Below are positions 1 to 64,000 of a stretch of 64,000 bases of DNA, one piece after another. The DNA is taken from NCBI GenBank assembly GCA_041660925.1, contig JBAZVI010000002.1, positions 19,906 through 83,905 of the forward strand, written 5' to 3'. Positions within the stretch are counted from its first letter, which is position 1. Each line of letters starts with the position of its first letter. Position numbers and translations under genes: made by a program. This stretch comes from Elusimicrobiota bacterium (GTDB lineage: Bacteria; Elusimicrobiota; Elusimicrobia; UBA1565). The notes beneath the pieces were generated by a model that was not told where the DNA came from, ran no database searches, and saw nothing but the letters and a program-made list of their open reading frames with translations.

Positions 1-1602
1 GGGCGCGCCGTAGTCGAGCGCGTTGAGCAGGAGGCCGAAGCGCTCGCGCATCTCCTCCTTGCCGTAGCCCATGAGCGCGAAGATCCTCTCCTGGATGTCG
101 ACGCGGTGGTTGCGCACGGAGCCGGAGCCGAGCTCGACGCCGTTGACGACGAGGTCGTACTGGTAGGAGCGCACGCTCCCCGGGTCGCTCTCGAGCTTCT
201 GGATGTCCTCGTCGAGCGGCGCGGTGAAAGGGTTGTGGGTGAAGGTCCAGTTTCCGGTCTCGGCGTCCTTCTCGAGCAGCGGGAAGTGCCGCACCCAGAG
301 CAGCGCCCAGGGCCGCGCCGGCTTGAGGCCGAGCTTCGCGATGAGCTCCTTGCGCAGCGCTCCCAGGTGCGCGGAGACGTCGGCCGCGGGCCCGGCGCCG
401 AAAAGCAGGGCGTCCCCGGCCTTCGGAGCGAAGCGCTTCTTCAGGGCGTCGAGCTCCGAGGGCGTGAGGAACTTGGCGATGGGAGAGTCGGCCACGACCG
501 TCCCCCCCTCGTCCTTCCAGCGGATCCAGGCCAGGCCTTTGGCGCCCAGGGCTTTGACGAGGTCCGTGAGCTTGTCGAGGTCGGCGCGGTTGAGAGCCTT
601 CCCCTCGGGGCCGGCCGCCGCGGGCAGCGCGCGCACGACGCCGCCCGACTTCGCGGCTTCGGCGAAGACCTTGAAGGCGCTCGCGCGGAAGTCCTCGGTG
701 AGGTCGGCGATCTCGAGGTCGTAGCGCAGATCGGGCTTGTCGGAGCCGAAGCGGGCCATCGTCTCGGAGTAGTCGAGCGCCATGAACGGGGCGGCGATCT
801 CCACGCCGAGGGTCGCCTTGAAGATGTCGGCCATCATCCCCTCGACGAGGCGATGGACCTCGTCCTCGCCGATGAAGGACATCTCGACGTCGATCTGCGT
901 GTGCTCGGGCTGGCGGTCGGCGCGCAGGTCCTCGTCGCGGAAGGCGCGGGAGAACTGGAAGTAGCGCTCGACGCCGGAGACCATGAGGATCTGCTTGAAG
1001 ATCTGAGGGGACTGCGGAAGCGCGTAGAAGGTGCCGGGGTTGATGCGGCAGGGCACGAGGAAGTCGCGCGCCCCTTCCGGAGTGGACTTCGCGAGGATGG
1101 GAGTCTCCACCTCGATGAAGCCGCGTCCGTCGAGGAAGCGGCGCGCGGCGGCGGCGGCCTGGTGGCGCACGCGCAGGTTCCCGTACATGCGGGGGCGGCG
1201 CAGGTCGATGAAGCGGTACTTCAGGCGCGTGTCCTCGTTGGCGACGACGTCGTCCTGGACTTCGAACGGGAGGGTCTTGGAGACGTTGAGGACCGTGATC
1301 TCGTGGGCGTGGAGCTCGTAGAGCCCGGTCGGGATCTTCGGGTTCTCGCGGCCCGCGGGGCGCTTCTCGACGCGGCCGCGCACGCTGACGACGAACTCCG
1401 CGCCGAGCGCTCCGGCCGCCGCGAACGCCTCCTTCTGCGCGGGGTCGGCGACGACCTGGGCGACGCCGGTGCGGTCGCGCAGGTCGAAGAAATAGAGCCC
1501 GCCGTGGTCGCGCCGGGCGTTGACCCAGCCGGCCAGGTGGACCTCCTTGCCGACGCGGTCCGCGCCGATCTCTCCGCACCAAAGCGTCCTGTATTTTTGC
1601 AT
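1..1602 (-). CDS. aspS: aspartate--tRNA ligase (partial; C-terminal end lies beyond window start)
   Basis: Not in ORF track (no stop inside window). Reverse-complement from ATG at 1600-1602 reads MQKYRTLWCGEIGADRVGKEVHLAGWVNARRDHGGLYFFDLRDRTGVAQVV..., later FQFSRAFRDEDLRADRQPEHTQIDVEMSF, matching conserved AspS class II motifs; frame open to position 1. Confidence 0.8.
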   Translation of the reverse strand, partial: MQKYRTLWCGEIGADRVGKEVHLAGWVNARRDHGGLYFFDLRDRTGVAQVVADPAQKEAFAAAGALGAEFVVSVRGRVEKRPAGRENPKIPTGLYELHAHEITVLNVSKTLPFEVQDDVVANEDTRLKYRFIDLRRPRMYGNLRVRHQAAAAARRFLDGRGFIEVETPILAKSTPEGARDFLVPCRINPGTFYALPQSPQIFKQILMVSGVERYFQFSRAFRDEDLRADRQPEHTQIDVEMSFIGEDEVHRLVEGMMADIFKATLGVEIAAPFMALDYSETMARFGSDKPDLRYDLEIADLTEDFRASAFKVFAEAAKSGGVVRALPAAAGPEGKALNRADLDKLTDLVKALGAKGLAWIRWKDEGGTVVADSPIAKFLTPSELDALKKRFAPKAGDALLFGAGPAADVSAHLGALRKELIAKLGLKPARPWALLWVRHFPLLEKDAETGNWTFTHNPFTAPLDEDIQKLESDPGSVRSYQYDLVVNGVELGSGSVRNHRVDIQERIFALMGYGKEEMRERFGLLLNALDYGAP

Positions 1603-1610
1603 GGCGTCCC

Positions 1611-2903
1611 TCAGGCCGCGCGGGCGGCGGCGGCGACTTCGTCGAGCGCGACGCGGCGTTCCGCGCCGCCGGTCATGTCCTTGAGCGTGCACGCGCCGCT
1701 CTTGAGCTCCTCTTCGCCGAGGATGGCCACGAAGCGGGCGCCACAGCGGTTGGCCTCGCGCATCTGCGCCTTGAGGCTGGAGGCGAAGAGCCCCCCCGCC
1801 GCCCGCAGGCCGGCGCGGCGCACGGCCTCGAGCAGGCGCATCCCCGCGGCGTCGGCCTCGTCTCCGCGTCCCTGGAGCGCGACGAAGACGTCGGGCTTCT
1901 CGGCGGGCATGGCGCGGCGCAGCGCCGCCCCTTCGGGGTCGGCGGCCAGGGCCGCCATGAGCGTGCGCTCGACGCCGAGCGCCCAGCCGACGGCGGGCGT
2001 CGCCGGGCCGCCCATGGAGCCGACGAGCCCGTCGTAGCGGCCTCCGCCGGCGAGCGCGTCCTGAGCGCCGACGCCCGCGGCGGTGAACTCGAAGACGGTG
2101 CGGGTGTAGTAGTCGAGACCGCGCACGAGGTTCGCGTCCGGGTAGACGTGGGCGCAGCCCTCGGCGCTCAGCGCGCGAGAGACCGTCCCGACGTGGGCCG
2201 CGCAGGCGGCGCAGGGCTCCAGGCGGGGAGCGTCGGCGGCGAGGCGCGGACCGTCGGCCTTGCAGTCGAGAGCGCGCAGCGGGTTGCGTCCGACGCGGCG
2301 CCGGCAGCTCTCGCAGAGCTCCGCCTCGCGGGCCGAGAGGTACTCCTTCAGGCGGGCGCGGAAGCCCGGGCGGCAGGAGGGGTCCTCGTCGCAGCCGAGG
2401 TTGTTGAGACGGAGCTTCACGCGCCCCTCGAGCCCGGCCGCGTCGAAGACGGCCTTGAGCGCCAGGATGGACTCGACGTCGGCGGCGGGGTGGGGGTTGC
2501 CCAGGGTCTCGGCGCCGATCTGCTCGAACTCGCGGTAGCGTCCGGCCTGCGGGCGCTCGGCGCGGAACATCGAGCCGACATAGTAGAGCTTGCAGGCCGG
2601 TCCGCCCTGCGAGAGGGAGTGCTGCAGGAAGGCGCGCACCGCCCCCGGGGTCCCCTCGGGGCGCAGGGCCAGCCGGCGTCCGCCGGCGTCTTCGAAGGCG
2701 AACATCTCCTTCTCGACGATGTCGGTGGTCTCGCCGGTCGACTTCACGAAGAGCTCGTGGTTCTCGACGGTCGGCAGGCGGAGCTCGCGGAAACCGTAGC
2801 GCGCGAGCGCGGCGCGCGCGAGCGCCTCGAGGGCGGCCGTGCGCTCGGACTCGGGCGGCAGGAGGTCGCGGAAGCCGCGGACGCTCTGGATCTTCGAGGA
2901 CAT
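1611..2903 (-). CDS. hisS: histidine--tRNA ligase
   Basis: ORF track 430 aa; N-terminal GFRDLLPPES and overall class II HisS-like sequence; 4-nt gap to upstream crp-like stop. Confidence 0.9.
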   Translation of the reverse strand: MSSKIQSVRGFRDLLPPESERTAALEALARAALARYGFRELRLPTVENHELFVKSTGETTDIVEKEMFAFEDAGGRRLALRPEGTPGAVRAFLQHSLSQGGPACKLYYVGSMFRAERPQAGRYREFEQIGAETLGNPHPAADVESILALKAVFDAAGLEGRVKLRLNNLGCDEDPSCRPGFRARLKEYLSAREAELCESCRRRVGRNPLRALDCKADGPRLAADAPRLEPCAACAAHVGTVSRALSAEGCAHVYPDANLVRGLDYYTRTVFEFTAAGVGAQDALAGGGRYDGLVGSMGGPATPAVGWALGVERTLMAALAADPEGAALRRAMPAEKPDVFVALQGRGDEADAAGMRLLEAVRRAGLRAAGGLFASSLKAQMREANRCGARFVAILGEEELKSGACTLKDMTGGAERRVALDEVAAAARAA

Positions 2904-2907
2904 CGCG

Positions 2908-3603
2908 TCAGCCGGCGACGACGGAGTCGCGGATCATCCCCGCGAGCTTCTTAGGGTCGGGGATGAAGAAGCGGCCCTCGTGGGTGTCCACGATCTGGGC
3001 GCTGCGCAGCATCGCGAGCGCGCGGGAGAGCGGCTCGCGCGTCGTCCCGACGAGGTCGGCGAGCTCCTGGTGCGTATAGCGCTCCTGGAGCAGGACGCCG
3101 CGGCGCTGCGGGCGGCCGCAGTGGGCGGCGAGGTCGTGGAGCGTCTTTGAGACGCGGCCGAGGATGTTGCGGAAGAGCAGGCTCTCGATCTCGTCGTCGG
3201 CGTGGCGCAGCCGCTCCGCGACCGTGCGCAGGAGGGTGAGGGTCACGTTGGGGTCGGAGAGGAGGAAGCGCTCGAAGTCCCGGTTGCGGATGATGAGCAG
3301 GCGCGAGGGGATGACGGCCTGGGCGGAGGCGGAACGGGGCGCATGGAGCAGCAGGCCCATCTCGCCGAAGATGTCCCCCGCCGAGAGGTAGGCGAAGGTC
3401 TTGCGCTTGCGCGCCGGGGACTGGCAGTAGATCTTCACCCGTCCCGAGACGACGAAGAAGATGTGGTTGGCGGTCTCGGACTTCGAGAACACGAGCTGGC
3501 CGGCGGCGAAGTCGCGCGTCTTCGCGAGCTTGAGGATGCGCTGAAGCTGCGTCTTGGGCAGGGTGCGCAGGAGGGCGAAGCGATGGAGCTGGGAAAGGGT
3601 CAT
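2908..3603 (-). CDS. Crp/Fnr-family transcriptional regulator (cNMP-binding domain + C-terminal HTH)
   Basis: 231 aa; cNMP-binding-like FFVVSGRVKIY...GDIFGEMGLL followed by HTH-like QELADLVGTTREPLSRAL. Confidence 0.8.
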   Translation of the reverse strand: MTLSQLHRFALLRTLPKTQLQRILKLAKTRDFAAGQLVFSKSETANHIFFVVSGRVKIYCQSPARKRKTFAYLSAGDIFGEMGLLLHAPRSASAQAVIPSRLLIIRNRDFERFLLSDPNVTLTLLRTVAERLRHADDEIESLLFRNILGRVSKTLHDLAAHCGRPQRRGVLLQERYTHQELADLVGTTREPLSRALAMLRSAQIVDTHEGRFFIPDPKKLAGMIRDSVVAG

Positions 3604-3614
3604 GGGCGGAGTCT

Positions 3615-3659
3615 ACCGAAAAAGCCGACGTCCGGCAATCCCCGGACGGGGATTGCCGG
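3615..3659 (-). terminator. intrinsic terminator-like hairpin with U-run (read on minus strand), 12 nt upstream of crp-like start
   Basis: Perfect 12-bp stem ccggcaatcccc/ggggattgccgg (3632-3659) preceded on plus strand by gaaaaag, i.e. hairpin followed by UUUUUC on the minus-strand transcript. Confidence 0.55.
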
Positions 3660-3765
3660 AGGGCTTCGTTTTCGACGGGGTTAGGTGACGCTCGTCCGAA
3701 TCGATTCGCCTGGGAAATCCGGCGCAGCGGGATTCATCGGCTGGCGAGGGAATGCGCCGGATTTT

Positions 3766-5718
3766 TCAGGCGAGAGGAAGACGGAACCAGAAGCGGGTGC
3801 CGCGGCCGGGGCTGTCGAAGCCGATGCTCCCTCCGTGGGCTTCGACGATGCCCTTGACGATGTAGAGGCCGAGTCCGGCGCCCTGCAGGCGGCGGGTCGC
3901 CTCGTCGCCGGCGCGGAAGAAGCGCTGGAAGATGCGGCCGCGCGCGGCCTCCGGGATGCCGGGGCCCTCGTCGGCGACCGAGCACTCGAGCTCATCGTCC
4001 CTGCGGCGGCCGGCGATGAGCACGCGACCGCCTCTGGGCGAGTACTTGAGCGCGTTCCCGACGAGGTTGAGGAGGACGCGCTGGATCCCGTCGGCGTCGA
4101 CGGAGGCCTTCGGCAGGCCGCTCTCGAAGTCGAGCTCGACGCGGACCCCCGAGGGGTGCCCGGCGAAGGTCTCGGCGACGCGCGCGGCGAGCTCGGCGAG
4201 GTCGGCCGGCGCCCGCTCCAGCCGGGCGCCGCCGGACTCGAGGCGCGAGACGTCCAGGAAATCGGTGAGGAGGCGCGCGAGACGGGCCGACTCTCGGGCG
4301 ATGACCTCGAGCTGCTTCCCGCGCTCCTCCCGGGTCATCTTCTCTCCGTACTCGAGCAGGGTCTCGGAGAAGCCGCGGATGGAGGTCAGAGGACCGCGCA
4401 GCTCGTGGCTGACGACGTTGACGAGCTCGGTCTTGAGGCGCTCGAGCTCCTGGCGGCGGCGCAGGTCGCGCACGATCAGGAGCAGCGCGAACGGGCGGTC
4501 CTTCTCGTCGTCGATGCGCGTCATCGTGAGCTCGACGGGGACGAGCTCTCCGTCGGCCCGCAGGTAGAGGGTCTCGTGGTCGCGCAGGGTCCCGCGCTCG
4601 AGGGCCCTGGCCGCGGCCTTGCGGTGTTCCACGCGGCGGTCGGCGGGGACGAGCAGCTCCTCGAGCGGCTGTCGGAGCGTCCTCTCGGCCGCGTGCCCGA
4701 AGAACTCGGCGGCGGTACGGCTCCAGAGGGTGATCCGGCCTTCGAGGTCCATGAGGATGACGGGGTCGGCCGACTGGTCGAGCATCGCGGCGAGGGTGCG
4801 TTCGCGGCGCAGCTCGCCTTCGAGGACGAGGGCGTTGTAGAGGAGGCGTGCGACCTCCTCGAGGGCGTGGGAGGCCGCGTCGGTCCTGACGCCGGCGGAG
4901 CGCGGGAAGCCGACGACGACGATCCCGGCGAGATGGGAGTCAGCGCCGGCCGCCGCCGCGGGCATGGCGAAGAGGCCGATCTCCTCGCGCGTGAGGGCGG
5001 CGGGCTTGCGCTCGCGGCGGACCTGCTCGATGAGCGCGCGCTCCGCCCCAGCGGCCTCCTCGGTCCGGAAGCGCGCGTCGCCCATGCGGTGCAGGGCCTG
5101 GAGGGACGAACCCTCGATGCGGTGCACGCCGAAGTACTTGGCGCCCGTCAGGGCCAGGACGTTGTGCCCGACCGCGCCGAGGGAGGCCTCGAGCGACTCC
5201 TTCGCGAAGAGGCCGAGCGCGAAATGGTTGAGGAGGACGAGCTTCTGGTAGCGCTCGGCGAGAGCGTTCTCGGGCGCGCCGCCGCCGGCCGGGGCCGCGG
5301 CGGCCTCCAGGGCCCCTCCCGCGTGCAGGTGCAGCCGGTTCCCCCCCGCATCGACCGCTTCGCGCAGGGCCCGGGCGGCGCGCTCGCAGAGGTCGCGGGG
5401 GTCCCCGCCCGCGGCGAGGCCGAGGCTCACGGGGAAGCGGAACTCCTCTCGCAGGCGGCGCAGCAGCTCCGCGGCGCGCGCGCGCGCGTCCTCCGCGCGC
5501 AGGCTCAGCGCGAGGCCCCCCTCGAAAGGCCCGGCGAGCTCCCCCTCTGAGAGGAGCGCGTGGAGGGAGAGCTCGAGGCGGCCGAGGAGGCGGCGCGCGG
5601 TCGGCTCTCCGCGCGTTCGCCGGACCGTCTCGAGTTCGTCGACGGCGAGGGCGAGGACGGCGCCTCCGCGGCGCTCGGCCTCGGCGCGGAAGGCGGCTTC
5701 GTCGAGGGCGACGCTCAT
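3766..5718 (-). CDS. multidomain sensor histidine kinase (N-terminal sensor region, GAF-like, PAS-like, HisKA, HATPase_c)
   Basis: Longest ORF 3766..6150 has an Arg/Pro-rich junk N-terminus; trimmed to ATG at 5716-5718 (MSVALDE...), which overlaps capA stop as ATGA. C-terminus has H-box VSHELRGPLTSI and HATPase motifs LLNLVGNALKYS, DEGPGIP, GAGLGL. Confidence 0.8.
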   Translation of the reverse strand: MSVALDEAAFRAEAERRGGAVLALAVDELETVRRTRGEPTARRLLGRLELSLHALLSEGELAGPFEGGLALSLRAEDARARAAELLRRLREEFRFPVSLGLAAGGDPRDLCERAARALREAVDAGGNRLHLHAGGALEAAAAPAGGGAPENALAERYQKLVLLNHFALGLFAKESLEASLGAVGHNVLALTGAKYFGVHRIEGSSLQALHRMGDARFRTEEAAGAERALIEQVRRERKPAALTREEIGLFAMPAAAAGADSHLAGIVVVGFPRSAGVRTDAASHALEEVARLLYNALVLEGELRRERTLAAMLDQSADPVILMDLEGRITLWSRTAAEFFGHAAERTLRQPLEELLVPADRRVEHRKAAARALERGTLRDHETLYLRADGELVPVELTMTRIDDEKDRPFALLLIVRDLRRRQELERLKTELVNVVSHELRGPLTSIRGFSETLLEYGEKMTREERGKQLEVIARESARLARLLTDFLDVSRLESGGARLERAPADLAELAARVAETFAGHPSGVRVELDFESGLPKASVDADGIQRVLLNLVGNALKYSPRGGRVLIAGRRRDDELECSVADEGPGIPEAARGRIFQRFFRAGDEATRRLQGAGLGLYIVKGIVEAHGGSIGFDSPGRGTRFWFRLPLA

Positions 5719-6905
5719 CGCGGGTCCGCCAGGCGGAAGAGCTCGGGATGGGCGCTCAGGGTCCCGTCGCGGTCGAGCGCCGCGCGGACGATGTCCGCGG
5801 AGTCGGGGGCCGGGCGCAGGCGGCCGTCGGACCAGGTGTCGGTCGGCACGAACTCCACGCCGAGGACGCCGCGGCGTCCTATGCGGATGCGCGCGAGCGC
5901 GCTCCAGCGCGTGACCGGGGTCGGGGAGACGAAGAGACCGTTGCCGATGCTGTGGAGGATGGGGCGGCCTTTGTAGAGTTCGACCGCCTGAAGGACGTGC
6001 GGGTGGTGTCCGATCACGGCGTCCGCGCCGGCGTCGACCGCGAGGCGGCCGAAGGCGCGCTGGATCTCGTTGGGGTCTTCCGCCTTCTCCGTCCCTCCGT
6101 GGAAGGAGACGAGGAGGACGTCGCAGGAGGATTTCGCGAGCCGGATCCATTCGGGCACGCGCGCGTCGCCCGAATACGCGACGCCGGGGCGCTCGCGCCG
6201 GGCCCAGGCCTCTTCGGGGTGCGTGCTCGTGAAGGCGAGCAGGCCGACGCGCAGTCCGCCGCGCTCGAAGAAGACCGGGCGCACGGCCTCGCCGAGGTCG
6301 CGCCCGGCGCCCACCCGGCGGAAGCCGCCCTCGTCGAGGAGGCGCAGGGTGTCGAGGAAGGCCTCGGGCCCGTAGTCCATGACGTGATTGTTGGCCAGGT
6401 TGAGGACCGTGAATCCCGTCGCGCGCAGGATGGCGATGTTCTCGGGCGGGGCGCGGAAGGTGAAGGTCTTCCCCCGCGTCGGCGCTCCCCGCCGGGAGAC
6501 GGAGGTCTCGAGGTTCCCGAAGAGGACGTCGCCCTCGAGCCAGCGCCGGACGGCCGAGGCCGGGGCCGAGGGGCCGTTCTCCGCAAAGGCCCGGCCCTCC
6601 GGGCCATCGAGGCGGATGTCCCCCATCGCTACAAAAATCATCTCCGGCTCCGGCGTCGGAGCCGGAGATGGGGTGTTGGGAACGGTGACTGTCGGGGTGG
6701 AGATGACGGCGGGCGCCGAGGCGGAGGAGAGGTCGACGGAGGCTGTCGGCTCCGCGGCCTGCGCGGCGGGCGTCAGCCCAAGGAGGATAGAGGTCAGGAG
6801 GATGACACTACTGGAGGTACGCGGCGGTTCGAGCAACGACGCCGGAGGCCGAAAGCCGCGTTTGCAGGCGCAGCGGGGTTTCTGGATGGCTTCTAGAAGG
6901 ACCAT
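5715..6905 (-). CDS. CapA/PgsA-family metallophosphatase-like protein (poly-gamma-glutamate synthesis family), signal peptide
   Basis: Trimmed from ORF 5715..8063 to ATG at 6903-6905 (MVLLEAIQ...); hydrophobic N-terminus, Pro/Thr/Ser linker, then CapA-like core (VLNLANNHVMDYG, GHHPHVLQ). Confidence 0.75.
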   Translation of the reverse strand: MVLLEAIQKPRCACKRGFRPPASLLEPPRTSSSVILLTSILLGLTPAAQAAEPTASVDLSSASAPAVISTPTVTVPNTPSPAPTPEPEMIFVAMGDIRLDGPEGRAFAENGPSAPASAVRRWLEGDVLFGNLETSVSRRGAPTRGKTFTFRAPPENIAILRATGFTVLNLANNHVMDYGPEAFLDTLRLLDEGGFRRVGAGRDLGEAVRPVFFERGGLRVGLLAFTSTHPEEAWARRERPGVAYSGDARVPEWIRLAKSSCDVLLVSFHGGTEKAEDPNEIQRAFGRLAVDAGADAVIGHHPHVLQAVELYKGRPILHSIGNGLFVSPTPVTRWSALARIRIGRRGVLGVEFVPTDTWSDGRLRPAPDSADIVRAALDRDGTLSAHPELFRLADPR

Positions 6906-7657
6906 GTGCGCAGCTCGTCCATCATGGGAAGATAGGTGTGGTCGATGTTCAGCGGGGTCACGGAGACGAAGCCGTCGGCGACCGCGCGTACGTCGGTGCC
7001 CGGTTCCAGGACGCTGGAGACGTACGGGCCGGAGAGCCAGAAATAGCGCTTCCCGTTGGGGTCGCGCCGGACCTCGACCTTCTTCGAGTAGAGGCGGCGT
7101 CCGAGCCGCGCGGTCCGGAAACCCTTCAGCCGCGCCTTCGGCAGGGCGGGGACGTTCACGTTGAGGCAGACGCCCGGAGGCAGGCCGCGCGCGAGGATGC
7201 GGGCCGCGACCTTGCCTGCGGCTTCGGCCGCGGGGATGAAGTCGCGGGAGCGGCGCGAGCGGCCCCGGCTGACGGAGAGGGCGGGCGCGCCGAGGAGGAC
7301 CCCTTCGAGGGCGCCGGCGACCGTGCCCGAGTAGACGACGTCGGAGCCCAGGTTGTAGCCGTCGTTGATCCCGGAGACGACGAGGTCGGCCCGGCCCTTG
7401 AGGACCTCGAGGAGCCCCAGGCGCGCGCAGTCCGCCGGGGTCCCGTCGACGGCGTAGAGGCCGGCGCGCACCTCGCGCATGCGCAGCGGATGGCGCAGGG
7501 TGAGGCAGTGGCTCACCGCGGAGCGTTCCCCCTCCGGGACCACCGCGACGACCTCTCCCAATCCGGAGAGCACCGCGATGAGGGGAAGCAGGCCGGCGCC
7601 CGGGAGCCCGTCGTCGTTGACGACGAGGATCCGAGGCCGTCGGCAGGGACGCTTCAC
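6893..7657 (-). CDS. surE: 5'/3'-nucleotidase SurE
   Basis: 254 aa; RILVVNDDG motif near N-terminus; start is GTG at 7655-7657 overlapping murG stop (GTGA). Confidence 0.85.
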   Translation of the reverse strand: MKRPCRRPRILVVNDDGLPGAGLLPLIAVLSGLGEVVAVVPEGERSAVSHCLTLRHPLRMREVRAGLYAVDGTPADCARLGLLEVLKGRADLVVSGINDGYNLGSDVVYSGTVAGALEGVLLGAPALSVSRGRSRRSRDFIPAAEAAGKVAARILARGLPPGVCLNVNVPALPKARLKGFRTARLGRRLYSKKVEVRRDPNGKRYFWLSGPYVSSVLEPGTDVRAVADGFVSVTPLNIDHTYLPMMDELRTWSF

Positions 7658-8769
7658 GCGTTCCTCCGCGGGTGCGCGCGCACGACCTTTTCGACGAGGT
7701 CGGCGAGGGCCGAAGCGCTCTCCTTCGCGGAGGGCAGCCCGATGCGGGCGTAGGCGTCCGCCATCCGCGCGCGCAGGGCCGCGTCGGAGAAAAGCTCGCG
7801 CAGGCGGTCGGCGAGGGCCTCCGGCGGGAAGGGTTCCTTGAGCATCCGCGCGGCGCCTGCCGTCTCGAGCACGCGGGCGTTGCGCTCCTGGTGCCCGGCG
7901 GCGGCGCTGGGGTAGGGGACGAGGACCGCCGCGCGGCGCGCGGCCGCCAGTTCGGCCAGGGTGGCGGCGCCGGCTCGGCAGAGCACGACGTCGGCGGCCG
8001 CGTACGCGGCCGGCATATCCTCGAGATAGGGAAGGACGCGCGCTTCGGGGAGTCCGGCTTCACGATAGAGGCGCGACGTCTCTTCCGCCTCCGCGCGCCC
8101 GGCGAGGTGGAGGACTTGCGGACGGACGCCCTCGGCGCGCAGGCGCGCGAGCGCCGCGGGGGCGGCCCGGTTCACCGCGCGGGCTCCCTGGGAGCCGCCG
8201 AAGACCAGGAGGGTCGCCCGTTCGGGCTCGAGGGAGAGCCGGCGGCGGGCCTCGGTCGAGTCGGGGAGTTTCGAGAAGCCGGAGCGCACCGGCGTGCCGG
8301 TGAGCGTCGCTCCGGGCGCGGCGCCCGGGTCGCAGAGCGGGAGGCCGAGGGCGAGGGCGTCGGCGAAGGGGAGGATCGCGCGGACCGCCAGGCCGAGCAC
8401 GGCGTTGGATTCATGGAGCACGACCGGGATCCCGCACGAGCGCGCGGCGGCCCCGAGCGGGAAGGTCAGGTAGCCCCCCATCCCGACGGCCGCGGAGGGC
8501 CGCCAGGCGCGGATCAGCGCGCGCGCCGCCAGGACGCTGCGTCCCAGGCGCCAGGGGAACGCGAGGAGCTCGGTGGAGACCTTGCGGGGCAGGCCGCGCA
8601 GGTCGAGCTCCGCGTACGGGAGGTCGTCGGCCTCGAGGCGCGCGGCCGCGGGGTCGTCGCTGCGCAACACGAAGAGGACTTCGTGGCCGCGCTCGCGCAG
8701 ACGGCGTCCGAGCGCGTAGCCGGGGTAGAAATGGCCGCCGGTCCCCCCGCAGGCGATGACGATGCGCAT
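7654..8769 (-). CDS. murG: undecaprenyldiphospho-muramoylpentapeptide beta-N-acetylglucosaminyltransferase
   Basis: 371 aa; N-terminal MRIVIACGGTGGHFYPG signature of MurG. Confidence 0.9.
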   Translation of the reverse strand: MRIVIACGGTGGHFYPGYALGRRLRERGHEVLFVLRSDDPAAARLEADDLPYAELDLRGLPRKVSTELLAFPWRLGRSVLAARALIRAWRPSAAVGMGGYLTFPLGAAARSCGIPVVLHESNAVLGLAVRAILPFADALALGLPLCDPGAAPGATLTGTPVRSGFSKLPDSTEARRRLSLEPERATLLVFGGSQGARAVNRAAPAALARLRAEGVRPQVLHLAGRAEAEETSRLYREAGLPEARVLPYLEDMPAAYAAADVVLCRAGAATLAELAAARRAAVLVPYPSAAAGHQERNARVLETAGAARMLKEPFPPEALADRLRELFSDAALRARMADAYARIGLPSAKESASALADLVEKVVRAHPRRNA

Positions 8770-8819
8770 GGCCCAATCATGCCAGTTTTTGGCCGGGATT
8801 TCCCAGCGGGAAATCCCGC

Positions 8820-9932
8820 TCAGCGCGTCGGGCTCGCGCCCTGGCGGGAGATGTTGAGCAGGATCCCCACCGCACAGAGGCTCACGAGCAGGGAGGAGCC
8901 GCCGTAGGAGAAGAAGGGCAGGGGGATGCCCTTGGTGGGGATGAGGCCGATGGACATCGCGACGTTGAAGAAGGCCTGCAGGACCAGCAGGAGCGTGAGG
9001 CCGGAGGCGAGGAGGCTGCCGAAGAGGTCGGGGGCGTGCCGCGCGGCCCGGAGCCCGCGCATGAGCAGGGAGGCGAAGAGGGCGAGGACCGCGAGGGCGC
9101 CGACGAAGCCGAGCTCTTCACAGACGATGGGGAAGATGAAGTCGGTGTGCGGGGCGGGGAGGTACATGAGCTTGAGCTGGGAGGCGCCGAGGCCCTTCCC
9201 GAACCAGCCCCCCGAGCCGACCGCGATGAGCGACTGCGCGAGCTGGTAGCCCGCGCCCTGGGCCTGCTCGAAGGGGTCGAGGAAGGTGAGCAGGCGCTTG
9301 CGGCGGTAGGGCTTGCGCAGGAGCTCGACGATGACGATCGGGACGGCCGCCAGGATGGCGCCGAGCACGTAGGAGACGCGGGCGCCGCCGATGAACAGGG
9401 TGAGGATGACCGTCGCGAAGATGAGCGCCGGCGTGCCGAGGTCGGGCTCCAGGCCCATGAGGACCAGCGGGACGGCGACCACCCCGAGCGGGACGAGGAG
9501 GCCGATCAGCGGGGAGCCGATGCGGCTCTTCTTGCGGTCGACGAAATCCGCGATGAAGAGGATGACCGAGAGCTTCGCGAACTCGGCCGGCTGGAGCCCG
9601 AAGGGCCCGAGGCGGATCCAGCGGCGCACCCCCGCCACCGGGGGCATGAAGAGCACCGCCGCCAGCAGGAGGACGCTCACGAAGAAGGCCGGCCAGACCC
9701 AGCCGCGCAGGCGGTGGTAGTCGGTGCGGGCGAAGAAGGCCATGAGCATGAGGCCGACGGCGGCGAAGAGGCCCTGGCGCTTGAGGAAGAAGAGGGAGTC
9801 GTGCATCTGCTGGTCGGCGAGGATCGCGCTCGCGGACCACATCATCATGAGACCGAAGCCGAGCAGGAGGAGGGCGGCCAGGAGCAGGCCGTAGTCGGAC
9901 TGCGCGTCGCGGCGGCGCGCGCGGGGGATCAT
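8820..9932 (-). CDS. ftsW: SEDS-family peptidoglycan glycosyltransferase FtsW
   Basis: 370 aa polytopic membrane protein with FtsW/RodA-like motifs (IGSGGWFGKGLG, FIFPIVCEELG, PLPFFSYGGSS); placed between murD and murG. Confidence 0.9.
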   Translation of the reverse strand: MIPRARRRDAQSDYGLLLAALLLLGFGLMMMWSASAILADQQMHDSLFFLKRQGLFAAVGLMLMAFFARTDYHRLRGWVWPAFFVSVLLLAAVLFMPPVAGVRRWIRLGPFGLQPAEFAKLSVILFIADFVDRKKSRIGSPLIGLLVPLGVVAVPLVLMGLEPDLGTPALIFATVILTLFIGGARVSYVLGAILAAVPIVIVELLRKPYRRKRLLTFLDPFEQAQGAGYQLAQSLIAVGSGGWFGKGLGASQLKLMYLPAPHTDFIFPIVCEELGFVGALAVLALFASLLMRGLRAARHAPDLFGSLLASGLTLLLVLQAFFNVAMSIGLIPTKGIPLPFFSYGGSSLLVSLCAVGILLNISRQGASPTR

Positions 9933-11413
9933 CGCGGCTTCGTCGTCTCGACCAGCTCCTTGAAGGCGCGGCCGCGGTGCTCGAAGTCCCTGAACTGGTC
10001 CATCGAGGCGCAGGCGGGAGAGAGCAGGAGCGTCTCGCCCTTCTGCCCGATGCGGAAGGCCACCTCGACGGCCTGCGCGAGGGTCTCGCAGGGGAAGACG
10101 GGCGCGGCGCCGGCGAGGTCCTCTTCGATCTTGGCGGCCGCGCTGCCGATGGTGAGCACCGCCTTCGCGCAGCGGGAGACGAGCGGGCGCAGCGCGGCGA
10201 AGCCGCCGGGCTTGGCCAGCCCGCCGAGGATGAGGAGGATCTTCCCGGCGCGCTCGTCGAGGCTCTTGAGCGCGACGAGGGTGGAGTCGACGTTCGTGGC
10301 CTTGGAGTCGTTGATGCAGTCGAGTCCGTGGTGGCTCCCGCAGTCCTCGATGCGGTGCTCGACGCCGCGGAAGGCGCGGAAGGCCTTCGCGATGGCGGCG
10401 TCGGGGACCTTCTGCGAGAGGGCGAGGAGGGCGGCCGCCATCGCGTTCTCGAGGTTGTGGTCGCCGGGGAGCCGCGGGGGCGCGAGCTTCCGGGGCTTCT
10501 TCTCGCCCGGCAGGCGCGCGAAGATCTTCCCCCCCTCGACCCAGGCCGAGCCCGCCGTCGAGGGCGAGAGCGCGAAGAGGAGGCGGCGGGCCCGGCAGGT
10601 CCGGGCGAGCCCGAAGCAGAGAGGGTCGGCCGAATTGAAGACGCAGACGCCTCCGCGGTCCATGTCGCGGAAGACCCGGGCCTTCGCCGCGACGTACGCG
10701 GCCATGCTGCCGTGGTGGTCGACGTGGTCGGAGGTGATGTTGAGGATCGCCGCCGAGGACGGACGGAACCGGCGGCTGTCCTCGAGCTGGTAGCTCGAGA
10801 CCTCGAGGACGAGGACGTCTCCCTTCCGGACGCGGGCGGCTTCGGCGGAGAGCGGGGTCCCGACGTTCCCGACGAGATGGACGCGGCGGCGCGCGGCTCG
10901 GAAGACGGCCTCGGTCAGGTGCGCCGTCGTGGTCTTCCCGTTGGTCCCCGTCACCGCCACGACGCGGACGTCGGGCGGGCAGAAGGCGAGGGCGACCTCG
11001 AGCTCGCTGAAGACCGGGATGCCCGCCTCTTTCAGCTTCGCGAGCACGCTCGCTCCCGGCAGGAGGCCGGGGCTCTTCACCGCGAAGCCGCAGGTGAGGA
11101 CCTTCTCCATGCGGCCGCCCGCCTCGAGGACGACGCCCTCGGGCAGCTTGTCGGCGAACGGGAGGTCGCGGCGCTGCTTGTCGTCCTGGACGAGGACGCG
11201 GAAGCCCTTGCGGCGCAGCAGGACGGCGGCGTGGAAGCCCGAGCGTCCCAGGCCGAGCACGAGGGCGCGCTTGCCCTTCCAGGCGGCGGGGAGGAACCGG
11301 TCCTGGGGCGGCGCCGGCCTGGGCCGGCGGACGGGCGCCTTTCTCGCCGCCTTGCGCGGAGGCGCCTTCTTCCCGCGCGCCGCAGACTTTTTCGCCGCCT
11401 TCCGCTTCTTCAA
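9929..11413 (-). CDS. murD: UDP-N-acetylmuramoylalanine--D-glutamate ligase
   Basis: 494 aa; Mur ligase P-loop VTGTNGKTTT; about 45 aa Lys/Ala/Pro/Arg-rich N-terminal extension before the Rossmann segment ALVLGLGRSG, so true start uncertain. Confidence 0.85.
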   Translation of the reverse strand: MKKRKAAKKSAARGKKAPPRKAARKAPVRRPRPAPPQDRFLPAAWKGKRALVLGLGRSGFHAAVLLRRKGFRVLVQDDKQRRDLPFADKLPEGVVLEAGGRMEKVLTCGFAVKSPGLLPGASVLAKLKEAGIPVFSELEVALAFCPPDVRVVAVTGTNGKTTTAHLTEAVFRAARRRVHLVGNVGTPLSAEAARVRKGDVLVLEVSSYQLEDSRRFRPSSAAILNITSDHVDHHGSMAAYVAAKARVFRDMDRGGVCVFNSADPLCFGLARTCRARRLLFALSPSTAGSAWVEGGKIFARLPGEKKPRKLAPPRLPGDHNLENAMAAALLALSQKVPDAAIAKAFRAFRGVEHRIEDCGSHHGLDCINDSKATNVDSTLVALKSLDERAGKILLILGGLAKPGGFAALRPLVSRCAKAVLTIGSAAAKIEEDLAGAAPVFPCETLAQAVEVAFRIGQKGETLLLSPACASMDQFRDFEHRGRAFKELVETTKPR

Positions 11414-11414
11414 C

Positions 11415-12500
11415 TCAGCGCACCTTCAGCGAGGCCAGGGCGGCCAGCATGAGCACGATGCAGGTGATCCAGAAGCGGACGGTGACCTTGGACTCCGCGA
11501 CCCCGCCGAGCTCGAAGTGGTGGTGGATGGGGGCCATGCGGAAGACGCGCTTGCCGCCCCGGAGCTTGTAGGAGCCCATCTGGAGGATGACGGAGAGGGT
11601 CTCGACGACGAAGACCCCGCCGACGACCGGGAGGATGAGCTCCTGCTTGACGCAGAGCGCGATGGTGCCGATGACGCCTCCGAGGAAGAGCGAGGAGGTG
11701 TCGCCCATGAAGACCTCGGCCGGGTAGGCGTTGAACCAGAGGAAGCCGAGGCAGGCGCCGATGAGGGCGGCGCAGAAGACGGCGATCTCTCCGGCGTTCT
11801 CGACGTGGATGATCCGCAGGTAGTCGGCGAACTTGGCGTTGCCGGCCGTGTAGGCGAACACGCCGTAGGCGATGGCGCAGAAGATGATCGAGCCGGCCGC
11901 CAGCCCGTCGAGTCCGTCGGTGAGGTTCACCGCGTTGGAGGAGCCGACGATGATCAGTACGCCGAGCACGAAGTAGAGCGAGCCCAGCGCGACGTAGAGT
12001 CCCTTGGTGTAGGGGACGAGCAGGGAGTCGACGTAGTCTCCGTTGGGCGGGCGCACCGCGAGCCAGGCGACGACGACGACCGCCGCGGCGATCTGGACGG
12101 CGAACTTGAGCCGCGAGGGCGCCCCGCGCGGGTCCTTGCGCACGAGCTTGAGGTAGTCGTCCCAGAAGCCGACCGCCCCCAGCGCGGCGGTGACGAAGAG
12201 GAGTATCCAGGTGAAGCGGACGTCGGGCCGCATCCAGAGCAGGGTCGAGAGGGTCAGCGCGAGGAGGATGAGCAGGCCTCCCATCGTCGGCGTGCCGTGC
12301 TTGGCGAGGTGGCTCTTGGGACCGTCGGTGCGCTGCTGCTGGCCGATCTTCTTCTCGCGCAGCAGGGCGATGAGGGAGGGCCCGAAGAGCAGGGAGATCC
12401 CGAGGGCGGTCAGCATGGCGCCGCCGCTGCGGAAGGTGATGTAGCGGAAGACGTTGAGCGGGCCCCAGGACTCACGCAGCAGATGGAGATAATAGAGCAT
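11415..12500 (-). CDS. mraY: phospho-N-acetylmuramoyl-pentapeptide transferase
   Basis: 361 aa polytopic membrane protein with MraY motifs (GTPTMGG, NAVNLTDGLDGLA, HHHFE). Confidence 0.9.
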   Translation of the reverse strand: MLYYLHLLRESWGPLNVFRYITFRSGGAMLTALGISLLFGPSLIALLREKKIGQQQRTDGPKSHLAKHGTPTMGGLLILLALTLSTLLWMRPDVRFTWILLFVTAALGAVGFWDDYLKLVRKDPRGAPSRLKFAVQIAAAVVVVAWLAVRPPNGDYVDSLLVPYTKGLYVALGSLYFVLGVLIIVGSSNAVNLTDGLDGLAAGSIIFCAIAYGVFAYTAGNAKFADYLRIIHVENAGEIAVFCAALIGACLGFLWFNAYPAEVFMGDTSSLFLGGVIGTIALCVKQELILPVVGGVFVVETLSVILQMGSYKLRGGKRVFRMAPIHHHFELGGVAESKVTVRFWITCIVLMLAALASLKVR

Positions 12501-13885
12501 CAGAGCGCCTCCGCGAGGGCCTCCAGGCGCATGGCGCGCGAGGCCTTGAAGTAGACGCTGACGGCGGGTGCGAGCAGGCCGCGCAGGGCGTCTCGCAGCC
12601 CGTCGGCGTCGGGAGCGTGGAGGATCTCGAAGCGGGCGCCCTTCTCCCGCAGCCCCTCGGCGGTCTCGGCGCTCAGGGGCCCGGCGAGGAGGACGGCGGA
12701 GAGCGGGAGGCCGGCGAGCCAGCGGCCCAGTTCGCGGTGGAAGCGCGGCGACTCCGGGCCCAGCTCGCGCATGTCGCCGAGCACGAGGACCCGCCGGCCG
12801 GGCGGGGCGGTCTCCAGGAAGGTCTCCACCCCGGCCCGCATCGAGTCCGGGTTGGCGTTGTAGGCGTCGACGAGCAGCCAGGCTCCGCTCGCATGCGCGC
12901 GCTGCGCGAAGCGCAGCGGCGCCGGGCGGAAATCCGCGAGGCCGGCGGCGATCTCCGCGGCGGAGAAGCCGAGCGCGTGGGCGGCGGCGGCCGCCGCCGC
13001 CGCGTCGAGGCGGTGGGGACGCCCGATCGGCCCCCCCGGACGGGCGCGGGCCTCTCCGTCGGGCAGGCGCAGGGCGATCTCCCCGGCCTCGGCCGGGAGC
13101 GCGCGCACGCGCGCCTCCGCGCCGAAGCCGAAGGTGACCGCGCGCGCGCCGAGGCCCGGCAGCAGGCGGCAGAGATAGGGGTCGTCGGCGTTGAGCACCG
13201 CGGGGGCGTCGGCCGGCAGCGCTTCGAAGAGCTCCGCCTTGGTCTTGAACACGCGCTCGAGACTGCCGAAGTACTCGAGGTGGGCCGCGCCGATGTTCGT
13301 GAGGACGCCGAGCGTCGGTCGGGCCGCCCGGCAGAGGTACGCGATGTCCCCCGGGCGGGAGGCCCCCATCTCGAAGACGGCGAAGGCGTGCTCGGCGCGC
13401 AGGCCCAGCACGGTCATGGGCAGGCCGACCTCGTTGTTGAAGTTGAGCTCGGTCGCGCAGACCTTCCCGCGGCGGGCGAGGACGGCGCGGAGCATCTCCT
13501 TGGTCGTGGTCTTGCCGTTGGTGCCGGTGAGCCCCACGACGGGGAGGGTGAAGCGGGAGCGGTGCTCCGCCGCGGCGTCGGAGAGGGCCTTCAGCGTGTC
13601 GGGGACCTCGAGCACGCAGGGCGGCTGGAGGGCGGGCAGCGGCGCGCCGGCGCGCACGATCCAGCCGCCGGCGGCGCGAGCGGCGTGCTCGTTGAGGAAG
13701 GCGTGGGCGTCGAAGCGCTCCCCCTTGAGCGCGAGGAAGGCCTCTCCGGGGCGCAGGAGCCGGCTGTCGGTGCAGAGGGAGCGCACGGGGGCGTCGGGGC
13801 GGCCGCGCAGGAGCCGTCCGCCGGCGGCGCGCGCGAAGTCTCCCCAGGTCAGCGTCAGTTCCATCCTCTCCTCTGCCGTCAGCAT
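12500..13885 (-). CDS. murF: UDP-N-acetylmuramoyl-tripeptide--D-alanyl-D-alanine ligase
   Basis: 461 aa; Mur ligase P-loop GLTGTNGKTTTKEM; position between murE and mraY. Confidence 0.9.
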   Translation of the reverse strand: MLTAEERMELTLTWGDFARAAGGRLLRGRPDAPVRSLCTDSRLLRPGEAFLALKGERFDAHAFLNEHAARAAGGWIVRAGAPLPALQPPCVLEVPDTLKALSDAAAEHRSRFTLPVVGLTGTNGKTTTKEMLRAVLARRGKVCATELNFNNEVGLPMTVLGLRAEHAFAVFEMGASRPGDIAYLCRAARPTLGVLTNIGAAHLEYFGSLERVFKTKAELFEALPADAPAVLNADDPYLCRLLPGLGARAVTFGFGAEARVRALPAEAGEIALRLPDGEARARPGGPIGRPHRLDAAAAAAAAHALGFSAAEIAAGLADFRPAPLRFAQRAHASGAWLLVDAYNANPDSMRAGVETFLETAPPGRRVLVLGDMRELGPESPRFHRELGRWLAGLPLSAVLLAGPLSAETAEGLREKGARFEILHAPDADGLRDALRGLLAPAVSVYFKASRAMRLEALAEAL

Positions 13886-15396
13886 CGGCCCAGGTCCTTC
13901 AGGGCCTCGCGGGCGACCTCGCGGTCGTCGAAGCGCACGGTGCGCTCGCGCAGGATCTGATGGTCCTCGTGCCCCTTCCCGGCGATGAGGACGAGGTCCT
14001 CGGGCTGGGCCAGGCGCACGGCCTCGCGGATCGCTTCCCGTCGGTCGGGGACGATTCTATAATTTTGCCGGCCGGCGCGCTTGAGCCCCTCCTCGACCGC
14101 GGCGAGGATCGCGAGCGGGTCCTCCCCGCGAGGGTTGTCGCTCGTCGCGAGGACGACGTCGCTGCCCGCGGCCGCGGCCTCTCCCATCGGCGCGCGCTTC
14201 CCGGGGTCGCGGTCTCCGCCGCAGCCGAAGACGGTCACGATGCGGCGGTGCGGCAGCGCGCGCACGGTCTCGAGCGCCGAGGCGAGGGCCTCGGCGGTAT
14301 GGGCGAAATCGACGAGCACGGCGAACTCCTGGCCCGCCTCGACGGGCTCCAGCCGGCCCGGGACGCATTCCAGGGCCGCGAGCCCTTCCAGGACGCCCTG
14401 TTCCGGGAGGCCCAGCGCCCACGCCGCCGCCGCCGCCGCCAGGGCGTTGGAGACGTTGTGGCGCCCGAGCAGGCGCAGGGTGACCGCCGCCTCCGCGCCC
14501 GTGCGCCGGAGGCGGAAGGTCGTGCCGCGGCGGCCGAGCACCACGCCCTCGGCGCGGAGGTCGGCGGCCTCGTGGAAGCCGTAGCTGACGAGGCGGGCTC
14601 CCTCGGCCGCGCGGGCGAAGCGCGCGAAGGCCGGGTCGTCGCGGTTGACCACGGCCGCGCGCTCGCGCTTCGAGGAGGAGGCCCGGTCGAGGAGCTCGAA
14701 GAGCCGGAGCTTGGCCTCGAGGTAGGCCTCGTGCGTCTTGTGGAAGTCGAGGTGGTCGCGCTGGAGGTTGGTGAGGACCGCGGCGTCGAACTCGACGTCC
14801 TCGACGCGCTTCGTCGAGAGCGCGTGAGAGGAGACCTCCATCGCGACGTGCGTGGCTCCGCCCTCGCGCATGCGCGCGAGCAGGCGCAGGAGGTCGAGGC
14901 TGTAGGGCGTGGTGTTCGCCGCCTTCTCGAGGACCCGGTGGCGCAGGCGGTGGGCGATGGTCCCCACGAGGCCGGGGACCTTCCCGCAGCGGCTGAACAC
15001 GGATTCGAGGAACCACGCCGTCGTCGTCTTCCCGTTGGTCCCGGTGATCCCGACGACGGAGAGCCCCGCGCTCGGGTCGCCGAAGAAGTTGTTCGCCCCG
15101 CGGCTCATGGCCTCGAACGCGTCGGGGACCTGCACCCAGGCGGCGCCCCCTCCTCCCGGACGCGCGAGCGTCATCGGCGGCGGGGGCGGCGCGAGCTCGC
15201 TGACCACGGCCGCCGCGCCGCGCTCGACGGCCTCGCGGGCATGCCGGTTCCCGTCGGTGCGGGCGCCGGGCAGCGCGAAGAAGACGGTGCCGGGCAGGAC
15301 GCGCCGGGAGTCGTGGGCGACGTCGGAGGCCTCGCGGTCTCCCGCGGCGCCGAGCGGCGGGTGCTGGACGCCGCGCAGGACCTCCGCGAGCCTCAT
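13879..15396 (-). CDS. murE: UDP-N-acetylmuramoyl-L-alanyl-D-glutamate--2,6-diaminopimelate ligase
   Basis: 505 aa; GITGTNGKTTT P-loop and MurE-like C-terminus; ATGA overlap with ftsI. Confidence 0.9.
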   Translation of the reverse strand: MRLAEVLRGVQHPPLGAAGDREASDVAHDSRRVLPGTVFFALPGARTDGNRHAREAVERGAAAVVSELAPPPPPMTLARPGGGGAAWVQVPDAFEAMSRGANNFFGDPSAGLSVVGITGTNGKTTTAWFLESVFSRCGKVPGLVGTIAHRLRHRVLEKAANTTPYSLDLLRLLARMREGGATHVAMEVSSHALSTKRVEDVEFDAAVLTNLQRDHLDFHKTHEAYLEAKLRLFELLDRASSSKRERAAVVNRDDPAFARFARAAEGARLVSYGFHEAADLRAEGVVLGRRGTTFRLRRTGAEAAVTLRLLGRHNVSNALAAAAAAWALGLPEQGVLEGLAALECVPGRLEPVEAGQEFAVLVDFAHTAEALASALETVRALPHRRIVTVFGCGGDRDPGKRAPMGEAAAAGSDVVLATSDNPRGEDPLAILAAVEEGLKRAGRQNYRIVPDRREAIREAVRLAQPEDLVLIAGKGHEDHQILRERTVRFDDREVAREALKDLGRC

Positions 15397-17168
15397 GCGC
15401 CGCTCGGGCGGCCGAGGGCGGGCGAGGCGGCCTTCCCGCCGGGGGCCTGGACGCGGCCGGGCGCCAGGGGGCGCGCGGGGAGCGCGGGGCGCTGGGGCGC
15501 GGTGCGCCAGGCGTTGGGTCCGCTCGGGATGCGCAGCGGCAGCGACACGTCGGGCGGGATCCCGCGATGGGCGAGGACCTCGCGCGCGACGCGCGAGAAG
15601 ACGGGGCCCGCGACCTCGGAGCCGTAGTAGCCGACGCGCGGGCTGTCGATGACGACGAGGACGGTGAGCTTCGGGTCCCGGGCCGGCAGGTAGCCGATGA
15701 AGGACGAGACGTAGTCGTTGGGGGAGTAGCGGCCGGTCGCGGGGTCGATCTTCTGGGCGGTCCCGGTCTTGCCCGCGGTCCGGAAGCCGGGGACCTGCGC
15801 CGACTGTCCGGTCCCGCGCAGGACGACGCCCTCGAGCATGTCGCGCACGGCCGCGACCGCCTCCGGCGACGCCACCTGACGCAGGCGCACGGGCCCGGGA
15901 GCCTCGCGCTCTCCCAGCGCGAGCAGGAGGCGGGGCGCGAGGAGCTCCCCGTCGTTGGCGATGGCGGAATAGGCGCCGGCGAGCTGGAGCGGCGTCACCG
16001 CGACGCCCTGGCCGAAGCCGGCGTTGGCCAGACGCACCGGGGTGAACTCCTTGGGCTCGGGCAGAAGCCCCGCGCTCTCGCCGGGCAGCGGCAGGCCGGT
16101 CTTGTAGCCGAATCCGAAGAGGCGGCAGAAGCGGTGGAAGCTCCCGGCGCCGACGCGCAGGGTGACCTTGGCCGTCCCGATGTTCGACGAGCGCTCCAGG
16201 ACCTGGGAGAGGGTGATGCGGGTCTCGGGTTCGTGGTCCTTGATGGTGACGCCTTTGGCGACCTCCCAGCGGCCTCCCTCGCAGTCGACGATGTCGTCGG
16301 GGCGGAAGAGACCCTTGTCGAGCGCGGCGGCGAGCGCGACGAGCTTGAAGGTCGAGCCGGGCTCGTAGACGTCCTGCACCGCGTGGTTCTTGAGCGCGTC
16401 CGGGGGCCAGGAGGCGAGGGCGAGCAGGTCGCCTGTGCGCGGATCCTGCACCACGACGGTGCCGCGCTTGGCGCGGCGCGCGACGACCGCTTCGCGGACG
16501 GCCGACTCCGCGAAGTGCTGGACGCTGCGGTCGATGCTCAGGCGCAGGTCCGGCGCTCGCGCGGTGTCGGGCGGTCCCTCCTGGACGATCGCGTTGCCCG
16601 CGCGGTCCTTCGTCGTCCGGACGCGGTAGGAGCGCCCGCTGAGCTCGCGGTCGTAGGCGAGCTCGAGGCCGGAGAGTCCCTTCTCGTCGAGGTCCACGGA
16701 GCCGATGACCGCGCGGAGCATCTCCCCGTTGGGATAGACGCGCTGCTCGTCGGCGACGAAGCCGACCCAGGGCAGGCGGAAGGCGCGCAGCCGGGCGGCC
16801 TCCTCCGGCAGCATCTTGCGCTTGAGCCAGAGGAAGCGCCGGCCGGGACGCAGCTTCCCGAGCAGGGGGCCGGCGTCGACGCCGGCCGCCTTGGCCGCCG
16901 CGCGCAGGGCGCGCGCGGGCTCCTCGACGCCGGTGAAGTCGCAGAAGCTGGAGGAGACGGGGACGGACTCCGCGAGGACGCGGCCTTCCCGGTCGAGGAT
17001 GCGGCCGCGGGGGACGAGGATCAGCTCGCTGCCGAGCGTCTCGTCGGCGGCTTTCAGCTCGAGCTGCTGATGGCGGACGACCTGCAGCCAGGCCAGGCGC
17101 AGGGCGAGCGGAAGGAGTGCGAGGATGCAGAGGGTTCGGACGACGGCCAGGCGGCTGCGAGTTTCCAA
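15393..17168 (-). CDS. ftsI: peptidoglycan D,D-transpeptidase FtsI (class B PBP)
   Basis: 591 aa; N-terminal membrane anchor, transpeptidase motifs STFK and KTGTA. Confidence 0.9.
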   Translation of the reverse strand: METRSRLAVVRTLCILALLPLALRLAWLQVVRHQQLELKAADETLGSELILVPRGRILDREGRVLAESVPVSSSFCDFTGVEEPARALRAAAKAAGVDAGPLLGKLRPGRRFLWLKRKMLPEEAARLRAFRLPWVGFVADEQRVYPNGEMLRAVIGSVDLDEKGLSGLELAYDRELSGRSYRVRTTKDRAGNAIVQEGPPDTARAPDLRLSIDRSVQHFAESAVREAVVARRAKRGTVVVQDPRTGDLLALASWPPDALKNHAVQDVYEPGSTFKLVALAAALDKGLFRPDDIVDCEGGRWEVAKGVTIKDHEPETRITLSQVLERSSNIGTAKVTLRVGAGSFHRFCRLFGFGYKTGLPLPGESAGLLPEPKEFTPVRLANAGFGQGVAVTPLQLAGAYSAIANDGELLAPRLLLALGEREAPGPVRLRQVASPEAVAAVRDMLEGVVLRGTGQSAQVPGFRTAGKTGTAQKIDPATGRYSPNDYVSSFIGYLPARDPKLTVLVVIDSPRVGYYGSEVAGPVFSRVAREVLAHRGIPPDVSLPLRIPSGPNAWRTAPQRPALPARPLAPGRVQAPGGKAASPALGRPSGA

Positions 17169-17175
17169 CCGCGCC

Positions 17176-17487
17176 TCAATGGATCAGGAAGCTGAGAAGA
17201 CCCTGCCCTTCTCCCCCCCGGGCGAGCGCGCGTCCGAGGAAAATCTGACTCTCCGGCGTCGGCGGCGTCATGCGCAGGCGGGTCTCCGCCTCGCGGGCGA
17301 TCCGCTCCGGGGCCCGCAGGCGCGCGAGCTGCATGCGCAGATGGACGACCGTCTGCGACTGCAGGCGCAGCTCCTTGCGGGCCCGGCCCACCTCATAGCC
17401 CACCCGCACGGCCTGTACCTGCTCCCAGAGGAACAGGAAGGCCAGTGCGGTGAGGGCTGCGAGGACGACGACGCGGATGCGGTTCAT
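17176..17487 (-). CDS. ftsL: cell division protein FtsL-like (small bitopic protein)
   Basis: 103 aa; single N-terminal TM helix then coiled-coil-like region; canonical position immediately upstream of ftsI. Confidence 0.6.
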   Translation of the reverse strand: MNRIRVVVLAALTALAFLFLWEQVQAVRVGYEVGRARKELRLQSQTVVHLRMQLARLRAPERIAREAETRLRMTPPTPESQIFLGRALARGGEGQGLLSFLIH

Positions 17488-17535
17488 TCAAAATGCGGCG
17501 GGCACCCCGCCGAGTAGGTGCCCACCAGATCGGTT

Positions 17536-17706
17536 TCAGTGCCTCTGGGGCCGTCCCTTGAGGAAGACGCGCTGCCAGATATAGCCGGCGCCGGAGGCCG
17601 GGCCGACGGGCATCAGCCGGATGATCTGTTCGCGGGCCGGGAGCATGCGCGCCGCGCCCTCGCCCCCCTCGCTTCCGCCGGTCCCGCCGAAGAAGAACTC
17701 TTTCAT
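17536..17706 (-). CDS. hypothetical small Gly-rich protein (56 aa)
   Basis: Tail of ORF 17536..18177; ATG at 17704-17706 preceded by GGGGGGAG Shine-Dalgarno-like run at optimal spacing; lies between rsmH and ftsL. Confidence 0.3.
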   Translation of the reverse strand: MKEFFFGGTGGSEGGEGAARMLPAREQIIRLMPVGPASGAGYIWQRVFLKGRPQRH

Positions 17707-17720
17707 GATCTCCCCCCTGT

Positions 17721-18623
17721 TCAGAGTTTCTCGACGACGCGGAGCTTCGCGCTCCGCGCCCGCGGATTTCGAGCGATCTCTTCCGGCTGGGGTGAGACCG
17801 CGCCTTCCGTCACCCATCGGCAGCTGCCCGAGGCCACGTACGACTTGAAAACGTTCTTCGCGATGCGGTCTTCCAGGGAGTGGAAGGAGATCGCGGCGAC
17901 CCGTCCGCCGGAGCGCAGCATCCCCAGGACGTCCTCGAGGCCGCGGGTCAGGTTCTCGAGCTCGCCGTTGACCGCGATGCGCAGCGCCTGGAAGGTCCGG
18001 GTCGCCGGGTGGATGCGTCCGGTGCGGGGCAGGCGGGACTCGAGAAGGACGGCGAGGTCGCCGGTCGTCTCGAAGGGCTTCGCCGCGCGCGCGTCGACGA
18101 CCCAGCGCGCGATGCGCGCGGCTTCCCGCTCCTCCCCGTATTCCCTCAGAAGCAGCTCGATCTGCTCGGCCGGCCACTCGTTGACGATGCGGGCGGCGGT
18201 GAGCGGATTCGACGGATCGAGCCTCATGTCGAGCGGTCCTTCCCGCTGGATCGCGAAGCCGCGCTCCGCCTTGTCGAACTGGAGGGAGGAAACCCCGAGA
18301 TCGAACAAGGCACCGGCCAGCGGGAAGAACCCCTCGTTCTGGAGGATGCGGACGAGGTCGCGGAAATTGCCCTGGACGAGGCGGCAGCGCCCCGCGTAGG
18401 AGCGCAGGCGCTCCTCGGCGAGCGCGAGGGCCTCGGGGTCGAGGTCGATGCCGAGCAGGCGGCCCTGCGGAAGAAGGCCGCGCAGCACCGCCTCCGCGTG
18501 GCCCCCGAGCCCGAGGGTCGCGTCGAGGTAGAGGCCTTCGCGGTCGGTGACGAGCGCGGAGACCGTCTCTTCGAGGAGGACCGGTGCGTGAGTGTATTCT
18601 TCGTTCATGGTCGCGGTGCTCAT
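17721..18623 (-). CDS. rsmH: 16S rRNA (cytosine1402-N4)-methyltransferase RsmH/MraW
   Basis: Trimmed from ORF 17721..18944 to ATG at 18621-18623 (MSTATMNEEYTHAPVLLEE...); RsmH-like core with HxPVLL start and SAM-binding region; alternative ATG at 18606-18608. Confidence 0.85.
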   Translation of the reverse strand: MSTATMNEEYTHAPVLLEETVSALVTDREGLYLDATLGLGGHAEAVLRGLLPQGRLLGIDLDPEALALAEERLRSYAGRCRLVQGNFRDLVRILQNEGFFPLAGALFDLGVSSLQFDKAERGFAIQREGPLDMRLDPSNPLTAARIVNEWPAEQIELLLREYGEEREAARIARWVVDARAAKPFETTGDLAVLLESRLPRTGRIHPATRTFQALRIAVNGELENLTRGLEDVLGMLRSGGRVAAISFHSLEDRIAKNVFKSYVASGSCRWVTEGAVSPQPEEIARNPRARSAKLRVVEKL

Positions 18624-19075
18624 CAGAGATCGAGGTCCTTGGCGAGCTCCGTGAAGGACGGCGCGGCGTGCTTGCGGGAGTATTCCTGCCAGCGCGCGCG
18701 GTCCCAGATCTCGGCCTTGTTCCCCGCCCCGGCCACCACCACGTCCTTCTTGAGCCCTGCGAAATCCTTGAGGTTCTGCGGGACGAGCACGCGGCCCTGC
18801 TCGTCCACCGGCGCCTCGACCGCGCTGCTGAAGATGAAGCGCTTCGCGGCGCGGGCCTTCTTCTTGTCCTTGATGTCCTGCGTATGCGTCTTCGCGTCGT
18901 CCAGGAACGCCTCCCATTGGGACGGGAGGAACAGCCAGAGGCATTCGTCCTGACCGATCGCCAGCACGAAGTGCGAGCCCTTCTCCGCGATGAGCGCTTC
19001 GCGGTAGCGCGGCGGTACGACGACCCGGTTCTTCGGGTCGAGAGAGTAGTCGTACTGTCCGATGGTGACGGTCAT
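18623..19075 (-). CDS. mraZ: transcriptional regulator MraZ
   Basis: Trimmed from GTG-initiated ORF 18623..19117 to ATG at 19073-19075 (MTVTIGQYDYSLDPKNRVVVPPRYR...), giving a typical 150-aa two-repeat MraZ; the longer ORF would run through the operator repeats. Confidence 0.8.
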   Translation of the reverse strand: MTVTIGQYDYSLDPKNRVVVPPRYREALIAEKGSHFVLAIGQDECLWLFLPSQWEAFLDDAKTHTQDIKDKKKARAAKRFIFSSAVEAPVDEQGRVLVPQNLKDFAGLKKDVVVAGAGNKAEIWDRARWQEYSRKHAAPSFTELAKDLDL

Positions 19076-19100
19076 TTTCTTTTTTCTGCGGGGTCCCAGT

Positions 19101-19140
19101 TCCCTACTTTTCCCCACTCTTTGCCACTCTTCCCCACTGG
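19101..19140 (-). promoter_or_regulatory. candidate MraZ operator: four 10-bp-phased direct repeats with GTGGG-like cores
   Basis: Minus-strand reading CCAGTGGGGA AGAGTGGCAA AGAGTGGGGA AAAGTAGGGA, 26-65 nt upstream of the proposed mraZ ATG. Confidence 0.6.
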
Positions 19141-19315
19141 GAGCTTGAGTATAGGTAGTGAGTCGCGATTTGTCAAGACCTAGTTGAAAAAGAGCGCGCG
19201 GTGCCGACGTACTATCGCGCGCGTGAGGAACACGCGCGCGTAGTGGATGCGCGCGGTGCGCGCGCGAACCTTATAGGGGAGTGTCGGGTTCCGTTGGGAG
19301 TTGGGTTCCTTAACT

Positions 19316-19415
19316 CCCTCCCCTTCGGGGGAGGGAAGGGTGGGGGAGGACGGATGCCATCGCTAGGTACAACAGCAGGTTCCCCCTCCTCCTGCCTCCT
19401 CCCGCGGGAGGAGGA
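19316..19415. repeat. two GC-rich hairpins of the CCCTCCC-loop-GGGAGGG family
   Basis: 19316-19335 ccctcccc-ttcg-ggggaggg (8-bp stem, UUCG-type loop) and 19395-19415 cctcctccc-gcg-gggaggagg, between an upstream minus-strand gene and the mraZ leader. Confidence 0.6.
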
Positions 19416-19430
19416 GTTGAGGAAGGTCGT

Positions 19431-20558
19431 CTACATCCTGTGTTGCTGAAGATCGTAGCGCCAGGCGTACTCGAGCGCCTTGACGCGGTTGAAGGGCATG
19501 CCGTACGCGCGGTAGAGCGCGTCGTGCACGGCGACGCCGTCCTTGAGGAGGGCCGAGAAGCGGAAGAACGAGGACTTGTACTGCGCGCGGATGAGGAAGC
19601 GCACGACGCTGTAGGCCTGCGTGTACCAGAGGCGCACGCTCGCGTCGTCGGCGCCCGCCGTGTTCTCGACCGAAAGGAGCTCGGTGAGCGCGTAGCCGCC
19701 GCCGCGGCGGAGGACCTCCATGTTCTCCTTGAGCCAGTTCGGCGCCGCGAGTCCGCGCTCGGTCTGCACGAGCGTCGCCATGCCCTCGCTGAGCCAGAGC
19801 GGGTTGGAGCGTCCCCCCAGGAAGAAGCTGTCGAAGTAGATGTGGCAGAGCTCGTGGGCGAGGATGCCGATGCTCTCCTCGCTCTCGTAGAGGTAGATCT
19901 TGCGGCCCTTCACCGAACTCGCGCCGCCCGACCAGGACGGCCGGCCGGTGACGCGGCGGTAGGAGTCCTGGCTTCGGAAGAGGTAGATGGAGACGCGCTC
20001 GTCGCGCGCCCACGGGGAGAACGCCGCGAGGTCGAGCATGAGGTTGGCGTGGAGGTTCTCGATGGCGTCCACATAGGCGGCCGGCGCCTCGGTCCCTTCG
20101 GCGTAGATGTTGAAGTGGCGCGTCTGCGTCCGAAGGAAGCCCTTGGGCGTCGCGGGCTCCGCGGCCGTGGGCGCGGGCCGCACGGGCCGTTCGGGGACGG
20201 GGCGCGGAGCGCTCTCGTCCACCGGCGCCGGCCCGATCGGCTGGGGCGTCGTCGGCAGCGCGCGCAGGTGCGGGAGGGCGGCGAGCGCGGCCTCTTCGCG
20301 CGCGCGGTCCACCTGCTTCGGCAAAGTCGAGGAGGGCGGCGCGGGCTCCTGCAGCAGGTCCTCGGCGGGGCGCGGCGGGAAGAGCTGGGCATGGGAGACG
20401 GGCTCGGCCGGCGGCGGCGCCGTGGCGATGCGGCTGGTGACCCAGCGCATCTGCGGCAGCTCCCCGGTCTCGTCCTCCAGGAACTGATAGATCATGATCC
20501 CCCACAGGCAGAGGACCATGAGCCAGAGGTACAGCCGCAGCTTGATCAGGATGTCCAT
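19431..20558 (-). CDS. hypothetical membrane-anchored protein with HExxH motif (putative zinc metallopeptidase-like)
   Basis: 375 aa; N-terminal TM helix, Pro-rich linker, then domain containing ILAHELCHIYF; family assignment from memory only. Confidence 0.65.
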   Translation of the reverse strand: MDILIKLRLYLWLMVLCLWGIMIYQFLEDETGELPQMRWVTSRIATAPPPAEPVSHAQLFPPRPAEDLLQEPAPPSSTLPKQVDRAREEAALAALPHLRALPTTPQPIGPAPVDESAPRPVPERPVRPAPTAAEPATPKGFLRTQTRHFNIYAEGTEAPAAYVDAIENLHANLMLDLAAFSPWARDERVSIYLFRSQDSYRRVTGRPSWSGGASSVKGRKIYLYESEESIGILAHELCHIYFDSFFLGGRSNPLWLSEGMATLVQTERGLAAPNWLKENMEVLRRGGGYALTELLSVENTAGADDASVRLWYTQAYSVVRFLIRAQYKSSFFRFSALLKDGVAVHDALYRAYGMPFNRVKALEYAWRYDLQQHRM

Positions 20559-20646
20559 TCTTCAAACGATACGAACAGAAACCTCGTCGAGAACCGCCTC
20601 CTTTATAGGAACCGCCGGGGGGCCCGAAAGCCCCCCCCGCGGAGCC

Positions 20647-21165
20647 CTAGACCCTCGAGCCGACGTCCCGCATGCGCAGGGCGGTCTCGGCCAGAGCGTG
20701 CGCGAACATCCCGATGACGACGATGAAGACCGCGTGCACGCCGGCCATCGCCCAATGCTGTTCGCCGAGCTCGAGACCCTGGGTGTGCGCGCGCAGCGCG
20801 TAGAGCGCGAGCATCGTCAGGCCCGAGACGACCGCGGTGGCGAAGGTCTGCCAGCGGCCCTGATACATCGCCGCGGTCACCGGGGCCATCGTGAAGAGCA
20901 GCCACATCGGCCCCCAGTAGGTCCCGAGCAGGTAGAAGAGCGGGATGACCCAGAAGTAGGTGAGCCAGACCTGGAGGAGCTTCAGGCGGCTCGCCCAGCC
21001 GACGAAGCGGTAGGTGTTGCGCGCGAACCAGTGGTTGACGAGCAGCGAGGCCAGCAGCACGCCGAAGGACATGTTGCGGGTGAGCTTGTCGGGCTCCGAG
21101 AAGTAGATCGCGGCCAGGACCAGCATGGTCGCGAACGGGGTGAAGTAGATGTTCATCAGGTTCAT
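20647..21165 (-). CDS. hypothetical polytopic membrane protein
   Basis: 172 aa with several hydrophobic helices; ATG overlaps rsmG stop (ATGA), implying co-translation with rsmG. Confidence 0.6.
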   Translation of the reverse strand: MNLMNIYFTPFATMLVLAAIYFSEPDKLTRNMSFGVLLASLLVNHWFARNTYRFVGWASRLKLLQVWLTYFWVIPLFYLLGTYWGPMWLLFTMAPVTAAMYQGRWQTFATAVVSGLTMLALYALRAHTQGLELGEQHWAMAGVHAVFIVVIGMFAHALAETALRMRDVGSRV

Positions 21166-21848
21166 GCGTTCCCTCTCTCGGCGGGGCTTTTCGCCCCGAC
21201 CAGGACGATGTGGCGTTCCCGCTCCTCGCCGGGCAGGCGGTAGGTGCGGTCCTCCAGCACGGCGGCGGCGTGCGGCGAAAGCGCTTTCTCGAGCGCGGCG
21301 TCGCCCGGCGAGGGCGGCGCGCTGGTCCAGGCGGCCAGCAGCGGGGCCATCGGCAGGGCGATGCGCGCGAGCTCCGGGAGCGGCGCGACGGCGCGCGCCA
21401 TCACGGCGTCGTAGCGCCCCGCGCCCGGCGCGGGGACGCGGCGGGGCTCGATGCGCTCGTGCACGACGCGCAGGCCCGGCACGCCCAGGTGCAGCGCGGC
21501 GACGTTCAGGAAGCGGTACTTCCGGTACACGGATTCGATGAGCGTGACCTCGGCCTCGGGCCAGGCGATCTTCACGCAGAAGCCCAAAAAGCCCCCGCCC
21601 GCGCCCACGTCGGCGATGCGCGGAGCGGGGCCGAGGCGCCCGCGCAGCGCGTTCACGCCCGCGAAGGAGTCGAGGAGGTGGCGGCGGACGAGCTCCTCCT
21701 CTCCCTCCGCCGCGGTGATGTTGACGCGGCGGCTGTATTCCAACACATCGACGAGATAATTGTCCAGGAGTCCCCAGGCCCTGGCGTCCAGGGACATCCC
21801 CCAGGAGGAGAGGACCGCTTCCGCCTCGGCGCGCAGCTCGGGCTTCAT
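21162..21848 (-). CDS. rsmG: 16S rRNA (guanine527-N7)-methyltransferase RsmG (GidB)
   Basis: Trimmed from ORF 21162..23297 to ATG at 21846-21848 (MKPELRAE..., 228 aa); SAM-binding [10 protein letters not shown]; ATGA overlap with mnmG stop. Confidence 0.85.
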
Positions 21849-23584
21849 GCGGCGCACCTCTTGAGCCAGACCGAGAGGACCTGGAGGTCGGCGGCGGTGA
21901 CGCCGTGGACGCGGGAGGCCTGCGCGAGGTTCTCGGGACGGACGCGCGAGAGCCGGACGCGCGCCTCGGCGACCAGCGGCAGGCGCTCGTAGCGGAAGGC
22001 GGCGGGGATCGGCGTGCGCTCGAGGCGGCGCAGCTCCTCGAGAGCGCGCAGGTCGCGGCGCACGTAGGCGGCGTAGTGGCGGACCGTCTCGGCCTGCGCC
22101 CGCGCCTTCTCCAGCGACCAGGGGCTCATCGCCGCGTCGCCGTCCGCCGGCGCGCGGCCGGCGGCAAGAGCGTCGACCGCGTCGCGGTAGCGGAGGAAGC
22201 GCTCGCGAAGCTCGCGTCCGACGAGGCCCAGCGCGAAGCCCTTCTCGAGCAGGCGGAGGTCGGCGTTGTCGGCGCGCAGGGAGAGGCGGTGTTCGGCGCG
22301 GGCGGTGAAGAGCCGGTAGGGCTCGTCGGCGCCCCGGGTCACGAGGTCGTCGACCATGACCCCGAGGTAGGCCTCCTCCCGGGAGAGGGTGAAGCTTTCG
22401 CGCCCGAGCGCGGCCTGCGCGGCGTTGATCCCGGCGAGCAGGCCCTGGCCGGCGGCTTCCTCGTAGCCGGTGGTCCCGTTGAGCTGTCCGGCGAGGAAGA
22501 GCCCGGGCACGGCCTTCGTCTCGAGGCTCGCGCGCAGGCCCGTCGGCGGGCAGTAGTCGTACTCGATCGCGTAGCCGGGCCGCGCGACTTCGACGCGCTC
22601 GAGACCGGGGATCGTCCGCAGGAACTCGAGCTGGACCTCCTCGGGGAGGCTCGTGGAGAGGCCGCTGGGATAAAGCTCGTCGGAGTCCCGCCCCTCGGGC
22701 TCCAGGAAGACCTGGTGGCGGGTCTTCTCCGGGAACTTCACGACCTTGTCCTCGATGGAGGGGCAGTAGCGCGGGCCGAGCGCGCTCACGACGCCGCCGT
22801 AGAGGGCCGAGCGGGACAGGTTCGCGCGGATGAGCGCGTGCGCGGCTTCCCCGGTCCACGCGATCCAGCACGGCTGGAAGGGCCCGCGCGGCTTCGGTGA
22901 GCGCAGGGAGAACGGCTCGGGCTCGGGGTCGGGCTCCTCGCGCTCGAGGCGCCCGAGGTCGACGGAGCCCGCGCGCAGGCGCGGCGGCGTCCCGGTCTTG
23001 AAGCGCGCGACCTCGAGACCGAGCGCGCGCAGCGAGGCCGAGAGCCGCTGCGCGGGGGGCTCTCCGGCGCGGCCGCCGGGCTCGGTGCGCGAGCCGACGT
23101 GGATGCGGCCGCCGAGGAAGGTCCCGGCGCAGAGCACGACGGCGTCCGCCTCCACGCGGCCGGCTCGGCGCGCGAGGACGCCCCGCGCGCGGCCGTTCTC
23201 GACGAGCACCTCCTCGACCTCGTCTTCGAGGACCTCGAGCCCCGGCTGGGCCTCGAGCGCGGCGCGCATCGCCGCCGAGTAGGCCTCGCGGCCGCACTGC
23301 ACGCGCGGCGCGCGGACCGCGGCCCCGCGCGAGCGGTTGAGCGTCATGTAGTGGAGCGCGGAGCGGTCGGCGGCCAGCGCCGTCTCTCCTCCGAGGGCGT
23401 CGAGCTCGCGCACGAGCTGCCCCTTCGCGGTGCCGCCGATCGACGGGTTGCAGGACATCCGTCCCGCCGAGGCGAGGGCGTGCGTGGCGAGGACCGCGCG
23501 GCAGCCCAGGCGCGCGGCGGCGAGGGCCGCTTCGCAGCCCGCGTGGCCGGCGCCGACCACGACGACGACGGGCGCCGCGCTCAT
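21845..23584 (-). CDS. mnmG: tRNA uridine 5-carboxymethylaminomethyl modification enzyme MnmG (GidA)
   Basis: Trimmed from ORF 21845..23881 to ATG at 23582-23584 ([20 protein letters not shown]..., FAD-binding fold); MnmG-like throughout. Confidence 0.9.
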
Positions 23585-24384
23585 ACGGACATGAGCGCCT
23601 TGAGCACGGTGCGCGGGAGCGCCCCGAGGTAGTGGAAGGCGAAGACGAGGACGATCTGCGAGAGCATCGCCAGGAAGAGGGCGCAGAAGGCCCGGGCGTT
23701 GGGCAGCCGGGCGATGCGGGCGACGCCGTAGGTCCCCCACCCCAGCGTCGCGAAGAGCAGGGCGATCTCGAGCCCGTTGTAGAGCAGGGCGGCGCGCAGC
23801 AGGACGGCGGCGGCGAAGAGCGGCATCAGCGCGAGGTTGAGTGCGTTGACGAGCAGGAGCCAGCCTGCGAGCGGCCGCCACAGCGAGGGGTCGGTCGCGC
23901 GCAGGCGGCGGCCGATGAGGGCGGCGAGCGCGAGGAGTCCGGCGCCGAGCGCCCAGCGCGGCATCCCCGTGTTCCGGTAGATGAGCAGGAGCGCGAGGGG
24001 CGCGGCCGCGCTCGCGCAGGCCGCCAGCAGGCGCGGCGCGAGGCGCCGGCCGGCGAGGAGCGTCAGGAAGAAGGCCGTGAGCGCGCAGAGGAGCGCGGTC
24101 AGGGGCGGGCTCCAGGCCTGGACCTGCGCCCAGAAGAGGAGACCCCCCTCGGGAGGCGTGAAGGGCTGCTCCGGCCCGAGCGGCGGGAAGCCGGCGGGCT
24201 TGAGCGCGTAGAAGACGGTGCTGAAGGCGAGGTAGGCGGCGTAGACGCGCGCGGCCGACCAGAGCGCCTCGGGGTCCTCGTGCAGCGCGCGCAGGGCGCG
24301 GGCCGGCGCGAACACCAGGTCCCGCGCGAGCGCCCAGGCCGACGCGGCCTCCGCGAGGGTCTTCGCTTCCCCCTTACGCGGCAC
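23581..24384 (-). CDS. hypothetical polytopic membrane protein
   Basis: 267 aa, multiple TM helices; stop overlaps mnmG start (ATGA). Confidence 0.55.
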
Positions 24385-25645
24385 GGGCGGCCTCCCGGGA
24401 GTCGGTCTCCACGCTGCGCGCGCCCCAGAGGCAGAAGGCGCCGGCCAGGCCCATGAACGCCATGGAGCCGAGCAGGGCGGCGCGCAGGCCCCAGAGGTCG
24501 GAGGCGCGGCCGATGAGCGTCGGGCTGACCGCGTCGCCGAGGGCGTGGATGACGAAGATGTTGGCCGCGAAGGCCATGGAGCGGACGGCCGGGGCCGTGA
24601 CGGAGACGATGACCCCGTTGAGCGGCCCCATGTTCAGGAAGGCGCAGGTCTCCGCGAGGAAGAGGGCGCCGAGCGTCAGCGGCAGCGAGCCCGCGCAGAG
24701 GGACCAGATCCCGAAGGGCATCGCGAGCAGGAGTCCCGTGCCGGAGACGAGGAAGTAGGCCTTGCCGGTGACTTTGAGGAGGCGGTCTCCGAGCCAGCCG
24801 CCGAGGAGGCTCCCGACGAGTCCCCCCGCCACCGTGACGGCGCCGAAGAGCGTCCCGGCGCGGGCGACGTCCATGCCCCAGTAGCGGTTGAAGAAGCTCG
24901 GCATCCAGACCGCGAGGCCGCCGAGGCAGAAGGTCATCGCGGCCATGGCGAGCGTGCTCGCGAGGTAGGAGGGGTTGCGGTAGAGCGCCGCGTACTCTCG
25001 AAGGGTCGGCGGGATGCGGGAGGCGCCGGCTTCCCCGCGCGGGTCGCGCAGGCGCAGGGCGAGCGCGGCGAGCAGGAGCCCCGGGAGGCCGAGGAGGAAG
25101 AAGGCGGCGCGCCAGCCGAAGCGGCCGCCGAACCAGCCGCCGAGGACGTAGCCGAGCGCGCTGCCGACGGGGATGGCCATCGAGAAGAGGGCGAGGACGC
25201 GGCCGCGGCGCTCGGCCGGGAAGGGTTCCGCGACGAACGAGGGAGAGACGCTGCCGTAGCAGGACTCTCCGATGCCCACCGCGGCGCGCGCGGCGAAGAG
25301 CTGCGCGTAGCCGCGGGCGAGCCCCGAGAAGCAGGTCGCGACGCTCCAGAAGGCGATGCCTCCGGCGATCCAGCGGGTCCGGCGGGTGCGGTCGGCGAGC
25401 CAGCCGATGGGCGGGGCCGCGCACATGTAGACGAGCATGAACGCCGAGGCGAGGGCTCCGAGCCGCGCGTCGCTGACGAGGAACTCCGCCTTGATGAGCG
25501 GAAGCAGCGCGTAGAGGACCTGCCGGTCGATGTAGTTGAAGAGGTTGATGAAGAAGAGGAGCAGCAGCGCGCCGTTGGGAGAGGCGATCCCCGCCCAGGC
25601 CGCCGCGCGCTCGGAGGGAAGGTCGGCCGTGATGGGAGAGCTCAC
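24374..25645 (-). CDS. MFS transporter
   Basis: 423 aa, about 12 predicted TM helices, MFS-like loop motifs (GWLADRTRRTRW, GRFGWR). Confidence 0.8.
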   Translation of the reverse strand: MSSPITADLPSERAAAWAGIASPNGALLLLFFINLFNYIDRQVLYALLPLIKAEFLVSDARLGALASAFMLVYMCAAPPIGWLADRTRRTRWIAGGIAFWSVATCFSGLARGYAQLFAARAAVGIGESCYGSVSPSFVAEPFPAERRGRVLALFSMAIPVGSALGYVLGGWFGGRFGWRAAFFLLGLPGLLLAALALRLRDPRGEAGASRIPPTLREYAALYRNPSYLASTLAMAAMTFCLGGLAVWMPSFFNRYWGMDVARAGTLFGAVTVAGGLVGSLLGGWLGDRLLKVTGKAYFLVSGTGLLLAMPFGIWSLCAGSLPLTLGALFLAETCAFLNMGPLNGVIVSVTAPAVRSMAFAANIFVIHALGDAVSPTLIGRASDLWGLRAALLGSMAFMGLAGAFCLWGARSVETDSREAARAA

Positions 25646-25673
25646 GCGCGCGGTCCGCCCATAAGTTGTTCCC

Positions 25674-25760
25674 CCCTCCCTCTCGAGGGAGGGGTAGGGG
25701 GGAGGGTAGAGCTCTGAACGGCAGTTCTACCCACTCCGTCCCTCCCTCGAAGAGGGAGGG
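25674..25760. repeat. two GC-rich hairpins of the CCCTCCC-loop-GGGAGGG family
   Basis: 25674-25693 ccctccc-tctcga-gggaggg and 25740-25760 ccctccct-cgaag-agggaggg, in the intergenic region between mnmE stop and MFS start. Confidence 0.6.
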
Positions 25761-25793
25761 TGATGGAAAGTCGGGCGATCGGGTCGGGCGGAC

Positions 25794-27146
25794 TCATTTG
25801 CCTACACAAAAGTGCGCAAACACCGCGGAGAGGACGTCTTCGCGCGTCGTCCGTCCGCAGAGCTCGTCGAGGGCGTCGAGCGCCGCGCGCAGGTGCGCGG
25901 CCGCGAGCTCGGGTTCGGCGGCCCGAGCGCAGGCGGCGTCCGTCTCCTTCAGCGCCTCCTCCAGGGCCGCGAGGTGGCGCTCCCCGAGCCCGAAGGCCCA
26001 GGGCTCGCCGGCGTCGTCGGCGGGAACGGCGGCGGCGCGCAGGCCGGAGGCGAGCGCCTCGAGACCCTCCCCGCGCAGGGCGGAGACCTCGACGACCGGC
26101 AGGCCGGGCGTCCAGGAGAGGACCGCGGGCGTCGTAAGGCCGGCGGGCAGGTCGCACTTGTTGAGGGCGGCGACGGCCGGCCTCCCCTCCCGCGCGACGC
26201 GCTCGAGCAGCGCGCGCTGCGGTCCCGGGGAGGCCGCGCGGTCGAGCACGACGAGGGCGGCGTCGCAGCCGGCGAGCTCCGCCTCGGCGCGGCGGCGTCC
26301 CTCGGCTTCCACGGCGCCGACTCCGTCCTCGCGCAGCCCCGCCGTGTCCACCAGGACGGCGGGGAGGCCGTCGAGGTCGCAGGCGGCTTCGAGCGTGTCG
26401 CGCGTCGTCCCCGGCAGCGGGGAGACGATGGCCCGTTCGCGCCCGAGCAGGGCGTTGAGGAGCGAGGACTTCCCGGCGTTGGGGCGCCCGAGGATGGCGA
26501 TGCGCGGCTCCGCCGAAAGGATGCGCCCGCGGCGCGCGGCCGCGGCCGTCCGGAAGAGGCGTTCGCGGGCGCGCGCGAGCGCGCGGCGGAGGCTCTCTGC
26601 GGAGAGCGCGGCGACCTCCCCTTCGGGGTGGTCGACGGCGGCCTCGACGGGGGCCAGGGCGTCGAGCAGGACGGCGCGCAGCGCCGCGGTCTCGCGGGAG
26701 AGGCCGCCCTCGAGGCGCAGCATCGCGCCCCGGTGGGCCCGGCGGCTGCGGGCGGCGATGAGGTCGGCGACGGCCTCGGCCTGGGAGAGGTCGAGACGTC
26801 CGTTGAGGTAGGCGCGCTGGGTGAACTCCCCCGGCCGCGCCGGCCGCGCTCCGGCTTCGCGGCAGAGCGCGAGCAGGCGCTCGAGGATCCAGGGGGAGCC
26901 GTGCGCGGAGAACTCCACCGCGTCCTCACCCGTGGAGCTCGAAGCGGCGGGGAAGTAGGTCACGAGCGCGCGGTCGAGCGGCTTCCCCCCGTCGAAGACC
27001 GTGCGCAGGACGGGATGGCGAGCGGGGAGCTCCGCCCCGGCGAGGAGGGCGCGCGCGAGCGCGCGCGCCCCCCCGCCGGAGAGCCGGACGATCCCGAGCG
27101 CCCCTCGTCCGGGGGGCGTCGCGAGCGCGGCGATGACGTCGCTCAC
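25794..27146 (-). CDS. mnmE: tRNA modification GTPase MnmE (TrmE)
   Basis: 450 aa; G1 motif GRPNAGKSSLLNAL, G3 DTAGLR, characteristic C-terminal FCVGK. Confidence 0.9.
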   Translation of the reverse strand: MSDVIAALATPPGRGALGIVRLSGGGARALARALLAGAELPARHPVLRTVFDGGKPLDRALVTYFPAASSSTGEDAVEFSAHGSPWILERLLALCREAGARPARPGEFTQRAYLNGRLDLSQAEAVADLIAARSRRAHRGAMLRLEGGLSRETAALRAVLLDALAPVEAAVDHPEGEVAALSAESLRRALARARERLFRTAAAARRGRILSAEPRIAILGRPNAGKSSLLNALLGRERAIVSPLPGTTRDTLEAACDLDGLPAVLVDTAGLREDGVGAVEAEGRRRAEAELAGCDAALVVLDRAASPGPQRALLERVAREGRPAVAALNKCDLPAGLTTPAVLSWTPGLPVVEVSALRGEGLEALASGLRAAAVPADDAGEPWAFGLGERHLAALEEALKETDAACARAAEPELAAAHLRAALDALDELCGRTTREDVLSAVFAHFCVGK

Positions 27147-27157
27147 CGCGCGGGGTC

Positions 27158-28006
27158 TCAGCCCTTGCGGGGCTTGACGACGACCTTCCGCCAGGGACCT
27201 TCCCCTTCGGAGGCCGTCTCGACGTCCGGGTCGTTCATGAGCTTTCGGTGGATGAGGCGGCGCATCGCGGGGTCCATGGGCTCGAAGCGCCAGGGACGGC
27301 CCGTGCTCTTGACCTGAGCGACGGCGGCGCCGATGTCGGCGACGATCCGCTCCTCGATGCGCTTCCAGTAGCCCTGGCTGTCGACCTGCACGGCGACCGG
27401 CGAGCCCATGCGGCGCCCGGCGATCACGGTGACGAGGAACTGCAGGGACTCCAGGGTCTTCCCACCCTTGCCGATGAGCAGCGCGGCGTCGACGGTCTCG
27501 ACCTCCGCGCGCACGCGCGCCTGCTCGACGTCCCAGGCGGCGCTCACCCCGACCTCGGCGACGCCGAGCAGCGGGAGGAACTCCTTGAGGACCTCCTGCG
27601 CGACGGCGCAGGCCTTGGCGGTGTCGACGGGGACTTCCGGCTCCTGGGGACGCGGTTCGCGCCGTTCCGGCGCGGGACCCGGCCGGTGCTCGGGCGCGGC
27701 GTGCGGGCGCGGGGTCCTCTCCGCGCGCGGGGCGTGGCGTTCCGGGCGCGGCGTCGAGTGCGCTCGCGCGACCGGCTTGGGCGCGGCGGGACGGACGGAC
27801 GGGGGCTCGGAGGGCTCCGGCGCCTCGGGTCCCCAGCGCTTCTCGCGGATGAGCACGCGGGCGGGCTTGGCGCCGATGCCGAGGAAGCCCGCGTTGCCTT
27901 CTTCGAGGACCTGCACCTCGACCTGGTCGCGGCGCAGGCCGATCTCCTTGAGGCCGTGCTCGACGGCGATGGTGACGGTCTTTCCTTCCATCTCTAGTTC
28001 TTTCAT
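27158..28006 (-). CDS. jag: Jag/KhpB-family RNA-binding protein (KH + R3H domains)
   Basis: Trimmed from ORF 27158..28981 to ATG at 28004-28006 (MKELEMEGK...), 2 nt after yidC stop; KH-like LIGKGGKTLESLQ and R3H-like C-terminus; canonical position after yidC. Confidence 0.8.
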   Translation of the reverse strand: MKELEMEGKTVTIAVEHGLKEIGLRRDQVEVQVLEEGNAGFLGIGAKPARVLIREKRWGPEAPEPSEPPSVRPAAPKPVARAHSTPRPERHAPRAERTPRPHAAPEHRPGPAPERREPRPQEPEVPVDTAKACAVAQEVLKEFLPLLGVAEVGVSAAWDVEQARVRAEVETVDAALLIGKGGKTLESLQFLVTVIAGRRMGSPVAVQVDSQGYWKRIEERIVADIGAAVAQVKSTGRPWRFEPMDPAMRRLIHRKLMNDPDVETASEGEGPWRKVVVKPRKG

Positions 28007-28008
28007 GG

Positions 28009-29598
28009 TCAGCTCCAGTGCTTGCGGAGGGAATATTGCTGGATGAGGCCGAGCGTGCTGTTGGTGAGCCAGTAGAGCACGAGCCCGGCCGGGAACTTCA
28101 GGAACATGAACGTGAAGATCACGGGCATGTACTGGAACATCTTCGACTGCACGGGGTCGCCCGTCTGCACGGGGTTCAGTCGGCTCTGCAGGAACATGAC
28201 TCCGCCCATCACCAGCGGGAGCGCGTAGTACGGGTCGTGCGCGGACAGGTCGTGGATCCAGAAGATCCACGGCGCGCCGTGCAGCTCCCAGGCGTTGCGC
28301 AGGGCGTTGAAGAGCGCGACGAAGACCGGCATCTGCAGGAGGATGGGCAGGCAGCCTCCGAGCGGATTGGCGCCGTGCTTCCGGTAGAGCTCCATCATCT
28401 CCTGGTTCATGCGTGCGGGGTCCTTCGAGTACTTCTGCTGGATGCGGGACATCTCGGGCTGCACCTTCTTCATGATGGCCGCGGACTTCATCTGCTTGTA
28501 CGTGAGAGGGAACATCAGGATCTGCAGCAGGACGGTCATGAGCAGGATCGCCCAGCCGTAGTTCCCGGTCAGCCGGTAGAGACGGTAGATGACCTTGAGC
28601 GCCGCGCGCCCGAAGGTGTCGAACCAGCCGAACTGCACCGACTTCTCGAGGCCGAGCTGCAGGTCCCGCAGGGCCACGTAGCCCTTGGGGCCGAGGTAGA
28701 ACGGCAGCTCGAGGGTCATCTCGGCGCGGGGCTCGAGGGCGAGCGGCTTCATCCCCACGCGCGTGCGCGGGGCGAGGTCCCCCGCCATCGGCTCGGCCGA
28801 GGTCTCGACGCGGCCGGAGGCCGCGTCGCCGGGAAGGACGACGGCGAGGAAGTAGCGGTTGTGCACGCCGGCCCAGCGGAACTCCCCGTCGCGGGAGACG
28901 GGCTCTCCTTTGGGCTTGAAGTCCTGGAAGCGCGGCTGCTTCTTGCCGAGCTCCGGGGGCAGCAGGAGCGCGCTCCTCCACTGAGACGAGTTCTCCTTGA
29001 GCTCGCTGGGGACCGTGCCGAGACCGGGACCGACCGACAGGTCCCAGGCGGGGAGCTCGACGCGCTTCGCTCCGGGGTTGTTCACCGTGAGCTTCATCTT
29101 GTGCAGCCCGCGCGCTTCGTCGAAGAGGTACTCCTTGCGGATGAGCGCGCCGGAGGGGTGCTTCGCCTCGAAGGCCAGGGCGCCCGCTCCCGCGGGGACC
29201 GCGCGGAAGGCGAGCTCGGGCCAGGTCGCGAAGAAGCCCGGCCGGGCCGCGGGCACGAGCTCGACGGGGCCGAGAGGCCCGGGGTAGCGGTAGCTTGCGA
29301 TCGACGCGCCGAGCGGCTGGACCTTGAGCTCGACGCGTCCGAGCGTGTAGGGCAGGGCCCCCTCGGTCCCGTCGTCGGGGAGCGCGGAGACCGGGGCCGC
29401 GGGCAGCGCGGCGGCGGTCTTCCCCTCCGCGGCCGCGGTCCGCGCGGCTGCGGCGGGAGCGGCCTTCCCTCCCGCGGACGCCGATGCGGCCGGCGGCGCG
29501 GGCTTGTTCGTGTCCGGGTAGACGCGCTTCATGATGCCGAACCAGCCGGCGTAGACGAGGATCGAGAGGGCTACGGCTAGGAAGAGGTTGCGGTCCAT
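28009..29598 (-). CDS. yidC: membrane protein insertase YidC
   Basis: 529 aa; N-terminal TM, large periplasmic domain, conserved C-terminal core (PLGGCLPILLQMPVF...). Confidence 0.9.
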   Translation of the reverse strand: MDRNLFLAVALSILVYAGWFGIMKRVYPDTNKPAPPAASASAGGKAAPAAAARTAAAEGKTAAALPAAPVSALPDDGTEGALPYTLGRVELKVQPLGASIASYRYPGPLGPVELVPAARPGFFATWPELAFRAVPAGAGALAFEAKHPSGALIRKEYLFDEARGLHKMKLTVNNPGAKRVELPAWDLSVGPGLGTVPSELKENSSQWRSALLLPPELGKKQPRFQDFKPKGEPVSRDGEFRWAGVHNRYFLAVVLPGDAASGRVETSAEPMAGDLAPRTRVGMKPLALEPRAEMTLELPFYLGPKGYVALRDLQLGLEKSVQFGWFDTFGRAALKVIYRLYRLTGNYGWAILLMTVLLQILMFPLTYKQMKSAAIMKKVQPEMSRIQQKYSKDPARMNQEMMELYRKHGANPLGGCLPILLQMPVFVALFNALRNAWELHGAPWIFWIHDLSAHDPYYALPLVMGGVMFLQSRLNPVQTGDPVQSKMFQYMPVIFTFMFLKFPAGLVLYWLTNSTLGLIQQYSLRKHWS

Positions 29599-29653
29599 TC
29601 CATCTCCAGGCGATGACGGTCGCCGTCCGGCTGGAGGCCGCGAGCGCGCGGGG

Positions 29654-29911
29654 TCATCCGGCCGGTACGGGGTCGTGGCCGCCGGGATGGAACGGATGGC
29701 AGCGCAGGAGCCGCCCGACGATCCTCATGAAGGCGAGGTGCAGGGGCAGGCGGGTGAGCGCTTCGCGGGCGTAGAGAGAGCAGGTCGGAGAGAACCGGCA
29801 GCTCGCCGGCCACAGGGCCGCACGGGCCGCGCGGAACAGGTCGAGCACCGTCAGGAGTACGGTCCGCACCTTCTCATTCATGGCGGAGGATGCCCGCTCT
29901 GCGGCAGACAT
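29654..29911 (-). CDS. yidD: membrane protein insertion efficiency factor YidD
   Basis: 85 aa with CRFSPTCSLY...RCHPFHPGGHDPVP signature; true start may be the internal Met (MNEKV...), which shortens the overlap with rnpA. Confidence 0.8.
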   Translation of the reverse strand: MSAAERASSAMNEKVRTVLLTVLDLFRAARAALWPASCRFSPTCSLYAREALTRLPLHLAFMRIVGRLLRCHPFHPGGHDPVPAG

Positions 29912-30233
29912 CCAGGAGCGCTGCCTCTGCGTCGTCCAGTCCCATCCAACGGCAGCCGGGGCGCGGATAGAAGATACAGTCCGCCCCGGGGTCGATGCGG
30001 CTTCGGTTGAGGCGGAAAGCTTCGCGGAGCAGACGCTTCAACCGGCTGCGGCGCACGGCGCCGCCGAGCTTGCGGCTGACGGAGAGTCCGATGCGCGGAC
30101 CGACCGTCGTCCCCGAGTCCCGTCGGTACCAGAGGATCAGGTCCGGGCGCACGCACTTGCGGCCTGAGGAGAAGACGCCCCTCATCGCGAGGGCCGTCAT
30201 CCGCGCGCATCGCCCGAGTCCTCCGGTGCGCAC
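29874..30233 (-). CDS. rnpA: ribonuclease P protein component
   Basis: 119 aa basic protein with RnpA-like core (GLSVSRKLGGAVRRSRLKRLLREAFR); position between rpmH and yidD; start uncertain. Confidence 0.75.
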   Translation of the reverse strand: MRTGGLGRCARMTALAMRGVFSSGRKCVRPDLILWYRRDSGTTVGPRIGLSVSRKLGGAVRRSRLKRLLREAFRLNRSRIDPGADCIFYPRPGCRWMGLDDAEAALLDVCRRAGILRHE

Positions 30234-30244
30234 CGGGCGGAGAC

Positions 30245-30391
30245 TCAGTGCTTCTCGATCTTGATCAGCTGGTGCCGGCCTTTTCTTCGGCGAGCCGAAA
30301 GGACCTTGCGGCCCCCGGCCGTCTTCATGCGGGCCCGGAAACCGATGTGCTTAGCGCGCTTGCGTCGATTGGGTCGATATGTGGGAAGCAT
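30245..30391 (-). CDS. rpmH: 50S ribosomal protein L34
   Basis: Last 48 codons of ORF 30245..31471 read [48 protein letters not shown] from ATG at 30389-30391, a near-canonical L34 sequence. Confidence 0.85.
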
Positions 30392-30517
30392 GGTGCGGAT
30401 TATAGTAAAAATCGGCGCGAAGGCGGCATCGGAGAATCGTCCCGGCGTATATATAGGAATCCGACGCGCCGGCGCCGCTCCCTCGCGGGGAAGTCGGGGG
30501 CGTCGAAAAAATGATAT

Positions 30518-31726
30518 ATGAGGCGTACGATGACGAGCTTCTTCTCCGCCGCGCTCCTCCTCCTGGCCCTGCCGGCCGCGTCCGCCCCCGCGCCGACGGA
30601 AGCCGGCCCCATCGAGGAGGAGGCCCCCGCCGAGGTCCCCGACACCGCGGGCGCGGGCCTCAAGGAGGTCCTGCGGCGCGCGCGCCTCTCCCGCGCGGAC
30701 GCGCGCCTGGTCTCCATCTCGGCGCGCACCACGGCCTCCGGGACCGTCCTCTGCGACCCGACGGCCCCTTTCCAGGAGGGCTGGCGCTTCAGCCTCTACT
30801 CCAAATCGGCCCGGAAGTTCCTCCTGCTCGCCGAGTGCGCGGGGGCCGTCGCCGGGCCGCTCGAGGAGATGCGCGACAGCGAGATCCTCCAGCGTCCCAT
30901 CGAGGGCAGCTTCATCGACAGCGACGAGGCCATGCGCGTGCTCTCCGCCCAGAAGGTCTCGCTCGACCCGAAGGAGTACCGGGTCGTCGGCAAGCGCCCC
31001 TTCTCCCTGAAGCTCTCGAGCATCGAGGACCAGCGCTTCCCCGACCCCAAGCCCGCGGTCTGGGAGGTGACGGTCGGCTCTTCCCGGTTCACCGTCGACG
31101 CCGGGAAGGCCGGACTCTTCGACCCCGCCGCCTACGGTCTGAACCCGGAGATCTTCCTGCCCGACGAGGAGATCGCCAAGCGCGAAGCGAACCTGAAGCA
31201 GCGCCCGAAGAAGGGCAAGCGCAACGCGACGGCGCGCACCGACTACGACAAGGTCATGGCCTTCGCCGGCAAGAAGTATCCCGGATCGCGGCTCATGGCC
31301 GTCGAGAGCATCGTCGACTCCTGGGGCGGCTCCCCCTGCGTGGGGCCCGGCGACGGCTGGGCGTACTACTTCGCGTATCCCGACCGGAAGGACTTCGCGG
31401 CGATCTTCTCCTGCCTCGGGGACGTCGGCGTGGGCGCCTCGCCGAACATCCCGGTGAGCAAGGAGACCCATCAGCCCCTCGAGGGACGCTTCGTCGACAG
31501 CGACGTCATCCTCGACGGACTGCTCAAGCTCCAGCCCGGCTCCATGAACGAGGGGCTCGGCCGCAACTACACGCGCCTGGGCACGCTGCGCCTCGTCAAC
31601 TTCAAGAAGGCGCCCTTCCGCGACCCCGCGCTCTCCCAGGTCACCCTCTTCTGGGTCTTCAACCTGGGGAACTCGCGCTACACCTTCAACGCGCGCGACG
31701 GGCGTCTGGTGGATACGCGCGAGTGA
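30518..31726 (+). CDS. hypothetical secreted protein (N-terminal signal peptide)
   Basis: 402 aa; hydrophobic signal-like N-terminus [19 protein letters not shown]; no family recognised. Confidence 0.65.
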
Positions 31727-31810
31727 ACGTCTTGTATACGGGGCCCGCTTTCAATGCTAGAATCCAGAGGTTCGGATGACGGACGAGAAGCCCATTTCAC
31801 CGGAGGCCTG

Positions 31811-32494
31811 ATGGCGAGCAAACCGACCCAGAAGAAGATCAACGTCCTTATCGCGGACGATCAGACTCTTTTCCGCGAGGGCATCAAGGACGTTCTCGAG
31901 GGTGAGCGGGACATCGTCATCGTCGGCGAGGCCGTCGACGGCGCGGACGCCGTGGCGAAGGCCAAGCGCCTGAAGCCCGACGTCGTGCTCATGGACATCA
32001 AGCTTCCGAAGCTCGACGGCATCGGCGCCACGCGGCAGATCCGCAAGGAATGCCCCAGCATCAACATCCTCATCCTCTCCTCTTTCGAAGACGAGTCTCA
32101 CGTGCTCGAGGCCATCTCGGCCGGAGCCAACGGCTACCTCTCCAAGATGCTCCCGGCCGTCGAGCTCATCCGCGCGCTGAAGACCTTCGCCAACGAGGGC
32201 GTCATGATCCCGCAGGGCGTCATGGGAAAGCTCCTCGAGGGCCTGCGCTCGAAGGCGCTCAGCCCCGACTCCGGCGGCACCGCCCTCACGAAGACCGAGG
32301 TCAAGGTCCTCACCTGCCTCGGCCGGGGGCTCTCCAACAAGGAGATCGCCGCGGCGCTCGAGTGCAGCGTGAAGACGGTCAAGAACCACCTCAACAGCAT
32401 CTTCCAGAAGCTCGACGTCAGCAACCGCACCGAGGCCGTCGTGCGCGGCATCGAGATGGGCCTCATCTCCGGAGAGGACTCCTCCGCGAGCTGA
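31811..32494 (+). CDS. two-component response regulator, NarL/FixJ (LuxR-type HTH) family
   Basis: Trimmed from ORF 31754..32494 to ATG at 31811 (MASKPTQKKINVLIADDQ...) with GGAGG 5 nt upstream; receiver domain (DVVLMDIKLP) plus LuxR-type HTH (LSNKEIAAALECSVKTVKNH). Confidence 0.85.
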   Translation: MASKPTQKKINVLIADDQTLFREGIKDVLEGERDIVIVGEAVDGADAVAKAKRLKPDVVLMDIKLPKLDGIGATRQIRKECPSINILILSSFEDESHVLEAISAGANGYLSKMLPAVELIRALKTFANEGVMIPQGVMGKLLEGLRSKALSPDSGGTALTKTEVKVLTCLGRGLSNKEIAAALECSVKTVKNHLNSIFQKLDVSNRTEAVVRGIEMGLISGEDSSAS

Positions 32495-32505
32495 ACCGAG
32501 GGACG

Positions 32506-32877
32506 ATGACCGACCTCGACGGCCTGCGCCGCCTCGCGACTTCGCGGCGCTACGAGCATCTCAGCGAGCGCCTCAACGACGAGCCGGTCCCGCCGCTCGC
32601 CGAGGCCTGGCCGCGTCTCAAGCAGCTCGAGAAGCTCGTGTTCTTCAAGCTGCTCGACTCCGACCGCGCGATGCGCCTCTATGCGGCGCTCCCCTTCGAG
32701 GAGAAGTACTTCCTCCTGCTCGGCTACGCGCCCGCGTCCGTCGCGCCCGCGCTCGAGGGTCTCCCCCCCGCCGCCCGCCGCCTCTTCACCCGCCTCCCCG
32801 AGGGCTGCTACGACAGCATGCTGAAGCTCCTCGTCGGGGAAGAGATCGACATCCCCCTGACGTTCGACCGGAACTGA
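32506..32877 (+). CDS. hypothetical protein (123 aa)
   Basis: In-frame tail of ORF 32050..32877 starting at ATG 32506 (MTDLDGLRRL...), 12 nt after the response regulator stop. Confidence 0.45.
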   Translation: MTDLDGLRRLATSRRYEHLSERLNDEPVPPLAEAWPRLKQLEKLVFFKLLDSDRAMRLYAALPFEEKYFLLLGYAPASVAPALEGLPPAARRLFTRLPEGCYDSMLKLLVGEEIDIPLTFDRN

Positions 32878-32879
32878 CC

Positions 32880-33674
32880 ATGGCGGGCCGTCGCCACTCG
32901 CGCGGTCGCATGGCGATCGCCCAGGGGCTCGTCCTTCGCCGGGGAGTGCTCGGAGAGTCCGACCGCTTCTGCGTCCTCTACACGGCCGAGTACGGCAAGC
33001 TGCCGGTCCGCTTCATCGGCGTCAACCGCCCGCACGGGAAGCTCAAGGCCCTCTCCGAGCCGCTGGCCCTGGGCGAGTACCGCCTCCACCTGCGCGAGGG
33101 CTCCGAGTCGGCGCTCTGCACGGGAGGGTCCCTGACCACCACCCACCCGCGCCTGCGCGCCGACCTCGACCGGCTGCTGCGCGCGCTGCAGGTCTGCGAG
33201 CTGCTCGACCGCCTGACGCCCGTCTCTCAGCCGAGTCCCGCCAAGTTCTCGCTCGCGCTCGAGACCCTCGCGCGCATCGAGGACGCCGAGGCCCTCTTCT
33301 CCTGCGACTGGCTGCTCATCTCCTTCTCGCTGCGCCTGCTCGGCGAGGCCGGCTTCGGCGTGGCCGACCTGCCCGTCACGGAGCGCAACCGCGCGCTCTG
33401 GGACCTGCTCCACGACGCGCCGCTCTCCGAGGTCGCGGCCCTGCCCGAGGACCCCGAGCGCCGCGCGCGCCTCGAGGGCTATCTCCAGCGCAGCGTCGAG
33501 GGCCTGACCGAGAAGCCGCTGCGCACGCTCCGGATGCGCGCGCAGCTCGCCGCGCCCATCATCTCCCCTCCCTTCTCAAGGGAGGGGCTGGGGGTGGGTA
33601 GGACTCCTAAGACGGCGGTTCTCCCCCACCCTGCCCTCCCCGTAGGGGAGGGAATATTGAAAGGACGACCCTGA
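32880..33674 (+). CDS. recO: DNA repair protein RecO
   Basis: 264 aa; N-terminal OB-fold-like segment [30 protein letters not shown]; start may be the internal ATG near 32910; 3' end runs through two GC-rich hairpin repeats. Confidence 0.7.
33565..33652. repeat. two GC-rich hairpins of the CCCTCCC-loop-GGGAGGG family
   Basis: 33565-33587 cccctccc-ttctcaa-gggagggg and 33634-33652 ccctcccc-gta-ggggaggg, inside the last about 35 codons of the recO ORF and just upstream of glyQ. Confidence 0.6.
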
Positions 33675-33681
33675 GGAACCA

Positions 33682-34551
33682 ATGAACTTCCAGGATCTCG
33701 TGATGAACCTCCAGCGCTTCTGGGCGCGCCAGGGCTGCCTCATCGTCCAGCCCTACGACCTCGAGAAGGGCGCCGGCACCTTCAACCCGGCGACCTTCTT
33801 CGGCGTCCTGGGTCCCAAGCCGACGCGGGCCGCCTACGTCGAGCCCTCGCGCCGCCCCGGCGACGGGCGCTACGGGGAGAACCCGAACCGCCTCGGCAAG
33901 TACTTCCAGTTCCAGGTCATCCTGAAGCCCGCGCCGGCCGACGTCCAGGCCGTCTACCTGCGCTCGCTGAAGGCCATCGGCCTCGACGCGCGCCGCCACG
34001 ACATCCGCTGGATCGAGGACGACTGGGAGTCCCCCACCCTCGGCGCCGCCGGCGTGGGCTGGGAGGTCTGGCTCGACGGCATGGAAGTCACCCAGTTCAC
34101 CTATTTCCAGCAGATGGGCGGCCAGACGCTGAACCCGGTCTCCGTGGAGATCACCTACGGGCTCGAGCGCCTCGCGATGTACTCCCAGAAGAAGGACCGG
34201 GTCTACGACCTCGATTACAACGACGACACGACCTACGGAGACCTCTTCCTCCGCCAGGAGCGGGAGTTCTCCCCCTACCACTTCGAGCACTCCGACCCGG
34301 AGATGCTGCGCCGGCACTTCGACGACTACGAGAAGGAAGGCGCCCGGCTCTGCGAGAAGGAGCTTCCGCTGGCCGCCTACGACTGCGTGCTCAAATGCTC
34401 GCACCTCTTCAACCTGCTCGACGCGCGCGGGGCCATCTCGGTCTCCGAGCGCCAGGGCTACATCTCCCGCGTGCGCGGCGCGGCCAAGCGCGTCATCGGG
34501 GCGTATCTCGGCGAGCCGAAGAAGGACGCCGTCGCCGGAGGCGCGCGATGA
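33682..34551 (+). CDS. glyQ: glycine--tRNA ligase alpha subunit
   Basis: 289 aa; highly conserved GlyQ sequence ([19 protein letters not shown]..., FQFQVILKP). Confidence 0.9.
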
Positions 34552-36647
34552 AGACCGCCCTGCTCGAGATCGGCGTCGAGACCCTGCCGGCGCGCTTCAT
34601 CCGTCCGACCCTGCGCCAGATGGAGGCGCTGGCCGTCGAGATGCTCAAGGCCGAGCGCCTCGAGCACGGCGCCGTCCGCGCCGTCGGCTCTCCGATGCGC
34701 CTGGCGCTCCTCATCTCGGGCGTCGCCGAGAAGTCCTCCGCCGACGAGCGCGAGGCCTCCGGGCCGCCCGCGCGCCTGCTCAAGGACGAGAAGGGCGCGT
34801 ACACGCCGCAGGCGCTGGGCTTCGCCCGGGCGCAGGGCGTCCGGGTCGAGGACCTCTCGACGAAGGAGACGCCCAAGGGACTCGTCCTGCTCGCCCGCAA
34901 GACCCTTCCCGGCGAGGGCGCGCTGCAGGTCCTGCGCCGCGTCTTCCCGGCGCTCATCGGGCGTCTCGAGTTCCCGAAGACCCTCGAGTGGGAGGAGTCG
35001 CGCTTCCGCTTCGGCCGACCGATCCGCAACCTCGTCGCCCTCTACGGGAAGAAGGTCGTGCCCTTCACGCTGGCCGGCGTGCGCGCGGGCAGCCGCACGC
35101 GCGGACTCGCCGCGCTCGGGCAGAAGCCCGTGCCCGTCGCCGACCCCGACAAGTACGTGAAGACCCTGCGCGACCGCTGCGTGCTCGTCGACCAGGACGA
35201 GCGCATGAAGGCCCTGCGCGAGGGGCTCGAAGCCGCCGCGAAGCGCTCCGGCGGCCGCCTCGACGAGGACGACGAGCTCCTCGAGCAGCTGAACTTCCTC
35301 TGCGAGCATCCCGTCGCCGTGCTCGCCGGCTTCGACAAGGCCTATCTCGAGCTGCCGCAGGCCCTGCTCACGACCGTGCTCAAGACCCAGCTCAAGTTCT
35401 TCCCGCTCGTCGGCAAGGACGGCCGGCTCCTCCCCGAGTTCATCGGGGTCCGCGACGGCGTCAGCGAGGGCCAGAAGGAGGTGCAGTACGGCTTCGAGCG
35501 CGTGCTCACCGCGCGCTACAGCGACGCGCGCTTCTTCTTCGGGCGCGACCGCGAGACGACGCTGTCCGCCAAGCGCGCGAAGCTGAAGCTCGTCGGCTTC
35601 CAGAAGGGCCTGGGCACGATGCTCGACAAGAGCGACCGCACCCTCGCCCTGACGCGCTGGCTCTGCGAGCGCCTGCGCCAGGAGAAGCATCTCGACGAGC
35701 GTTCGGCCGAGGCCATCGCCGACCTCTGCCACTGCGACCTCGTCAGCGACGTGGTCAAGGAGTTCCCCGAGCTGCAGGGGACGATGGGCGGCGTCTACGC
35801 CCGCCACGAGGACCTCGGCGAGCGCGTCGCGCTCGGTCTCGAGGAGTTCTACTTCCCCGTGGGAGCGAAGGGCCGGCTCCCCTCGCACCTGGAGGCCGTG
35901 CTCGCCTCGCTCGCCGGGAAAGTCGACGCCGTCGCCGCGATGTTCTCCGCCGGGATGAAGCCGACGGGCAGCGAGGACCCCTTCGCGCTGCGCCGGCTCG
36001 GCAACGGCGCCGTGCGCATCCTCCTCGAGAAGCAGGTCCGCGTCCCGCTGCGCGAGATCCTCGAGGCGGCTCTTGCCGTCGTCGAGAAGCAGGAGCTTCC
36101 CGCCTCCCGGCTCAAGGACGGGAAGGCCGAGACCCTGCGCGAGCTCGAGGAGTTCTTCTGGCAGCGGGCCGAGTCGCTCTTCCTCGACCAGGGCTTCCGG
36201 CAGGACGAGCTCAAGGCGGTCAAAGACGGCGGCCTCGACGACTTCCCCCGCACCTACAAACGCCTCGCCGCCCTGCACGCCCTGCGCGCGGAAGCCGAGT
36301 TCTCCGCGCTCGCCCAGGCCTTCAAGCGCGCCTCGCACATCGTGAAGGGCGACGACGGGGCTTCGCTCCAGGACGTCGACAAGGCCCTGTTCTCCGAGGA
36401 GGCCGAGCGCGGGCTCTACGACGCGCTCGCCCGCGTCGAGGGCGAGGTCCGCAGCAAGACCGCCGAGGAGGAGTACGAGGCGGCCCTGCGGGCGCTGGTG
36501 CGCATCAAGCCGGACCTCGACCTCTTCTTCGAGAAGGTCCTCGTCATGGCCCAGGACCCGAAGGTGAAGGCGAACCGCCTCTCGCTCGTCGGCCGGCTCG
36601 TGCGGCTCTTCCGCTCGGTCGCCGACGTCTCCCAGATCCAGAACTAA
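34548..36647 (+). CDS. glyS: glycine--tRNA ligase beta subunit
   Basis: Trimmed from ORF 34395..36647 to ATG at 34548 ([17 protein letters not shown]...), overlapping glyQ stop as ATGA; GlyS-like throughout. Confidence 0.9.
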
Positions 36648-36652
36648 GCGAA

Positions 36653-36702
36653 GCGTGAAACAGCGTGGAGGGGCCTTTCGGCCCCGCCCCGCTGTTTCAC
36701 GC
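36653..36702. terminator. nested inverted repeat between convergent glyS and toxin-antitoxin genes (candidate bidirectional terminator)
   Basis: 13-bp outer inverted repeat gcgtgaaacagcg/cgctgtttcacgc enclosing inner hairpin ggggcc-tttc-ggcccc; no clean U-tract on either strand. Confidence 0.45.
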
Positions 36703-36707
36703 TCTGT

Positions 36708-36869
36708 TCAGTGAAGACGGCGACGATAGGTCCGTTCGTTGCGGCGTAGGACTCGCAGGACCGTCACGATGCGCTTGCCGTCGTCGATGGAGTAGAGGAT
36801 CCGCCAGATGCATCCTTCGCCCGTCGGGTGAAATACCCCCGGGCCGAGACCGCCTTCTCCGGACGCTTC
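36708..36869 (-). pseudogene. RelE/ParE-family toxin C-terminal remnant (N-terminal half absent; probable degraded toxin)
   Basis: Frame ending at stop 36708-36710 reads ...GVFHPTGEGCIWRILYSIDDGKRIVTVLRVLRRNERTYRRRLH, resembling RelE/ParE C-termini; upstream in this frame is only the off-frame translation of the antitoxin gene. Confidence 0.4.
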
Positions 36870-37039
36870 AGGTGACTCTTCCACGCTTTCTGTGCGGCGC
36901 GGAGGTCCGCCAGCTCCTGGTGGTAGGTCTCCTCCACGGCTTTCCGCAGGAGATCCGCCATCGGGCAGCGCATCTCGACGGCGAGATGCTTGAGCCCGCT
37001 GTGCAGTTCTTCCGGCAGATAGATGGTCGTGCGTACCAT
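36764..37039 (-). CDS. ribbon-helix-helix (CopG/ParD-like) antitoxin
   Basis: ATG at 37037-37039 preceded by GGAGGG; MVRTTIYLPEELHSGLKHLAVEMRCPMADLLRKAVEETY is a typical RHH N-terminal domain; 91 aa, translated manually codon by codon. Confidence 0.65.
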   Translation of the reverse strand: MVRTTIYLPEELHSGLKHLAVEMRCPMADLLRKAVEETYHQELADLRAAQKAWKSHLKRPEKAVSARGYFTRRAKDASGGSSTPSTTASAS

Positions 37040-37348
37040 GGGGATACCCTCCATGGATAGTATGGGGTATAGACATACATATGTCAATATGTCCCAAAGC
37101 CATCTCCCCACCCCGATCATCCCCCCTCCTGCGGTCTTCAAATAGGATACGTACGGGAACGCAATAAGTTCCATTTGAGATATGAATATTTGGCGGACGC
37201 CTTCGGCCCTGCCCCGCGAATCTGGAACTTTCCCACGCCTCGGCGCGTACTCCCTATATGGATGCAGCGGCGTCAGATACAGCGGCGTCAGGCACCGCAA
37301 CTTTCGGAACTTATTGGGGGTGCGCGGGGATAAGCGCGGGCCTGTGCT

Positions 37349-37648
37349 CGCTAGGAGTCCGTCCGAGTAATAGCGTATTCCCCGGAGGCCCTCAGCCTGA
37401 GCCGTGCGCAAGGCGTGACGAGCGAGCATAGCTTCGCTATGTGAGCGAGGAGCAACGCGGCGCACGGCCGGGATGGGGCCTCCCGCTCCTCCTCGTATCC
37501 TCGTCGGAGGAGCGGGTCGCGCGCTATTGGGCTCCTCCTTCGTTGCTCGTCGCTTACAGGCCTTCAGGCCTGCGCGCTCCTCGCGCCTCGGCTCGCTCCA
37601 ACAGCGCGCGACCGGAGAACACGCTATTACTCGGACGGACTCCTAGCG
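37349..37648. repeat. 300-bp element bounded by 28-bp perfect terminal inverted repeats (candidate MITE or structured RNA)
   Basis: cgctaggagtccgtccgagtaatagcgt at 37349-37376 is the exact reverse complement of acgctattactcggacggactcctagcg at 37621-37648; interior holds further hairpins; no credible ORF. Confidence 0.45.
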
Positions 37649-37906
37649 GCTGCGTGAGCGCAAGTCTCGAAAGTTGCAAAAGTTGACGTCTGACCCCATC
37701 AGGATCACCTCAGTGAAAGTTCCATATCTCCCCTTCCTGCGAGTTCGCACTATCGGACTCCTCATTGCGTGCGATCGCGGCACTATCAGGGATGGGGTGC
37801 CGCCGAAGGGGCAGGGGAAGGGGGCTCTTTCCTCCCCGCGTACGGTCCTGACGCTATGGGTCGGGGTGTCGGTGAAGAGGGCGATGCGGGGGCGGGAGGT
37901 GGAGGG

Positions 37907-39535
37907 TCAGCGGTACTTGCCGCGGGCGACGGGCATGCGCCGGCCGATGCCGAAGGCCTTTCCGGTGATCTTCACTCCGGGAGCGGCCTGGCGGCGCTTG
38001 TACTCGGTGCGGTCGATGCGGTCGAGCACGTCGAGGACGAGGGCCTTGCGGTGTCCCCGGCGGACGATGGCGTCGAGCGTGCGGCCCTCCTCGACGTAGG
38101 CGCGCATGATGTCGTCGAGGACCTCGTAGTCGGGGAGGTCGTCCTGGTCCTTCTGTCCCGGCTTGAGCTCGGCCGAGGGGGCCTTGCGGATGGAGCTCTC
38201 GGGGATGCGCTCCCCTCCGCGGTTGATGAAGCGCGCGAGCTCGTAGACCGTGGTCTTGGGCACGTCCGAGATGAGGGAGAGCCCCCCCGCCATGTCGCCG
38301 TAGAGCGTGCAGTAGCCCACCGAGCACTCCGACTTGTTCCCCGTCGAGAGCAGCAGCGCCCCGCGCTGGTTGCTCAGCGCCATGAGGAGCATCCCGCGCA
38401 GGCGCGCCTGGACGTTCTGCTCGACGAGCGAGCCCGGCGCGGCGGTCTCTCCGAGCGCCCCGAGCGCGGCCTGGTGGATGGGGTTGATGGGGAGCATCAC
38501 CGTCTCGACGCCGAGGTTGCGCGCGAGGGCGAGCGCGTCGTCGACGCTCCCTTTGCTGGAGTACTTCGAGGGCATGAGGACGCCGAGCACGTTGCCCGGG
38601 CCGAGGGCGTCGGCCGCGAGCGTGCAGACGAGAGCCGAGTCGATGCCGCCGCTCAAACCCACGACGGCGCGGGTGAAGCCGCACTTGCGCGCGTAGTCGC
38701 GCAGGCCGAGCAGCAGGGCTTTGTAGATCTCCTCGGTCTCTCCCTCCGCGCGCAGGGCGATGGCCGGCGCGGCGGCGTCCGGGTCGACGAGGACGAGGTC
38801 CTCCCCGAAGCCGCGGGCGAGCGCGACGAGGCGTCCCTTCGCGTCGAGCGCCATGCTCGCGCCGTCGAAGACGAGCTCGTCGTTGCCGCCGACGAGGTTG
38901 CAGTAGAGGAACGGGAGGCGGTGGCGCCGGGCCTGGCTGCGCAGCATCTTCAGGCGGAAGCCGCGCTTGCCGCGGTAGTAGGGCGAGGCGGAGAGGTTGA
39001 GGAGGAGGTCCGCCTTGGCCCGGGCGAGCGCCGCGACCGGGTCGCGGTCATAGAGCGGCTTCTCCCAGAAGGAGCGGTCGTTCCAGGCGTCCTCGCAGAC
39101 GGTGACGCCGAGGCGGCGGCCTTCGAAGGGGATGGGTTCGTTGCGCGGGGAGGGCTCGAAGTAGCGGCCCTCGTCGAAGACGTCGTAGGTCGGGATGAGG
39201 GTCTTGAAGCGCCGGGCGGCGACCTTCCCGCGGTGCAGGAGGGCGGCGGCGTTGAAGAGGGCCTTGCCGCGGCCGCGGTTGGGCTCGGCGTAGCCTACGA
39301 GCATCGCGGTCCGGCGGGAGGCGCGGGCGAGCTCCCCGAGGGCCTTGAGGTTCGCGCGCACGAAGTCGGGCTGGTAGAGCAGGTCCCCCGAGGGGTAGCC
39401 GGGGATGCACAGCTCGGGGAAGAGCACGAGTCCGGCCCCGCGGCGCTCGGCCTCGGCGTAGGCGTGCAGGATGCGGTCGCGGTTCCCTCGGATGTCTCCG
39501 ACGGTGGTGTCGAGCTGGGCGAGCGCGACCTTCAT
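37907..39535 (-). CDS. nadE: glutamine-dependent NAD+ synthetase (N-terminal CN-hydrolase domain + C-terminal synthetase domain)
   Basis: 542 aa; nitrilase-like N-terminus (MKVALAQLDTTVGDI..., LFPELCIPGYP) and NAD synthetase PP-loop GLSGGIDS. Confidence 0.9.
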   Translation of the reverse strand: MKVALAQLDTTVGDIRGNRDRILHAYAEAERRGAGLVLFPELCIPGYPSGDLLYQPDFVRANLKALGELARASRRTAMLVGYAEPNRGRGKALFNAAALLHRGKVAARRFKTLIPTYDVFDEGRYFEPSPRNEPIPFEGRRLGVTVCEDAWNDRSFWEKPLYDRDPVAALARAKADLLLNLSASPYYRGKRGFRLKMLRSQARRHRLPFLYCNLVGGNDELVFDGASMALDAKGRLVALARGFGEDLVLVDPDAAAPAIALRAEGETEEIYKALLLGLRDYARKCGFTRAVVGLSGGIDSALVCTLAADALGPGNVLGVLMPSKYSSKGSVDDALALARNLGVETVMLPINPIHQAALGALGETAAPGSLVEQNVQARLRGMLLMALSNQRGALLLSTGNKSECSVGYCTLYGDMAGGLSLISDVPKTTVYELARFINRGGERIPESSIRKAPSAELKPGQKDQDDLPDYEVLDDIMRAYVEEGRTLDAIVRRGHRKALVLDVLDRIDRTEYKRRQAAPGVKITGKAFGIGRRMPVARGKYR

Positions 39536-39975
39536 CCGCGCAGTTCGCGGCAGAGGTCGGCGAAGATCCCGCCCGCGCCCATGAAGGCCGACTCGATCTC
39601 GTTCTGGACGGCGACGATGACGGGCGGCTGGACCATCTTCATGACCCGCGCGACGCCCTGCAGGCCCCAGGTGAGCATCTCCTGGGGGTCGATGCCGACG
39701 TCCTGGGCGGCGTCGGCGGTGCGGCGGAGGATGAAGACCGCGGACATCGGCAGCTCGCGCTCGATGAGGAGGATCCCGGCCAGAGAGCCGGCGACGACCT
39801 GGCGCACGATCTCGTCGGGGGCCTGCTTCGCGTCGCGGGTACCCTTGATGGCCGCCACGATGGTGCGTTTGACGAGGTCCGCCGTCTTGTCGGGGGCGTC
39901 CGGGACGCCCTTGAACTGGGAGACGACGATCTCCCGGGAGAGCTTCTCGAAATCGTAGGCGTTTTCAGCGTCCAT
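39532..39975 (-). CDS. hypothetical protein (147 aa)
   Basis: Trimmed from ORF 39532..40533 to ATG at 39973-39975 (MDAENAYDFEKL...); stop overlaps nadE start (ATGA); upstream part of the ORF is antisense to the divergent lipoprotein gene. Confidence 0.55.
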   Translation of the reverse strand: MDAENAYDFEKLSREIVVSQFKGVPDAPDKTADLVKRTIVAAIKGTRDAKQAPDEIVRQVVAGSLAGILLIERELPMSAVFILRRTADAAQDVGIDPQEMLTWGLQGVARVMKMVQPPVIVAVQNEIESAFMGAGGIFADLCRELRG

Positions 39976-40011
39976 CGCCTGTAATATACAAAAAAGTATC
40001 ATGTAGCCATC

Positions 40012-40605
40012 ATGACCGGGTCCCTGCGGCGGCTCCTCCTGCTGGCGGCGGCGCTCCCCGTGCTCGCCTGCGCGAACCCGCCGAACTTCGTGAAGAAGAC
40101 CCCCGTGCTGAGGACGCTCTACCGTCCCCCCTTCAAGCCGTACCTCGACAGCCCGGTCTTCTCCTTCGAGATCCGCCGCTCCTGGACGGGCCCCGAGCCC
40201 GTCGCCGGCGGGACGCGCTATCGCTCGAAGGACGGCGCGTCGACCATCGAGGTGGCCTTCCACGCCGAGAACGCGAAGGGCTGGCGGCCCGTCGCGGAGC
40301 TCCGCCGGGACATGGCCGCCTGGGGCTCGGTCGAGGACACGCACACCGTCGTCCCCGTTCGGGTCTCCACCGCGAGCGCCTACCGCGTCGCCTTCACGAG
40401 CTACGAATACGACCCCGAGTACCTGCTCGGCGCGAGTTCCCGCGTCACCTTCACGGACTTCGTGCTCGTGCCGGACCCCGAAGGGATCATCGTCGCCCGC
40501 CTGCGCGTACCCAAGGGCGACTATGAGCGCCACTTGCGGACCTTCAACGAACTCCTGCGCTCGATGGTCATCCGCACCGTGACGTCGGCCGCCGCCGAGG
40601 AGTGA
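40012..40605 (+). CDS. hypothetical lipoprotein
   Basis: 197 aa; signal peptide ending in a lipobox-like LAC (LLLAAALPVLACANPP); no family recognised. Confidence 0.6.
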   Translation: MTGSLRRLLLLAAALPVLACANPPNFVKKTPVLRTLYRPPFKPYLDSPVFSFEIRRSWTGPEPVAGGTRYRSKDGASTIEVAFHAENAKGWRPVAELRRDMAAWGSVEDTHTVVPVRVSTASAYRVAFTSYEYDPEYLLGASSRVTFTDFVLVPDPEGIIVARLRVPKGDYERHLRTFNELLRSMVIRTVTSAAAEE

Positions 40606-40633
40606 GCGGGGCGTTCCGACGGGCCCCGCTCAC
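40602..40633 (+). terminator. stem-loop overlapping the lipoprotein stop codon (terminator-like, no U-tract)
   Basis: gtgagcggggc-loop-gccccgctcac, 11-bp perfect stem. Confidence 0.4.
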
Positions 40634-40847
40634 TCCCCTCACCCCCGCCCCCTCGCCGGCACCCCGACGCTGATAGTGCCGCAGACCGGACGCTTGCGGA
40701 ACCTGTAGTCCGGTCGCCCGCGTGGCGGTAGAGGGGAGGTAGTTTAACGGCGGGGCGTTCCGACGGGTCCCCGGGGGCCCTTGGGCCCACCTTGCGCAAG
40801 GCCTCCCGACCCTTCATCCCGGGCGCATCGCCGGCTATCCTGAGGAC

Positions 40848-41384
40848 ATGGGCCTCACGCTGTGGCCGCGCACACGGGCGGGCGGGAAGGCGGAGAACCG
40901 CCGCGACCATCGCCACTTCTGCGACTTCAAGCTCTCGCTGCTGGACGGTTCCCGCCGCTCCGTCCCCCGCCCGGCGTTCCTCACCGACATGAGCCGCTCC
41001 GGCCTCGGCCTGCGCACGGACCTCCCCTTCTCCGTGGGCGACAAGCTGGGCGTCCAACTCGCGCTCGCGGGCGGCCGGCGCATCGACGCCTCGTGCACGG
41101 TGCGCTGGACGCGTTCGGAGGGCTTCCTCAACTCCTACGGTCTCGAGTTCGAGGGGCTCGCCCGACGCGACCGGGCAGGCATCGCCTCTCTGCTCGAGCC
41201 GGCGCCCGAAGTCGACCGCGTGGGGCTGTTCCTGCAGGCCGGCGCGAGCATCGTCCTCGTCCTGGTCTTCGCCGACCTCATGGCCGGCAGCGACGCCGTG
41301 CGCTCCTCCGTCGTCGGAGCCCTCCCCTACGTCCTCATCTTCGGCGGCTGCCTCGCCGGGCTCTGGGCCTCTTTCCGGTCGTAA
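40848..41384 (+). CDS. PilZ-domain protein with C-terminal membrane segment
   Basis: 178 aa; PilZ motifs RRDHR (RxxxR) and DMSRSGLGL (DxSxxG); hydrophobic C-terminus. Confidence 0.65.
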   Translation: MGLTLWPRTRAGGKAENRRDHRHFCDFKLSLLDGSRRSVPRPAFLTDMSRSGLGLRTDLPFSVGDKLGVQLALAGGRRIDASCTVRWTRSEGFLNSYGLEFEGLARRDRAGIASLLEPAPEVDRVGLFLQAGASIVLVLVFADLMAGSDAVRSSVVGALPYVLIFGGCLAGLWASFRS

Positions 41385-41488
41385 GAGCGCCCGAAACGTG
41401 ATTGTCGCGTTTGGGACCCATATAGGCCTTTAGTCCCATGTCGTCATGGGCCGTTCGGGGCACGCTATCCCTGACGGGAGGGCGCGCC

Positions 41489-41896
41489 ATGGCGGAAACG
41501 GATCGGCGCCGGCATCACCGATACGACCAGGAAGTCAGCGTACAGCTGCGGGGCCAGAACCCCTGCAGCGTCCTCCATGTCATCGATATCAGCATGGGCG
41601 GCCTGGGGTTCCAGCTCTCCGAGCCCCTGAAGGTCGGACAGAAGATCGCCTTCCGCATGGACCTCCCCGCAGGACCCGTGGACGGAGTCGCGGTCGTCCG
41701 CTGGCTCGCCCCCCACCATCTGGGCTGGCGCTGCGGCGTGGAGCTCCGGGACCCGGGCTACCTCGCCCGGCGGCGCATGCGCCTCTTCCTGGAGCCCTGG
41801 TCCTTCAACGCCCTGCGCGTCTTCGACCGCCTTCTCATCGTGCTCGCGCCGACCATCCTCGCGCTGGCCATCCTCGACTCGGTCTTCAGTCGTTGA
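41489..41896 (+). CDS. PilZ-domain protein with C-terminal membrane segment
   Basis: Trimmed from ORF 41438..41896 to ATG at 41489 (MAETDRRRHHRY...) with GGGAGGG 6 nt upstream; PilZ motifs RRRHHR and DISMGGLGF. Confidence 0.65.
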   Translation: MAETDRRRHHRYDQEVSVQLRGQNPCSVLHVIDISMGGLGFQLSEPLKVGQKIAFRMDLPAGPVDGVAVVRWLAPHHLGWRCGVELRDPGYLARRRMRLFLEPWSFNALRVFDRLLIVLAPTILALAILDSVFSR

Positions 41897-41911
41897 ACCG
41901 CTGACGCAACA

Positions 41912-41948
41912 GGGAAGCCCTTGGCACGAAGGGCTTCCCTCTTTGTCC
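41912..41948 (+). terminator. intrinsic terminator after the second PilZ gene
   Basis: 11-bp perfect stem gggaagccctt/aagggcttccc with 6-nt loop, followed by tctttgtcc. Confidence 0.6.
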
Positions 41949-41965
41949 GGGAGGAGACGACGGGT

Positions 41966-42955
41966 CTAGAAGTTTTCCCTGCAGCGGGGGTCGAGCGCGT
42001 CCATGAGGAACGGCAAAGGGCCCTGCGGGGTGACTCGGAAGCCCCAGCGCTCGTGGCCCCAGAGCGGCTCCTTCGTCGTGTAGGCGAGGACGAAGGGGCT
42101 GCCTCCCCGGGTGGGGTCGTAGGCCACGAACTCGAGCGCGCGGGTCTCCGCCATGAGGACGTTGGGCATCGCGACGCAGCCCCCGAGCATGTCTTTCCCT
42201 TCGAAGAGCCGCATGCAGCGGCGGTAGGTCTGGGAGACCTGCGTGCCCTCGACGAGGAGGAAAGCGTCCTTGAGCCCCTTCACGCGCAGGCGCGAGCCGA
42301 AGTCGATCTTCATCTGCAGGCGCAGAGGGTCGGGGTCGGCCGCGAAGTTCCGGCCCTCGTCGTCGCCCGGCTTCACGGCGAAGGAGCCGGTCTTGAGGTC
42401 CTCCACGTTCGCCTTGCGGATGGCGAAGTCGAGGCGCTGGTAGATGCTCTCGCGGACCTCGTTCTTGAGGGCGTAGAAGTGCGCCTTGGAGAGGTCGAAC
42501 GCCGCGTTCTCCTTGAGGAGGATGGCGACGACGGGGGTCCCGACCGTCGCGAAGGCCTCCCGGCTCTCCCCCTTGAGCCACCAGGCGCGCACGCGGGAGG
42601 GCTTGCGGTCCGTGCACGCGGCTCCCCAGTTGGCGCTCGACTTCGCGGCCGTGAACTCCTCGATGCCCGCGCTGCCGATGACGAGGAGGCGGCTGCCCTT
42701 GGCGATGCGGCCCTTTCCCGCGCTCCGGTCGAGGAGCAGCCAGCGCCCGTCGAACGCGTAGACCGGGAAGATGTTCGAAGAGGAGCGCCGCGGTTCGGCG
42801 GTCTTCGGGTTTCCGGCGACGACGTCCCCCACCGTGTAGAGCGTCCCGTCGACGCCGCGGGCTTGGGGCCGCCCGTCGTCCATCCCGACGTAGCCGGTCT
42901 CGGCGGCGCAGGGCGCGGCGAGGACGGCGAGGAGCGCGAGGAGGCGGAGGATCAT
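41966..42955 (-). CDS. hypothetical secreted protein
   Basis: 329 aa; signal peptide MILRLLALLAVLAAPCAAE; no family recognised. Confidence 0.6.
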   Translation of the reverse strand: MILRLLALLAVLAAPCAAETGYVGMDDGRPQARGVDGTLYTVGDVVAGNPKTAEPRRSSSNIFPVYAFDGRWLLLDRSAGKGRIAKGSRLLVIGSAGIEEFTAAKSSANWGAACTDRKPSRVRAWWLKGESREAFATVGTPVVAILLKENAAFDLSKAHFYALKNEVRESIYQRLDFAIRKANVEDLKTGSFAVKPGDDEGRNFAADPDPLRLQMKIDFGSRLRVKGLKDAFLLVEGTQVSQTYRRCMRLFEGKDMLGGCVAMPNVLMAETRALEFVAYDPTRGGSPFVLAYTTKEPLWGHERWGFRVTPQGPLPFLMDALDPRCRENF

Positions 42956-42987
42956 GACCGGATTCTAACAAACTCCGCGGGAGGACA

Positions 42988-43818
42988 TCACGGCGCCGCG
43001 TCGGGCGGGGCGAAGGCCGTGAGGAAGGCGTCGAAGGCGTCCTTCTCTCCGGAGAAGGCCTCGCGGGGGGCGCGCAGGCGCAGCGCGTAGAAGCCTCCGC
43101 CGCGGATGGGGCGCAGGTGGACGCTCTCGCGCTCCACCTTGCGGGTCGAGCCGTACTGCCACTCGTCGCGGGCCATGATGCGCAGGCGGTACATGCTCGG
43201 CTTCGGGATGTCCGGGACCTGCTCGCCCTCGGCCATCGCCATCAGGATGCCGGTCCCGAAGCAGGTGGAGACTACCTGCCGCTGCACGGGACTCAGGCGG
43301 GAGCGGAACTCCGCGAGGTCCCCCTCGCCGGCCTTGAGGCTCCGGTAGCGGCGCAGGGTGCGCCAGGCGTCGAGCTCGATGCAGCGGTAGAGCCGGTAGG
43401 CGTCGCCGCCTTTGGGGAAGCGGCGGGATTCGAAGAAGCTCAGGCGGGGAGGCGAGGGCGAGGTGCCCAGCGTCTCCGCGTACGGATCGCCCTGCTGGAC
43501 CTGGCGGGTGAAGGTCTCGACGTCGATGCCCTCGTAGAGCTCGAAGGCGCGGCCCCCGATCTTCCGGACGGCGCGGCGCGCGCCGGCGCCGAGGTTGCGC
43601 GCGAAGACGGCGGGGTCGCCGTCGGGGTCCTCCGCCGCGTAGCGCTCGACGATGAGCGCGGCCTCCCCGTCGTGCAGCCGCTTGGAGAAGACGGCGACGA
43701 TCGGCGCGCCGAGCCGGGCGTCGCTGGCCTTGTAGCCTTCGGGCGGCGTCAGGGTGATCGGGGCGGCGGTCGAAAGGAGCGTGGAGGTTGCGAGGACGAC
43801 GGCGGCGAGGGCTTCCAT
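42988..43818 (-). CDS. hypothetical secreted protein
   Basis: Trimmed from ORF 42988..45036 to ATG at 43816-43818 (MEALAAVVLATSTLLSTAAP..., signal-like); no family recognised. Confidence 0.55.
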   Translation of the reverse strand: MEALAAVVLATSTLLSTAAPITLTPPEGYKASDARLGAPIVAVFSKRLHDGEAALIVERYAAEDPDGDPAVFARNLGAGARRAVRKIGGRAFELYEGIDVETFTRQVQQGDPYAETLGTSPSPPRLSFFESRRFPKGGDAYRLYRCIELDAWRTLRRYRSLKAGEGDLAEFRSRLSPVQRQVVSTCFGTGILMAMAEGEQVPDIPKPSMYRLRIMARDEWQYGSTRKVERESVHLRPIRGGGFYALRLRAPREAFSGEKDAFDAFLTAFAPPDAAP

Positions 43819-43844
43819 TGGTGGGGATTCTAGCATACGGCTCG

Positions 43845-45158
43845 TTACTGGCCAGCAGCCAGTAACTCGCCCGTGCGTGCATCGAACACCGCCCAGCCCT
43901 CGCCGGGGGTGACGACGGCCACGCGCAGGCCGTCGGCGCTGTAGACGATGCGCGTGCCGGTGGCCGGGTGGATGAGCCCCTCGCGGGCCCACTCGGCGAA
44001 GCGCCGGCGCAGCCAGGGCTCCCCGTCGTGGAGCACGAACCAGCCGTCGCGCGTGCGCCACCACCAGCGGTCCTGATGGCGCACCATCCGAGGACTTCCG
44101 CTCGTCGGCGTCCACCAGCGCGCGCCCTTGCGGATGAGCCAGGCCCAGCGGCCCTCCCGGCCAGCGCCCCAGGCCGCGCCCGCGTGCAGCCACGCGGCGT
44201 TCTTCCCCGCGTGCCAGTGCGGCTTGCGCGCGCCGCCGTCGGCGGCGCGCCAGGCCGCATAGGCCGGTTCGGCGTCCGGCGGCTCGAGGCGCTCGATGAA
44301 GGCCGGCGGCGGGACGCTCGCGCGTACCGGCGTCCCGTCGGGCAGGGCCGCCGGGGTGAGCGCCCTGAGGTGGGCGAAGCTCGGCGCGGCGAGCTTCCCC
44401 GTCGGCGGGTCGAAGGGGTCCTTCCCCAGCCAGTGCTTGAGGGTCGGCGGCCGGAACTCGAAGGGACGACTCTTCTTCGCAGGCTTCGACGCGGCCTTCT
44501 TCGGGGCGCGCAGGGCCGCGAGCAGGGGCTCCGGCAGCGGCGCCATCCGGCCCTCGAAGTCCGCGCGGGCCTCGACCGCTTCGACTTCGCGCCAATCGTC
44601 GATGTCGGTCCCGTGCGTGGAGCCGCCGTTGCGGCGGTGTCCAGCTCTCTGTCCGCGCACGCGCTCGGAGGAGGCTCCTCCTGAAGCGTGGGAGTCCCCC
44701 CCCGCTTGCGCGGGGGCATCCGCATCGTTGGCGCGCGTCCATTCCCCCGCCCGGGATGCGCGGGCCGACAGGTCCGAGAAGGCCCCCGCGCCCACGGCGT
44801 CGCGCAGAGCTTCTCCTTCGCGCGGACGGGCGGAGTCCGTCGCGCGGGCCCGGGCCGAGCTGTGCTCTGAGAGCCGGGCGAGCGCCCGCTCGAGCCGAGT
44901 CAGGTCCTCGCGGTAGAAGGCTTCCACCCGCTCGGGAGTAGGCGACGACGCCTCCGGACGGGGCGGGTTTGGCACCGCGCCCTTCCTCGGCGGAGCGCCC
45001 GGCAGCAGCGAACGCAGCGCGCTCAATGTCCGGCAATCGCTCAGGAAGGGCGGCAGGTCGTTTTCGGGGAGCAGGAGCAGGGCGAACGAGAGCCCCGCCA
45101 GCAGGCCGCCCAGTCCGGCCGCCGCTTTGCGCCTCCAGGAGACCTCTCCGAAGGGCAT
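43845..45158 (-). CDS. hypothetical membrane-anchored protein with Trp-rich C-terminal domain
   Basis: 437 aa; N-terminal TM helix, long Ala/Arg/Ser-rich low-complexity region, W-rich C-terminal domain; coding status partly uncertain in high-GC DNA. Confidence 0.45.
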   Translation of the reverse strand: MPFGEVSWRRKAAAGLGGLLAGLSFALLLLPENDLPPFLSDCRTLSALRSLLPGAPPRKGAVPNPPRPEASSPTPERVEAFYREDLTRLERALARLSEHSSARARATDSARPREGEALRDAVGAGAFSDLSARASRAGEWTRANDADAPAQAGGDSHASGGASSERVRGQRAGHRRNGGSTHGTDIDDWREVEAVEARADFEGRMAPLPEPLLAALRAPKKAASKPAKKSRPFEFRPPTLKHWLGKDPFDPPTGKLAAPSFAHLRALTPAALPDGTPVRASVPPPAFIERLEPPDAEPAYAAWRAADGGARKPHWHAGKNAAWLHAGAAWGAGREGRWAWLIRKGARWWTPTSGSPRMVRHQDRWWWRTRDGWFVLHDGEPWLRRRFAEWAREGLIHPATGTRIVYSADGLRVAVVTPGEGWAVFDARTGELLAAGQ

Positions 45159-45236
45159 GGCATACTCTTGCTCCGGAGAGGTCCAGGGGGCAGGGCCGCG
45201 CGGGCCTCCCGATACAGGGCCTCCGGGCCTATATTG

Positions 45237-45902
45237 TCAGTGAAGGGGCGGTTTGGGAGGTCCTTCGAGCTTCGTCAGGCGCGCATCGTGGCTTCGGATC
45301 GTCTTCCCGTGCTCGGAGAGGATGTGGTCGTTCATGATGGTCTTCTCGTCGTTGCTCGCCATCCGCTGGAGGGCGACGCGGATGTAGTCCTTGAGCTCCG
45401 CGAAGTCCTTCTTCGTGGTGAACTCCGTGCGCATCGCCTTCAATTCTTTTTGAAGGGAGACGACCATCCCAGCGATGCGGTTGGTGATGGCCTTGTGGCT
45501 TTCCCCATCGGCCCTCAGCCAGCTGACATCGGTCTTCAGCGTGCTGACATCGGCTTTCAGGGTGCTGATGTCGGCTTTCATGGGCGCAAGTTCAGTCTTC
45601 GTCGCCATGTCTGCGATGTCCCGCTTCATGGCGATGCCAAGCTGCTGGATGTCATTCTTGGTCGCGATGGCCAGCGCTTGCAGATCGCGCTTGGACGCGG
45701 TGGAGAGTGCTTGCAGATCGCGCTTGGTCGCGGTGGAGAGTGCTTGCAGATCGCGCTTGGTCGCGGTGGAGAGTGCTTGCAGATCGCGCTTGGTCGCGGT
45801 GGAGAGCGCTTGCAGATCGCGCTTGGACGCGGTGGAGAGTGCTTGCAGATCGCGTTTGGTGGCGGGAGCGTTGAGTTCGGCGCTCTTCATGTCGTCTTCC
45901 AT
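45237..45902 (-). CDS. coiled-coil protein with six 11-residue tandem repeats (TKRDLQALSTA)
   Basis: Trimmed from ORF 45237..45995 to ATG at 45900-45902 (MEDDMKSAELN...) with AAGAGGGGAA upstream; repeats encoded by 33-bp tandem DNA repeats. Confidence 0.6.
   Translation of the reverse strand: MEDDMKSAELNAPATKRDLQALSTASKRDLQALSTATKRDLQALSTATKRDLQALSTATKRDLQALSTASKRDLQALAIATKNDIQQLGIAMKRDIADMATKTELAPMKADISTLKADVSTLKTDVSWLRADGESHKAITNRIAGMVVSLQKELKAMRTEFTTKKDFAELKDYIRVALQRMASNDEKTIMNDHILSEHGKTIRSHDARLTKLEGPPKPPLH
45676..45873. repeat. 33-bp tandem repeat, about six copies, in-frame within a CDS
   Basis: Unit gcttgcagatcgcgcttgg(a/t)cgcggtggagag(t/c) repeated head-to-tail, last copy degenerate. 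Confidence 0.85.
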
Positions 45903-46042
45903 GGTAGCAGTTCCCCTCTTTTCGGATAAGGGCCCAAGGTCCCATACTTGCCCGGGTCTGCCCAAGTTACGATTGAGAGGTGCGAATAGTTCCATTGAGG
46001 GAAGCGCGGCCGGACGGGAGAAGGGATGAAAGCTGATGCTCC

Positions 46043-46183
46043 CTAGCGGGAGCGCGAGCTCTTCAGGTCCAGCTCGAAGGCGATCTTCGAACGATTCTCC
46101 CAGAAATGCGCCATCTTCTGCCTTGCCGACTTGCGGGGACGCGCAGAAGAGGCCGCGGCTTTTCTTGGTCGAGAGGCGGTCAT
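46043..46183 (-). CDS. hypothetical small basic protein (46 aa)
   Basis: ATG overlaps gmd stop (ATGA); Arg/Lys-rich; could equally be non-coding. Confidence 0.2.
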
Positions 46184-47190
46184 TTCTTTATGAGCTTGTC
46201 GGGGTCGAGGCCGGCGAGTTTGAGGTCCTCGCGCACCATGAGGCGCACGAGCTCCTTGAAGCCCACCTTCGGCTTCCAGCCCAGGGCCTTGCGCGCCTTG
46301 GAGGCGTCGCCGATGAGGAGGTCCACCTCGGTCGGGCGCAGGTAGCGCGGGTCGTAGCGGACGAAGTCCTTCGGGTCGAGCTCGACGAGCCCGAAGGCCT
46401 CGTCGAGGAACTCGCGCACGGTGTGGGTCTCGCCGGTGGCGATGACGAAGTCGTCGGCCTTGGGCTGCTGGAGCATGAGCCACATCGCCTCGACGAAGTC
46501 CTTGGCGTAGCCCCAGTCGCGCTTGGAGTCGAGGTTCCCCAGGTGCAGGTGTTCCTGCTTCTTGGCCAGGATGTTGGCCAGCGCCATCGTGATCTTGCGG
46601 GTCACGAAGGTCCCGCCGCGGCGCGGGGACTCGTGGTTGAAGAGGATGCCGTTGGCGGCGTAGATGCCGTACGCCTCGCGGTAGTTCACCGTGGTCCAGT
46701 AGGCGTAGACCTTGGCGCAGGCGTAGGGGCTGCGCGGGTAGAAGGGCGTGGCCTCCGTCTGCGGCACCTGCTGCGCCTTGCCGAACATCTCGGAGCTCGA
46801 GGCCTGGTAGAAGCGCGTCGGGATGCCCGTGTCGCGGATGGCGTCGAGGAGGCGGGTCGTGCTCAGGCCCGTCACGTCGCCGGTGTACTCGGGAGTGTCG
46901 AAGCTCACGCGCACGTGGCTCTGGGCGCCCAGGTGGTAGATCTCGTCGGGCACGAGCTTGCGCAGGATGTGGTTCAGGCCCGAGGAGTCGCTCAAGTCCC
47001 CGTAGTGCAGGAAGAGCTTCACGCCCTCGGTGTGCGGGTCGCGGAAGATGTGGTCGATGCGCTCGGTGTTGAACGAGCTCGAGCGCCGGATGACCCCGTG
47101 CACCTCGTAGCCCTTCTCCAGCAGGAGCTCCGCCAGATAGGACCCGTCCTGCCCCGTGATGCCCGTGATCAGCGCCTTTTTCGTTGCCAT
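46180..47190 (-). CDS. gmd: GDP-mannose 4,6-dehydratase
   Basis: 336 aa; [20 protein letters not shown]-terminus and SDR catalytic YACAK motif typical of Gmd. Confidence 0.9.
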
Positions 47191-47225
47191 GTCGTCCGCG
47201 ATTCTAGCAGTTTTCGTCCGAGGAG

Positions 47226-47462
47226 CTACTCGAGTGGAAGCGAATCGATAGTGGCAGGCGGGGAGTCTAAACCGGCGAGGAAACGCGCTACGAATTTTGC
47301 AGCGATGAGCCCGGCGAGCAGGATGAGGATAAGTCGGAGTTGCGTGGCGTGGAAGCGCCGCACCTTCATGTACTTCTTGTAGACGACACCGTCGCGCGTG
47401 ACCTTCCCGATGAATTTGCGACGGTATAATACGCGTTCCCAGCGGGAAGAGGGCATAGGCAC
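47226..47462 (-). CDS. hypothetical small membrane protein (78 aa)
   Basis: ORF track only; one hydrophobic helix; lower-GC region. Confidence 0.35.
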
Positions 47463-47532
47463 ATTTCTCTGTTGTCTCTCTCCGTTTGGAGCGAGAGTCG
47501 GATGTGCGCGGAAGGACGGTGCATCCTACAAA

Positions 47533-48687
47533 TTACAGGAGCATCTCTTCATCCCGATGGCATGGGAGCGTCGAGGGCTTTGATTTCTGCTCATGCAATA
47601 GTGCTAGCTCATGTCCGCGTCGAAGCATCGGCCGCTCAAGCAGATAGAAACTGATTGTGGCGCAGATGAACGCCGCAAGGACGTTCAAAGGGAATGCCTG
47701 TGCGAGACCCAGCGGCCGTCCTGCGAGCTCCGACCCGCTTACGAGGAATATCTGTTGCCAGAGGTAGAGGCCGTAAGAGATTCTCCCTACCCAGCGCAGC
47801 CACGGCAATTCCAGCATGCGACCTGCCAAGGTGTGGGGATTCAGCATCGTGCATGCGACCAGCGCGGCAGCGGATATCCCAAGGAGCATCGTCATGAGCG
47901 GAGGACGAAAGATGACGATCGCAAAGAAGCCGAAGAAAAGGAGTGGGAACTTCGATGGGGAAAGGACGCGTCGGGAGCGTGCTAGCCACGTGGGATACTC
48001 GAATAGAATCGCGGTGAGGCATCCCCAAAGCAGGCCGTCGAACCTCAGATCCGTCCGTGCGGAGCGGTTGAGGCCGGGTATAAACGCATCGACGATCCCG
48101 AATTGCCCATCGAGATTCCTCCAGATCGGGAGAATGAGTACGGCAAGAACGAGAGCGGTCCTTCCATTCCGTATGCCCAGCATCGCGAGACATACAGGCC
48201 AAAGCAAGTAGAACTGTTCTTCGATGGATAGCGACCATATGTGCGCGGTGTACCATCCGTGTCCCGGCGCATATGTGAGCAGGTTGCGAATGTGGAGAAG
48301 ACAAGTCATCCATTCTCCGCGAGAGACATTCACTCCAAAGAGTATCGAGATAACCGCCAAAATGAATAGGAATAACGCGTATGCGGGGATGATTCGGAAT
48401 GCTCGACGGAGATAAAAAGGCAGAAGGGCGAAATCTCCGATTTTCCGTTTATCGCGTATCAGTCTGTTCGTGATGAGAAAACCACTGAGCGTAAAAAAAA
48501 GGTCCACCCCGCAACTGCCGTTGCGCAGGATATTATCGAAAATCCAGGAGAGGACTCTGCCGGGTGGGGTCGGCATGGCTGCGCTGGCATGGGCGACCAA
48601 GACGAGGAGTATAGCGACGCCTCTCCATCCATCCAAAGTCGGGAGATGCCCTTGTAAGAATGAACGCGCATCCTTTTCGCGTTGCAT
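47533..48687 (-). CDS. acyltransferase family 3 membrane protein (OafA/OatA-like O-acyltransferase)
   Basis: Trimmed from ORF 47533..49065 to ATG at 48685-48687 (MQREKDARSFLQGHLPTLDGWRGVAILLVLVAH...); polytopic, acyltransferase-3-like N-terminal motif. Confidence 0.7.
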   Translation of the reverse strand: MQREKDARSFLQGHLPTLDGWRGVAILLVLVAHASAAMPTPPGRVLSWIFDNILRNGSCGVDLFFTLSGFLITNRLIRDKRKIGDFALLPFYLRRAFRIIPAYALFLFILAVISILFGVNVSRGEWMTCLLHIRNLLTYAPGHGWYTAHIWSLSIEEQFYLLWPVCLAMLGIRNGRTALVLAVLILPIWRNLDGQFGIVDAFIPGLNRSARTDLRFDGLLWGCLTAILFEYPTWLARSRRVLSPSKFPLLFFGFFAIVIFRPPLMTMLLGISAAALVACTMLNPHTLAGRMLELPWLRWVGRISYGLYLWQQIFLVSGSELAGRPLGLAQAFPLNVLAAFICATISFYLLERPMLRRGHELALLHEQKSKPSTLPCHRDEEMLL

Positions 48688-48689
48688 CG

Positions 48690-49739
48690 CTAGAAGATGC
48701 GGCTTCGGAATACGAGGATCTGATAGGGGCGCATAAGATGGCGCCCGCCCATCTCGATCAGGAGTTCCGGCAGGTAGCGGCGCGGCTCGAAGAGCGGGAT
48801 CCAGTGCCGATCGAAGAGTGCCTGCGGGCATTCGATGTAGCGGCTGGTGGTATTCGCGATGACGATGTAGTCGCGCAGGCGGTAGCGCCAGGCTTTCGCC
48901 TTGAGGCCAGCGGCGAGGTTTGCAAACGGAGGCGGCTTCGGAGTTCCTTTCTCGAGGATCGGCCGCATAACGGCGAGTTCCCGGACCACCCAGGTCAGGG
49001 CGAACCATAGCGCGGGAGCGTCGGAGAGTACCGCTCCATTCGGCCGGCGGTAGGTGTAGAACCAAAGGCCCTTTGCCCCTTCGAGAATGGCGTGATAACT
49101 CATGAACCGGAGCTCAAGAATGTCAGGGAAGCGGCCGATGGCCGGTTTCCCCGACGGGGGTTTTAGATAATCGCGCCAATCCATCGCTTGCAGAACCGCC
49201 CATACCGGCTTCCCATTTGCTGCGGCGACGGTCATCCTCACCTGTTCACCTAGTGATTCGAGGGGCCGATGGGGCACTGGGTACCAATCCACCATCAGGG
49301 CGTCGCCGCTGGCCGAGTAGCGCTCGGCGGAAGCTCCCCGACCGACGACGAAGGCCGTGGGCGCTCCGTGGGACCAGCCCTTCACTTTACGCTCGAAGGC
49401 GGCGAGCTCTTCCGGAGGGGTCCTGGCGACGTCGGGTTCGTCCTGGAGATACCAGGCGGCGAGTGGGAACCCTTTCGTCGAGACGGTGGAGGTCAGAAGT
49501 TCGTGTGGATGGACGAGAATCCGCATCCGCTCCTTCCGAGCCGCCGATGCAATCGCGTGGAGGGTCGAGGGCTCCCGCGAATAACTCTGGAGCGCGTTGA
49601 AACCTTCCCTGCTCAGTAGCGCGACGGCAGCCGGGTCGTCGACCCCAAATAGGCCGAGCGGGAACCATTGCCCCGGGGCGGACGGTTTTCGAGAGCAGCC
49701 GCAGGTTATGATGAGAAGTCCGATGAAGAGTCTCTTCAC
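48690..49739 (-). CDS. hypothetical lipoprotein/secreted protein
   Basis: From ORF 48690..49826; likely GTG start at 49737-49739 overlapping capD stop (GTGA), giving a signal-like N-terminus KRLFIGLLIITCGC. Confidence 0.55.
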   Translation of the reverse strand: MKRLFIGLLIITCGCSRKPSAPGQWFPLGLFGVDDPAAVALLSREGFNALQSYSREPSTLHAIASAARKERMRILVHPHELLTSTVSTKGFPLAAWYLQDEPDVARTPPEELAAFERKVKGWSHGAPTAFVVGRGASAERYSASGDALMVDWYPVPHRPLESLGEQVRMTVAAANGKPVWAVLQAMDWRDYLKPPSGKPAIGRFPDILELRFMSYHAILEGAKGLWFYTYRRPNGAVLSDAPALWFALTWVVRELAVMRPILEKGTPKPPPFANLAAGLKAKAWRYRLRDYIVIANTTSRYIECPQALFDRHWIPLFEPRRYLPELLIEMGGRHLMRPYQILVFRSRIF

Positions 49740-51598
49740 GGCGACCGGGTGGGTGCTGCGGGCTGGTATGCAGGGACCAAGTCTTTCATCATGTTCCGGA
49801 TGGGCGCAGAGTCCGCAAGCGAGCACAAGCGCTTAAGTTCGCTGATCTGGTCGCGCAAGATCGAGAGGTCGGCCTCTTCGGGGACGGCGGCGAAGATGTC
49901 GGGGTGCCCGGTGTCCATGCGCACATCGTGTGGACGAAACAGCTCCTCGTACATCTTCTCTCCGGGACGCATCCCTGTGAAGACGATCTTGATGTCGCGA
50001 TCGGGTTCGAATCCCGAGAGAAGGATGAGGTTGCGTGCGACGTCCAACACTTTGACGGGTTCGCCCATGTTCAGCACGAAGATCTCCCCGCCTCTGCCCA
50101 GGAAGGCTGCATGAAGGATGAGCTGGACGGCCTCTTCCGTGGTCATGAAGTAGCGGGTCACATCAGGATGCGTGACCGTGACCGGACCTCCCTGGGCGAT
50201 CTGCTCCTTGAAGATGTTGATCGCGCTGCCGGAACTCCCCAAGACGTTGCCGAATCGGACCGATATGAACTTCGTCGAAGACGTCCCGGAGAACGCCCGG
50301 ATGATCATTTCCGCCATGCGCTTCGAGACGCCCATGACACTGGTGGGGCGGACGGCCTTGTCCGTCGATATGAAGAGGAAGCGCTCGACGCCGTGCCGGG
50401 CGCACTTCTCGGCGAGGAGATGGGTGCAGAGGGTGTTGTTCTTGACCGCTTCCTGGGGATTCGATTCCATGAGCGGGACGTGCTTATGCGCGGCGGCATG
50501 GAAGACCAGTTGTGGCCTGTGTGTGACGAAGAGGTTTTCCAGCAGGTCGGCGTCTCCGACGTCGCCCGCGATGGCGAGGCGCGTGACGACGGAGTTCATG
50601 GCGGAAAGCTCCCGGTCGATGTAGAACAAGTCGGTGTTGTGCTTCTCCAGAAGCAGGAGCTTCGAGGGACCGAATCGCATAATCTGCCTAGCGAGCTCCG
50701 AGCCGATGGTCCCCCCCGCGCCGGTCACCAGTACGGTCTTGCCCTGAAGGATGCCTCGGACCGAGGCGAGGTCGGTCTTCACAGACTTGCGAGGGAGGAG
50801 GTCGGCGAGCTCGATCTTGCGCATGCCGCGGGGCTGAGAGTTGTCCTTGCGCAGGGTTTCCTCGAGGGTGGGGACTGTCTTGAACTGGACTTTGAAGCCG
50901 TCTGAGTGGGGGCAGATTTCCATAAGACTCTTGATCAGCGGGCCGCGAGAGTGGTTCACGGCCACGACGATCTCATCGATCTGCTTCTGGGCGATGATCC
51001 TCGGCAGATCTTGACGGCAGCCGAGGATGGCGATTCCATGGATGCTCCGGTGGAGCTTGGCAGGATCGTCATCGATGAAGCCGATGACCCTGTGCGTCTT
51101 GTAGTCTCGGCGTTGCATGTCGCGCACGATGCTTTCCCCCAGGTCTCCGGCGCCGAAGATGAGCACTCTGGGTAGGCTCGAAGTGTCCTGCTGATAGCGC
51201 CATTCGCGCGTGAGCCGGATGGCGAACCGGATCGAGCCGACCAGGATGAGGGTAAGGAGCGGGTCGATGAAGAGCACCGATCTCGGGAATCGCGGGTGCT
51301 GGATGAGCATGAGCGAGGCGATGATGAAGATCTGGCTGGAGCTGACGGCCTTGAACAGGGCGTTCAAGTCCGACATGCTCGCATAGCGCCAGACGCCGGC
51401 GTAGGCTCCGAAGTACGCGAAGGCTCCGGTGCGGAGAAGGACGACGATCCCGATCGTCGACGCGCAGATGCTCAACTCATGCCCGGGCACCTGGAAGTCG
51501 AATCGGAGAAGGAATGCAAGAGCGTAGGAGACGAGGAAAGCCGAGATGTCCGCGAAGAGGACTAAGGGGCGGCTGAATGCAATGAGTCTCTTATACAT
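49736..51598 (-). CDS. membrane-anchored nucleotide-sugar 4,6-dehydratase (CapD/PglF/WbpM family)
   Basis: From ORF 49736..51652, probable ATG at 51596-51598 (MYKRLIAF...); N-terminal TM helices then SDR domain with LVTGAGGTIGSEL. Confidence 0.8.
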   Translation of the reverse strand: MYKRLIAFSRPLVLFADISAFLVSYALAFLLRFDFQVPGHELSICASTIGIVVLLRTGAFAYFGAYAGVWRYASMSDLNALFKAVSSSQIFIIASLMLIQHPRFPRSVLFIDPLLTLILVGSIRFAIRLTREWRYQQDTSSLPRVLIFGAGDLGESIVRDMQRRDYKTHRVIGFIDDDPAKLHRSIHGIAILGCRQDLPRIIAQKQIDEIVVAVNHSRGPLIKSLMEICPHSDGFKVQFKTVPTLEETLRKDNSQPRGMRKIELADLLPRKSVKTDLASVRGILQGKTVLVTGAGGTIGSELARQIMRFGPSKLLLLEKHNTDLFYIDRELSAMNSVVTRLAIAGDVGDADLLENLFVTHRPQLVFHAAAHKHVPLMESNPQEAVKNNTLCTHLLAEKCARHGVERFLFISTDKAVRPTSVMGVSKRMAEMIIRAFSGTSSTKFISVRFGNVLGSSGSAINIFKEQIAQGGPVTVTHPDVTRYFMTTEEAVQLILHAAFLGRGGEIFVLNMGEPVKVLDVARNLILLSGFEPDRDIKIVFTGMRPGEKMYEELFRPHDVRMDTGHPDIFAAVPEEADLSILRDQISELKRLCSLADSAPIRNMMKDLVPAYQPAAPTRSP

Positions 51599-51673
51599 GG
51601 TCGCAGAACTCGAGGTATCTCGGGTGCCGAGCCGTTCGGCTCGGGTGAGCATATCCGGCGGATAGAGGAGTAT

Positions 51674-53575
51674 TCACCGGGCGGTGCTGTCGACGCGGAG
51701 CAGGGTCTTCACTCCAGCCCCGGACTCCGACAGTTCCCATGCGCGCGAGAACTCCGCTAGCGGGAGGGGTTCGGAAAGCATAGATTCCGGGGAGAGTCGT
51801 GCTAGGATCTTCAGGGCCTCCTCGAAGTCTTCCCCGCTGCTTCCAACGGAGCCGATGACGGACTTGTCACTGCCGACGATGGACTCGAAATTGAAGGGGA
51901 CCTCTGCGTAGGGAAAGCCCAGGAGGAGCAGGGTGGCGCCCGCGCGGCTCTTCGATAGCGCCGAGTGCAATGCGCCGACATCTCCTGTCGCCTCGATGAG
52001 GATGTCGAAATCCGCAAGGGCTGCGAGGTCTGTCGATACGGCGATTCCCGCCTCCTTGAGGACGCTTAGGCGTCCTTCGTTGCGGTCGAAGGTCGTCACG
52101 GATTCGCCGCGCAGTGACAGGACTTTCGCGGCGAGATGCCCGATGGGGCCGGCGCCGATGACTGCATGGCGAAGTACTCCACGAGCGCCGTGTGTCGAAG
52201 CATCGAGGCGACGCAGGGCCTTCAAGACAACCGCCGTGGGCTCGCATAGACAGGCCGCTCGAAGCGAAACCTCTGGAGGGATGCGATGGACGAATCGCCC
52301 CGGCACGACGACGTATTCGGAATACCCGCCGTCGCGTCCCATCACACCCACTTCAGCCCTTTGAGAACAGCCAATGGCGTTCCCGCGCTGGCAGGGTCCG
52401 CAATCGCCGCAGCCCTGGATGCACTCAGCGACGACGAGGTCTCCTTCCGCGACGTTCTCGACGCGCGGCCCCGCTGCGACCACGGTGCCGGAGAACTCAT
52501 GCCCAGGGACGATGGGATAACGGGCAAGGCCGGTCCTATAGTATCCGAGGGAGCCGTGGTAGATGTCGAGGTCAGTTCCGCAGACGCCCTCGAAGGCGAC
52601 GCGGATGAGCACGTCTCCGGGGCGGATCTCTGGCAGTTCGATGTCGACGTACGCCGCGTCACGCGGCCCGCGGACGACGACGGCCCGCGAACGACGGTCG
52701 AAGAAAAGGCGCTCGCGCTTGAGGGGGTTGTCCATCGCGGCGCCGTCGAGGACTCCTGCGCAGGTCCCGCGGAGCTTCTCCCAGCGAAAACGAAGGATCT
52801 CCGGGGTCTTGGTGAGGAGTTTCCCTTCTCTCGCTGCCCTGCGAAGGTCGCCCGCAGTACGGCGGGCTTCCTGGACCAACGCGACCGGCAGATCCCGGCG
52901 GTTCAAGACGCCTATCCACTTGGCGGCCTGCCCTTCGCGATAGAATCTGCGACGTACCTGGCTCCAGTTCTCGTCATGGATATGACGAATGTCGGCCTTG
53001 GCGGCGTAGACGACGACGAAGCCTTGCTCCATCCAGTGCTTCGCCCATTCGATGTCCTCGAGCCCCGGCAGGGTCTCGTCGAAGGGGTGTTTCTCCCAGA
53101 GGTCCCGGCGGATCGCCGAGTTCGCGTTGTTGGCGAAGAAGTCCGGAGGTGTCAGGATTCGGTCTGCGACGCCGAACGTGCGCTGGAAGTCGAGCTGCTC
53201 GGAAAACTTCGAGCGATCGTCGCCGGATTGCCGCCCGTAGACCATCGCGGTGCGCCCGTCGCGGAGGGGCTTTATCAGTTCTTCAAGCCAATGCATGCCC
53301 GCGGGAACGGTGTGTGCGGAGACGATGGCGAGGAAGCGCCCCTCGGACGCTTGGATCCCCACGTTGAGGGAGTGCCCGAAGGTGAAGTCGTGACGGGTCA
53401 GGCGAACGAGGCGATGCGTCCGTTCCGAGGCGATTTGCCGGGTGTGGTCGAAGGAGCCGGAATCCACGACGATGATCTCAAAGTCTCTGTAGCTTTGCGC
53501 GGCAAGGCCGTCGAGCAGGACCGGCAGATGCCGCTCTTCGTTGAATGCGCGGATGATGATCGATGTCTCAGGCAT
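51674..53575 (-). CDS. fusion protein: N-terminal family-2 glycosyltransferase domain + C-terminal zinc-dependent alcohol dehydrogenase (MDR) domain
   Basis: 633-aa continuous ORF; GT2-like start (IIIRAFNEE, IIVVDSGS) then MDR-like region (RVAFEGVCGTDL, GHEFSGTV, Rossmann GAGPIGHLA). Confidence 0.7.
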   Translation of the reverse strand: MPETSIIIRAFNEERHLPVLLDGLAAQSYRDFEIIVVDSGSFDHTRQIASERTHRLVRLTRHDFTFGHSLNVGIQASEGRFLAIVSAHTVPAGMHWLEELIKPLRDGRTAMVYGRQSGDDRSKFSEQLDFQRTFGVADRILTPPDFFANNANSAIRRDLWEKHPFDETLPGLEDIEWAKHWMEQGFVVVYAAKADIRHIHDENWSQVRRRFYREGQAAKWIGVLNRRDLPVALVQEARRTAGDLRRAAREGKLLTKTPEILRFRWEKLRGTCAGVLDGAAMDNPLKRERLFFDRRSRAVVVRGPRDAAYVDIELPEIRPGDVLIRVAFEGVCGTDLDIYHGSLGYYRTGLARYPIVPGHEFSGTVVAAGPRVENVAEGDLVVAECIQGCGDCGPCQRGNAIGCSQRAEVGVMGRDGGYSEYVVVPGRFVHRIPPEVSLRAACLCEPTAVVLKALRRLDASTHGARGVLRHAVIGAGPIGHLAAKVLSLRGESVTTFDRNEGRLSVLKEAGIAVSTDLAALADFDILIEATGDVGALHSALSKSRAGATLLLLGFPYAEVPFNFESIVGSDKSVIGSVGSSGEDFEEALKILARLSPESMLSEPLPLAEFSRAWELSESGAGVKTLLRVDSTAR

Positions 53576-54527
53576 CGGTGGGCCCGACGGCGGCCGGAGC
53601 GAGTACGCGGAGGAGGTTCAGGATCGTATTCTCGTGGACCCTTGCCGCGGAGGATGGACTGCTGTTCGCGTTGTGCGGGGAAAGCAGGCAGTTGCTGTGG
53701 CGGCGCAACGGGCTGTCCGCCGGAAGCGGTTCTCGCTCGTAGACATCGAGTGCGGCTCCGGCAAGTCGTCTCTCGTCGAGCGCTTGCGCCAGCGCGGACT
53801 CCACGACGACCGGGCCTCTCGAAGTGTTGATGAGGTACCCCGAAGAGCGCATCCTCTTCAAGGCCGCGGCGTCGATGAGACTGCGGCTGGTCTCGTTGAG
53901 GTCGGGGTGGAGGGAGACGAAGTCCGACTCTTCGAGGAGTCGTTCCCGGTTCACAATCGACATCCCGACGGCGTCCAGATAACCTCTTTCCGGGATGACA
54001 GGGTCGCAGCCGAGGATGCGCATGCCGAATGCCGCCGCGCGGCGGCCTACTGCCCGGCCGATGTTTCCCACCCCGATGATTCCCAAGGTCTTTTCCTTGA
54101 GTGCGAAGAGTTGGGGCTTCTCCCAAAGGCCATTGCGCATATCCTGATCCATGCGGGCGAGACCGCGCGCAAAGAGGAGCATGTATCCAAGGACAGTGTC
54201 TGCGACGGGCTCAGTGAAAGCATCGGGTGTGTTTCTAACGGGGATTCCGCGAGCCGCCGCCGCGACCTTGTCGATCGAATCGATGCCTGTTCCCCATTTC
54301 GAGATGACCTTGAGTCGCGGAGCGGCGTCCAGGACCTTTGCGGTGATCTGGTCGTCTCCGCAGATGATTCCGTCGACGTCCTTGATCAGCTCGAGAAGCT
54401 CTCCTTCCGTCAGGCGCTCGCGGACTCTGGCGATGACAAGCTCGCAACCGGCCTCCTCGAGGCGCCTACGGTAGATGTCGAGGACGGGCATGACGTACGG
54501 CGCGGAGATTAAGACGCGAGACTTCAT
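53568..54527 (-). CDS. D-isomer-specific 2-hydroxyacid dehydrogenase (phosphoglycerate dehydrogenase-like)
   Basis: 319 aa; NAD-binding GIIGVGNIGRAVG and 2-hydroxyacid dehydrogenase-like catalytic region. Confidence 0.8.
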   Translation of the reverse strand: MKSRVLISAPYVMPVLDIYRRRLEEAGCELVIARVRERLTEGELLELIKDVDGIICGDDQITAKVLDAAPRLKVISKWGTGIDSIDKVAAAARGIPVRNTPDAFTEPVADTVLGYMLLFARGLARMDQDMRNGLWEKPQLFALKEKTLGIIGVGNIGRAVGRRAAAFGMRILGCDPVIPERGYLDAVGMSIVNRERLLEESDFVSLHPDLNETSRSLIDAAALKRMRSSGYLINTSRGPVVVESALAQALDERRLAGAALDVYEREPLPADSPLRRHSNCLLSPHNANSSPSSAARVHENTILNLLRVLAPAAVGPTDA

Positions 54528-55330
54528 CGGAATGCCTCTCGACGGTACTGCGCGAAGGCGGGGTCGCTGCGCATCAGTCGTTCCGCTCGACGCAGGTCGG
54601 ACGGCGTGTCAACCGACTGTGTCCGTTCCTTTGTGCGAATCATGCGGACGGGGATCCCGTGTCCCACGAAGCGGAGCATGTCGATGGATTCTGCCTTTTC
54701 GAGGGCGGTCGGCTCGAGTCTTTCGAAAGCAAGGAGCGCATCCCGGCGGAATGGGATGACGCATACCTGCTTGAAGACCCGCAGATCGCGGAAGTTCACG
54801 CGCGCCGTCGTCGGGATGGGCTCCCTGGAGAAGTAGAGGGCGTCCCCCCTCTCGTCGGTCACGACCTTGATCGTGTTGGGGTCTGAGAAGTCGCGCTCGT
54901 CATCGATGGGGGCCATCAGGTTTACGCATTGGACCTTCGGGTCCTCCCGCATGGGGAGGAGCGCTTGCTCCAGCATCCGCGTGGTGATGAGCGGCTCGTC
55001 GCCCTGGACCATAAGGATGATCGTCTCCTTGCGCGACCGCGCTATCTCCGCGACGCGGTCGGTGGCTCGCTGGTGGGAGGGAGAGGTCATCACGGCCTGG
55101 GCACCGAAGGCGGCGGCGGCGCGGGCGATCTCCTTGTCGCAGGTCGCGATGAGGACTCTGGAGATCATCGGACAGCGCCGGACTCTCCTCCATACATGCT
55201 CGATCATCGGCAGGCCGGCGATGCGGGCGAGCGGCTTCCCCGGGAAGCGGGTCGATGCCATCCTCGCGGGGATGACGCAGAGGACCTCCGCATCCGTGCG
55301 GTTCAACTCAGCTCGACGGAGACCTGGCAT
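54524..55330 (-). CDS. sugar-acid cytidylyltransferase (CMP-Kdo / CMP-nonulosonate synthetase family)
   Basis: From ORF 54524..55540, probable ATG at 55328-55330; motif VIPARMASTRFPGKPLA typical of the KdsB/NeuA family. Confidence 0.75.
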   Translation of the reverse strand: MPGLRRAELNRTDAEVLCVIPARMASTRFPGKPLARIAGLPMIEHVWRRVRRCPMISRVLIATCDKEIARAAAAFGAQAVMTSPSHQRATDRVAEIARSRKETIILMVQGDEPLITTRMLEQALLPMREDPKVQCVNLMAPIDDERDFSDPNTIKVVTDERGDALYFSREPIPTTARVNFRDLRVFKQVCVIPFRRDALLAFERLEPTALEKAESIDMLRFVGHGIPVRMIRTKERTQSVDTPSDLRRAERLMRSDPAFAQYRREAFR

Positions 55331-56247
55331 TCGAGTGTGCCTCCCGGGAGAAGTTCCGCGCAAGTGCCGTTCTTGAGCGCCGCGCCCAGATCCTTCGGCA
55401 TGTTCGTGCAAGGTTCGAGGACCACGGTGTAAAGGTCCCGCCAGCCTCCGAAGGTCATGAATAGCCAAGTGAAGGGAAATACGTGAAGAGGAAAGTGCAG
55501 GCGGATGCGGCGTCCCGTACGCGAATCCCTGACTCCGCACCAGCCCGCTGGGAGGTCTCGGACGCAGAGGAAATCGCGGTGCTTATGCTCGGGAGAGGGC
55601 AGCTCTTCGAGGTTTACTCGGCGCCCTTCTGGGCCTGGGGCGAGCGGCCAAGTGAAACCCCCGCCAGAGACGATTCGAGTCCCGAAGCCTTCTTCGATGG
55701 GGAGGACAGTCCCTCCAGGGAGCTCTAGACGATGATGAGGTGTCACCGCGATGGGGAGGTGCTGTTTGAAGAGAAAGCGCAAGGGTTTGTCATCGAGATT
55801 GCGGATCCGGTAGCGGATGTCCATCCGTGCCGCTTCCGGGTCCATGGAGACGGTCTTCTCGCAGTAGGCGGGGACGGAGGCTGTCCTCAGGGTCATCTGA
55901 GCGCAACGCTCTGTCTCCTCGCAATCCCATGCCCGCGACCACCATTCCCCATGATCCGGTAATCTTCGGCCCTGAAACGAGCATTCCGCGTCATTCGGGA
56001 AAAGCTCTTCCCAGCCGCCGGACCAATGGTCGTCGTATCCGGCGCTTTCGTGCGGGCGCTGCAGGCCGACGTGCGGGTTCCGCCAGATCCATTCGGTTCC
56101 CGTGGCCTTGTCGACCAAACTCCAAATCTTCGCGCCGAAATCCGGAAGGATGTCGGCGTGCATTCGGGGGTTTTCAAGGCGAATGACACGGTGAGCGGCG
56201 CTGCCGCAGTGGCCTTTCGTGCGCACCGTCATCTTCCCGTTTGGCAT
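55303..56247 (-). CDS. hypothetical protein
   Basis: From ORF 55303..56355, start uncertain (ATG 56245-56247 or 56230-56232); no family recognised. Confidence 0.5.
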   Translation of the reverse strand: MPNGKMTVRTKGHCGSAAHRVIRLENPRMHADILPDFGAKIWSLVDKATGTEWIWRNPHVGLQRPHESAGYDDHWSGGWEELFPNDAECSFQGRRLPDHGEWWSRAWDCEETERCAQMTLRTASVPAYCEKTVSMDPEAARMDIRYRIRNLDDKPLRFLFKQHLPIAVTPHHRLELPGGTVLPIEEGFGTRIVSGGGFTWPLAPGPEGRRVNLEELPSPEHKHRDFLCVRDLPAGWCGVRDSRTGRRIRLHFPLHVFPFTWLFMTFGGWRDLYTVVLEPCTNMPKDLGAALKNGTCAELLPGGTLECQVSVELS

Positions 56248-56269
56248 GGAGGGATTCGCTCTAGCGTAG

Positions 56270-57298
56270 TCAGCCCTTCGCCGGGCTCTCCGCAGTGCAG
56301 ATCTCGTGATGGAGTGCGACATATGTCGGGGGGCACCAATGAGGGAGCGTGCCATCCCCCCCGCGGACGTCCGTCTCGAACACCGGCGTGGTCTTCCCGA
56401 ATCGCGTTAGAAGCGTGTTCTTGGCGGCGACGTCCTCGAACTTGTCAAGGATGACGAACTTGTAGCCATTGTAATCGTCTGCCTTCTTGAAATCGAGATA
56501 CGCGACCCCATGCGCTTCACAAAGCCTCCTGTACGCGGAGGCGATCTCGACCCGTTTGTCCCGGTAGTATTCACGGAGTTCAGGGCCCGTCATCAGCATG
56601 TGAATCAGGCAGGCAGTCAGTTCATTCGCACGGAGATTCAGTCCGTATGAGAGCGTCATGTCATGCTTGTCGTAGATTAGGAAGCGTCGGACCCAGGAAT
56701 AGACGTCCGCTCGCCGTGTGGAAACGAGGCCTCCCTCTCCCGATGGGAGGATCTTCGTAGCATAGAATGAGAACGCGAGGTCGGCATACGCCGATCCGAG
56801 AACTCCCTCGAGGTAGTGTGCGTGGGCGGCATCCACGATGAGAGGTATTCGGTTCTTCTCGCAGTAGGATTCGATCTCGCGGTATGAGGGTGATAGGAAT
56901 CCTCCGATCACCGAGTAGACGACTACGGCGGCGCGTGGGTCCGGGAGGGCAGCGACCGTCGAGGCAAGAGATTCGGGAGTCATCGCCAGGAAGTCTTTTG
57001 TGGCGGAATCGGCGACGAGGACCTCCATCCCCAACAGCTTCGGGACCGTGTAGAGCGCTCGCATCGTGTTCGATTGGATGATGACGTGAGTCTTCGAGCA
57101 GGCATATTTGTAGTATGCCAACAGGCAGAAAATCGCGGCCCCTCCAGAACAAACGGGGACCGAGTCCTTCCCCGGAAGGAACTCTCGGGAGGATTCCTGA
57201 TAGAAGTGTCCTTCCGCGACCTTGCCTGTCTTAAAAAGCTCCTCGGCCTTGCGCAGGTATGAGGCCACAAGACAATCGGGGAATGAGACGATATTCAT
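56270..57298 (-). CDS. DegT/DnrJ/EryC1/StrS-family PLP-dependent sugar aminotransferase
   Basis: From ORF 56270..57370, ATG at 57296-57298 preceded by GGGAGGA; PLP-lysine region SFYATKILPSGEGG. Confidence 0.8.
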   Translation of the reverse strand: MNIVSFPDCLVASYLRKAEELFKTGKVAEGHFYQESSREFLPGKDSVPVCSGGAAIFCLLAYYKYACSKTHVIIQSNTMRALYTVPKLLGMEVLVADSATKDFLAMTPESLASTVAALPDPRAAVVVYSVIGGFLSPSYREIESYCEKNRIPLIVDAAHAHYLEGVLGSAYADLAFSFYATKILPSGEGGLVSTRRADVYSWVRRFLIYDKHDMTLSYGLNLRANELTACLIHMLMTGPELREYYRDKRVEIASAYRRLCEAHGVAYLDFKKADDYNGYKFVILDKFEDVAAKNTLLTRFGKTTPVFETDVRGGDGTLPHWCPPTYVALHHEICTAESPAKG

Positions 57299-57432
57299 CG
57301 GTCCTCCCGCCTCGCCGGATGCTCCATGCTGTTCGTGAAATCGTACAAAATTGCCTCTTCGATGAGGCAATCCCGTCCGACTCAGTTTGATGCAGCTATA
57401 AGGTAAGAGAGAACGGGCGGCATGCCGTCAAC

Positions 57433-58659
57433 TCACGCGCCGGGTGCGTGGGAGTTCGACGGCATCGAGAGGATACTCGGATGTCCCGATTCAAGACATC
57501 GTCCTGCCAAGGTCTCGCAATACAATGCACCCATCTTCTCGACATATCGGGCCATGCTGAACTTCTCGCTCCAGGTCCGGTACCCGGCTTCCCGCAAGGC
57601 GGCGAGAGAGGCTGACGGCGCGGCGAAGATTCGAAGAAGGCGATCCGCCAGGACAGAGGGATCGTTCGGCGGGATGAGGAACCCGTTGGTCTCGTCCTGG
57701 ATTATTTCCGGGACTCCCCCTACGGCAGTGGCTACGACAAGTTTCTTCAGACACAGCGCCTCGAGGATGCTGTTCGGGATGCCTTCGCTTTCCGATGGGA
57801 GTGCGACGACGTCCGCGGTCTTGAGCGCGGCGGCGACATCCTCGATGTGACCCTTGAAGTGTATCCAATCGCGGACTCCCTCAGCGACGGCCATGCGGCA
57901 GAGAGCGTCGAAGTAGAGGCCTCCCCCGCCGTCCGTGGCGGATTCGTGGGAACCATAAACGACGACCGACAGCGGGGGTCCGCGTCGTCGGATCAATGCC
58001 AGCGCGCGCAGGAGAGTCTCGAAGCCCTTCCGTACGGTGATGCGGCTGACGACCGCTAATATCGGAGGGAGAGGTTCTCCGTCGGCGCGGACGATGTCTG
58101 GCTCCGCCAGAGGAGGACGCCCGTCGTAGATGCACGCGATCTTCGTCGGGGAAATCCTGGAACGCTGGATGAGCTCATCTCGGAGGTATTCGCCGTTCAC
58201 CGCGTAGGCGTCCACATGCGTCTGGGTGAGACGGTCGAGCTGGTGGTATGCCCACAACACGGACGCTGGCCGGTCGGACCAGTCGAGGCTTGTGTGCATG
58301 CGGAAGATATGACGCACCCCCGGGGAACTCCGCCTGACCAAGCGGCAGACGATGCTCTCGCGAAAGGCGTTCGATTGGAGGAGACGGATGCCTTCGCGGC
58401 GGGTGAGTTCGAGGATGCGTGCCGCCGCTGGCCACGGGCGCCGGAACATCAGTTCGGGTATCACATGCACGCCGAGGCCCGTCTCGGTGAACTTCCGGGC
58501 TAGAGGCCCATCCCTTCCCGTCAGGAGGAGTGGGCGACAGTGCAGACGGTCGCGCAGATGGATGGCCCAGCGGTGGACCTGCCCTTCGATTCCTCCCAGC
58601 GAGGAGGCCCGGCGCACCAGCCCAATGGGGCATCCCTCGGGCAGTTCAGATAGAGTCAT
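57433..58659 (-). CDS. glycosyltransferase family 4 (GT-B fold)
   Basis: Trimmed from ORF 57433..59169 to ATG at 58657-58659 (MTLSELPEG...); C-terminal motif LPSESEGIPNSILEAL typical of GT4. Confidence 0.8.
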   Translation of the reverse strand: MTLSELPEGCPIGLVRRASSLGGIEGQVHRWAIHLRDRLHCRPLLLTGRDGPLARKFTETGLGVHVIPELMFRRPWPAAARILELTRREGIRLLQSNAFRESIVCRLVRRSSPGVRHIFRMHTSLDWSDRPASVLWAYHQLDRLTQTHVDAYAVNGEYLRDELIQRSRISPTKIACIYDGRPPLAEPDIVRADGEPLPPILAVVSRITVRKGFETLLRALALIRRRGPPLSVVVYGSHESATDGGGGLYFDALCRMAVAEGVRDWIHFKGHIEDVAAALKTADVVALPSESEGIPNSILEALCLKKLVVATAVGGVPEIIQDETNGFLIPPNDPSVLADRLLRIFAAPSASLAALREAGYRTWSEKFSMARYVEKMGALYCETLAGRCLESGHPSILSMPSNSHAPGA

Positions 58660-59384
58660 GACGATGGCGGACGGATGAATGCAAGATAATGGGTGCACAG
58701 GAACGGCACGCGACTCAAGAGCGCACAGACGGCCGGCGAGTACGGGGCAAGGGCTCGCGTGATGGGCGGGGCCAGGGTGATCGGAATCAGTTCTATAGTG
58801 GAATCGGGGAAGAGGCTGAAGATCTCGGCGCGAGAAATCCCGTGGACATCGCGGTTGAAAGGGTTGTCGATGCGGAAGTCGTACCATACGATCGTCCCAT
58901 TTGGAGCAAGGACGCGGACCATCTCCCGAGCAATTTCGGCCTTTAATGCGGAGTCCGCGATCGAGGTGAACATCGTGCTTTGGAGTACGATGTCGAATGC
59001 TGCGTCGGGGAGTCCAGTCCGGGCGGCGTTCCTGCAGAGGATGCGGACGCTCCCGCCGGTGCGGTAGAGGGCCTCGCGGGCGCGCGCTTCGATGAGTTCG
59101 ATGCCGATGAGATTCTCCGGCCGCACGCCCCATCGAATGAACTCGAGCAGCCAGGTTCCTTCGCCGCACCCGAGCTCGAGAACGTGCATCCCGGGGAATT
59201 CGGGCAGGCCGATGCGCTGCAACGCATGCAGGACGGCTTCGTTTCGTTCACGGGTCATGAGGATGTGCGCCGGATTGTCGTCGGAATAGCGGGCGTGTAC
59301 ATCGGCTTTCTCTCGGCGCTTATACGACGCGCGTATCCGCGCTTCTTCGTCCTCGAAGTCGCGGGAAGGCTCTCGGATCATCAT
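58656..59384 (-). CDS. class I SAM-dependent methyltransferase
   Basis: 242 aa; SAM-binding motif VLELGCGEG; stop overlaps GT4 start (ATGA). Confidence 0.75.
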   Translation of the reverse strand: MMIREPSRDFEDEEARIRASYKRREKADVHARYSDDNPAHILMTRERNEAVLHALQRIGLPEFPGMHVLELGCGEGTWLLEFIRWGVRPENLIGIELIEARAREALYRTGGSVRILCRNAARTGLPDAAFDIVLQSTMFTSIADSALKAEIAREMVRVLAPNGTIVWYDFRIDNPFNRDVHGISRAEIFSLFPDSTIELIPITLAPPITRALAPYSPAVCALLSRVPFLCTHYLAFIRPPSS

Positions 59385-60745
59385 GTCTTCGCTGGCGGGA
59401 ACTCTCCCGTCTTCAAAAGGGTACGGTAACGCTTCTGGGATTCCCCCCCCAGCCCGAAGAAGAAGAATTGCGCGAGTTCCGACAGGGCCGCCGCCTCCTT
59501 CTGCGGAGCCGCGCGCGCTTTGTTCCAGAGTCCCAGGAGCCCCCTTGCATCCTCGAATTCGTCCGGATGGTCCGCCATGCTGTAATAGCCCGCATCCTTG
59601 TATCGGAAGACGGGTACGGCGCGGACGAGCATCTCATTGTAAACGGTCGATGTCCGTGCGACGCAGAAATCGATTCGAGAGGCGAAGTCGTCCATCGCCA
59701 GATCGAGCGACCCCATCCCGACGCAACGATGCAGCACCTCAGCCTCCGGATAATCTGCGCGCACGTTCAAGGGGTGCATCTTGACGACATATCGGAGATC
59801 GAGAACCTCCGCGACCTTCTCCGCGATGGAGAGCATCCGGCGGTTGCTGCCTTTGTAGATCTCCTGCTCGAAAGCGATGCCGAAGACCCCGGAGGGCGGT
59901 CGTGCGGCTCGCGCGGCCTTCACCGCCGCATGGTCGAAATCCAGGTAGCGGGGATGTCCCATGATGAACAACCGCTCGGCGGGGATGCGCTTGCACAGCT
60001 CACGGCGAGTGAACTCTCCCCAGATCAGAAACGCATCCGAGACGAAAGACTCGTAATTAATCATGTTGATGTGTGGGTCGCTCTCATCGTAGACGATGAT
60101 CTGACCATGCTGTAGCGCGGCGGTGCGGCATCCCTGGGCTTTCGCCACTTGCATCAGGACATTCGGCCATGGGAGGGCGTCGCTGAAGGCGAGGGCAAGG
60201 CGGTAGCGCTTGAAAGATATCGCGCGGGGAAGAGTGGCGGCGAACTTCACATGCTGTCCAAGGAGGCATGACAGGTAGAGGCGTTGGTCGAGACGAAGTT
60301 CGGCCGGAAGCGTGAGGGCGGTCGGGAGCAGCTGTGTGAGGAGATAGTGCAGTCCCGCTGGGCTTGCGGATGCCTCCCAGCCCCGAAGGTCGAGGACGTC
60401 GGCATCGTCGGAGAGGGCCTGTATCTTGCGGAAGGTCTCCTCGAGATCGGAGCGAAGGAATTCCCCGTGAACGAGGATGACGCGGGGGCTCTTCGACGGC
60501 GTCCGTCTCAGCCAACGGAGCTTGGGAGAAAACGCCAGGAGACGGAGCAGGCCCGAGCAGAGGAAGAGAATCGTCCTGAGTGCTCCCCATTCCGCATGTA
60601 TCGTCGTCCAGATGTGATATGAGAGGGCAGCGCCATACGCGACGCCGGCGTCGACCTGTCGATCCAGTATGGTGCGGACCTTGCGGTAGAGGAGATATTC
60701 TCGACGGGAATCCCTGCAGGGTGCCGCGTGCTCGTAGCGTCTCAT
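59381..60745 (-). CDS. hypothetical glycan-biosynthesis protein
   Basis: Trimmed from ORF 59381..61168 to ATG at 60743-60745 (MRRYEHAAP...); resembles capsule polysaccharide biosynthesis proteins only loosely. Confidence 0.55.
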   Translation of the reverse strand: MRRYEHAAPCRDSRREYLLYRKVRTILDRQVDAGVAYGAALSYHIWTTIHAEWGALRTILFLCSGLLRLLAFSPKLRWLRRTPSKSPRVILVHGEFLRSDLEETFRKIQALSDDADVLDLRGWEASASPAGLHYLLTQLLPTALTLPAELRLDQRLYLSCLLGQHVKFAATLPRAISFKRYRLALAFSDALPWPNVLMQVAKAQGCRTAALQHGQIIVYDESDPHINMINYESFVSDAFLIWGEFTRRELCKRIPAERLFIMGHPRYLDFDHAAVKAARAARPPSGVFGIAFEQEIYKGSNRRMLSIAEKVAEVLDLRYVVKMHPLNVRADYPEAEVLHRCVGMGSLDLAMDDFASRIDFCVARTSTVYNEMLVRAVPVFRYKDAGYYSMADHPDEFEDARGLLGLWNKARAAPQKEAAALSELAQFFFFGLGGESQKRYRTLLKTGEFPPAKT

Positions 60746-61830
60746 CGGGCGGATGCCCGCGCGTATGGTTTCTCTGGGGGGACGGAGGGCAGCGCCTTGG
60801 CGAGGACGACGAAAACCTGGTCCCCTCTCCCCTCCTCGTTGAGCTGGCGCGCATTCGACCGGAATCTTCGCAGTTCCTCCTTCGTGAAGATGCTGTTGCG
60901 CGGAGACTTTATGTGGGATCGATCGGACATCAGGGGTATGTCTCGGCGATATTGCTCGCTGCCTATGAATTGGAACTGCGTCGAGTCCCATCCCCACCTC
61001 TCGATGCGGAGCCCTGCGTGGGACGCCAACAGCTCGAGAGCCTTCCGCGTGAAGATGAAGCAGTGGCGCGGTGCGTCGAGCTGCACCCAGGACGGGCCAT
61101 AGATCTCCCAACAGTAGTTGGGGAGGATGGGTGTTCGAATTAGGATCTTCCCTTCGTCGGCAAGACACCTCGAGAGCGCAATCAGGGTCGTCTCTGGCTC
61201 CGGCACATGCTCGAGGGAATGGTTCATCAGGATGAGATCGAACCGCTCTGCGGATTCCGGGAGAGCGCTCCTGCGGAGCACGAGTCTGCCGTCATCGCTG
61301 GAGGCCCCAGTCGGCGGCAGGAATGGGTCGATGCCGCGCAGATGCGAGAACCCATCTCGGTAGAGGGACTGGAGTAGTCCACCTCCCCCGCATCCGACGT
61401 CGAGGATGCGGGAGCTGCGGCCTGCACCGGCCCACTCGAGCCACCGATAATGCTCGGGGTAGCCTTGCCAGGCGATGATCAACGCCCCCAGCATCCGCTT
61501 GGGTAGGGATCCGTCACCAAGACAGAAGCATGAACGGCATCGGCGGGCGAATGTCTCGAAGAAGCCCGGAGGATGCAGTGGGCCCATCGGAGTGGAGTCG
61601 AAGGAGTAGTATTCCGCGGGGTATGCGATTCCTGGACGGAGTTGAATCTCCGCGCGCTGCATCGTCCCGCAGCCTCCGCAGAGGGCATACGTGTAAGGTT
61701 CTCTTCCTCCGAAGAACATTTCATGGATTGAGAACGATTCGTTCCCGGTGGCATTCCCGCAAATCCGGCATGGAAAGGCATCCTGCGCGACGTCTGCTCC
61801 CGGAGTAGCGTTCGTTCCGGAAGGCTTCAT
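60742..61830 (-). CDS. class I SAM-dependent methyltransferase with N-terminal Cys4 zinc-ribbon
   Basis: From ORF 60742..61902, ATG at 61828-61830; CRICGN...CGGCG zinc-ribbon-like pair then LDVGCGGGGLL SAM-binding motif. Confidence 0.7.
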   Translation of the reverse strand: MKPSGTNATPGADVAQDAFPCRICGNATGNESFSIHEMFFGGREPYTYALCGGCGTMQRAEIQLRPGIAYPAEYYSFDSTPMGPLHPPGFFETFARRCRSCFCLGDGSLPKRMLGALIIAWQGYPEHYRWLEWAGAGRSSRILDVGCGGGGLLQSLYRDGFSHLRGIDPFLPPTGASSDDGRLVLRRSALPESAERFDLILMNHSLEHVPEPETTLIALSRCLADEGKILIRTPILPNYCWEIYGPSWVQLDAPRHCFIFTRKALELLASHAGLRIERWGWDSTQFQFIGSEQYRRDIPLMSDRSHIKSPRNSIFTKEELRRFRSNARQLNEEGRGDQVFVVLAKALPSVPPEKPYARASAR

Positions 61831-62792
61831 AGGTTGTCGAGTGCATCCCAATCCGGGTCGTGATGGTATCCCGGATCGAGCGGTGAGATGAAGGCGGCGC
61901 ATCTGCGGAACAACCGGCTCAGTCGTTCGCTTCTGGGGAGGCCGGCGGGTGGGAGACTGCCCGATGCGCGCAGGATCCGTCTCATATGCTCGGTTTTAGT
62001 CGCCGGGAGCCGCTGCTCACTCTCGGCCTGACGGGTCAACAGGAAGGCGAAATCCCAGTAGCGGTATGCGAGGTAGCACGCGAAGGCGCGTAGGATCTTT
62101 AATGGGTTCGACGCGAACCGCTTCAGCACGACTTCCGGCGGGAGGAAATAGAGGGCGTCGACCTCCGTCAGTTGCCCGGCGCTGCGGAGATTCGCCGGGA
62201 GGTCCGCGCGGGTCCAGTAATGCCGACGAAGATCGATGAGTTGAAGTCCGTGTGAGGTCAGGCGCTCGTGGATCTCTCCGAACGAGCATCCGCCTCCATA
62301 GATGGGCGCCAACCGAGCTTCGCTCTCGACGCCGATGATGTTGGTGAGGGTGCGTGAGGCGCCCTCCAGGACAGCGGACTCATGTCCTTGGACGTCTAAC
62401 TTCATGAAATCCAGGTCTTCACGTCCAATGAGATTCAGCTGTCTGTCGAGGTTGTCTCCAGTGAGATCGATGGTGTTGACGATTTCATAACGCTCCGGGG
62501 CATGGAAGAGGCGGAGGAAGGGGGAATGCGGCTCGTGAAGCGAGGAGACTTGCTGCTTGCGGCATTGGAAGAGTCGAACATTTCCTGAAGCGCGGGTCAG
62601 CGCCACCCTCAGGATATGCGAATCGTCTCCATCCGCGTGCGGAAGCGATGCGCGGGAGTCCGGTTCAACGAGAATCGCATGCAGACAGCTGGTGAGGTCC
62701 CCCCATCGCGGGTGCAGACCTCCAGATGCGCCGATGTCGGCGATGTTGAGTACGGTCCCGCGGAGGAGGTCGTTCATTTCCATGGAGCACAT
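61827..62792 (-). CDS. FkbM-family methyltransferase
   Basis: 321 aa; NIADIGASGG motif near N-terminus typical of FkbM-type methyltransferases. Confidence 0.7.
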   Translation of the reverse strand: MCSMEMNDLLRGTVLNIADIGASGGLHPRWGDLTSCLHAILVEPDSRASLPHADGDDSHILRVALTRASGNVRLFQCRKQQVSSLHEPHSPFLRLFHAPERYEIVNTIDLTGDNLDRQLNLIGREDLDFMKLDVQGHESAVLEGASRTLTNIIGVESEARLAPIYGGGCSFGEIHERLTSHGLQLIDLRRHYWTRADLPANLRSAGQLTEVDALYFLPPEVVLKRFASNPLKILRAFACYLAYRYWDFAFLLTRQAESEQRLPATKTEHMRRILRASGSLPPAGLPRSERLSRLFRRCAAFISPLDPGYHHDPDWDALDNL

Positions 62793-62840
62793 TCAGTAAT
62801 GTCCCGAAATCATTTTGAAGGGAAGTCTTGTCGCCGGATG

Positions 62841-63905
62841 CTAAATGAAATGACGCGTATGGACGGAGTTGACGTCGCAGAAAACTCTGTTGAACGAGGT
62901 TATCCGGCATACGCTGCAGCCGGATTGGTTCTCCGCATGGAGAAGCTTGCGGGTCGCGCTCCTCCGAATGTCTGAGTGCCAGATGTCTTCGAATGAGGAC
63001 GTCCGGAGGTTGCCGAGTGTGATCGGGTCATGACGACGCTTTTCACACAGGACGACGTCCCCGTCGGCATGAATGATGCATGCGAGTGAATGTGCGACGC
63101 AGGGCAGATGATCGTTACTTGCGATCAGACGCTCATTGATCGTCAGGAGCGGCCGGATTCGCGAGATGTCTGAAAATGCGATGAGTGCCTTCTTGAGGTC
63201 GAGGAGGTTCGCGGTCGACGGGAGGAGTTCTGGGGTCTCCTCAATGGGTCGGAAGTAGATGTAATCGACGCCGATGCGGTCGAGCACGACGAGGAGCTCC
63301 GAGATCGCCGCGATGTTCCTGTTGGTCAGGACGTACCCGACGCCGACGTGGGTCTTCTGAGGGTCCCGGGCGGAGGCGAGCCGGCCGAGATTCGTGAGGA
63401 CCTGGTCGAACATGTCGGCGCCCTTTTCGACTAGGAACTCCTTTCTGCTGCCGGCATCGAGCGAGAAGCGGATCCAGTCGAACTGGCCGGCGAATTGAGA
63501 GACGTCCTTGACACCGTTGGTCAACATCCCGAGATGGAGACCTTGGGTCGCCGCATGCGCGAGAAGCTCCAGGAAATCAGGGTGCAGTGTGGGCTCTCCG
63601 CCGCCTTCAATCGTGACCCCGACGTTGTTCTTGGCGCAATATGTGAACAGCCTGAGCAAGTCCTCCTTGCGTTGAGAGGTCTGGTTGTCTCGGATCCGTC
63701 GGTCTGTGCACCAGGAGCAGTTGAGGTTGCAAACGTTGGTGAGATGCAGCTCGATGCTGATGGGAGGGAGCGAATCGTAGTCTGCGGTGCGGTTGTAGAC
63801 ATCCAGGATGGTCTGAACCTTTTTGGGGTTTAAGAGAAGCTTGAGTTTGTTGTATTCAAAATCGCTCCAGAAGTTCATGCCACCACCTTGTCGCTTGAAG
63901 GGCAT
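62841..63905 (-). CDS. radical SAM protein with C-terminal Cys-rich (SPASM-like) region
   Basis: 354 aa; CxxxCxxC motif CNLNCSWC, glycine-rich TIEGGGEPTL, C-terminal cysteines (CVAHSLAC, CSVC); start may be the internal Met (MNFWSDF...). Confidence 0.75.
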   Translation of the reverse strand: MPFKRQGGGMNFWSDFEYNKLKLLLNPKKVQTILDVYNRTADYDSLPPISIELHLTNVCNLNCSWCTDRRIRDNQTSQRKEDLLRLFTYCAKNNVGVTIEGGGEPTLHPDFLELLAHAATQGLHLGMLTNGVKDVSQFAGQFDWIRFSLDAGSRKEFLVEKGADMFDQVLTNLGRLASARDPQKTHVGVGYVLTNRNIAAISELLVVLDRIGVDYIYFRPIEETPELLPSTANLLDLKKALIAFSDISRIRPLLTINERLIASNDHLPCVAHSLACIIHADGDVVLCEKRRHDPITLGNLRTSSFEDIWHSDIRRSATRKLLHAENQSGCSVCRITSFNRVFCDVNSVHTRHFI

Positions 63906-64000
63906 CGAGAGTAGAAGACGCTAGGCGTTCTCATGGGAGTCCTTGGGCGCGTGGTCATGTCGTTGTCCTGCTGGAAAGATTCCAAAGGAGGAGCTCCTTC

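What the first reader, a model, noticed from the sequence alone, without database searches (positions are those of the whole stretch)
36708..37039. Toxin-antitoxin locus with intact RHH antitoxin but only a C-terminal RelE/ParE toxin fragment
The antitoxin gene (RBS GGAGGG, RHH N-terminus MVRTTIYLPEEL...) reads cleanly for 91 codons. The RelE/ParE-like signature (IWRILYSIDDGKRIVTVLRVLRR) appears only in a different frame over the last about 50 codons before the stop at 36708. Upstream in that frame is just the off-frame image of the antitoxin gene, so there is no room for a toxin N-terminal half. Either the toxin is decayed while the antitoxin is retained (an orphan antitoxin), or there is a frameshift or unusual overlapping arrangement.
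Basis: partly seen in the sequence, partly recalled or inferred. Interest (0 to 1): 0.6.

Follow-up and report, generated by a model that had tools for sequence, protein, structure and literature searches.

The report
Eroded RelBE toxin-antitoxin locus, orphan antitoxin
This is an ordinary decaying toxin-antitoxin gene pair in an uncultured Elusimicrobiota bacterium: one 158-base deletion removed most of the toxin gene and left the antitoxin gene and its promoter intact.

Summary
On the minus strand, 37039-36764 is a 91-codon ORF with a ribbon-helix-helix (RHH) N-terminus. A RelE/ParE-like C-terminal fragment lies in another frame and ends at 36708.

Related loci in Elusimicrobia MAGs show the ancestral layout. 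They have a 77-aa RHH antitoxin ending ...RAKHA*, overlapped (ATGCATAA) by an 85-aa RelE-type toxin.

In the window, homology runs to 36808 (ATGCAT, toxin codons 1-2) and resumes at 36807, in toxin codon 55. Exactly 158 nt are missing. This single out-of-frame deletion removed toxin codons 3-54 (strand 1, both helices and strand 2 of the fold). It also removed the antitoxin stop codon, so the antitoxin gained a 14-aa nonsense tail.

The same junction, with 100% identical DNA, occurs in three other assemblies. It is therefore not a sequencing indel, and no frameshift can restore a toxin.

The promoter (TTGACA-17-CATACT), a conserved operator-like palindrome and the RBS are intact. The antitoxin is therefore probably still expressed as an orphan autorepressor.

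Toxin-first erosion of chromosomal toxin-antitoxin loci is well documented. Three of the other 15 assessable loci fetched lost the toxin in different ways. Interest is low.

The parts
37059..37087 (-). Sigma-70-type promoter of the cassette: TTGACA (37087-37082), 17-nt spacer, CATACT (37064-37059).
   Evidence: It is the only promoter-like site in 36500-38000, matching 10 of 12 positions, against 0.3 expected in shuffles. The -35 hexamer is conserved in 15 of 18 aligned loci.
37072..37085 (-). Operator-like palindrome GACATA-TG-TATGTC that overlaps the -35 box. It is the presumed binding site of the RHH antitoxin dimer.
   Evidence: The motif aTTGACATAtrTATGT is near-invariant across 18 loci whose coding DNA is only 62-76% identical. 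Binding was not tested.
37047..37052 (-). Ribosome-binding site GGAGGG, 7 nt upstream of the ATG.
   Evidence: Read directly from the sequence. AGGAGG-like sites sit at the same place in homologous loci.
36809..37039 (-). Native part of the RHH antitoxin gene, codons 1-77 (MVRTT...YFTRRAKDA).
   Evidence: Pfam RHH_3 scores 24.8 bits, above its cutoff. It is 80-90% identical to 77-aa homologues that stop exactly after residue 77. DNA is colinear with intact loci down to 36808.
36764..36808 (-). Non-native 14-codon extension of the antitoxin ORF (SGGSSTPSTTASAS) plus a new stop. It is toxin remnant DNA read out of frame.
   Evidence: The tail is absent from the 77/78-aa homologues. P0027 (= L015) has a different non-native tail. 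It follows from the deletion of the native TAA.
36808..36813 (-). Remnant of the toxin start, ATGCAT (Met-His), which in intact loci overlaps the antitoxin stop as ATGCATAA.
   Evidence: Compared with L001, L005, L008 and others. From this ATG the reading frame now gives a 38-aa nonsense peptide (36813..36697) with no Pfam hit.
36807..36808 (-). Deletion junction. 158 nt present in intact loci are missing between these two bases.
   Evidence: Gapped alignments to L008, L010, L012 and L014 match ref 1-232 to 37039-36808 and ref 391-471 to 36807-36727. The identical junction occurs in L006/L035, L036 and L037.
36708..36807 (-). 3' remnant of the RelE-type toxin gene: the last base of codon 55, then W56 to the end (WRILYSIDDGKRIVTVLRVLRRNERTYRRRLH) and the stop. 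It corresponds to strands beta3 and beta4 and the C-terminal tail only.
   Evidence: Family profile E 1.1e-8, positions 59-85 of 85. tblastn E 2-5e-5. The DNA is 69-71% identical to intact toxins. Secondary-structure elements come from the model of homologue P0043.
36643..36712 (.). Strong GC-rich hairpin between the toxin remnant stop (36708) and the convergent glyS stop (36647). It is a probable bidirectional terminator without a T-tract.
   Evidence: Inverted repeat I2. The RNA fold is -50.2 kcal/mol with z -9.4. The consensus terminator scan does not call it because there is no T-run.

Best explanation
The locus is an eroded relBE-type (RHH antitoxin plus RelE/ParE-superfamily toxin) type II toxin-antitoxin cassette. 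It sits in a small lower-GC islet between glyS and nadE of an Elusimicrobiota MAG.

**Shown.** The ancestral cassette encoded a 77-aa RHH antitoxin and an 85-87-aa RelE-like toxin whose ATG overlapped the antitoxin stop. A single 158-nt (3n+2) deletion joined toxin codon 2 to the last base of codon 55. It removed strand beta1, helices alpha1 and alpha2, and strand beta2 of the toxin. It also put the remaining 32 codons out of frame with the toxin ATG, and it deleted the antitoxin stop codon, so the antitoxin ORF now runs 14 codons into the remnant.

**Inferred.**

- The toxin is dead. No start codon or RBS serves the remnant, and two beta-strands cannot form the RelE fold.
- The antitoxin is still transcribed from its intact sigma-70-type promoter and translated from its intact RBS.
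- The antitoxin dimerises through the RHH domain and represses its own promoter at the conserved palindrome that overlaps the -35 box.
- It has no cognate toxin to neutralise. It is most likely a recent, selectively tolerated intermediate of the usual two-step decay: toxin first, antitoxin later.
For: - **Antitoxin homologues.** They are 77-78 aa and end at the residue that corresponds to window residue 77.
- **Intact loci.** Twelve fetched loci carry an overlapping 85-88-aa toxin. These toxins score 36-43 bits on PF05016 over the full profile. A model of one of them (pLDDT 90.7) matches M. tuberculosis RelE1 and RelE2 (TM 0.80-0.84), T. thermophilus RelE and E. coli RelE.
- **Deletion mapping.** Four independent pairwise alignments map the deletion to exactly 158 nt.
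- **Remnant.** It matches only profile positions 59-85 of 85 (E 1.1e-8). No other toxin-like sequence exists in the 64-kb window. It keeps every invariant or near-invariant residue of that segment, which is consistent with a recent event.
- **Junction in other assemblies.** An identical junction with 100% identical flanks is present in JGI 3300014208, ENA ERZ27249449 and Logan SRR18595301 assemblies.
- **Sister allele.** Cluster-mate P0042 is a near-identical antitoxin that stops natively after ...RRAKDA. This implies a sister strain without this junction.
- **Expression signals.** The promoter, palindrome and RBS are intact.
- **Other erosions.** Independent toxin losses of a different kind occur in L007, L001/L009 and L015.
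- **Literature.** Toxin truncation with antitoxin retention is the commonest route of chromosomal toxin-antitoxin erosion (PMC13617665). Orphan antitoxins are abundant (PMC7192599).
Against: - Expression and DNA binding of the 91-aa antitoxin were not tested, and the 14-aa tail could destabilise it.
- A second conserved element between -35 and -10 (consensus tATG.tA) has diverged in the window to TATACCC. The operator or promoter may therefore already be degenerating.
- The true pre-deletion sequence of this lineage could not be fetched. Breakpoints are therefore inferred from relatives whose antitoxin DNA is 66-76% identical.
- Only 64 kb of the genome was searched for a second cognate toxin.
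Confidence: 0.9

Rival explanations
1. The orphan antitoxin is not a neutral remnant. It is kept by selection, either as an anti-addiction or immunity factor that neutralises related RelE toxins arriving on mobile elements or phages, or as a repurposed RHH transcription factor.
For: The ORF, promoter, palindrome and RBS are all intact while the toxin is destroyed. Antitoxin ORFs are also retained in three other loci with independently lost toxins. Anti-addiction roles are proposed in the literature (PMC7192599; PMC13617665).
Against: The same pattern is expected just after any toxin-inactivating mutation, because the antitoxin can only be lost afterwards. The remnant looks young. The antitoxin acquired an unselected 14-aa tail. 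Part of the promoter spacer has diverged. No partner toxin lies in the window.
Confidence: 0.15
2. The missing toxin half is an assembly or sequencing artefact: a collapsed region or an indel in a genome whose toxin is really intact.
For: A cluster-mate antitoxin with a native stop exists in another sample.
Against: The gap is 158 nt, not a homopolymer indel. No repeats flank it that could cause a collapse. The same junction with 100% identical DNA occurs in four assemblies from different pipelines: the window (NCBI MAG, 556-kb contig), JGI, ENA and Logan.
Confidence: 0.03
3. An unusual but functional arrangement: a programmed -1 frameshift that fuses the antitoxin to the toxin C-terminus, or a split or overlapping toxin gene.
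For: The toxin-remnant frame is open through the whole antitoxin gene (131-codon ORF 37103..36708). A -1 shift from the antitoxin frame would enter it.
Against: I saw no X XXY YYZ slippery heptamer in frame when I inspected the sequence near the junction. A fusion would still lack toxin residues 3-55, including beta1, alpha1, alpha2 and beta2. No homologue has such an architecture; intact loci all have two separate overlapping genes. Nothing else in the window encodes the missing half.
Confidence: 0.02

Closest known systems
Mycobacterium tuberculosis RelBE1 (Rv1247c/Rv1246c, PDB 9g12) and RelBE2 (Rv2865/Rv2866, PDB 3g5o)
   Same: They are the best sequence and fold matches of the intact homologous toxin: phmmer E 9.5e-7 and 4e-4; Foldseek TM 0.80-0.84 at 29-31% identity. 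The operon order is the same, with the antitoxin first and the toxin second in a small two-gene operon.
   Different: The window copy lacks toxin residues 3-55. The antitoxin here is an RHH (CopG/RHH_3) protein. It scores below the cutoffs of the NCBIfam RelB antitoxin models: 21.5 and 16.4 bits against cutoffs of 50.
E. coli RelBE (PDB 4fxe, 4v7j/4v7k), a ribosome-dependent mRNA endonuclease with an RHH antitoxin
   Same: The toxin fold is the same (TM 0.77-0.80). It also has an RHH DNA-binding antitoxin that autoregulates the operon (established knowledge of RelBE).
   Different: Sequence identity is only about 14%. The family here scores below the TIGR02385 RelE_StbE cutoff: 21-23 bits against 27.9. 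Catalytic equivalence was not tested.
Eroded chromosomal type II toxin-antitoxin loci and orphan antitoxins (Photorhabdus, PMC13617665; Klebsiella, PMC7192599)
   Same: A toxin ORF truncated by deletion while the antitoxin persists. The locus is a tiny toxin-antitoxin-only islet between core genes. Related genomes show independent erosions.
   Different: None of substance. The host is an uncultured Elusimicrobiota lineage. In this case the same deletion also removed the antitoxin stop codon.
ParDE (ParE gyrase poisons; Pfam PF05016 is named after them)
   Same: The Pfam family is shared, and ParE structures appear lower in the fold search (6x0a, 5cw7, 7r5a, 8c24).
   Different: All the best sequence and structure matches are RelE-type rather than ParE-type.

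Membership tests
RelE/ParE toxin superfamily (Pfam PF05016) | Complete toxin domain (beta1-alpha1-alpha2-beta2-beta3-beta4) encoded in one frame. | tested here: not met
   Only Pfam profile positions 65-87 of 89 are present (20 bits, below the 23-bit cutoff). For the family profile, only positions 59-85 of 85 are present. 158 nt are missing. The window copy is a pseudogene fragment, not a member protein.
RelE/ParE toxin superfamily (Pfam PF05016) | The fragment descends from a family member, with significant and colinear homology. | tested here: met
   Family profile E 1.1e-8. tblastn E 2-5e-5. The DNA is 69-71% identical and colinear just downstream of the antitoxin. Intact orthologues score 36-43 bits on PF05016.
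RelE/ParE toxin superfamily (Pfam PF05016) | RelE-type fold of the intact relatives. | tested here: met
   AlphaFold model of P0043 has pLDDT 90.7. Foldseek against the PDB gives RelE1, RelE2, T. thermophilus RelE, aRelE and E. coli RelE at TM 0.75-0.84.
RelE/ParE toxin superfamily (Pfam PF05016) | Toxic activity (ribosome-dependent mRNA cleavage) neutralised by the cognate antitoxin. | not testable with these tools
   This needs a kill-rescue assay with an intact homologue.
NCBIfam TIGR02385 RelE_StbE subfamily | Score above the curated cutoff (27.9 bits). | tested here: not met
   Intact homologues score 21.3-22.7 bits. They are RelE-like but not members of this curated subfamily.
RHH (CopG/RHH_3) type II antitoxin | N-terminal ribbon-helix-helix DNA-binding domain. 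| tested here: met
   PF12651 RHH_3 scores 24.8 bits against a 21.6 cutoff, over residues 2-37. All family-invariant residues are present.
RHH (CopG/RHH_3) type II antitoxin | C-terminal toxin-binding region of native length that ends at the native stop. | tested here: not met
   Residues 38-77 are present and conserved, but the native stop is deleted and 14 foreign residues are appended.
RHH (CopG/RHH_3) type II antitoxin | Autoregulation through an operator at its own promoter. | tested here: inconclusive
   A conserved palindrome overlaps the -35 box in 18 loci. Binding was not tested.
NCBIfam RelB antitoxin equivalogs (NF046040, NF048017) | Score above the curated cutoff (50 bits). | tested here: not met
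   The scores are 21.5 and 16.4 bits.
Orphan antitoxin / eroded toxin-antitoxin locus | Antitoxin ORF with expression signals, adjacent toxin non-functional, and no other cognate toxin. | tested here: inconclusive
   The first two features are met. Absence of another cognate toxin is shown only for the 64-kb window; the rest of the genome was not available.

The most novel reading that the evidence does not exclude
The tail-extended RHH antitoxin is maintained by selection after toxin loss. It would act as an immunity or anti-addiction factor against related RelE toxins on mobile elements or phages that circulate in Elusimicrobiota populations, or as a domesticated regulator. Repeated independent toxin losses with antitoxin retention in this family (four of 16 assessable loci, counting the window) would then reflect recurrent domestication rather than neutral decay.
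Probability: 0.12. Interest if true: 0.35.

Novelty: new member of a known kind. Interest (0 to 1): 0.12.

Why it matters
It matters little beyond annotation.

- **Annotation.** The 91-aa ORF is deposited as MFA6028772.1, 'ribbon-helix-helix domain-containing protein'. It should be described as a relB-like RHH antitoxin whose last 14 residues are an artefact of a deletion. 36708-36813 should be flagged as a relE-type toxin pseudogene.
- **Example value.** It is a clean, base-resolved case of the toxin-first route of chromosomal toxin-antitoxin erosion in a poorly studied, uncultured phylum. A likely non-deleted sister allele exists and could date the event.

Tried and rejected
- **Frameshift or sequencing indel.** Rejected: the gap is 158 nt and four assemblies share the junction.
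- **My artificial in-frame antitoxin-toxin fusion.** It gave a longer ParE_toxin match (profile 44-87), which briefly suggested that the antitoxin C-terminus was toxin sequence. Rejected: homologous antitoxins align to residue 77 and stop there.
- **The extended tblastn hit.** Toxin residues 31-77 aligned to 36887-36741. Its first half is the off-frame image of conserved antitoxin DNA, so that part is chance.
- **MAFFT multiple DNA alignment.** It failed to open the long gap. I replaced it with pairwise affine-gap alignments.
- **Fetching the non-deleted sister allele.** A toxin search built from the window remnant plus the L005 N-terminus found nothing closer than 72% identity overall, or 74% to the remnant. 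That search also missed the known 43-aa L005 fragment, so the negative is not informative.
- **Synteny.** No fetched locus has glyS or nadE flanks.
- **Viral contigs.** No relatives were found.
- **Rfam, tRNA and Pfam scans of 36500-38000 and its spurious ORFs.** Only one sub-threshold Rfam match turned up, in the hairpin region (MIR839, 22.5 bits against a gathering score of 200). There were no tRNAs and no Pfam hits.
- **Microhomology at the breakpoints.** It cannot be assessed without the true ancestor.

Full report
**1. What is in the sequence**

On the minus strand, an ATG at 37039 opens a 91-codon ORF (MVRTTIYLPEELHSGLKHLAVEMRCPMADLLRKAVEE...) that stops at 36764. GGAGGG lies 7 nt upstream of the ATG. 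The ORF passes Pfam's threshold for the ribbon-helix-helix family RHH_3, at 24.8 bits against 21.6.

A second minus-strand frame ends at 36708 with IWRILYSIDDGKRIVTVLRVLRRNERTYRRRLH. Pfam ParE_toxin aligns this only to profile positions 65-87 of 89, at 20 bits, which is below the cutoff. A profile built from 37 intact homologous toxins hits it at E 1.1e-8 in a six-frame translation of the entire 64-kb window. It covers only profile positions 59-85 of 85, and no other segment of the window matches the profile. The third frame gives nothing.

**2. What the intact locus looks like**

A protein search with the 91-aa ORF returned 39 relatives, almost all 77-78 aa. The named ones are Elusimicrobia or Elusimicrobiota MAG proteins. 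In the alignment they all end ...YFAKRAKHA*, at the residue that corresponds to window residue 77. The window's last 14 residues (SGGSSTPSTTASAS) have no counterpart.

I fetched 28 genomic loci and translated what follows the antitoxin. Twelve loci (L008, L010-L014, L016-L021) carry an 85-88-aa ORF whose ATG overlaps the antitoxin stop (ATGCATAA). An example is MHNVQLASSAVRDLDKICEPDLSRLQSHILSLEHNPRPQGSLKLKDAIHRVRVGDWRILYAIDDKQQTVIILRVLRRSERTYKGI.

These toxins have the following properties:

- They cover the whole PF05016 profile at 36-43 bits.
- Their sources name them RelE/ParE or RelE/StbE.
- They fall just below the TIGR02385 RelE_StbE cutoff.
- Their best solved relatives are M. tuberculosis RelE1 (9g12) and RelE2 (3g5o).

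An AlphaFold model of P0043 (pLDDT 90.7) has beta1 at 3-6, alpha1 at 8-15, alpha2 at 21-31, beta2 at 48-53, beta3 at 56-63 and beta4 at 68-76. It superposes on RelE structures from M. tuberculosis, T. thermophilus, P. horikoshii and E. coli at TM 0.75-0.84. ParE structures rank lower. The family is thus a RelE-like toxin paired with an RHH antitoxin.

**3. The lesion**

blastn of the intact loci against the window ends at 36808 for most of them. Affine-gap pairwise alignments to L008, L010, L012 and L014 all give the same picture. Reference positions 1-232 match window 37039-36808, and positions 391-471 match window 36807-36727. The single gap is 158 nt.

At codon level, the window keeps ATG CAT (toxin Met1-His2, 36813-36808). 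It then joins directly to C-TGG-CGG-ATC-CTC-TAC, which is the last base of Asp55 followed by W56-R-I-L-Y. The deletion therefore removes codons 3-54 plus two bases (3n+2). This has three consequences:

- The toxin loses beta1, alpha1, alpha2 and beta2.
- The remaining 32 codons are out of frame with the toxin ATG. From that ATG the reading frame yields a 38-aa nonsense peptide.
- The antitoxin's TAA, which shared the ATGCATAA overlap, is destroyed. The antitoxin ORF therefore reads 14 extra codons through the remnant in the wrong frame.

No frameshift correction can restore a toxin, because the sequence for 52 residues is absent.

**4. Real or artefact?**

The exact junction string occurs in a JGI metagenome contig (Ga0172379_10048036, sample 3300014208) that is 100% identical to window 34782-38569. 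The identical 91-aa protein is also deposited from a 556-kb NCBI MAG contig (MFA6028772.1). The window probably comes from that contig, though I infer this only from the identical protein. The protein is also found on an ENA contig (ERZ27249449) and a Logan contig (SRR18595301), both 100% identical to the window. Four assemblies from different pipelines agree, and no repeats flank the junction. An artefact is very unlikely.

The same 90% protein cluster holds P0042, from another Logan contig. It is a near-identical antitoxin with one substitution in 77 residues, and it stops natively after ...RRAKDA. A sister strain therefore evidently lacks this junction. I could not fetch that contig.

This, together with the retention of every conserved residue in the remnant (W, R, I, L, Y, D, V, RVLRR, E, Y), suggests a recent deletion. 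That is an inference.

**5. Expression signals and likely present-day function**

The only sigma-70-like promoter in 36500-38000 is TTGACA-17-CATACT at 37087-37059 on the minus strand, matching 10 of 12 positions. Across 18 loci whose coding DNA is only 62-76% identical, the stretch aTTGACATAtrTATGT is almost invariant. It contains the palindrome (G)ACATA-nn-TATGT(C), which overlaps the -35 box. This is the classical arrangement for an RHH antitoxin that represses its own operon (established knowledge of RelBE, CopG and similar systems). The window retains it at 37085-37072.

A second conserved element between -35 and -10 (tATG.tA) has diverged in the window to TATACCC. It has also diverged in L007, another toxin-less locus. 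That is a weak hint of relaxed constraint.

My best reading is that the antitoxin is still made, binds its operator and has nothing to neutralise. Whether the 14-aa tail affects its stability is unknown. A strong hairpin (-50.2 kcal/mol, z -9.4) at 36643-36712 separates the remnant from the convergent glyS gene.

**6. Context**

The cassette, together with about 800 bp of non-coding DNA upstream, forms a stretch of 49-66% GC. It lies between glyS (34395-36647, plus strand) and nadE (39535-37907, minus strand), which are about 70% GC. None of the other loci shares these flanks. L001, for example, sits next to ribF-truB. The cassette is therefore a small horizontally acquired islet, as is usual for toxin-antitoxin modules.

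Among the 16 assessable loci (12 intact, three eroded, plus the window), four have lost the toxin in four different ways:

- The window has an internal 158-nt deletion.
- L007 has a 3' truncation after about 30 codons.
- L001/L009 has a stop after 18 codons, with the rest missing.
- L015 has no toxin, and its antitoxin tail is replaced.

These are documented.

**7. Comparison with what is known**

Toxin pseudogenisation by truncation with antitoxin retention is described as the frequent two-step route of chromosomal toxin-antitoxin erosion in Photorhabdus (PMC13617665). Orphan antitoxins are abundant in Klebsiella, where anti-addiction is offered as a possible role (PMC7192599). Nothing here departs from that picture.

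On membership, the antitoxin is an RHH_3 protein but does not reach the NCBIfam RelB equivalog cutoffs. The toxin remnant descends from a PF05016/RelE-fold toxin but is not itself a member protein.

**8. Verdict**

The alternatives of a frameshift, an unusual overlap or an artefact are rejected.

This is a new member of a known kind and of low interest (0.12). The only mildly interesting open reading is that the orphan antitoxin is kept by selection as an immunity or anti-addiction factor (probability about 0.12).

Noticed in passing
window 37349-37648: A roughly 300-bp element bounded by 28-nt perfect terminal inverted repeats (CGCTAGGAGTCCGTCCGAGTAATAGCGT; the arms extend to 54 nt at 81% complementarity). 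As single-stranded DNA it folds into one long hairpin (-113.8 kcal/mol, z -10.3). It is a single copy in the window, with no Rfam or Pfam hit. It looks like a MITE-like or palindromic element, about 260 bp upstream of the antitoxin promoter.
   Followed up: partly
window 36650-37900: A lower-GC stretch (49-66%, against about 70% in the flanking glyS and nadE). It comprises the toxin-antitoxin cassette plus about 800 bp without any credible ORF, and it looks like a small acquired islet between two housekeeping genes.
   Followed up: partly
window 37261-37290: Two tandem copies of a 15-nt unit, GATGCAGCGGCGTCA and GATACAGCGGCGTCA, in the non-coding region upstream of the cassette.
   Followed up: no
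window 36643-36712: A very stable hairpin (33-nt arms, -50.2 kcal/mol, z -9.4) between the convergent glyS and toxin-remnant stops. It has no T-tract, so the consensus terminator scan does not call it.
   Followed up: partly
L007 about 3230-3330; L001/L009 about 2105-2165; L015 about 2850-2930: Three other Elusimicrobia loci of the same family have lost the toxin independently and differently. L007 has a 3' truncation that runs on into the downstream sequence. L001/L009 has a stop after 18 codons with the rest absent. L015 has no toxin and its antitoxin C-terminus is replaced.
   Followed up: partly
protein P0042 (Logan contig of 4,027 bp, not fetched): A near-identical antitoxin with one substitution in 77 residues that ends at the native stop after ...RRAKDA. 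A sister strain therefore lacks the deletion junction, and this is probably the pre-deletion allele.
   Followed up: partly
window 37061-37071, and the same place in L007: The second conserved promoter-spacer element (consensus tATG.tA in 18 loci) has diverged in the window (TATACCC) and in toxin-less L007. This may be early decay of the operator or promoter after toxin loss. The sample is too small to judge.
   Followed up: no
window 37767-37817 and 40642-40693: A short dispersed repeat of 52 bp at 83% identity. It appeared as a secondary blastn hit of contig L006 against the window.
   Followed up: no

What the first reader, a model, noticed from the sequence alone, without database searches (positions are those of the whole stretch)
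37040..37906. About 0.85 kb gene-free, lower-GC island with recurrent AAGTTCC-containing motifs
Between the antitoxin start and the nadE stop there is no convincing ORF in a genome that is otherwise tightly packed. The composition is visibly less GC-rich. Several short motifs recur in both orientations: caataagttcc at 37162-37172 with its reverse complement ggaacttattg at 37303-37313, aagttcc near 37222 and 37716, and aaagttgcaaaagttgac near 37661. This could be a decayed mobile-element scar, a regulatory region or an RNA gene.
Basis: seen in the sequence. Interest (0 to 1): 0.5.

Follow-up and report, generated by a model that had tools for sequence, protein, structure and literature searches.

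The report
IS1182-type MITE in a patchwork spacer
The gene-free stretch between nadE and a toxin-antitoxin pair in this Elusimicrobiota genome is strain-specific extra non-coding DNA whose core is an intact 0.3-kb miniature transposon derived from an IS1182-family insertion sequence, which is an ordinary kind of feature.

Summary
The interval is real, non-coding and modestly GC-poor: 61% against 68% for the window.

The core, 37351-37646, is a 288-bp MITE flanked by CTAG. Its inverted ends are perfect for 26 nt and it folds very stably. Its two halves match the left and right ends of a 1.73-kb insertion sequence from the same metagenome, whose 460-aa transposase scores as IS1182 family. At least four other loci carry copies with the same internal junction, and three assemblies break at the repeat.

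The nearest relative found (NadE 96% identical) has about 200 nt between the nadE stop and the antitoxin start. About 690 nt (37219-37906) is therefore strain-specific. It holds the MITE, a ~100-nt repeat with a second copy at 40.6 kb, and about 290 nt of unexplained sequence. 37041-37218 is the ancestral antitoxin promoter region.

Each end of the insertion sequence carries a ~100-nt stem-loop with strong covariation. That is the only mildly unusual point.

Verdict: a new member of a known kind, of low interest.

The parts
37351..37646 (+). MITE (non-autonomous IS1182-family derivative) together with CTAG on each side (37351-37354 and 37643-37646). On a 4-bp duplication model the element proper is 37355-37642, 288 bp. 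On the + strand the left-end half comes first.
   Evidence: The 23-nt tip GGAGTCCGTCCGAGTAATAGCGT occurs exactly twice in the window, in inverted orientation, against 0 expected. The arms are 37 nt at 94.6%. MFE is -208/-216 kcal/mol, z -9.6/-11.6. The two halves match the two ends of the full-length IS at L003 1076-2806. Other copies with the same junction are in L011, L013, L009 and L005.
37354..37493 (+). Left-end (IRL-type) half of the MITE: a 22-nt invariant tip followed by a ~100-nt covarying stem-loop
   Evidence: Model R1 gives 130 bits. It is closest to L006_L, L003_L and L001_L. Covariation is shown.
37505..37643 (-). Right-end (IRR-type) half of the MITE: the same tip and the same stem-loop architecture
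   Evidence: Model R1 gives 156 bits. It is closest to L011_R, L002_R, L013_L and L003_R.
37482..37516 (.). Central hairpin at the junction of the two halves (CCCGCTCCTCC / GGAGGAGCGGG)
   Evidence: I17: 11 bp, 100% complementary. The same junction is present in L011, L013, L009 and L005.
37297..37312 (.). Left arm of a 16-nt inverted repeat that encloses the MITE target. It contains one GGAACTT.
   Evidence: I7: 88% complementary with 37662-37677. When the MITE is excised in silico the two arms pair as a stem.
37662..37677 (.). Right arm of the inverted repeat that encloses the MITE target
   Evidence: (I7).
37041..37218 (-). Ancestral spacer shared with the closest relative. It holds the antitoxin promoter and leader, the GGAACTTATTGC motif (37161-37172) and a remnant of the nadE terminator hairpin (37192-37218).
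   Evidence: 37173->36808 is 93% identical to L016 3457-3822. 37041-37218 is 79% identical over 188 nt to L016 3589-3402. The hairpin-core similarity was reached by 3 of 300 shuffles.
37059..37087 (-). Sigma-70-like promoter TTGACA-N17-CATACT of the antitoxin gene
   Evidence: 10 of 12 consensus positions, and the only such site in 36600-38000. It is identical in L016.
37219..37350 (.). Orphan non-coding segment with no counterpart in L016. It holds a 15-nt tandem repeat (37261-37291) and GGAACTT at 37224-37230 and 37306-37312.
   Evidence: No other copy was found in the window or in the loci fetched.
37647..37724 (.). Orphan non-coding segment, about 51% GC
   Evidence: no match anywhere.
37725..37823 (-). 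Copy of a ~100-nt repeat, here called X-type: C-rich 5' arm, GGCACCCC-N5-CTGATAGTGCCGC, a variable hairpin, then AGGGGAG at the 3' arm
   Evidence: It aligns with window 40635-40741 and with L002 107-161, where 50 nt are 92% identical at E 4e-15. The 40.6-kb copy is absent from L016.
37824..37906 (.). C-rich orphan segment immediately downstream of the nadE stop on the - strand
   Evidence: Homology to L016 ends at the nadE stop codon.

Best explanation
The spacer is a patchwork of small insertions in an indel-prone gap downstream of nadE. Its core is a 288-bp MITE, an internal-deletion derivative of an IS1182-family insertion sequence. The MITE keeps both ends of the parent (a 22-nt invariant tip plus a ~100-nt structured subterminal domain on each side) but has no transposase gene.

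Inferred: the MITE was mobilised in trans by the DDE transposase of full-length copies such as the one in L003. It landed at a CTAG in the centre of a quasi-palindrome, GCTCG-CTAG-CGGC, which itself lies inside a 16-bp inverted repeat.

Shown: the surrounding ~390 nt of extra DNA is also strain-specific and includes one copy of a second ~100-nt repeat. 37041-37218 is the ancestral antitoxin promoter region with a remnant of the nadE terminator.

Inferred: the AAGTTCC/GGAACTT copies are partly ancestral and partly arms of local hairpins, not one element.

Inferred: the MITE is probably neutral here. Its very stable fold could block read-through from nadE into the antitoxin gene.
For: 1. Ends: the 23-nt tip occurs exactly twice in the window, inverted, against 0 expected.
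2. Parent element: L003 1076-2806 carries the same tip at both ends, 1731 bp apart, around a 460-aa ORF. That ORF scores 400.5 bits on NCBIfam IS1182 (cut-off 270), and it also matches Pfam DUF772 and DDE_Tnp_1.
3. Both halves of the window element align with the ends of full-length or truncated IS copies over 110-130 nt at 76-85% identity.
4. Copy number and spread: one metagenome scan gave 14 loci. L011, L013, L009 and L005 carry MITE copies at 75-90% identity, in unrelated flanks, with the same central junction.
5. Contigs L020 and L021, which are 100% identical to the window, break at 37338 and 37380, as assemblies do at repeats.
6. The flanks are CTAG on both sides in the window and in L013, and L003 shows CTAG at both ends as far as its contig reaches. 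A 4-bp direct repeat is reported for the IS1182-family element ISPse1 (PMC3281130). IS1182-derived MITEs with 25-26-nt inverted repeats and a direct repeat of 4 bp in one case and none in the other are reported in Methanosarcina (PMC3852290). Palindromic targets are reported for IS1272, another family member (PMC5678879).
7. The nearest relative, L016, has about 200 nt between the nadE stop and the antitoxin ATG. It lacks window 37219-37906.
8. There is no coding periodicity, no Rfam match and no tRNA.
Against: No clean empty site was recovered. L016 lacks the MITE together with about 390 nt of surrounding DNA, so the insertion event itself was not observed.

CTAG is palindromic, so a duplication cannot be told apart from an extension of the inverted repeat. 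L009 is flanked by TCAG and CCAG, which fits 2-3 bp better than 4 bp.

No full-length IS lies in the 64-kb window. The autonomous partner is shown only in the same metagenome, not in the same genome.

About 290 nt (37219-37350, 37647-37724 and 37824-37906) remain unexplained.
Confidence: 0.88

Rival explanations
1. The 300-nt element is a structured non-coding RNA gene, a three-way junction on a long basal stem, with a cellular function at this locus.
For: The fold is very stable (z -9.6/-11.6). Covariation in the ~100-nt stem-loops is strong: 18 of 31 pairs show double changes, 92.9% of cells are paired against 32-39% when the partners are slid, and 0 of 500 shuffles reach the observed values for four of the five measures. 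G.T pairs outnumber A.C pairs 26 to 4, which hints at folding on one strand.
Against: The same sequences form the two termini of a 1.73-kb transposase-bearing IS. The basal stem is simply the two inverted ends pairing. Both strands fold about equally well. Copies lie in unrelated contexts and break assemblies. There is no Rfam family and no promoter or terminator consensus inside the element.
Confidence: 0.05
2. The non-MITE part of the interval is the scar of a larger integrated element that entered downstream of nadE and was later mostly deleted. The GGAACTT repeats would be leftover recombination or binding sites.
For: About 690 nt are absent from the closest relative. The adjacent toxin gene carries a 158-nt frameshifting deletion. 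Four GGAACTT copies cluster in 560 nt, out of 11 in 64 kb. There is a 15-nt tandem repeat.
Against: There is no integrase or any other gene remnant, and no coding signal. No att-like duplication of the nadE 3' end was found: 240 of 300 shuffles score at least as well. Motif recurrence at this level arises in about 10% of shuffles. One GGAACTT copy is ancestral. Three viral-contig scans found nothing.
Confidence: 0.2
3. The GGAACTT/AAGTTCC sites are operators for a transcription factor that controls the toxin-antitoxin operon or nadE.
For: There are four copies in both orientations, three of them as TGGAACTT. One copy is conserved in L016 about 80 nt upstream of the antitoxin -35 hexamer.
Against: Three of the four copies lie in DNA that the closest relative lacks. 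The statistical support is weak. The other seven copies in the window show no shared extended context.
Confidence: 0.08
4. A protein-coding gene was missed in the interval.
For: ORFs of up to 62 aa lie wholly inside the interval, and a few longer ones of up to 81 aa overlap the MITE. A 233-aa reading frame runs in frame into the antitoxin.
Against: There is no codon-position GC periodicity in a genome where real genes have GC3 of 0.8-0.98. The long frame crosses the MITE and the promoter. L016 lacks the region entirely.
Confidence: 0.02

Closest known systems
MITEs derived from IS1182-family insertion sequences, for example the ISMac2-derived MITEs of Methanosarcina acetivorans (PMC3852290)
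   Same: It is a short non-autonomous element with no ORF and 25-26-nt terminal inverted repeats. It is compatible with a 4-bp direct repeat, occurs in several copies, and its ends are homologous to an IS1182-family partner.
   Different: At 288 bp it is longer than those MITEs (160-169 bp). It keeps a ~100-nt covarying stem-loop from each IS end. The host is Elusimicrobiota, from groundwater or sediment metagenomes. Its sequence is unrelated to theirs.
IS1182-family insertion sequences: ISPse1 (1653 bp, 16-bp inverted repeats, 4-bp direct repeat; PMC3281130) and IS1272 (targets stem-loops and palindromes, no duplication; PMC5678879)
   Same: The parent IS (L003, 1731 bp) has a single DDE transposase with a DUF772 N-terminal domain and passes the NCBIfam IS1182 cut-off. 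Insertion sites are palindromic: CTAG, and in the window a 13-nt quasi-palindrome inside a 16-bp inverted repeat.
   Different: Here the target palindrome appears to be kept on both sides (CTAG...CTAG), not replaced as described for IS1272. The conserved subterminal stem-loops are not described in the papers I read.
Highly structured bacterial MITEs and repeats such as Correia/NEMIS, ERIC, RUP and BOX (from my own knowledge, not tested here)
   Same: They are intergenic, fold into long stable hairpins, can be co-transcribed with neighbouring genes and break assemblies.
   Different: There is no sequence relationship. No evidence was obtained here for transcription, processing or promoter activity.

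Membership tests
MITE (non-autonomous DDE-transposon derivative) | Terminal inverted repeats | tested here: met
   The tip is identical for 26 nt when the flanking CTA is counted, and the arms run 37 nt at 94.6%.
MITE (non-autonomous DDE-transposon derivative) | Small size with no transposase ORF | tested here: met
   The element is 288-300 bp. It shows no codon periodicity, and only short stop-bounded ORFs overlap it.
MITE (non-autonomous DDE-transposon derivative) | Both ends homologous to those of a full-length autonomous element | tested here: met
   L003 1076-2806 has the same tip at both ends. The left and right halves of the MITE carry the left-type and right-type signatures of the IS ends.
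MITE (non-autonomous DDE-transposon derivative) | Several copies at different loci that share one deletion junction | tested here: met
   The window (also assembled as L012), L011, L013, L009 and L005 share the junction. Their flanks differ and identity is 75-90%.
MITE (non-autonomous DDE-transposon derivative) | Target-site duplication | tested here: inconclusive
   CTAG lies on both sides in the window and in L013. L009 has TCAG and CCAG. CTAG is palindromic, so it cannot be separated from the inverted repeat without an empty site.
MITE (non-autonomous DDE-transposon derivative) | Presence/absence polymorphism with a precise empty site | tested here: inconclusive
   L016 lacks the MITE but also the ~390 nt around it. 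L020 and L021 are the same strain and simply end at the MITE.
MITE (non-autonomous DDE-transposon derivative) | Autonomous partner present in the same genome | not testable with these tools
   The partner occurs in the same metagenome, Ga0172379 (L003, L004, L010). There is none in the 64-kb window. No complete genome of the strain is available.
IS1182 family (parent element) | Transposase passes the curated IS1182 model | tested here: met
   NF033551 gives 400.5 bits against a cut-off of 270, E 1.2e-119. Pfam DUF772 and DDE_Tnp_1 also match.
IS1182 family (parent element) | Length, single ORF and inverted ends within the family range | tested here: met
   The element is 1731 bp with one 460-aa ORF. 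ISPse1, for comparison, is 1653 bp (PMC3281130).
Known RNA family (Rfam) | Match to any of the 4227 covariance models | tested here: not met
   There is no relevant match at E<=10 in 36500-38100 and none at gathering score in the whole window.

The most novel reading that the evidence does not exclude
The ~100-nt subterminal stem-loop at both ends of this IS1182 lineage, and so twice in every MITE copy, may be a functional single-stranded structure and not a by-product of palindromic DNA.

It covaries strongly and shows a G.T over A.C bias on the strand that reads from the outside of the element inward. One possibility is a hairpin that the transposase recognises, which would echo the stem-loop-targeted transposition of IS1272. 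Another is an insulator that folds in transcripts reading into the element from either flank.
Probability: 0.2. Interest if true: 0.45.

Novelty: new member of a known kind. Interest (0 to 1): 0.18.

Why it matters
It matters mostly for annotation. An unexplained 0.87-kb gene-free island is accounted for by a MITE, a second small repeat and the ancestral promoter of a decaying toxin-antitoxin pair. About 290 nt remain unexplained.

It gives a defined MITE and IS1182 pair for Elusimicrobiota, a phylum known almost entirely from metagenomes. It also explains why assemblies of this population break at this point.

The covarying stem-loops at the IS ends offer a small, testable lead on how IS1182-family elements, whose mechanism is poorly known, recognise their ends or their targets.

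Tried and rejected
- Rfam at a permissive threshold on the region, and at gathering score on the whole window: nothing relevant.
- ARAGORN: no tRNA or tmRNA in the region.
- Exact look-up of the window's NadE and of a longer antitoxin start variant: neither is on record.
- Viral-contig scans with the MITE tip, the X-type repeat core and the GCAACTTTCGGAACTTATTG motif: 0 hits each.
- Sigma-54 promoter reading of TGGAAC...TTGC: rejected by eye, because the GG-N10-GC spacing is not met at any copy.
- att-like duplication of the nadE 3' end at the far side of the extra DNA: not better than shuffles.
- Missed coding gene: rejected by the frame-specific GC analysis.
- More MITE or IS ends in the window, searched with a covariance model: only the two halves of this one element. 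The 23-bit hit at 8024-8130 lies inside a long ORF and has no tip motif.
- GATAGTGC as a general motif: the extra hits in L008 and L014 lie in unrelated contexts.
- GC as a discriminator: the crude gene call misses lower-GC genes, so the intergenic baseline of about 64% is only approximate.

Full report
**The observation**

The interval lies between the ATG of an RHH-type antitoxin gene (complement, 37040) and the stop of nadE (complement, 37907-37909). It contains no ORF longer than 62 aa that lies wholly inside it. A frame-specific GC plot shows no codon periodicity from 37040 to about 37760: the spread between frames is at most 0.18, against 0.44-0.68 in glyS and nadE.

GC is 61.3% against 68.3% for the window, but unevenly. 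It is 50.5% in 37041-37232, 51% in 37649-37734 and 66.7% in the central 300 nt. A crude gene call puts other non-coding stretches at about 64% pooled. The composition is therefore lower than the window mean, but not exceptional.

The reverse complement of CAATAAGTTCC is at 37306-37316, and the AAAGTTGCAAAAGTTGAC string starts at 37670. GGAACTT/AAGTTCC occurs four times here out of 11 in the window. However, in shuffles of the flanks some 7-mer reaches four copies about 10% of the time.

The centre of the interval is a 300-nt element with inverted ends. GGAGTCCGTCCGAGTAATAGCGT occurs at 37354-37376(+) and 37621-37643(-), and nowhere else in the window, against 0 expected. The arms extend to 37 nt at 94.6% identity.

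The element folds as a long basal stem carrying a three-way junction. MFE is -208 and -216 kcal/mol on the two strands, with z-scores of -9.6 and -11.6. There is no Rfam match at E<=10 and no tRNA.

**What the element is**

A scan of species-representative genomes with a 20-mer from the tip found one locus, in an Elusimicrobia groundwater MAG. There the tip and about 120 nt of homologous sequence precede a truncated DUF772-type transposase gene.

A metagenome scan found 14 loci, 12 of them from one sample, Ga0172379. L012 is the window's own locus, 100% identical over 3788 bp.

L003 carries the tip at both ends, 1731 bp apart, around a 460-aa ORF. That ORF scores 400.5 bits on the NCBIfam IS1182 model (cut-off 270) and also matches Pfam DUF772 and DDE_Tnp_1.

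The left half of the window element carries the signatures of left IS ends (L003_L, L001_L, L006_L). The right half carries those of right IS ends (L003_R, L011_R, L002_R).

L011, L013, L009 and L005 hold copies at 75-90% identity in unrelated flanks. They have the same central junction, so this is one amplified non-autonomous family and not a set of independent deletions.

Two further contigs from other data sets, L020 and L021, are 100% identical to the window. They stop at 37338 and 37380, the usual behaviour of assemblers at repeats.

The element is therefore a MITE of an IS1182-family insertion sequence. MITEs of this family are already described (PMC3852290).

**Target and duplication**

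The window copy and L013 are flanked by CTAG on both sides, and L003 shows CTAG at both ends as far as its contig reaches. Most single ends are preceded by CTAG or TTAG.

A 4-bp direct repeat is reported for the IS1182-family element ISPse1 (PMC3281130). It is also reported for one of the two ISMac2-derived MITEs; the other has none (PMC3852290).

CTAG is palindromic, and L009 has TCAG and CCAG. Without an empty site I cannot separate a 4-bp from a 2-3-bp duplication.

In the window the reconstructed target, GCTCG-CTAG-CGGC, is a quasi-palindrome. It lies inside a 16-bp inverted repeat (37297-37312 and 37662-37677) that pairs once the MITE is removed in silico. This agrees with reports that IS1182-family members, IS1272 in particular, prefer palindromes and stem-loops (PMC5678879).

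**Comparison with relatives**

NadE homologues place the window in Elusimicrobiota. The closest one, L016, is 96% identical in NadE and has the same gene order of nadE, antitoxin, toxin, but only about 200 nt between the nadE stop and the antitoxin ATG.
- Window 37173->36808 is 93% identical to L016 3457-3822.
- Weaker homology runs to window 37218.
- It includes a remnant of the nadE terminator hairpin, reached by 3 of 300 shuffles.
- The promoter TTGACA-N17-CATACT (37087->37059) is conserved.

About 690 nt, 37219-37906, therefore have no counterpart in L016. More distant relatives (NadE 70%) have a GDSL-lipase gene between nadE and glyS and no toxin-antitoxin pair. The gap between these genes is thus variable.

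Which state is ancestral for the ~390 non-MITE nucleotides cannot be decided without a closer outgroup.

**The rest of the extra DNA**

37725-37823 (- strand) is a copy of a ~100-nt repeat. A second copy lies at window 40635-40741, and part of a third lies directly upstream of an ABC-ATPase gene in L002, where it abuts another MITE copy.

The 40.6-kb copy is itself missing from L016 and is bracketed by an 18-nt direct repeat. Both window copies fold with a closing stem between a C-rich and a G-rich arm (z -3.0 and -1.75). With only about 2.5 copies in hand I cannot say whether it is a small mobile repeat, a shared promoter or leader, or an RNA.

The remaining ~290 nt are 37219-37350 (with a 15-nt tandem repeat), 37647-37724 and 37824-37906. 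They match nothing available to me.

Of the four GGAACTT copies:
- one is ancestral and present in L016;
- 37224-37230 pairs with it across the terminator remnant;
- 37306-37312 lies in the arm of the target inverted repeat;
- 37717-37723 sits at the edge of the X-type repeat.

I see no evidence that they form one element.

**A structural detail of the IS ends**

An alignment of 11 ends, taken from full-length IS copies and from MITE copies, left and right ends together, gives a consensus stem-loop about 100 nt long just inside the 22-nt tip. Counting the 31 pairs of that stem-loop:
- 18 pairs show compensatory double changes;
- 92.9% of cells are paired, against 32-39% when the partners are slid by 1-3 columns;
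- no shuffle out of 500 reaches the observed value for four of the five measures (2 of 500 for the count of further pair types).

The apical 6-bp hairpin alone appears as CATAGC, GATAGC, AATAGC, CAGGCC and CGATGC, each with its exact complement.

G.T pairs outnumber A.C pairs 26 to 4 on the strand read from the tip inward, at both ends. This hints at folding of one particular strand.

Three caveats apply. The sequences are related to one another. The structure was predicted on that same strand. Template-switch repair of quasi-palindromes can also produce changes that look compensatory, without any selection.

**Mechanism, with what is shown and what is inferred**

Shown:
- the element has the ends of an IS1182-family IS;
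- it lacks a transposase;
- it is multi-copy with a single shared junction;
- it sits at a palindromic CTAG;
- it lies in strain-specific DNA.

Inferred:
- it was mobilised in trans by the transposase of full-length copies;
- it inserts preferentially into palindromic intergenic sites;
- it is neutral here, or at most impedes read-through from nadE into the antitoxin gene.

**Verdict**

This is an ordinary feature: a new member of a known kind of element, sitting in a patchwork, indel-prone spacer. Interest is low. The covarying subterminal stem-loops and the second ~100-nt repeat are the only points that might repay further work.

Noticed in passing
window 36708-36813 (- strand), compared with L016 3817-4027: The ParE/RelE-type toxin gene next to the antitoxin is a pseudogene. 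Compared with the intact gene in the closest relative it has a 158-nt internal, frameshifting deletion (L016 3823-3980 are missing). Only the C-terminal ~33 codons keep the toxin frame, with a weak Pfam ParE match (E 0.0016). The antitoxin ORF now reads on for 14 extra codons.
   Followed up: partly
window 40606-40768: There is an insertion of about 145 nt relative to L016, in the gap between two + strand genes. It is bracketed by an 18-nt direct repeat, GCGGGGCGTTCCGACGGG, and contains the second copy of the ~100-nt X-type repeat (40635-40741).
   Followed up: partly
window 36652-36703; L016 3395-3441: The hairpin between glyS and the toxin remnant (GTGAAACAGCGGGGCGGGGCCGAAAGGCCCC...GCTGTTTCAC) closely resembles the nadE terminator hairpin of L016 (GTGAAACCGCGGGGCGCGGCCGAAC...CGCGGTTTCAC). 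It also resembles the remnant at window 37192-37218. This may be a REP-like family of terminator hairpins. See (D1, I2).
   Followed up: no
L014 5013-5036 and L015 1536-1559: Two contigs, L014 from the metagenome Ga0116202 and L015 a GenBank WGS contig (JACXTT01), share the 24-nt IS tip exactly and then diverge completely from the family. They may be more distant IS1182 relatives with the same terminal binding site, or truncated ends.
   Followed up: no
L001 676-1276: In the Elusimicrobia MAG JACRDT01 the IS copy is truncated after about 92 codons of the transposase. It sits about 70 nt upstream of an XRE-type regulator gene.
   Followed up: no
window 44208-44290: ARAGORN calls an 83-nt tRNA-Asp in a stretch of 78-80% GC. 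Rfam at gathering score reports no tRNA anywhere in the window. The call may be spurious or atypical.
   Followed up: no
window 47191-48689 and 55541-61826: These longer stretches have 55-61% GC and were not picked up as coding by a GC3-based gene call. They could be lower-GC, possibly acquired, genes or further non-coding islands.
   Followed up: no

What the first reader, a model, noticed from the sequence alone, without database searches (positions are those of the whole stretch)
37349..37648. 300-bp element bounded by 28-bp perfect terminal inverted repeats in a gene-free AT-richer island
The 28-mer at 37349-37376 is the exact reverse complement of 37621-37648. The interior has no credible ORF but several further hairpins (for example cgctcctcc...ggaggagcg and catagc-ttc-gctatg). 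This architecture fits a MITE (a non-autonomous transposon remnant) or a long structured non-coding RNA. It lies next to a degraded toxin-antitoxin locus, which suggests mobile-element history.
Basis: seen in the sequence. Interest (0 to 1): 0.65.

Follow-up and report, generated by a model that had tools for sequence, protein, structure and literature searches.

The report
Miniature transposon from IS1182 family
The 300-bp palindromic element is a small transposon with no transposase gene of its own (a MITE), derived from an IS1182-family insertion sequence common in Elusimicrobia and soil or groundwater metagenomes; this is an ordinary kind of element, but each of its arms carries a conserved hairpin that is not in Rfam.

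Summary
37349-37376 is the exact reverse complement of 37621-37648, where chance expects none, and the interior folds far better than shuffled sequence.

The ends are the terminal inverted repeats of an IS1182-family insertion sequence. The 20-mer TAGGAGTCCGTCCGAGTAAT occurs in 5 Elusimicrobia or uncultured genome bins and in at least 120 metagenome stretches. Paired ends fall into two size classes: 63-218 bp elements without a gene, and 1.4-1.7 kb elements encoding a roughly 430-460 aa transposase. The L033 transposase scores 400 bits against NF033551 (cut-off 270). 122 of 129 ends are preceded by C-TA, so insertion is at CTAG.

The window element is the two roughly 130-bp ends of an L033-like IS (75-77% identity) joined by a 35-bp central hairpin. 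Related copies lie in other contexts in one metagenome. A close relative (L126, NadE 96% identical) lacks the element and about 660 bp around it.

Verdict: a non-autonomous IS1182-family MITE, a new member of a known kind.

One feature deserves follow-up. Each arm is a roughly 100-nt hairpin with strong covariation (22 of 27 pairs) and a strand-specific G·U excess. It also occurs in small elements with unrelated ends.

The parts
37351..37354 (.). Left CTAG: the target site, either a duplicated CTAG or a duplicated TA inside a CTAG target
   Evidence: 122 of 129 family ends are preceded by C-T-A while position -4 is variable. All 48 paired elements show TAGGAG...CTCCTA, nearly always inside C...G.
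37352..37376 (+). Left terminal inverted repeat TAGGAGTCCGTCCGAGTAATAGCGT.
   Evidence: Exact reverse complement of the right end. The first 20 nt are identical to the ends of IS1182-family elements in L015, L033, L135 and others.
37376..37485 (+). Left-arm hairpin module, about 100 nt, with apical stem CATAGC/GCTATG flanked by GAGCGAG runs
   Evidence: Covariance model R1 scores it 98.1 bits. It aligns with the left arms of L033, L004 and L087. Covariation is shown.
37482..37516 (.). Central hairpin CCCGCTCCTCC / GGAGGAGCGGG joining the two arms. It is specific to the MITE and absent from the full-length IS L033.
   Evidence: Seen in the folds. BLAST against L033 matches only MITE positions 1-129 and 166-294. 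L050 shares part of this centre.
37513..37621 (-). Right-arm hairpin module, read on the minus strand, with apical stem CAGGCC/GGCCTG
   Evidence: R1 scores it 115.7 bits. It aligns with the right arms of L033 and L032 and with L050.
37621..37645 (-). Right terminal inverted repeat
37643..37646 (.). Right CTAG (target site)
37246..37906 (.). About 660 bp, including the MITE, that are present here but absent between the nadE stop and the toxin-antitoxin promoter in the close relative L126
   Evidence: L126 aligns at 92-93% up to 37173 and again from 37909. A degenerate copy of its nadE terminator aligns to about 37190-37245. The distance from the nadE stop to the RHH start is 120 bp in L126 and 865 bp here.
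36708..37042 (-). Neighbouring toxin-antitoxin locus: RHH antitoxin (36764-37042) and a ParE toxin remnant
   Evidence: Pfam RHH_3 at 2.2e-05, and a ParE_toxin C-terminal fragment at 0.0023, below the curated cut-off. There is a 158-bp deletion relative to L126.
37907..39535 (-). nadE (glutamine-dependent NAD+ synthase), the upstream neighbour on the minus strand
   Evidence: CN_hydrolase and NAD_synthase homologues; the best named hits are from Elusimicrobia.

Best explanation
The element is a MITE, a non-autonomous internal-deletion derivative of an IS1182-family insertion sequence. It keeps both roughly 130-bp ends of the parent, each a 25-nt terminal inverted repeat plus a roughly 100-nt subterminal hairpin module. 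The ends are joined by a 35-bp central hairpin, and the transposase gene is gone.

Inferred, not shown: it was inserted at a CTAG site by a DDE transposase supplied in trans from a full-length copy elsewhere in the genome or community. That enzyme would recognise the conserved termini (TA)GGAGTCCGTCCGAGTAAT. The insertion duplicated either CTAG or TA.

Shown here: the family, the partner IS and its transposase class, the match of each arm to an IS end, copies in other contexts, and absence from a close relative. Also inferred: if read through from nadE, the element would form a very stable RNA structure in the nadE 3' region.
For: (1) The perfect 28-nt inverted repeat has a chance expectation of 0.
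(3) 48 paired elements fall into two classes: 63-218 bp without a gene, and 1.41-1.74 kb carrying one long ORF. The window element, at 294 bp, belongs with the short class.
(4) The long ORFs are IS1182-family transposases. L033 scores 400.5 bits and L015 371.6 bits against NF033551, cut-off 270. Pfam finds DUF772, DDE_Tnp_1 and DDE_Tnp_1_6.
(5) MITE positions 1-129 match L033 1-130 at 76.5%, and 166-294 match L033 1607-1735 at 74.6%; nothing else matches. Two diagnostic characters in the alignment, a C-G versus G-C pair and one indel, put the left arm with IS left ends and the right arm with IS right ends.
(6) 122 of 129 ends carry the CTAG flank. This agrees with the 4-bp direct repeats reported for IS1182 members (ISPse1, PMC3281130; ISMac2-derived MITEs, PMC3852290).
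(7) Copies occur in other contexts: L087 is 95.9% identical over 123 nt with a different flank, L050 is 84% and shares part of the MITE-specific centre, and L032 is 87%.
(8) L126 (NadE 96% aa, DNA about 92%) lacks it.
(9) The window has no transposase homologue, and no Rfam family matches.
Against: Only one copy lies in the 64-kb window, and the source genome could not be retrieved, so neither multi-copy status nor an autonomous partner is shown for this genome. The relative L126 is not a clean empty site: about 660 bp differ, not just the MITE, so a precise insertion junction is not demonstrated. Because CTAG is palindromic, the target-site duplication cannot be separated from the inverted repeat. 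The closest related copies (L087, L050, L032) sit on contigs that break inside the element, so only L050's shared centre argues that they are MITEs and not IS ends. Identity to the closest full-length IS found is only about 75%, so the true parent has not been found.
Confidence: 0.92

Rival explanations
1. It is a full-length IS1182-family element that inserted here and then lost its transposase gene by deletion in place, so it never moved as a miniature element.
For: The arms match IS ends. The closest copies are on truncated contigs, so most cannot be shown to be short. Internally deleted ISs exist in the family: L005 is 1042 bp and keeps only the N- and C-terminal transposase fragments.
Against: L050 shares sequence past the right arm into the MITE-specific central hairpin, which L033 lacks, so the deleted form itself has spread. 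Fifteen other short gene-less elements with these ends show that the family readily produces mobile miniatures. The 28-nt ends are still perfect.
Confidence: 0.05
2. It is chiefly a gene for a structured non-coding RNA, or a cis-regulatory RNA in the nadE 3' region, and its resemblance to transposon ends is secondary.
For: The fold is extremely stable on both strands. The arm hairpins show compensatory changes and a G·U excess of 21 to 3 on one strand, which points to selection on a single-stranded fold.
Against: No Rfam family matches, even at E up to 10. The scan found no promoter-like or terminator-like site for it. It is absent from a 92%-identical relative. The same module sits in transposase-carrying ISs, so the structure belongs to the mobile element and not to this locus.
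Confidence: 0.03
3. It is a chance palindrome, or a locally generated inverted duplication with no family.
For: Only one copy is present in the window.
Against: Chance expects 0 matches, and hundreds of related ends exist in other organisms.
Confidence: 0.005

Closest known systems
IS1182-family insertion sequences (for example ISPse1 of Paracoccus, 1653 bp, IR 16/16, DR 4; PMC3281130)
   Same: The autonomous partners found here are 1.4-1.7 kb. They carry one transposase gene that passes NCBIfam NF033551, have terminal inverted repeats, and have a flank consistent with a 4-bp target duplication.
   Different: The window element has no transposase. One sub-lineage (L033, L135, L004 and the window) has unusually long ends of about 130 bp containing a structured hairpin module. 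Equally close IS copies (L132-134, transposase 82% identical) lack that module.
IS1182-derived MITEs of Methanosarcina acetivorans (ISMac2 partners; 160-169 bp, IR 25-26, DR 4 or 0; PMC3852290)
   Same: Both are short gene-less elements with IRs of about 25 bp that match an IS1182-family partner.
   Different: The host domain differs (a bacterium, Elusimicrobia-like, against an archaeon). The window element is larger (294 bp), has two structured arms and a central hairpin, and shows no sequence relationship that I tested.
Correia elements (CREE) of Neisseria. This comparison rests on my own knowledge and was not tested here.
   Same: Both are small palindromic non-autonomous elements with roughly 26-bp inverted repeats inserted at a TA-containing target, and both can form long hairpins in transcripts.
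   Different: Correia elements have no known autonomous partner and are 100-155 bp. Here the partner IS is identified.

Membership tests
Prokaryotic MITE | Small size (tens to a few hundred bp) and no transposase gene | tested here: met
   294-300 bp. The only interior ORFs are 57-81 aa with no homology support, and tblastn with family transposases finds nothing in the window.
Prokaryotic MITE | Terminal inverted repeats shared with an autonomous IS | tested here: met
   The 20-25 nt termini are identical to those of L033, L015 and L135, which encode IS1182-family transposases.
Prokaryotic MITE | Target-site duplication | tested here: inconclusive
   CTAG flanks both ends here and 122 of 129 family ends. 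Because CTAG is palindromic, it cannot be told apart from an extension of the repeat. L003 (ATAG...CTAA) fits a TA duplication better.
Prokaryotic MITE | Several copies at different sites in a genome | not testable with these tools
   The 64-kb window holds one copy, and the source genome is not on record. Related copies in other contexts exist in metagenome Ga0172379 (L087, L050, L032).
Prokaryotic MITE | Presence/absence polymorphism between close relatives | tested here: met
   L126 (DNA about 92% identical on both sides) lacks the element. The difference spans about 660 bp, so this is not a clean empty site.
IS1182 family (as the source of the ends) | Partner elements encode a transposase passing NCBIfam NF033551 | tested here: met
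   400.5 and 371.6 bits against a cut-off of 270. Sources name the homologues IS1182 family transposase.
IS1182 family (as the source of the ends) | The element is mobilised by that transposase | not testable with these tools
   Needs a transposition assay.
Any Rfam RNA family | Covariance-model match at or near the gathering score | tested here: not met
   No match at gathering thresholds across the window. The only hit at E up to 10 is a spurious MIR164 match at 14.8 bits against a gathering score of 64.
IS200/IS605-type palindrome-associated elements (PATE) or REP/BIME | No terminal inverted repeats; subterminal hairpins recognised by a Y1 (HUH) transposase | tested here: not met
   Clear terminal inverted repeats, and a DDE partner transposase.

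The most novel reading that the evidence does not exclude
The roughly 100-nt arm hairpin may be a separate, undescribed cis-acting structured module, working as RNA or single-stranded DNA on the strand that reads inward from each end. It has invariant GAGC/GA-rich internal loops with tandem G·A steps, an invariant G·U pair and covarying stems. It is optional in IS1182-family elements and also occurs in small elements with unrelated termini (L002, L079). Possible roles are control of transposition or insulation against incoming transcription, with the module exchanged between transposon families.
Probability: 0.3. Interest if true: 0.5.

Novelty: new member of a known kind. Interest (0 to 1): 0.3.

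Why it matters
On its own this is routine annotation: a MITE in an uncultured Elusimicrobia-like genome. It explains a gene-free island and marks a site of recent rearrangement next to a decaying toxin-antitoxin locus. It also defines the termini (TAGGAGTCCGTCCGAGTAAT), the CTAG target and the size classes of an abundant environmental IS1182 lineage that breaks metagenome assemblies.

The more useful lead is the subterminal hairpin module. Stems that covary, loops that stay fixed and strand-specific wobble pairs are the signature of a functional folded single strand. The IS1182 family has no described structured cis-element that I know of. The module's presence in elements with different ends suggests a portable part that could be tested directly.

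Tried and rejected
- Rfam at gathering thresholds over the whole window, and at E up to 10 over 36900-38000: nothing credible.
- Exact-protein look-ups of NadE and the RHH antitoxin, to find the source contig: not on record.
- Viral contigs scanned for the terminus: 0 hits.
- Viral contigs scanned for the module core motif: 2 hits. Neither matched model R1 and neither locus showed a hairpin, so I treat them as chance.
- PLSDB plasmids searched with the 300-bp element in distant mode: no match.
- tblastn of family transposases against the window: only noise.
- A nested outer element. I considered whether the outer inverted repeats (37297-37312 with 37662-37677; 37220-37232 with 37715-37727) and the AAGTTCCAT direct repeat (37166 and 37717) mark a second element into which the MITE inserted. 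The repeats are real and exceed chance. I found no other copy and no matching termini, so this stays unresolved and is not claimed.
- An IS200/IS605-like single-strand element, considered because of the subterminal hairpins: rejected on the terminal inverted repeats and the DDE partner transposase.
- The promoter and terminator scan found only the toxin-antitoxin promoter-like site at 37087-37059 (-), and nothing in the element.

Full report
**Observation**

The 28-mer at 37349-37376 is the exact reverse complement of 37621-37648. It has no other match in the window at up to 3 mismatches, and shuffles give a chance expectation of 0.00. The repeat continues inward imperfectly to 54 nt at 81%, and the whole 300 bp aligns to its own reverse complement at 69%.

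Both strands fold into a long closing stem carrying three branches. The MFE is -197.2 kcal/mol on the plus strand and -208.1 on the minus strand, with z = -12.6 and -14.9. Interior ORFs are short and unsupported.

The element's GC content is 0.667 against 0.683 for the window. Only the flanks are AT-richer, at 0.588 and 0.62.

**Setting**

The window has about 68% GC. On the plus strand glyQ and glyS end at 36647. On the minus strand nadE (37907-39535) is followed by an 865-bp gene-free stretch. After that come an RHH antitoxin (36764-37042) and a ParE toxin remnant. The best named NadE homologues are from Elusimicrobia. Rfam finds nothing in the window at gathering thresholds, and nothing credible at E up to 10 around the element.

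**What the ends are**

A scan of one genome per species with GGAGTCCGTCCGAGTAATAG found five loci. Four are labelled Elusimicrobia and one is an uncultured bacterium.
- In L003 the motif bounds a 167-bp gene-less element.
- In L004 and L005 it lies just upstream of DUF772-type transposase fragments. L005 also has the inverted end 1 kb downstream.

Pairing inverted ends gave 48 elements in two classes. Fifteen are short, 63-218 bp, and the window's 294 bp belongs with them. About thirty are 1.41-1.74 kb, each with one long ORF, and a few are odd sizes.

The long ORFs are IS1182-family transposases. L033 scores 400.5 bits and L015 371.6 bits against NCBIfam NF033551, cut-off 270. Pfam finds DUF772, DDE_Tnp_1 and DDE_Tnp_1_6. 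Homologues are named IS1182 family transposase by NCBI in Elusimicrobia and Terriglobales bins.

**Termini and target**

Of 129 ends with enough flank, 122 are preceded by C-T-A, while position -4 is variable. The conserved block therefore starts at CTAGGAGTCC. Either CTAG is the duplicated target, or TA is duplicated inside a preferred CTAG. A 4-bp repeat is what has been reported for IS1182 members (ISPse1; ISMac2-derived MITEs). L003, with ATAG...CTAA, fits TA better. CTAG is palindromic, so sequence alone cannot decide.

**Anatomy of the window element**

BLAST against the 1735-bp IS in L033 matches MITE positions 1-129 to IS 1-130 at 76.5%, and positions 166-294 to IS 1607-1735 at 74.6%. 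Nothing else matches. L033, L135, L087 and L050 also share the window's extended terminus...GAGTAATAGCGT.

The element therefore consists of:
- the left end of an L033-like IS;
- a 35-bp central hairpin (37482-37516) that L033 lacks;
- the right end of the IS.

In the arm alignment, one C-G versus G-C pair and one indel separate left-type arms (window left, L033 left, L004, L087) from right-type arms (window right, L033 right, L032, L050). Each arm thus descends from the corresponding IS end. The window contains no transposase homologue.

**Evidence of mobility**

- L087 is 95.9% identical over 123 nt, with an unrelated left flank, and its contig breaks inside the element.
- L050 is 84% identical over 141 nt in the opposite orientation next to another gene. 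It extends into the MITE-specific centre.
- L032 is 87% identical over the right arm.
- All of these, together with the full-length L033 and L037, come from one metagenome, Ga0172379. That metagenome also holds an Elusimicrobia contig with a 70%-identical NadE.

A closer relative, L126, has NadE 96% identical and DNA about 92% identical on both sides. It has only 120 bp between the nadE stop and the antitoxin start. The window aligns to L126 up to 37173 and again from 37909. L126's nadE terminator aligns weakly to about 37190-37245. About 660 bp, including the MITE, are therefore extra in the window.

This shows presence/absence polymorphism but not a clean empty site. L126 also keeps 158 bp of parE that the window has lost.

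**Mechanism**

Shown:
- the element carries the ends of an IS1182-family IS and no transposase;
- such short derivatives are common in the family;
- the deleted form recurs elsewhere.

Inferred:
- a DDE transposase made by a full-length copy binds the conserved termini and inserts the element at CTAG;
- on this locus's minus strand the element lies between nadE and the remnant of its terminator, so read-through would put a very stable structure into the nadE 3' region.

None of this can be tested without the rest of the genome or expression data.

**The arm hairpin**

Each arm folds into an irregular hairpin of about 100 nt. On eight arms, 98.5% of cells pair and 15 of 27 pairs show changes on both sides. 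Sliding the partners by 1-3 columns gives 29-37% pairing.

A covariance model built from these arms found further instances:
- both arms of a further full-length IS, L135, at 97.9 and 102.6 bits;
- the single hairpin that makes up the 167-bp MITE in L003;
- a hairpin inside a 175-bp element in L002 with perfect 32-nt ends of a different sequence, AGGGCTCGTTAAGAAATAAGTGACACACTTCG, flanked by TTA;
- a hairpin inside a 163-bp element in L079 with ends AGAGGYTGTGAAYGAATCCCC;
- a weak match in L013.

The module is absent from IS copies whose transposase is just as close to L033's, namely L132-134 at 82% identity.

On the 11-sequence alignment, 97.3% of cells pair and 22 of 27 pairs have compensatory changes. 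No shuffle reached any of the five measures, and slid controls gave 33-41% pairing. That alignment is fitted to the model, which favours the structure. Three of its rows (L002, L003, L013) and two more (the L135 arms) were not in the training set.

G·U cells outnumber A·C cells 21 to 3, and one G·U pair is invariant. The unpaired runs are conserved GAGC/GA steps, which would form tandem G·A pairs (and the sequences themselves). This pattern points to selection on a fold of one strand, the strand that reads inward from each end.

Whether that strand acts as RNA or as DNA, and what it does, is open. Candidate roles are transposase or host-factor binding, or a block to transcription entering the element. 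I did not find the module in Rfam.

**Comparison with what is known**

IS1182-family ISs and MITEs derived from them are established. This element is a new member of that kind in a poorly studied phylum. The possible novelty lies in the portable hairpin module, not in the MITE.

**Verdict**

Confidence in the MITE explanation is 0.92. Novelty: a new member of a known kind. Interest is 0.3, raised slightly by the arm module.

Noticed in passing
window 37376-37485 (+) and 37513-37621 (-); L002 5824-5998; L079 6337-6499; L003 3124-3290; L135 26-134 and 1599-1707: A roughly 100-nt hairpin module has covarying stems, conserved GAGC/GA internal loops and an invariant G·U pair. It is present in both arms of some IS1182-family elements and singly in small elements with unrelated terminal repeats, and it is absent from equally close IS copies. 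It is not in Rfam.
   Followed up: partly
window 40608-40765 and 37767-37817: The window has a second insertion relative to L126, about 158 bp after the 197-aa ORF. It is bounded by near-repeats of GCGGGGCGTTCCGACGGG. It shares a 52-nt stretch (83%, inverted, core GCGGCACTATCAG) with the right flank of the MITE, so this may be another small dispersed repeat.
   Followed up: partly
window 37735-37784; L032 112-161: A 50-nt segment in the MITE's right flank is 92% identical, in inverted orientation, to sequence in L032. In L032 that sequence directly abuts a related MITE end and precedes the start of an ABC-transporter ATPase gene. Its function is unknown.
   Followed up: no
window 37166-37174 and 37717-37725; 37297-37312 with 37662-37677; 37220-37232 with 37715-37727: AAGTTCCAT occurs only at these two places in the window (expected 0.11). 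Two further inverted repeats bracket the MITE. This may mean the MITE sits inside an older palindrome or a second element. No other copies were found.
   Followed up: partly
L013 4087-4122 and 6973-7008; also L010, L016, L071, L085, L100, L101, L107, L120, L125: A 36-bp foldback unit, TAGGAGTCCGTCCGAGTAATGCCTGACGGACTCCTA, consists of one full end and a truncated inverted end. It recurs in at least 10 metagenome contigs, mostly next to GTAGGCGCGCCG or a close variant. In L013 two such units bound a 2.9-kb segment that contains host-like genes.
   Followed up: no
window 36708-36807 compared with L126: The ParE toxin gene has lost 158 bp relative to the close relative L126, while the RHH antitoxin and its promoter region remain 93% identical. 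This is toxin-antitoxin decay by loss of the toxin.
   Followed up: partly
window 36652-36703; L126 just after the nadE stop (the locus is held in reverse orientation; positions about 580-640 of its reverse complement): Similar terminator-like palindromes (agcgtgaaac...gtttcacgc with a GC-rich loop ...CTTCGGCC...) occur after glyS in the window and after nadE in L126. The copy after nadE in the window (about 37190-37245) is eroded.
   Followed up: no
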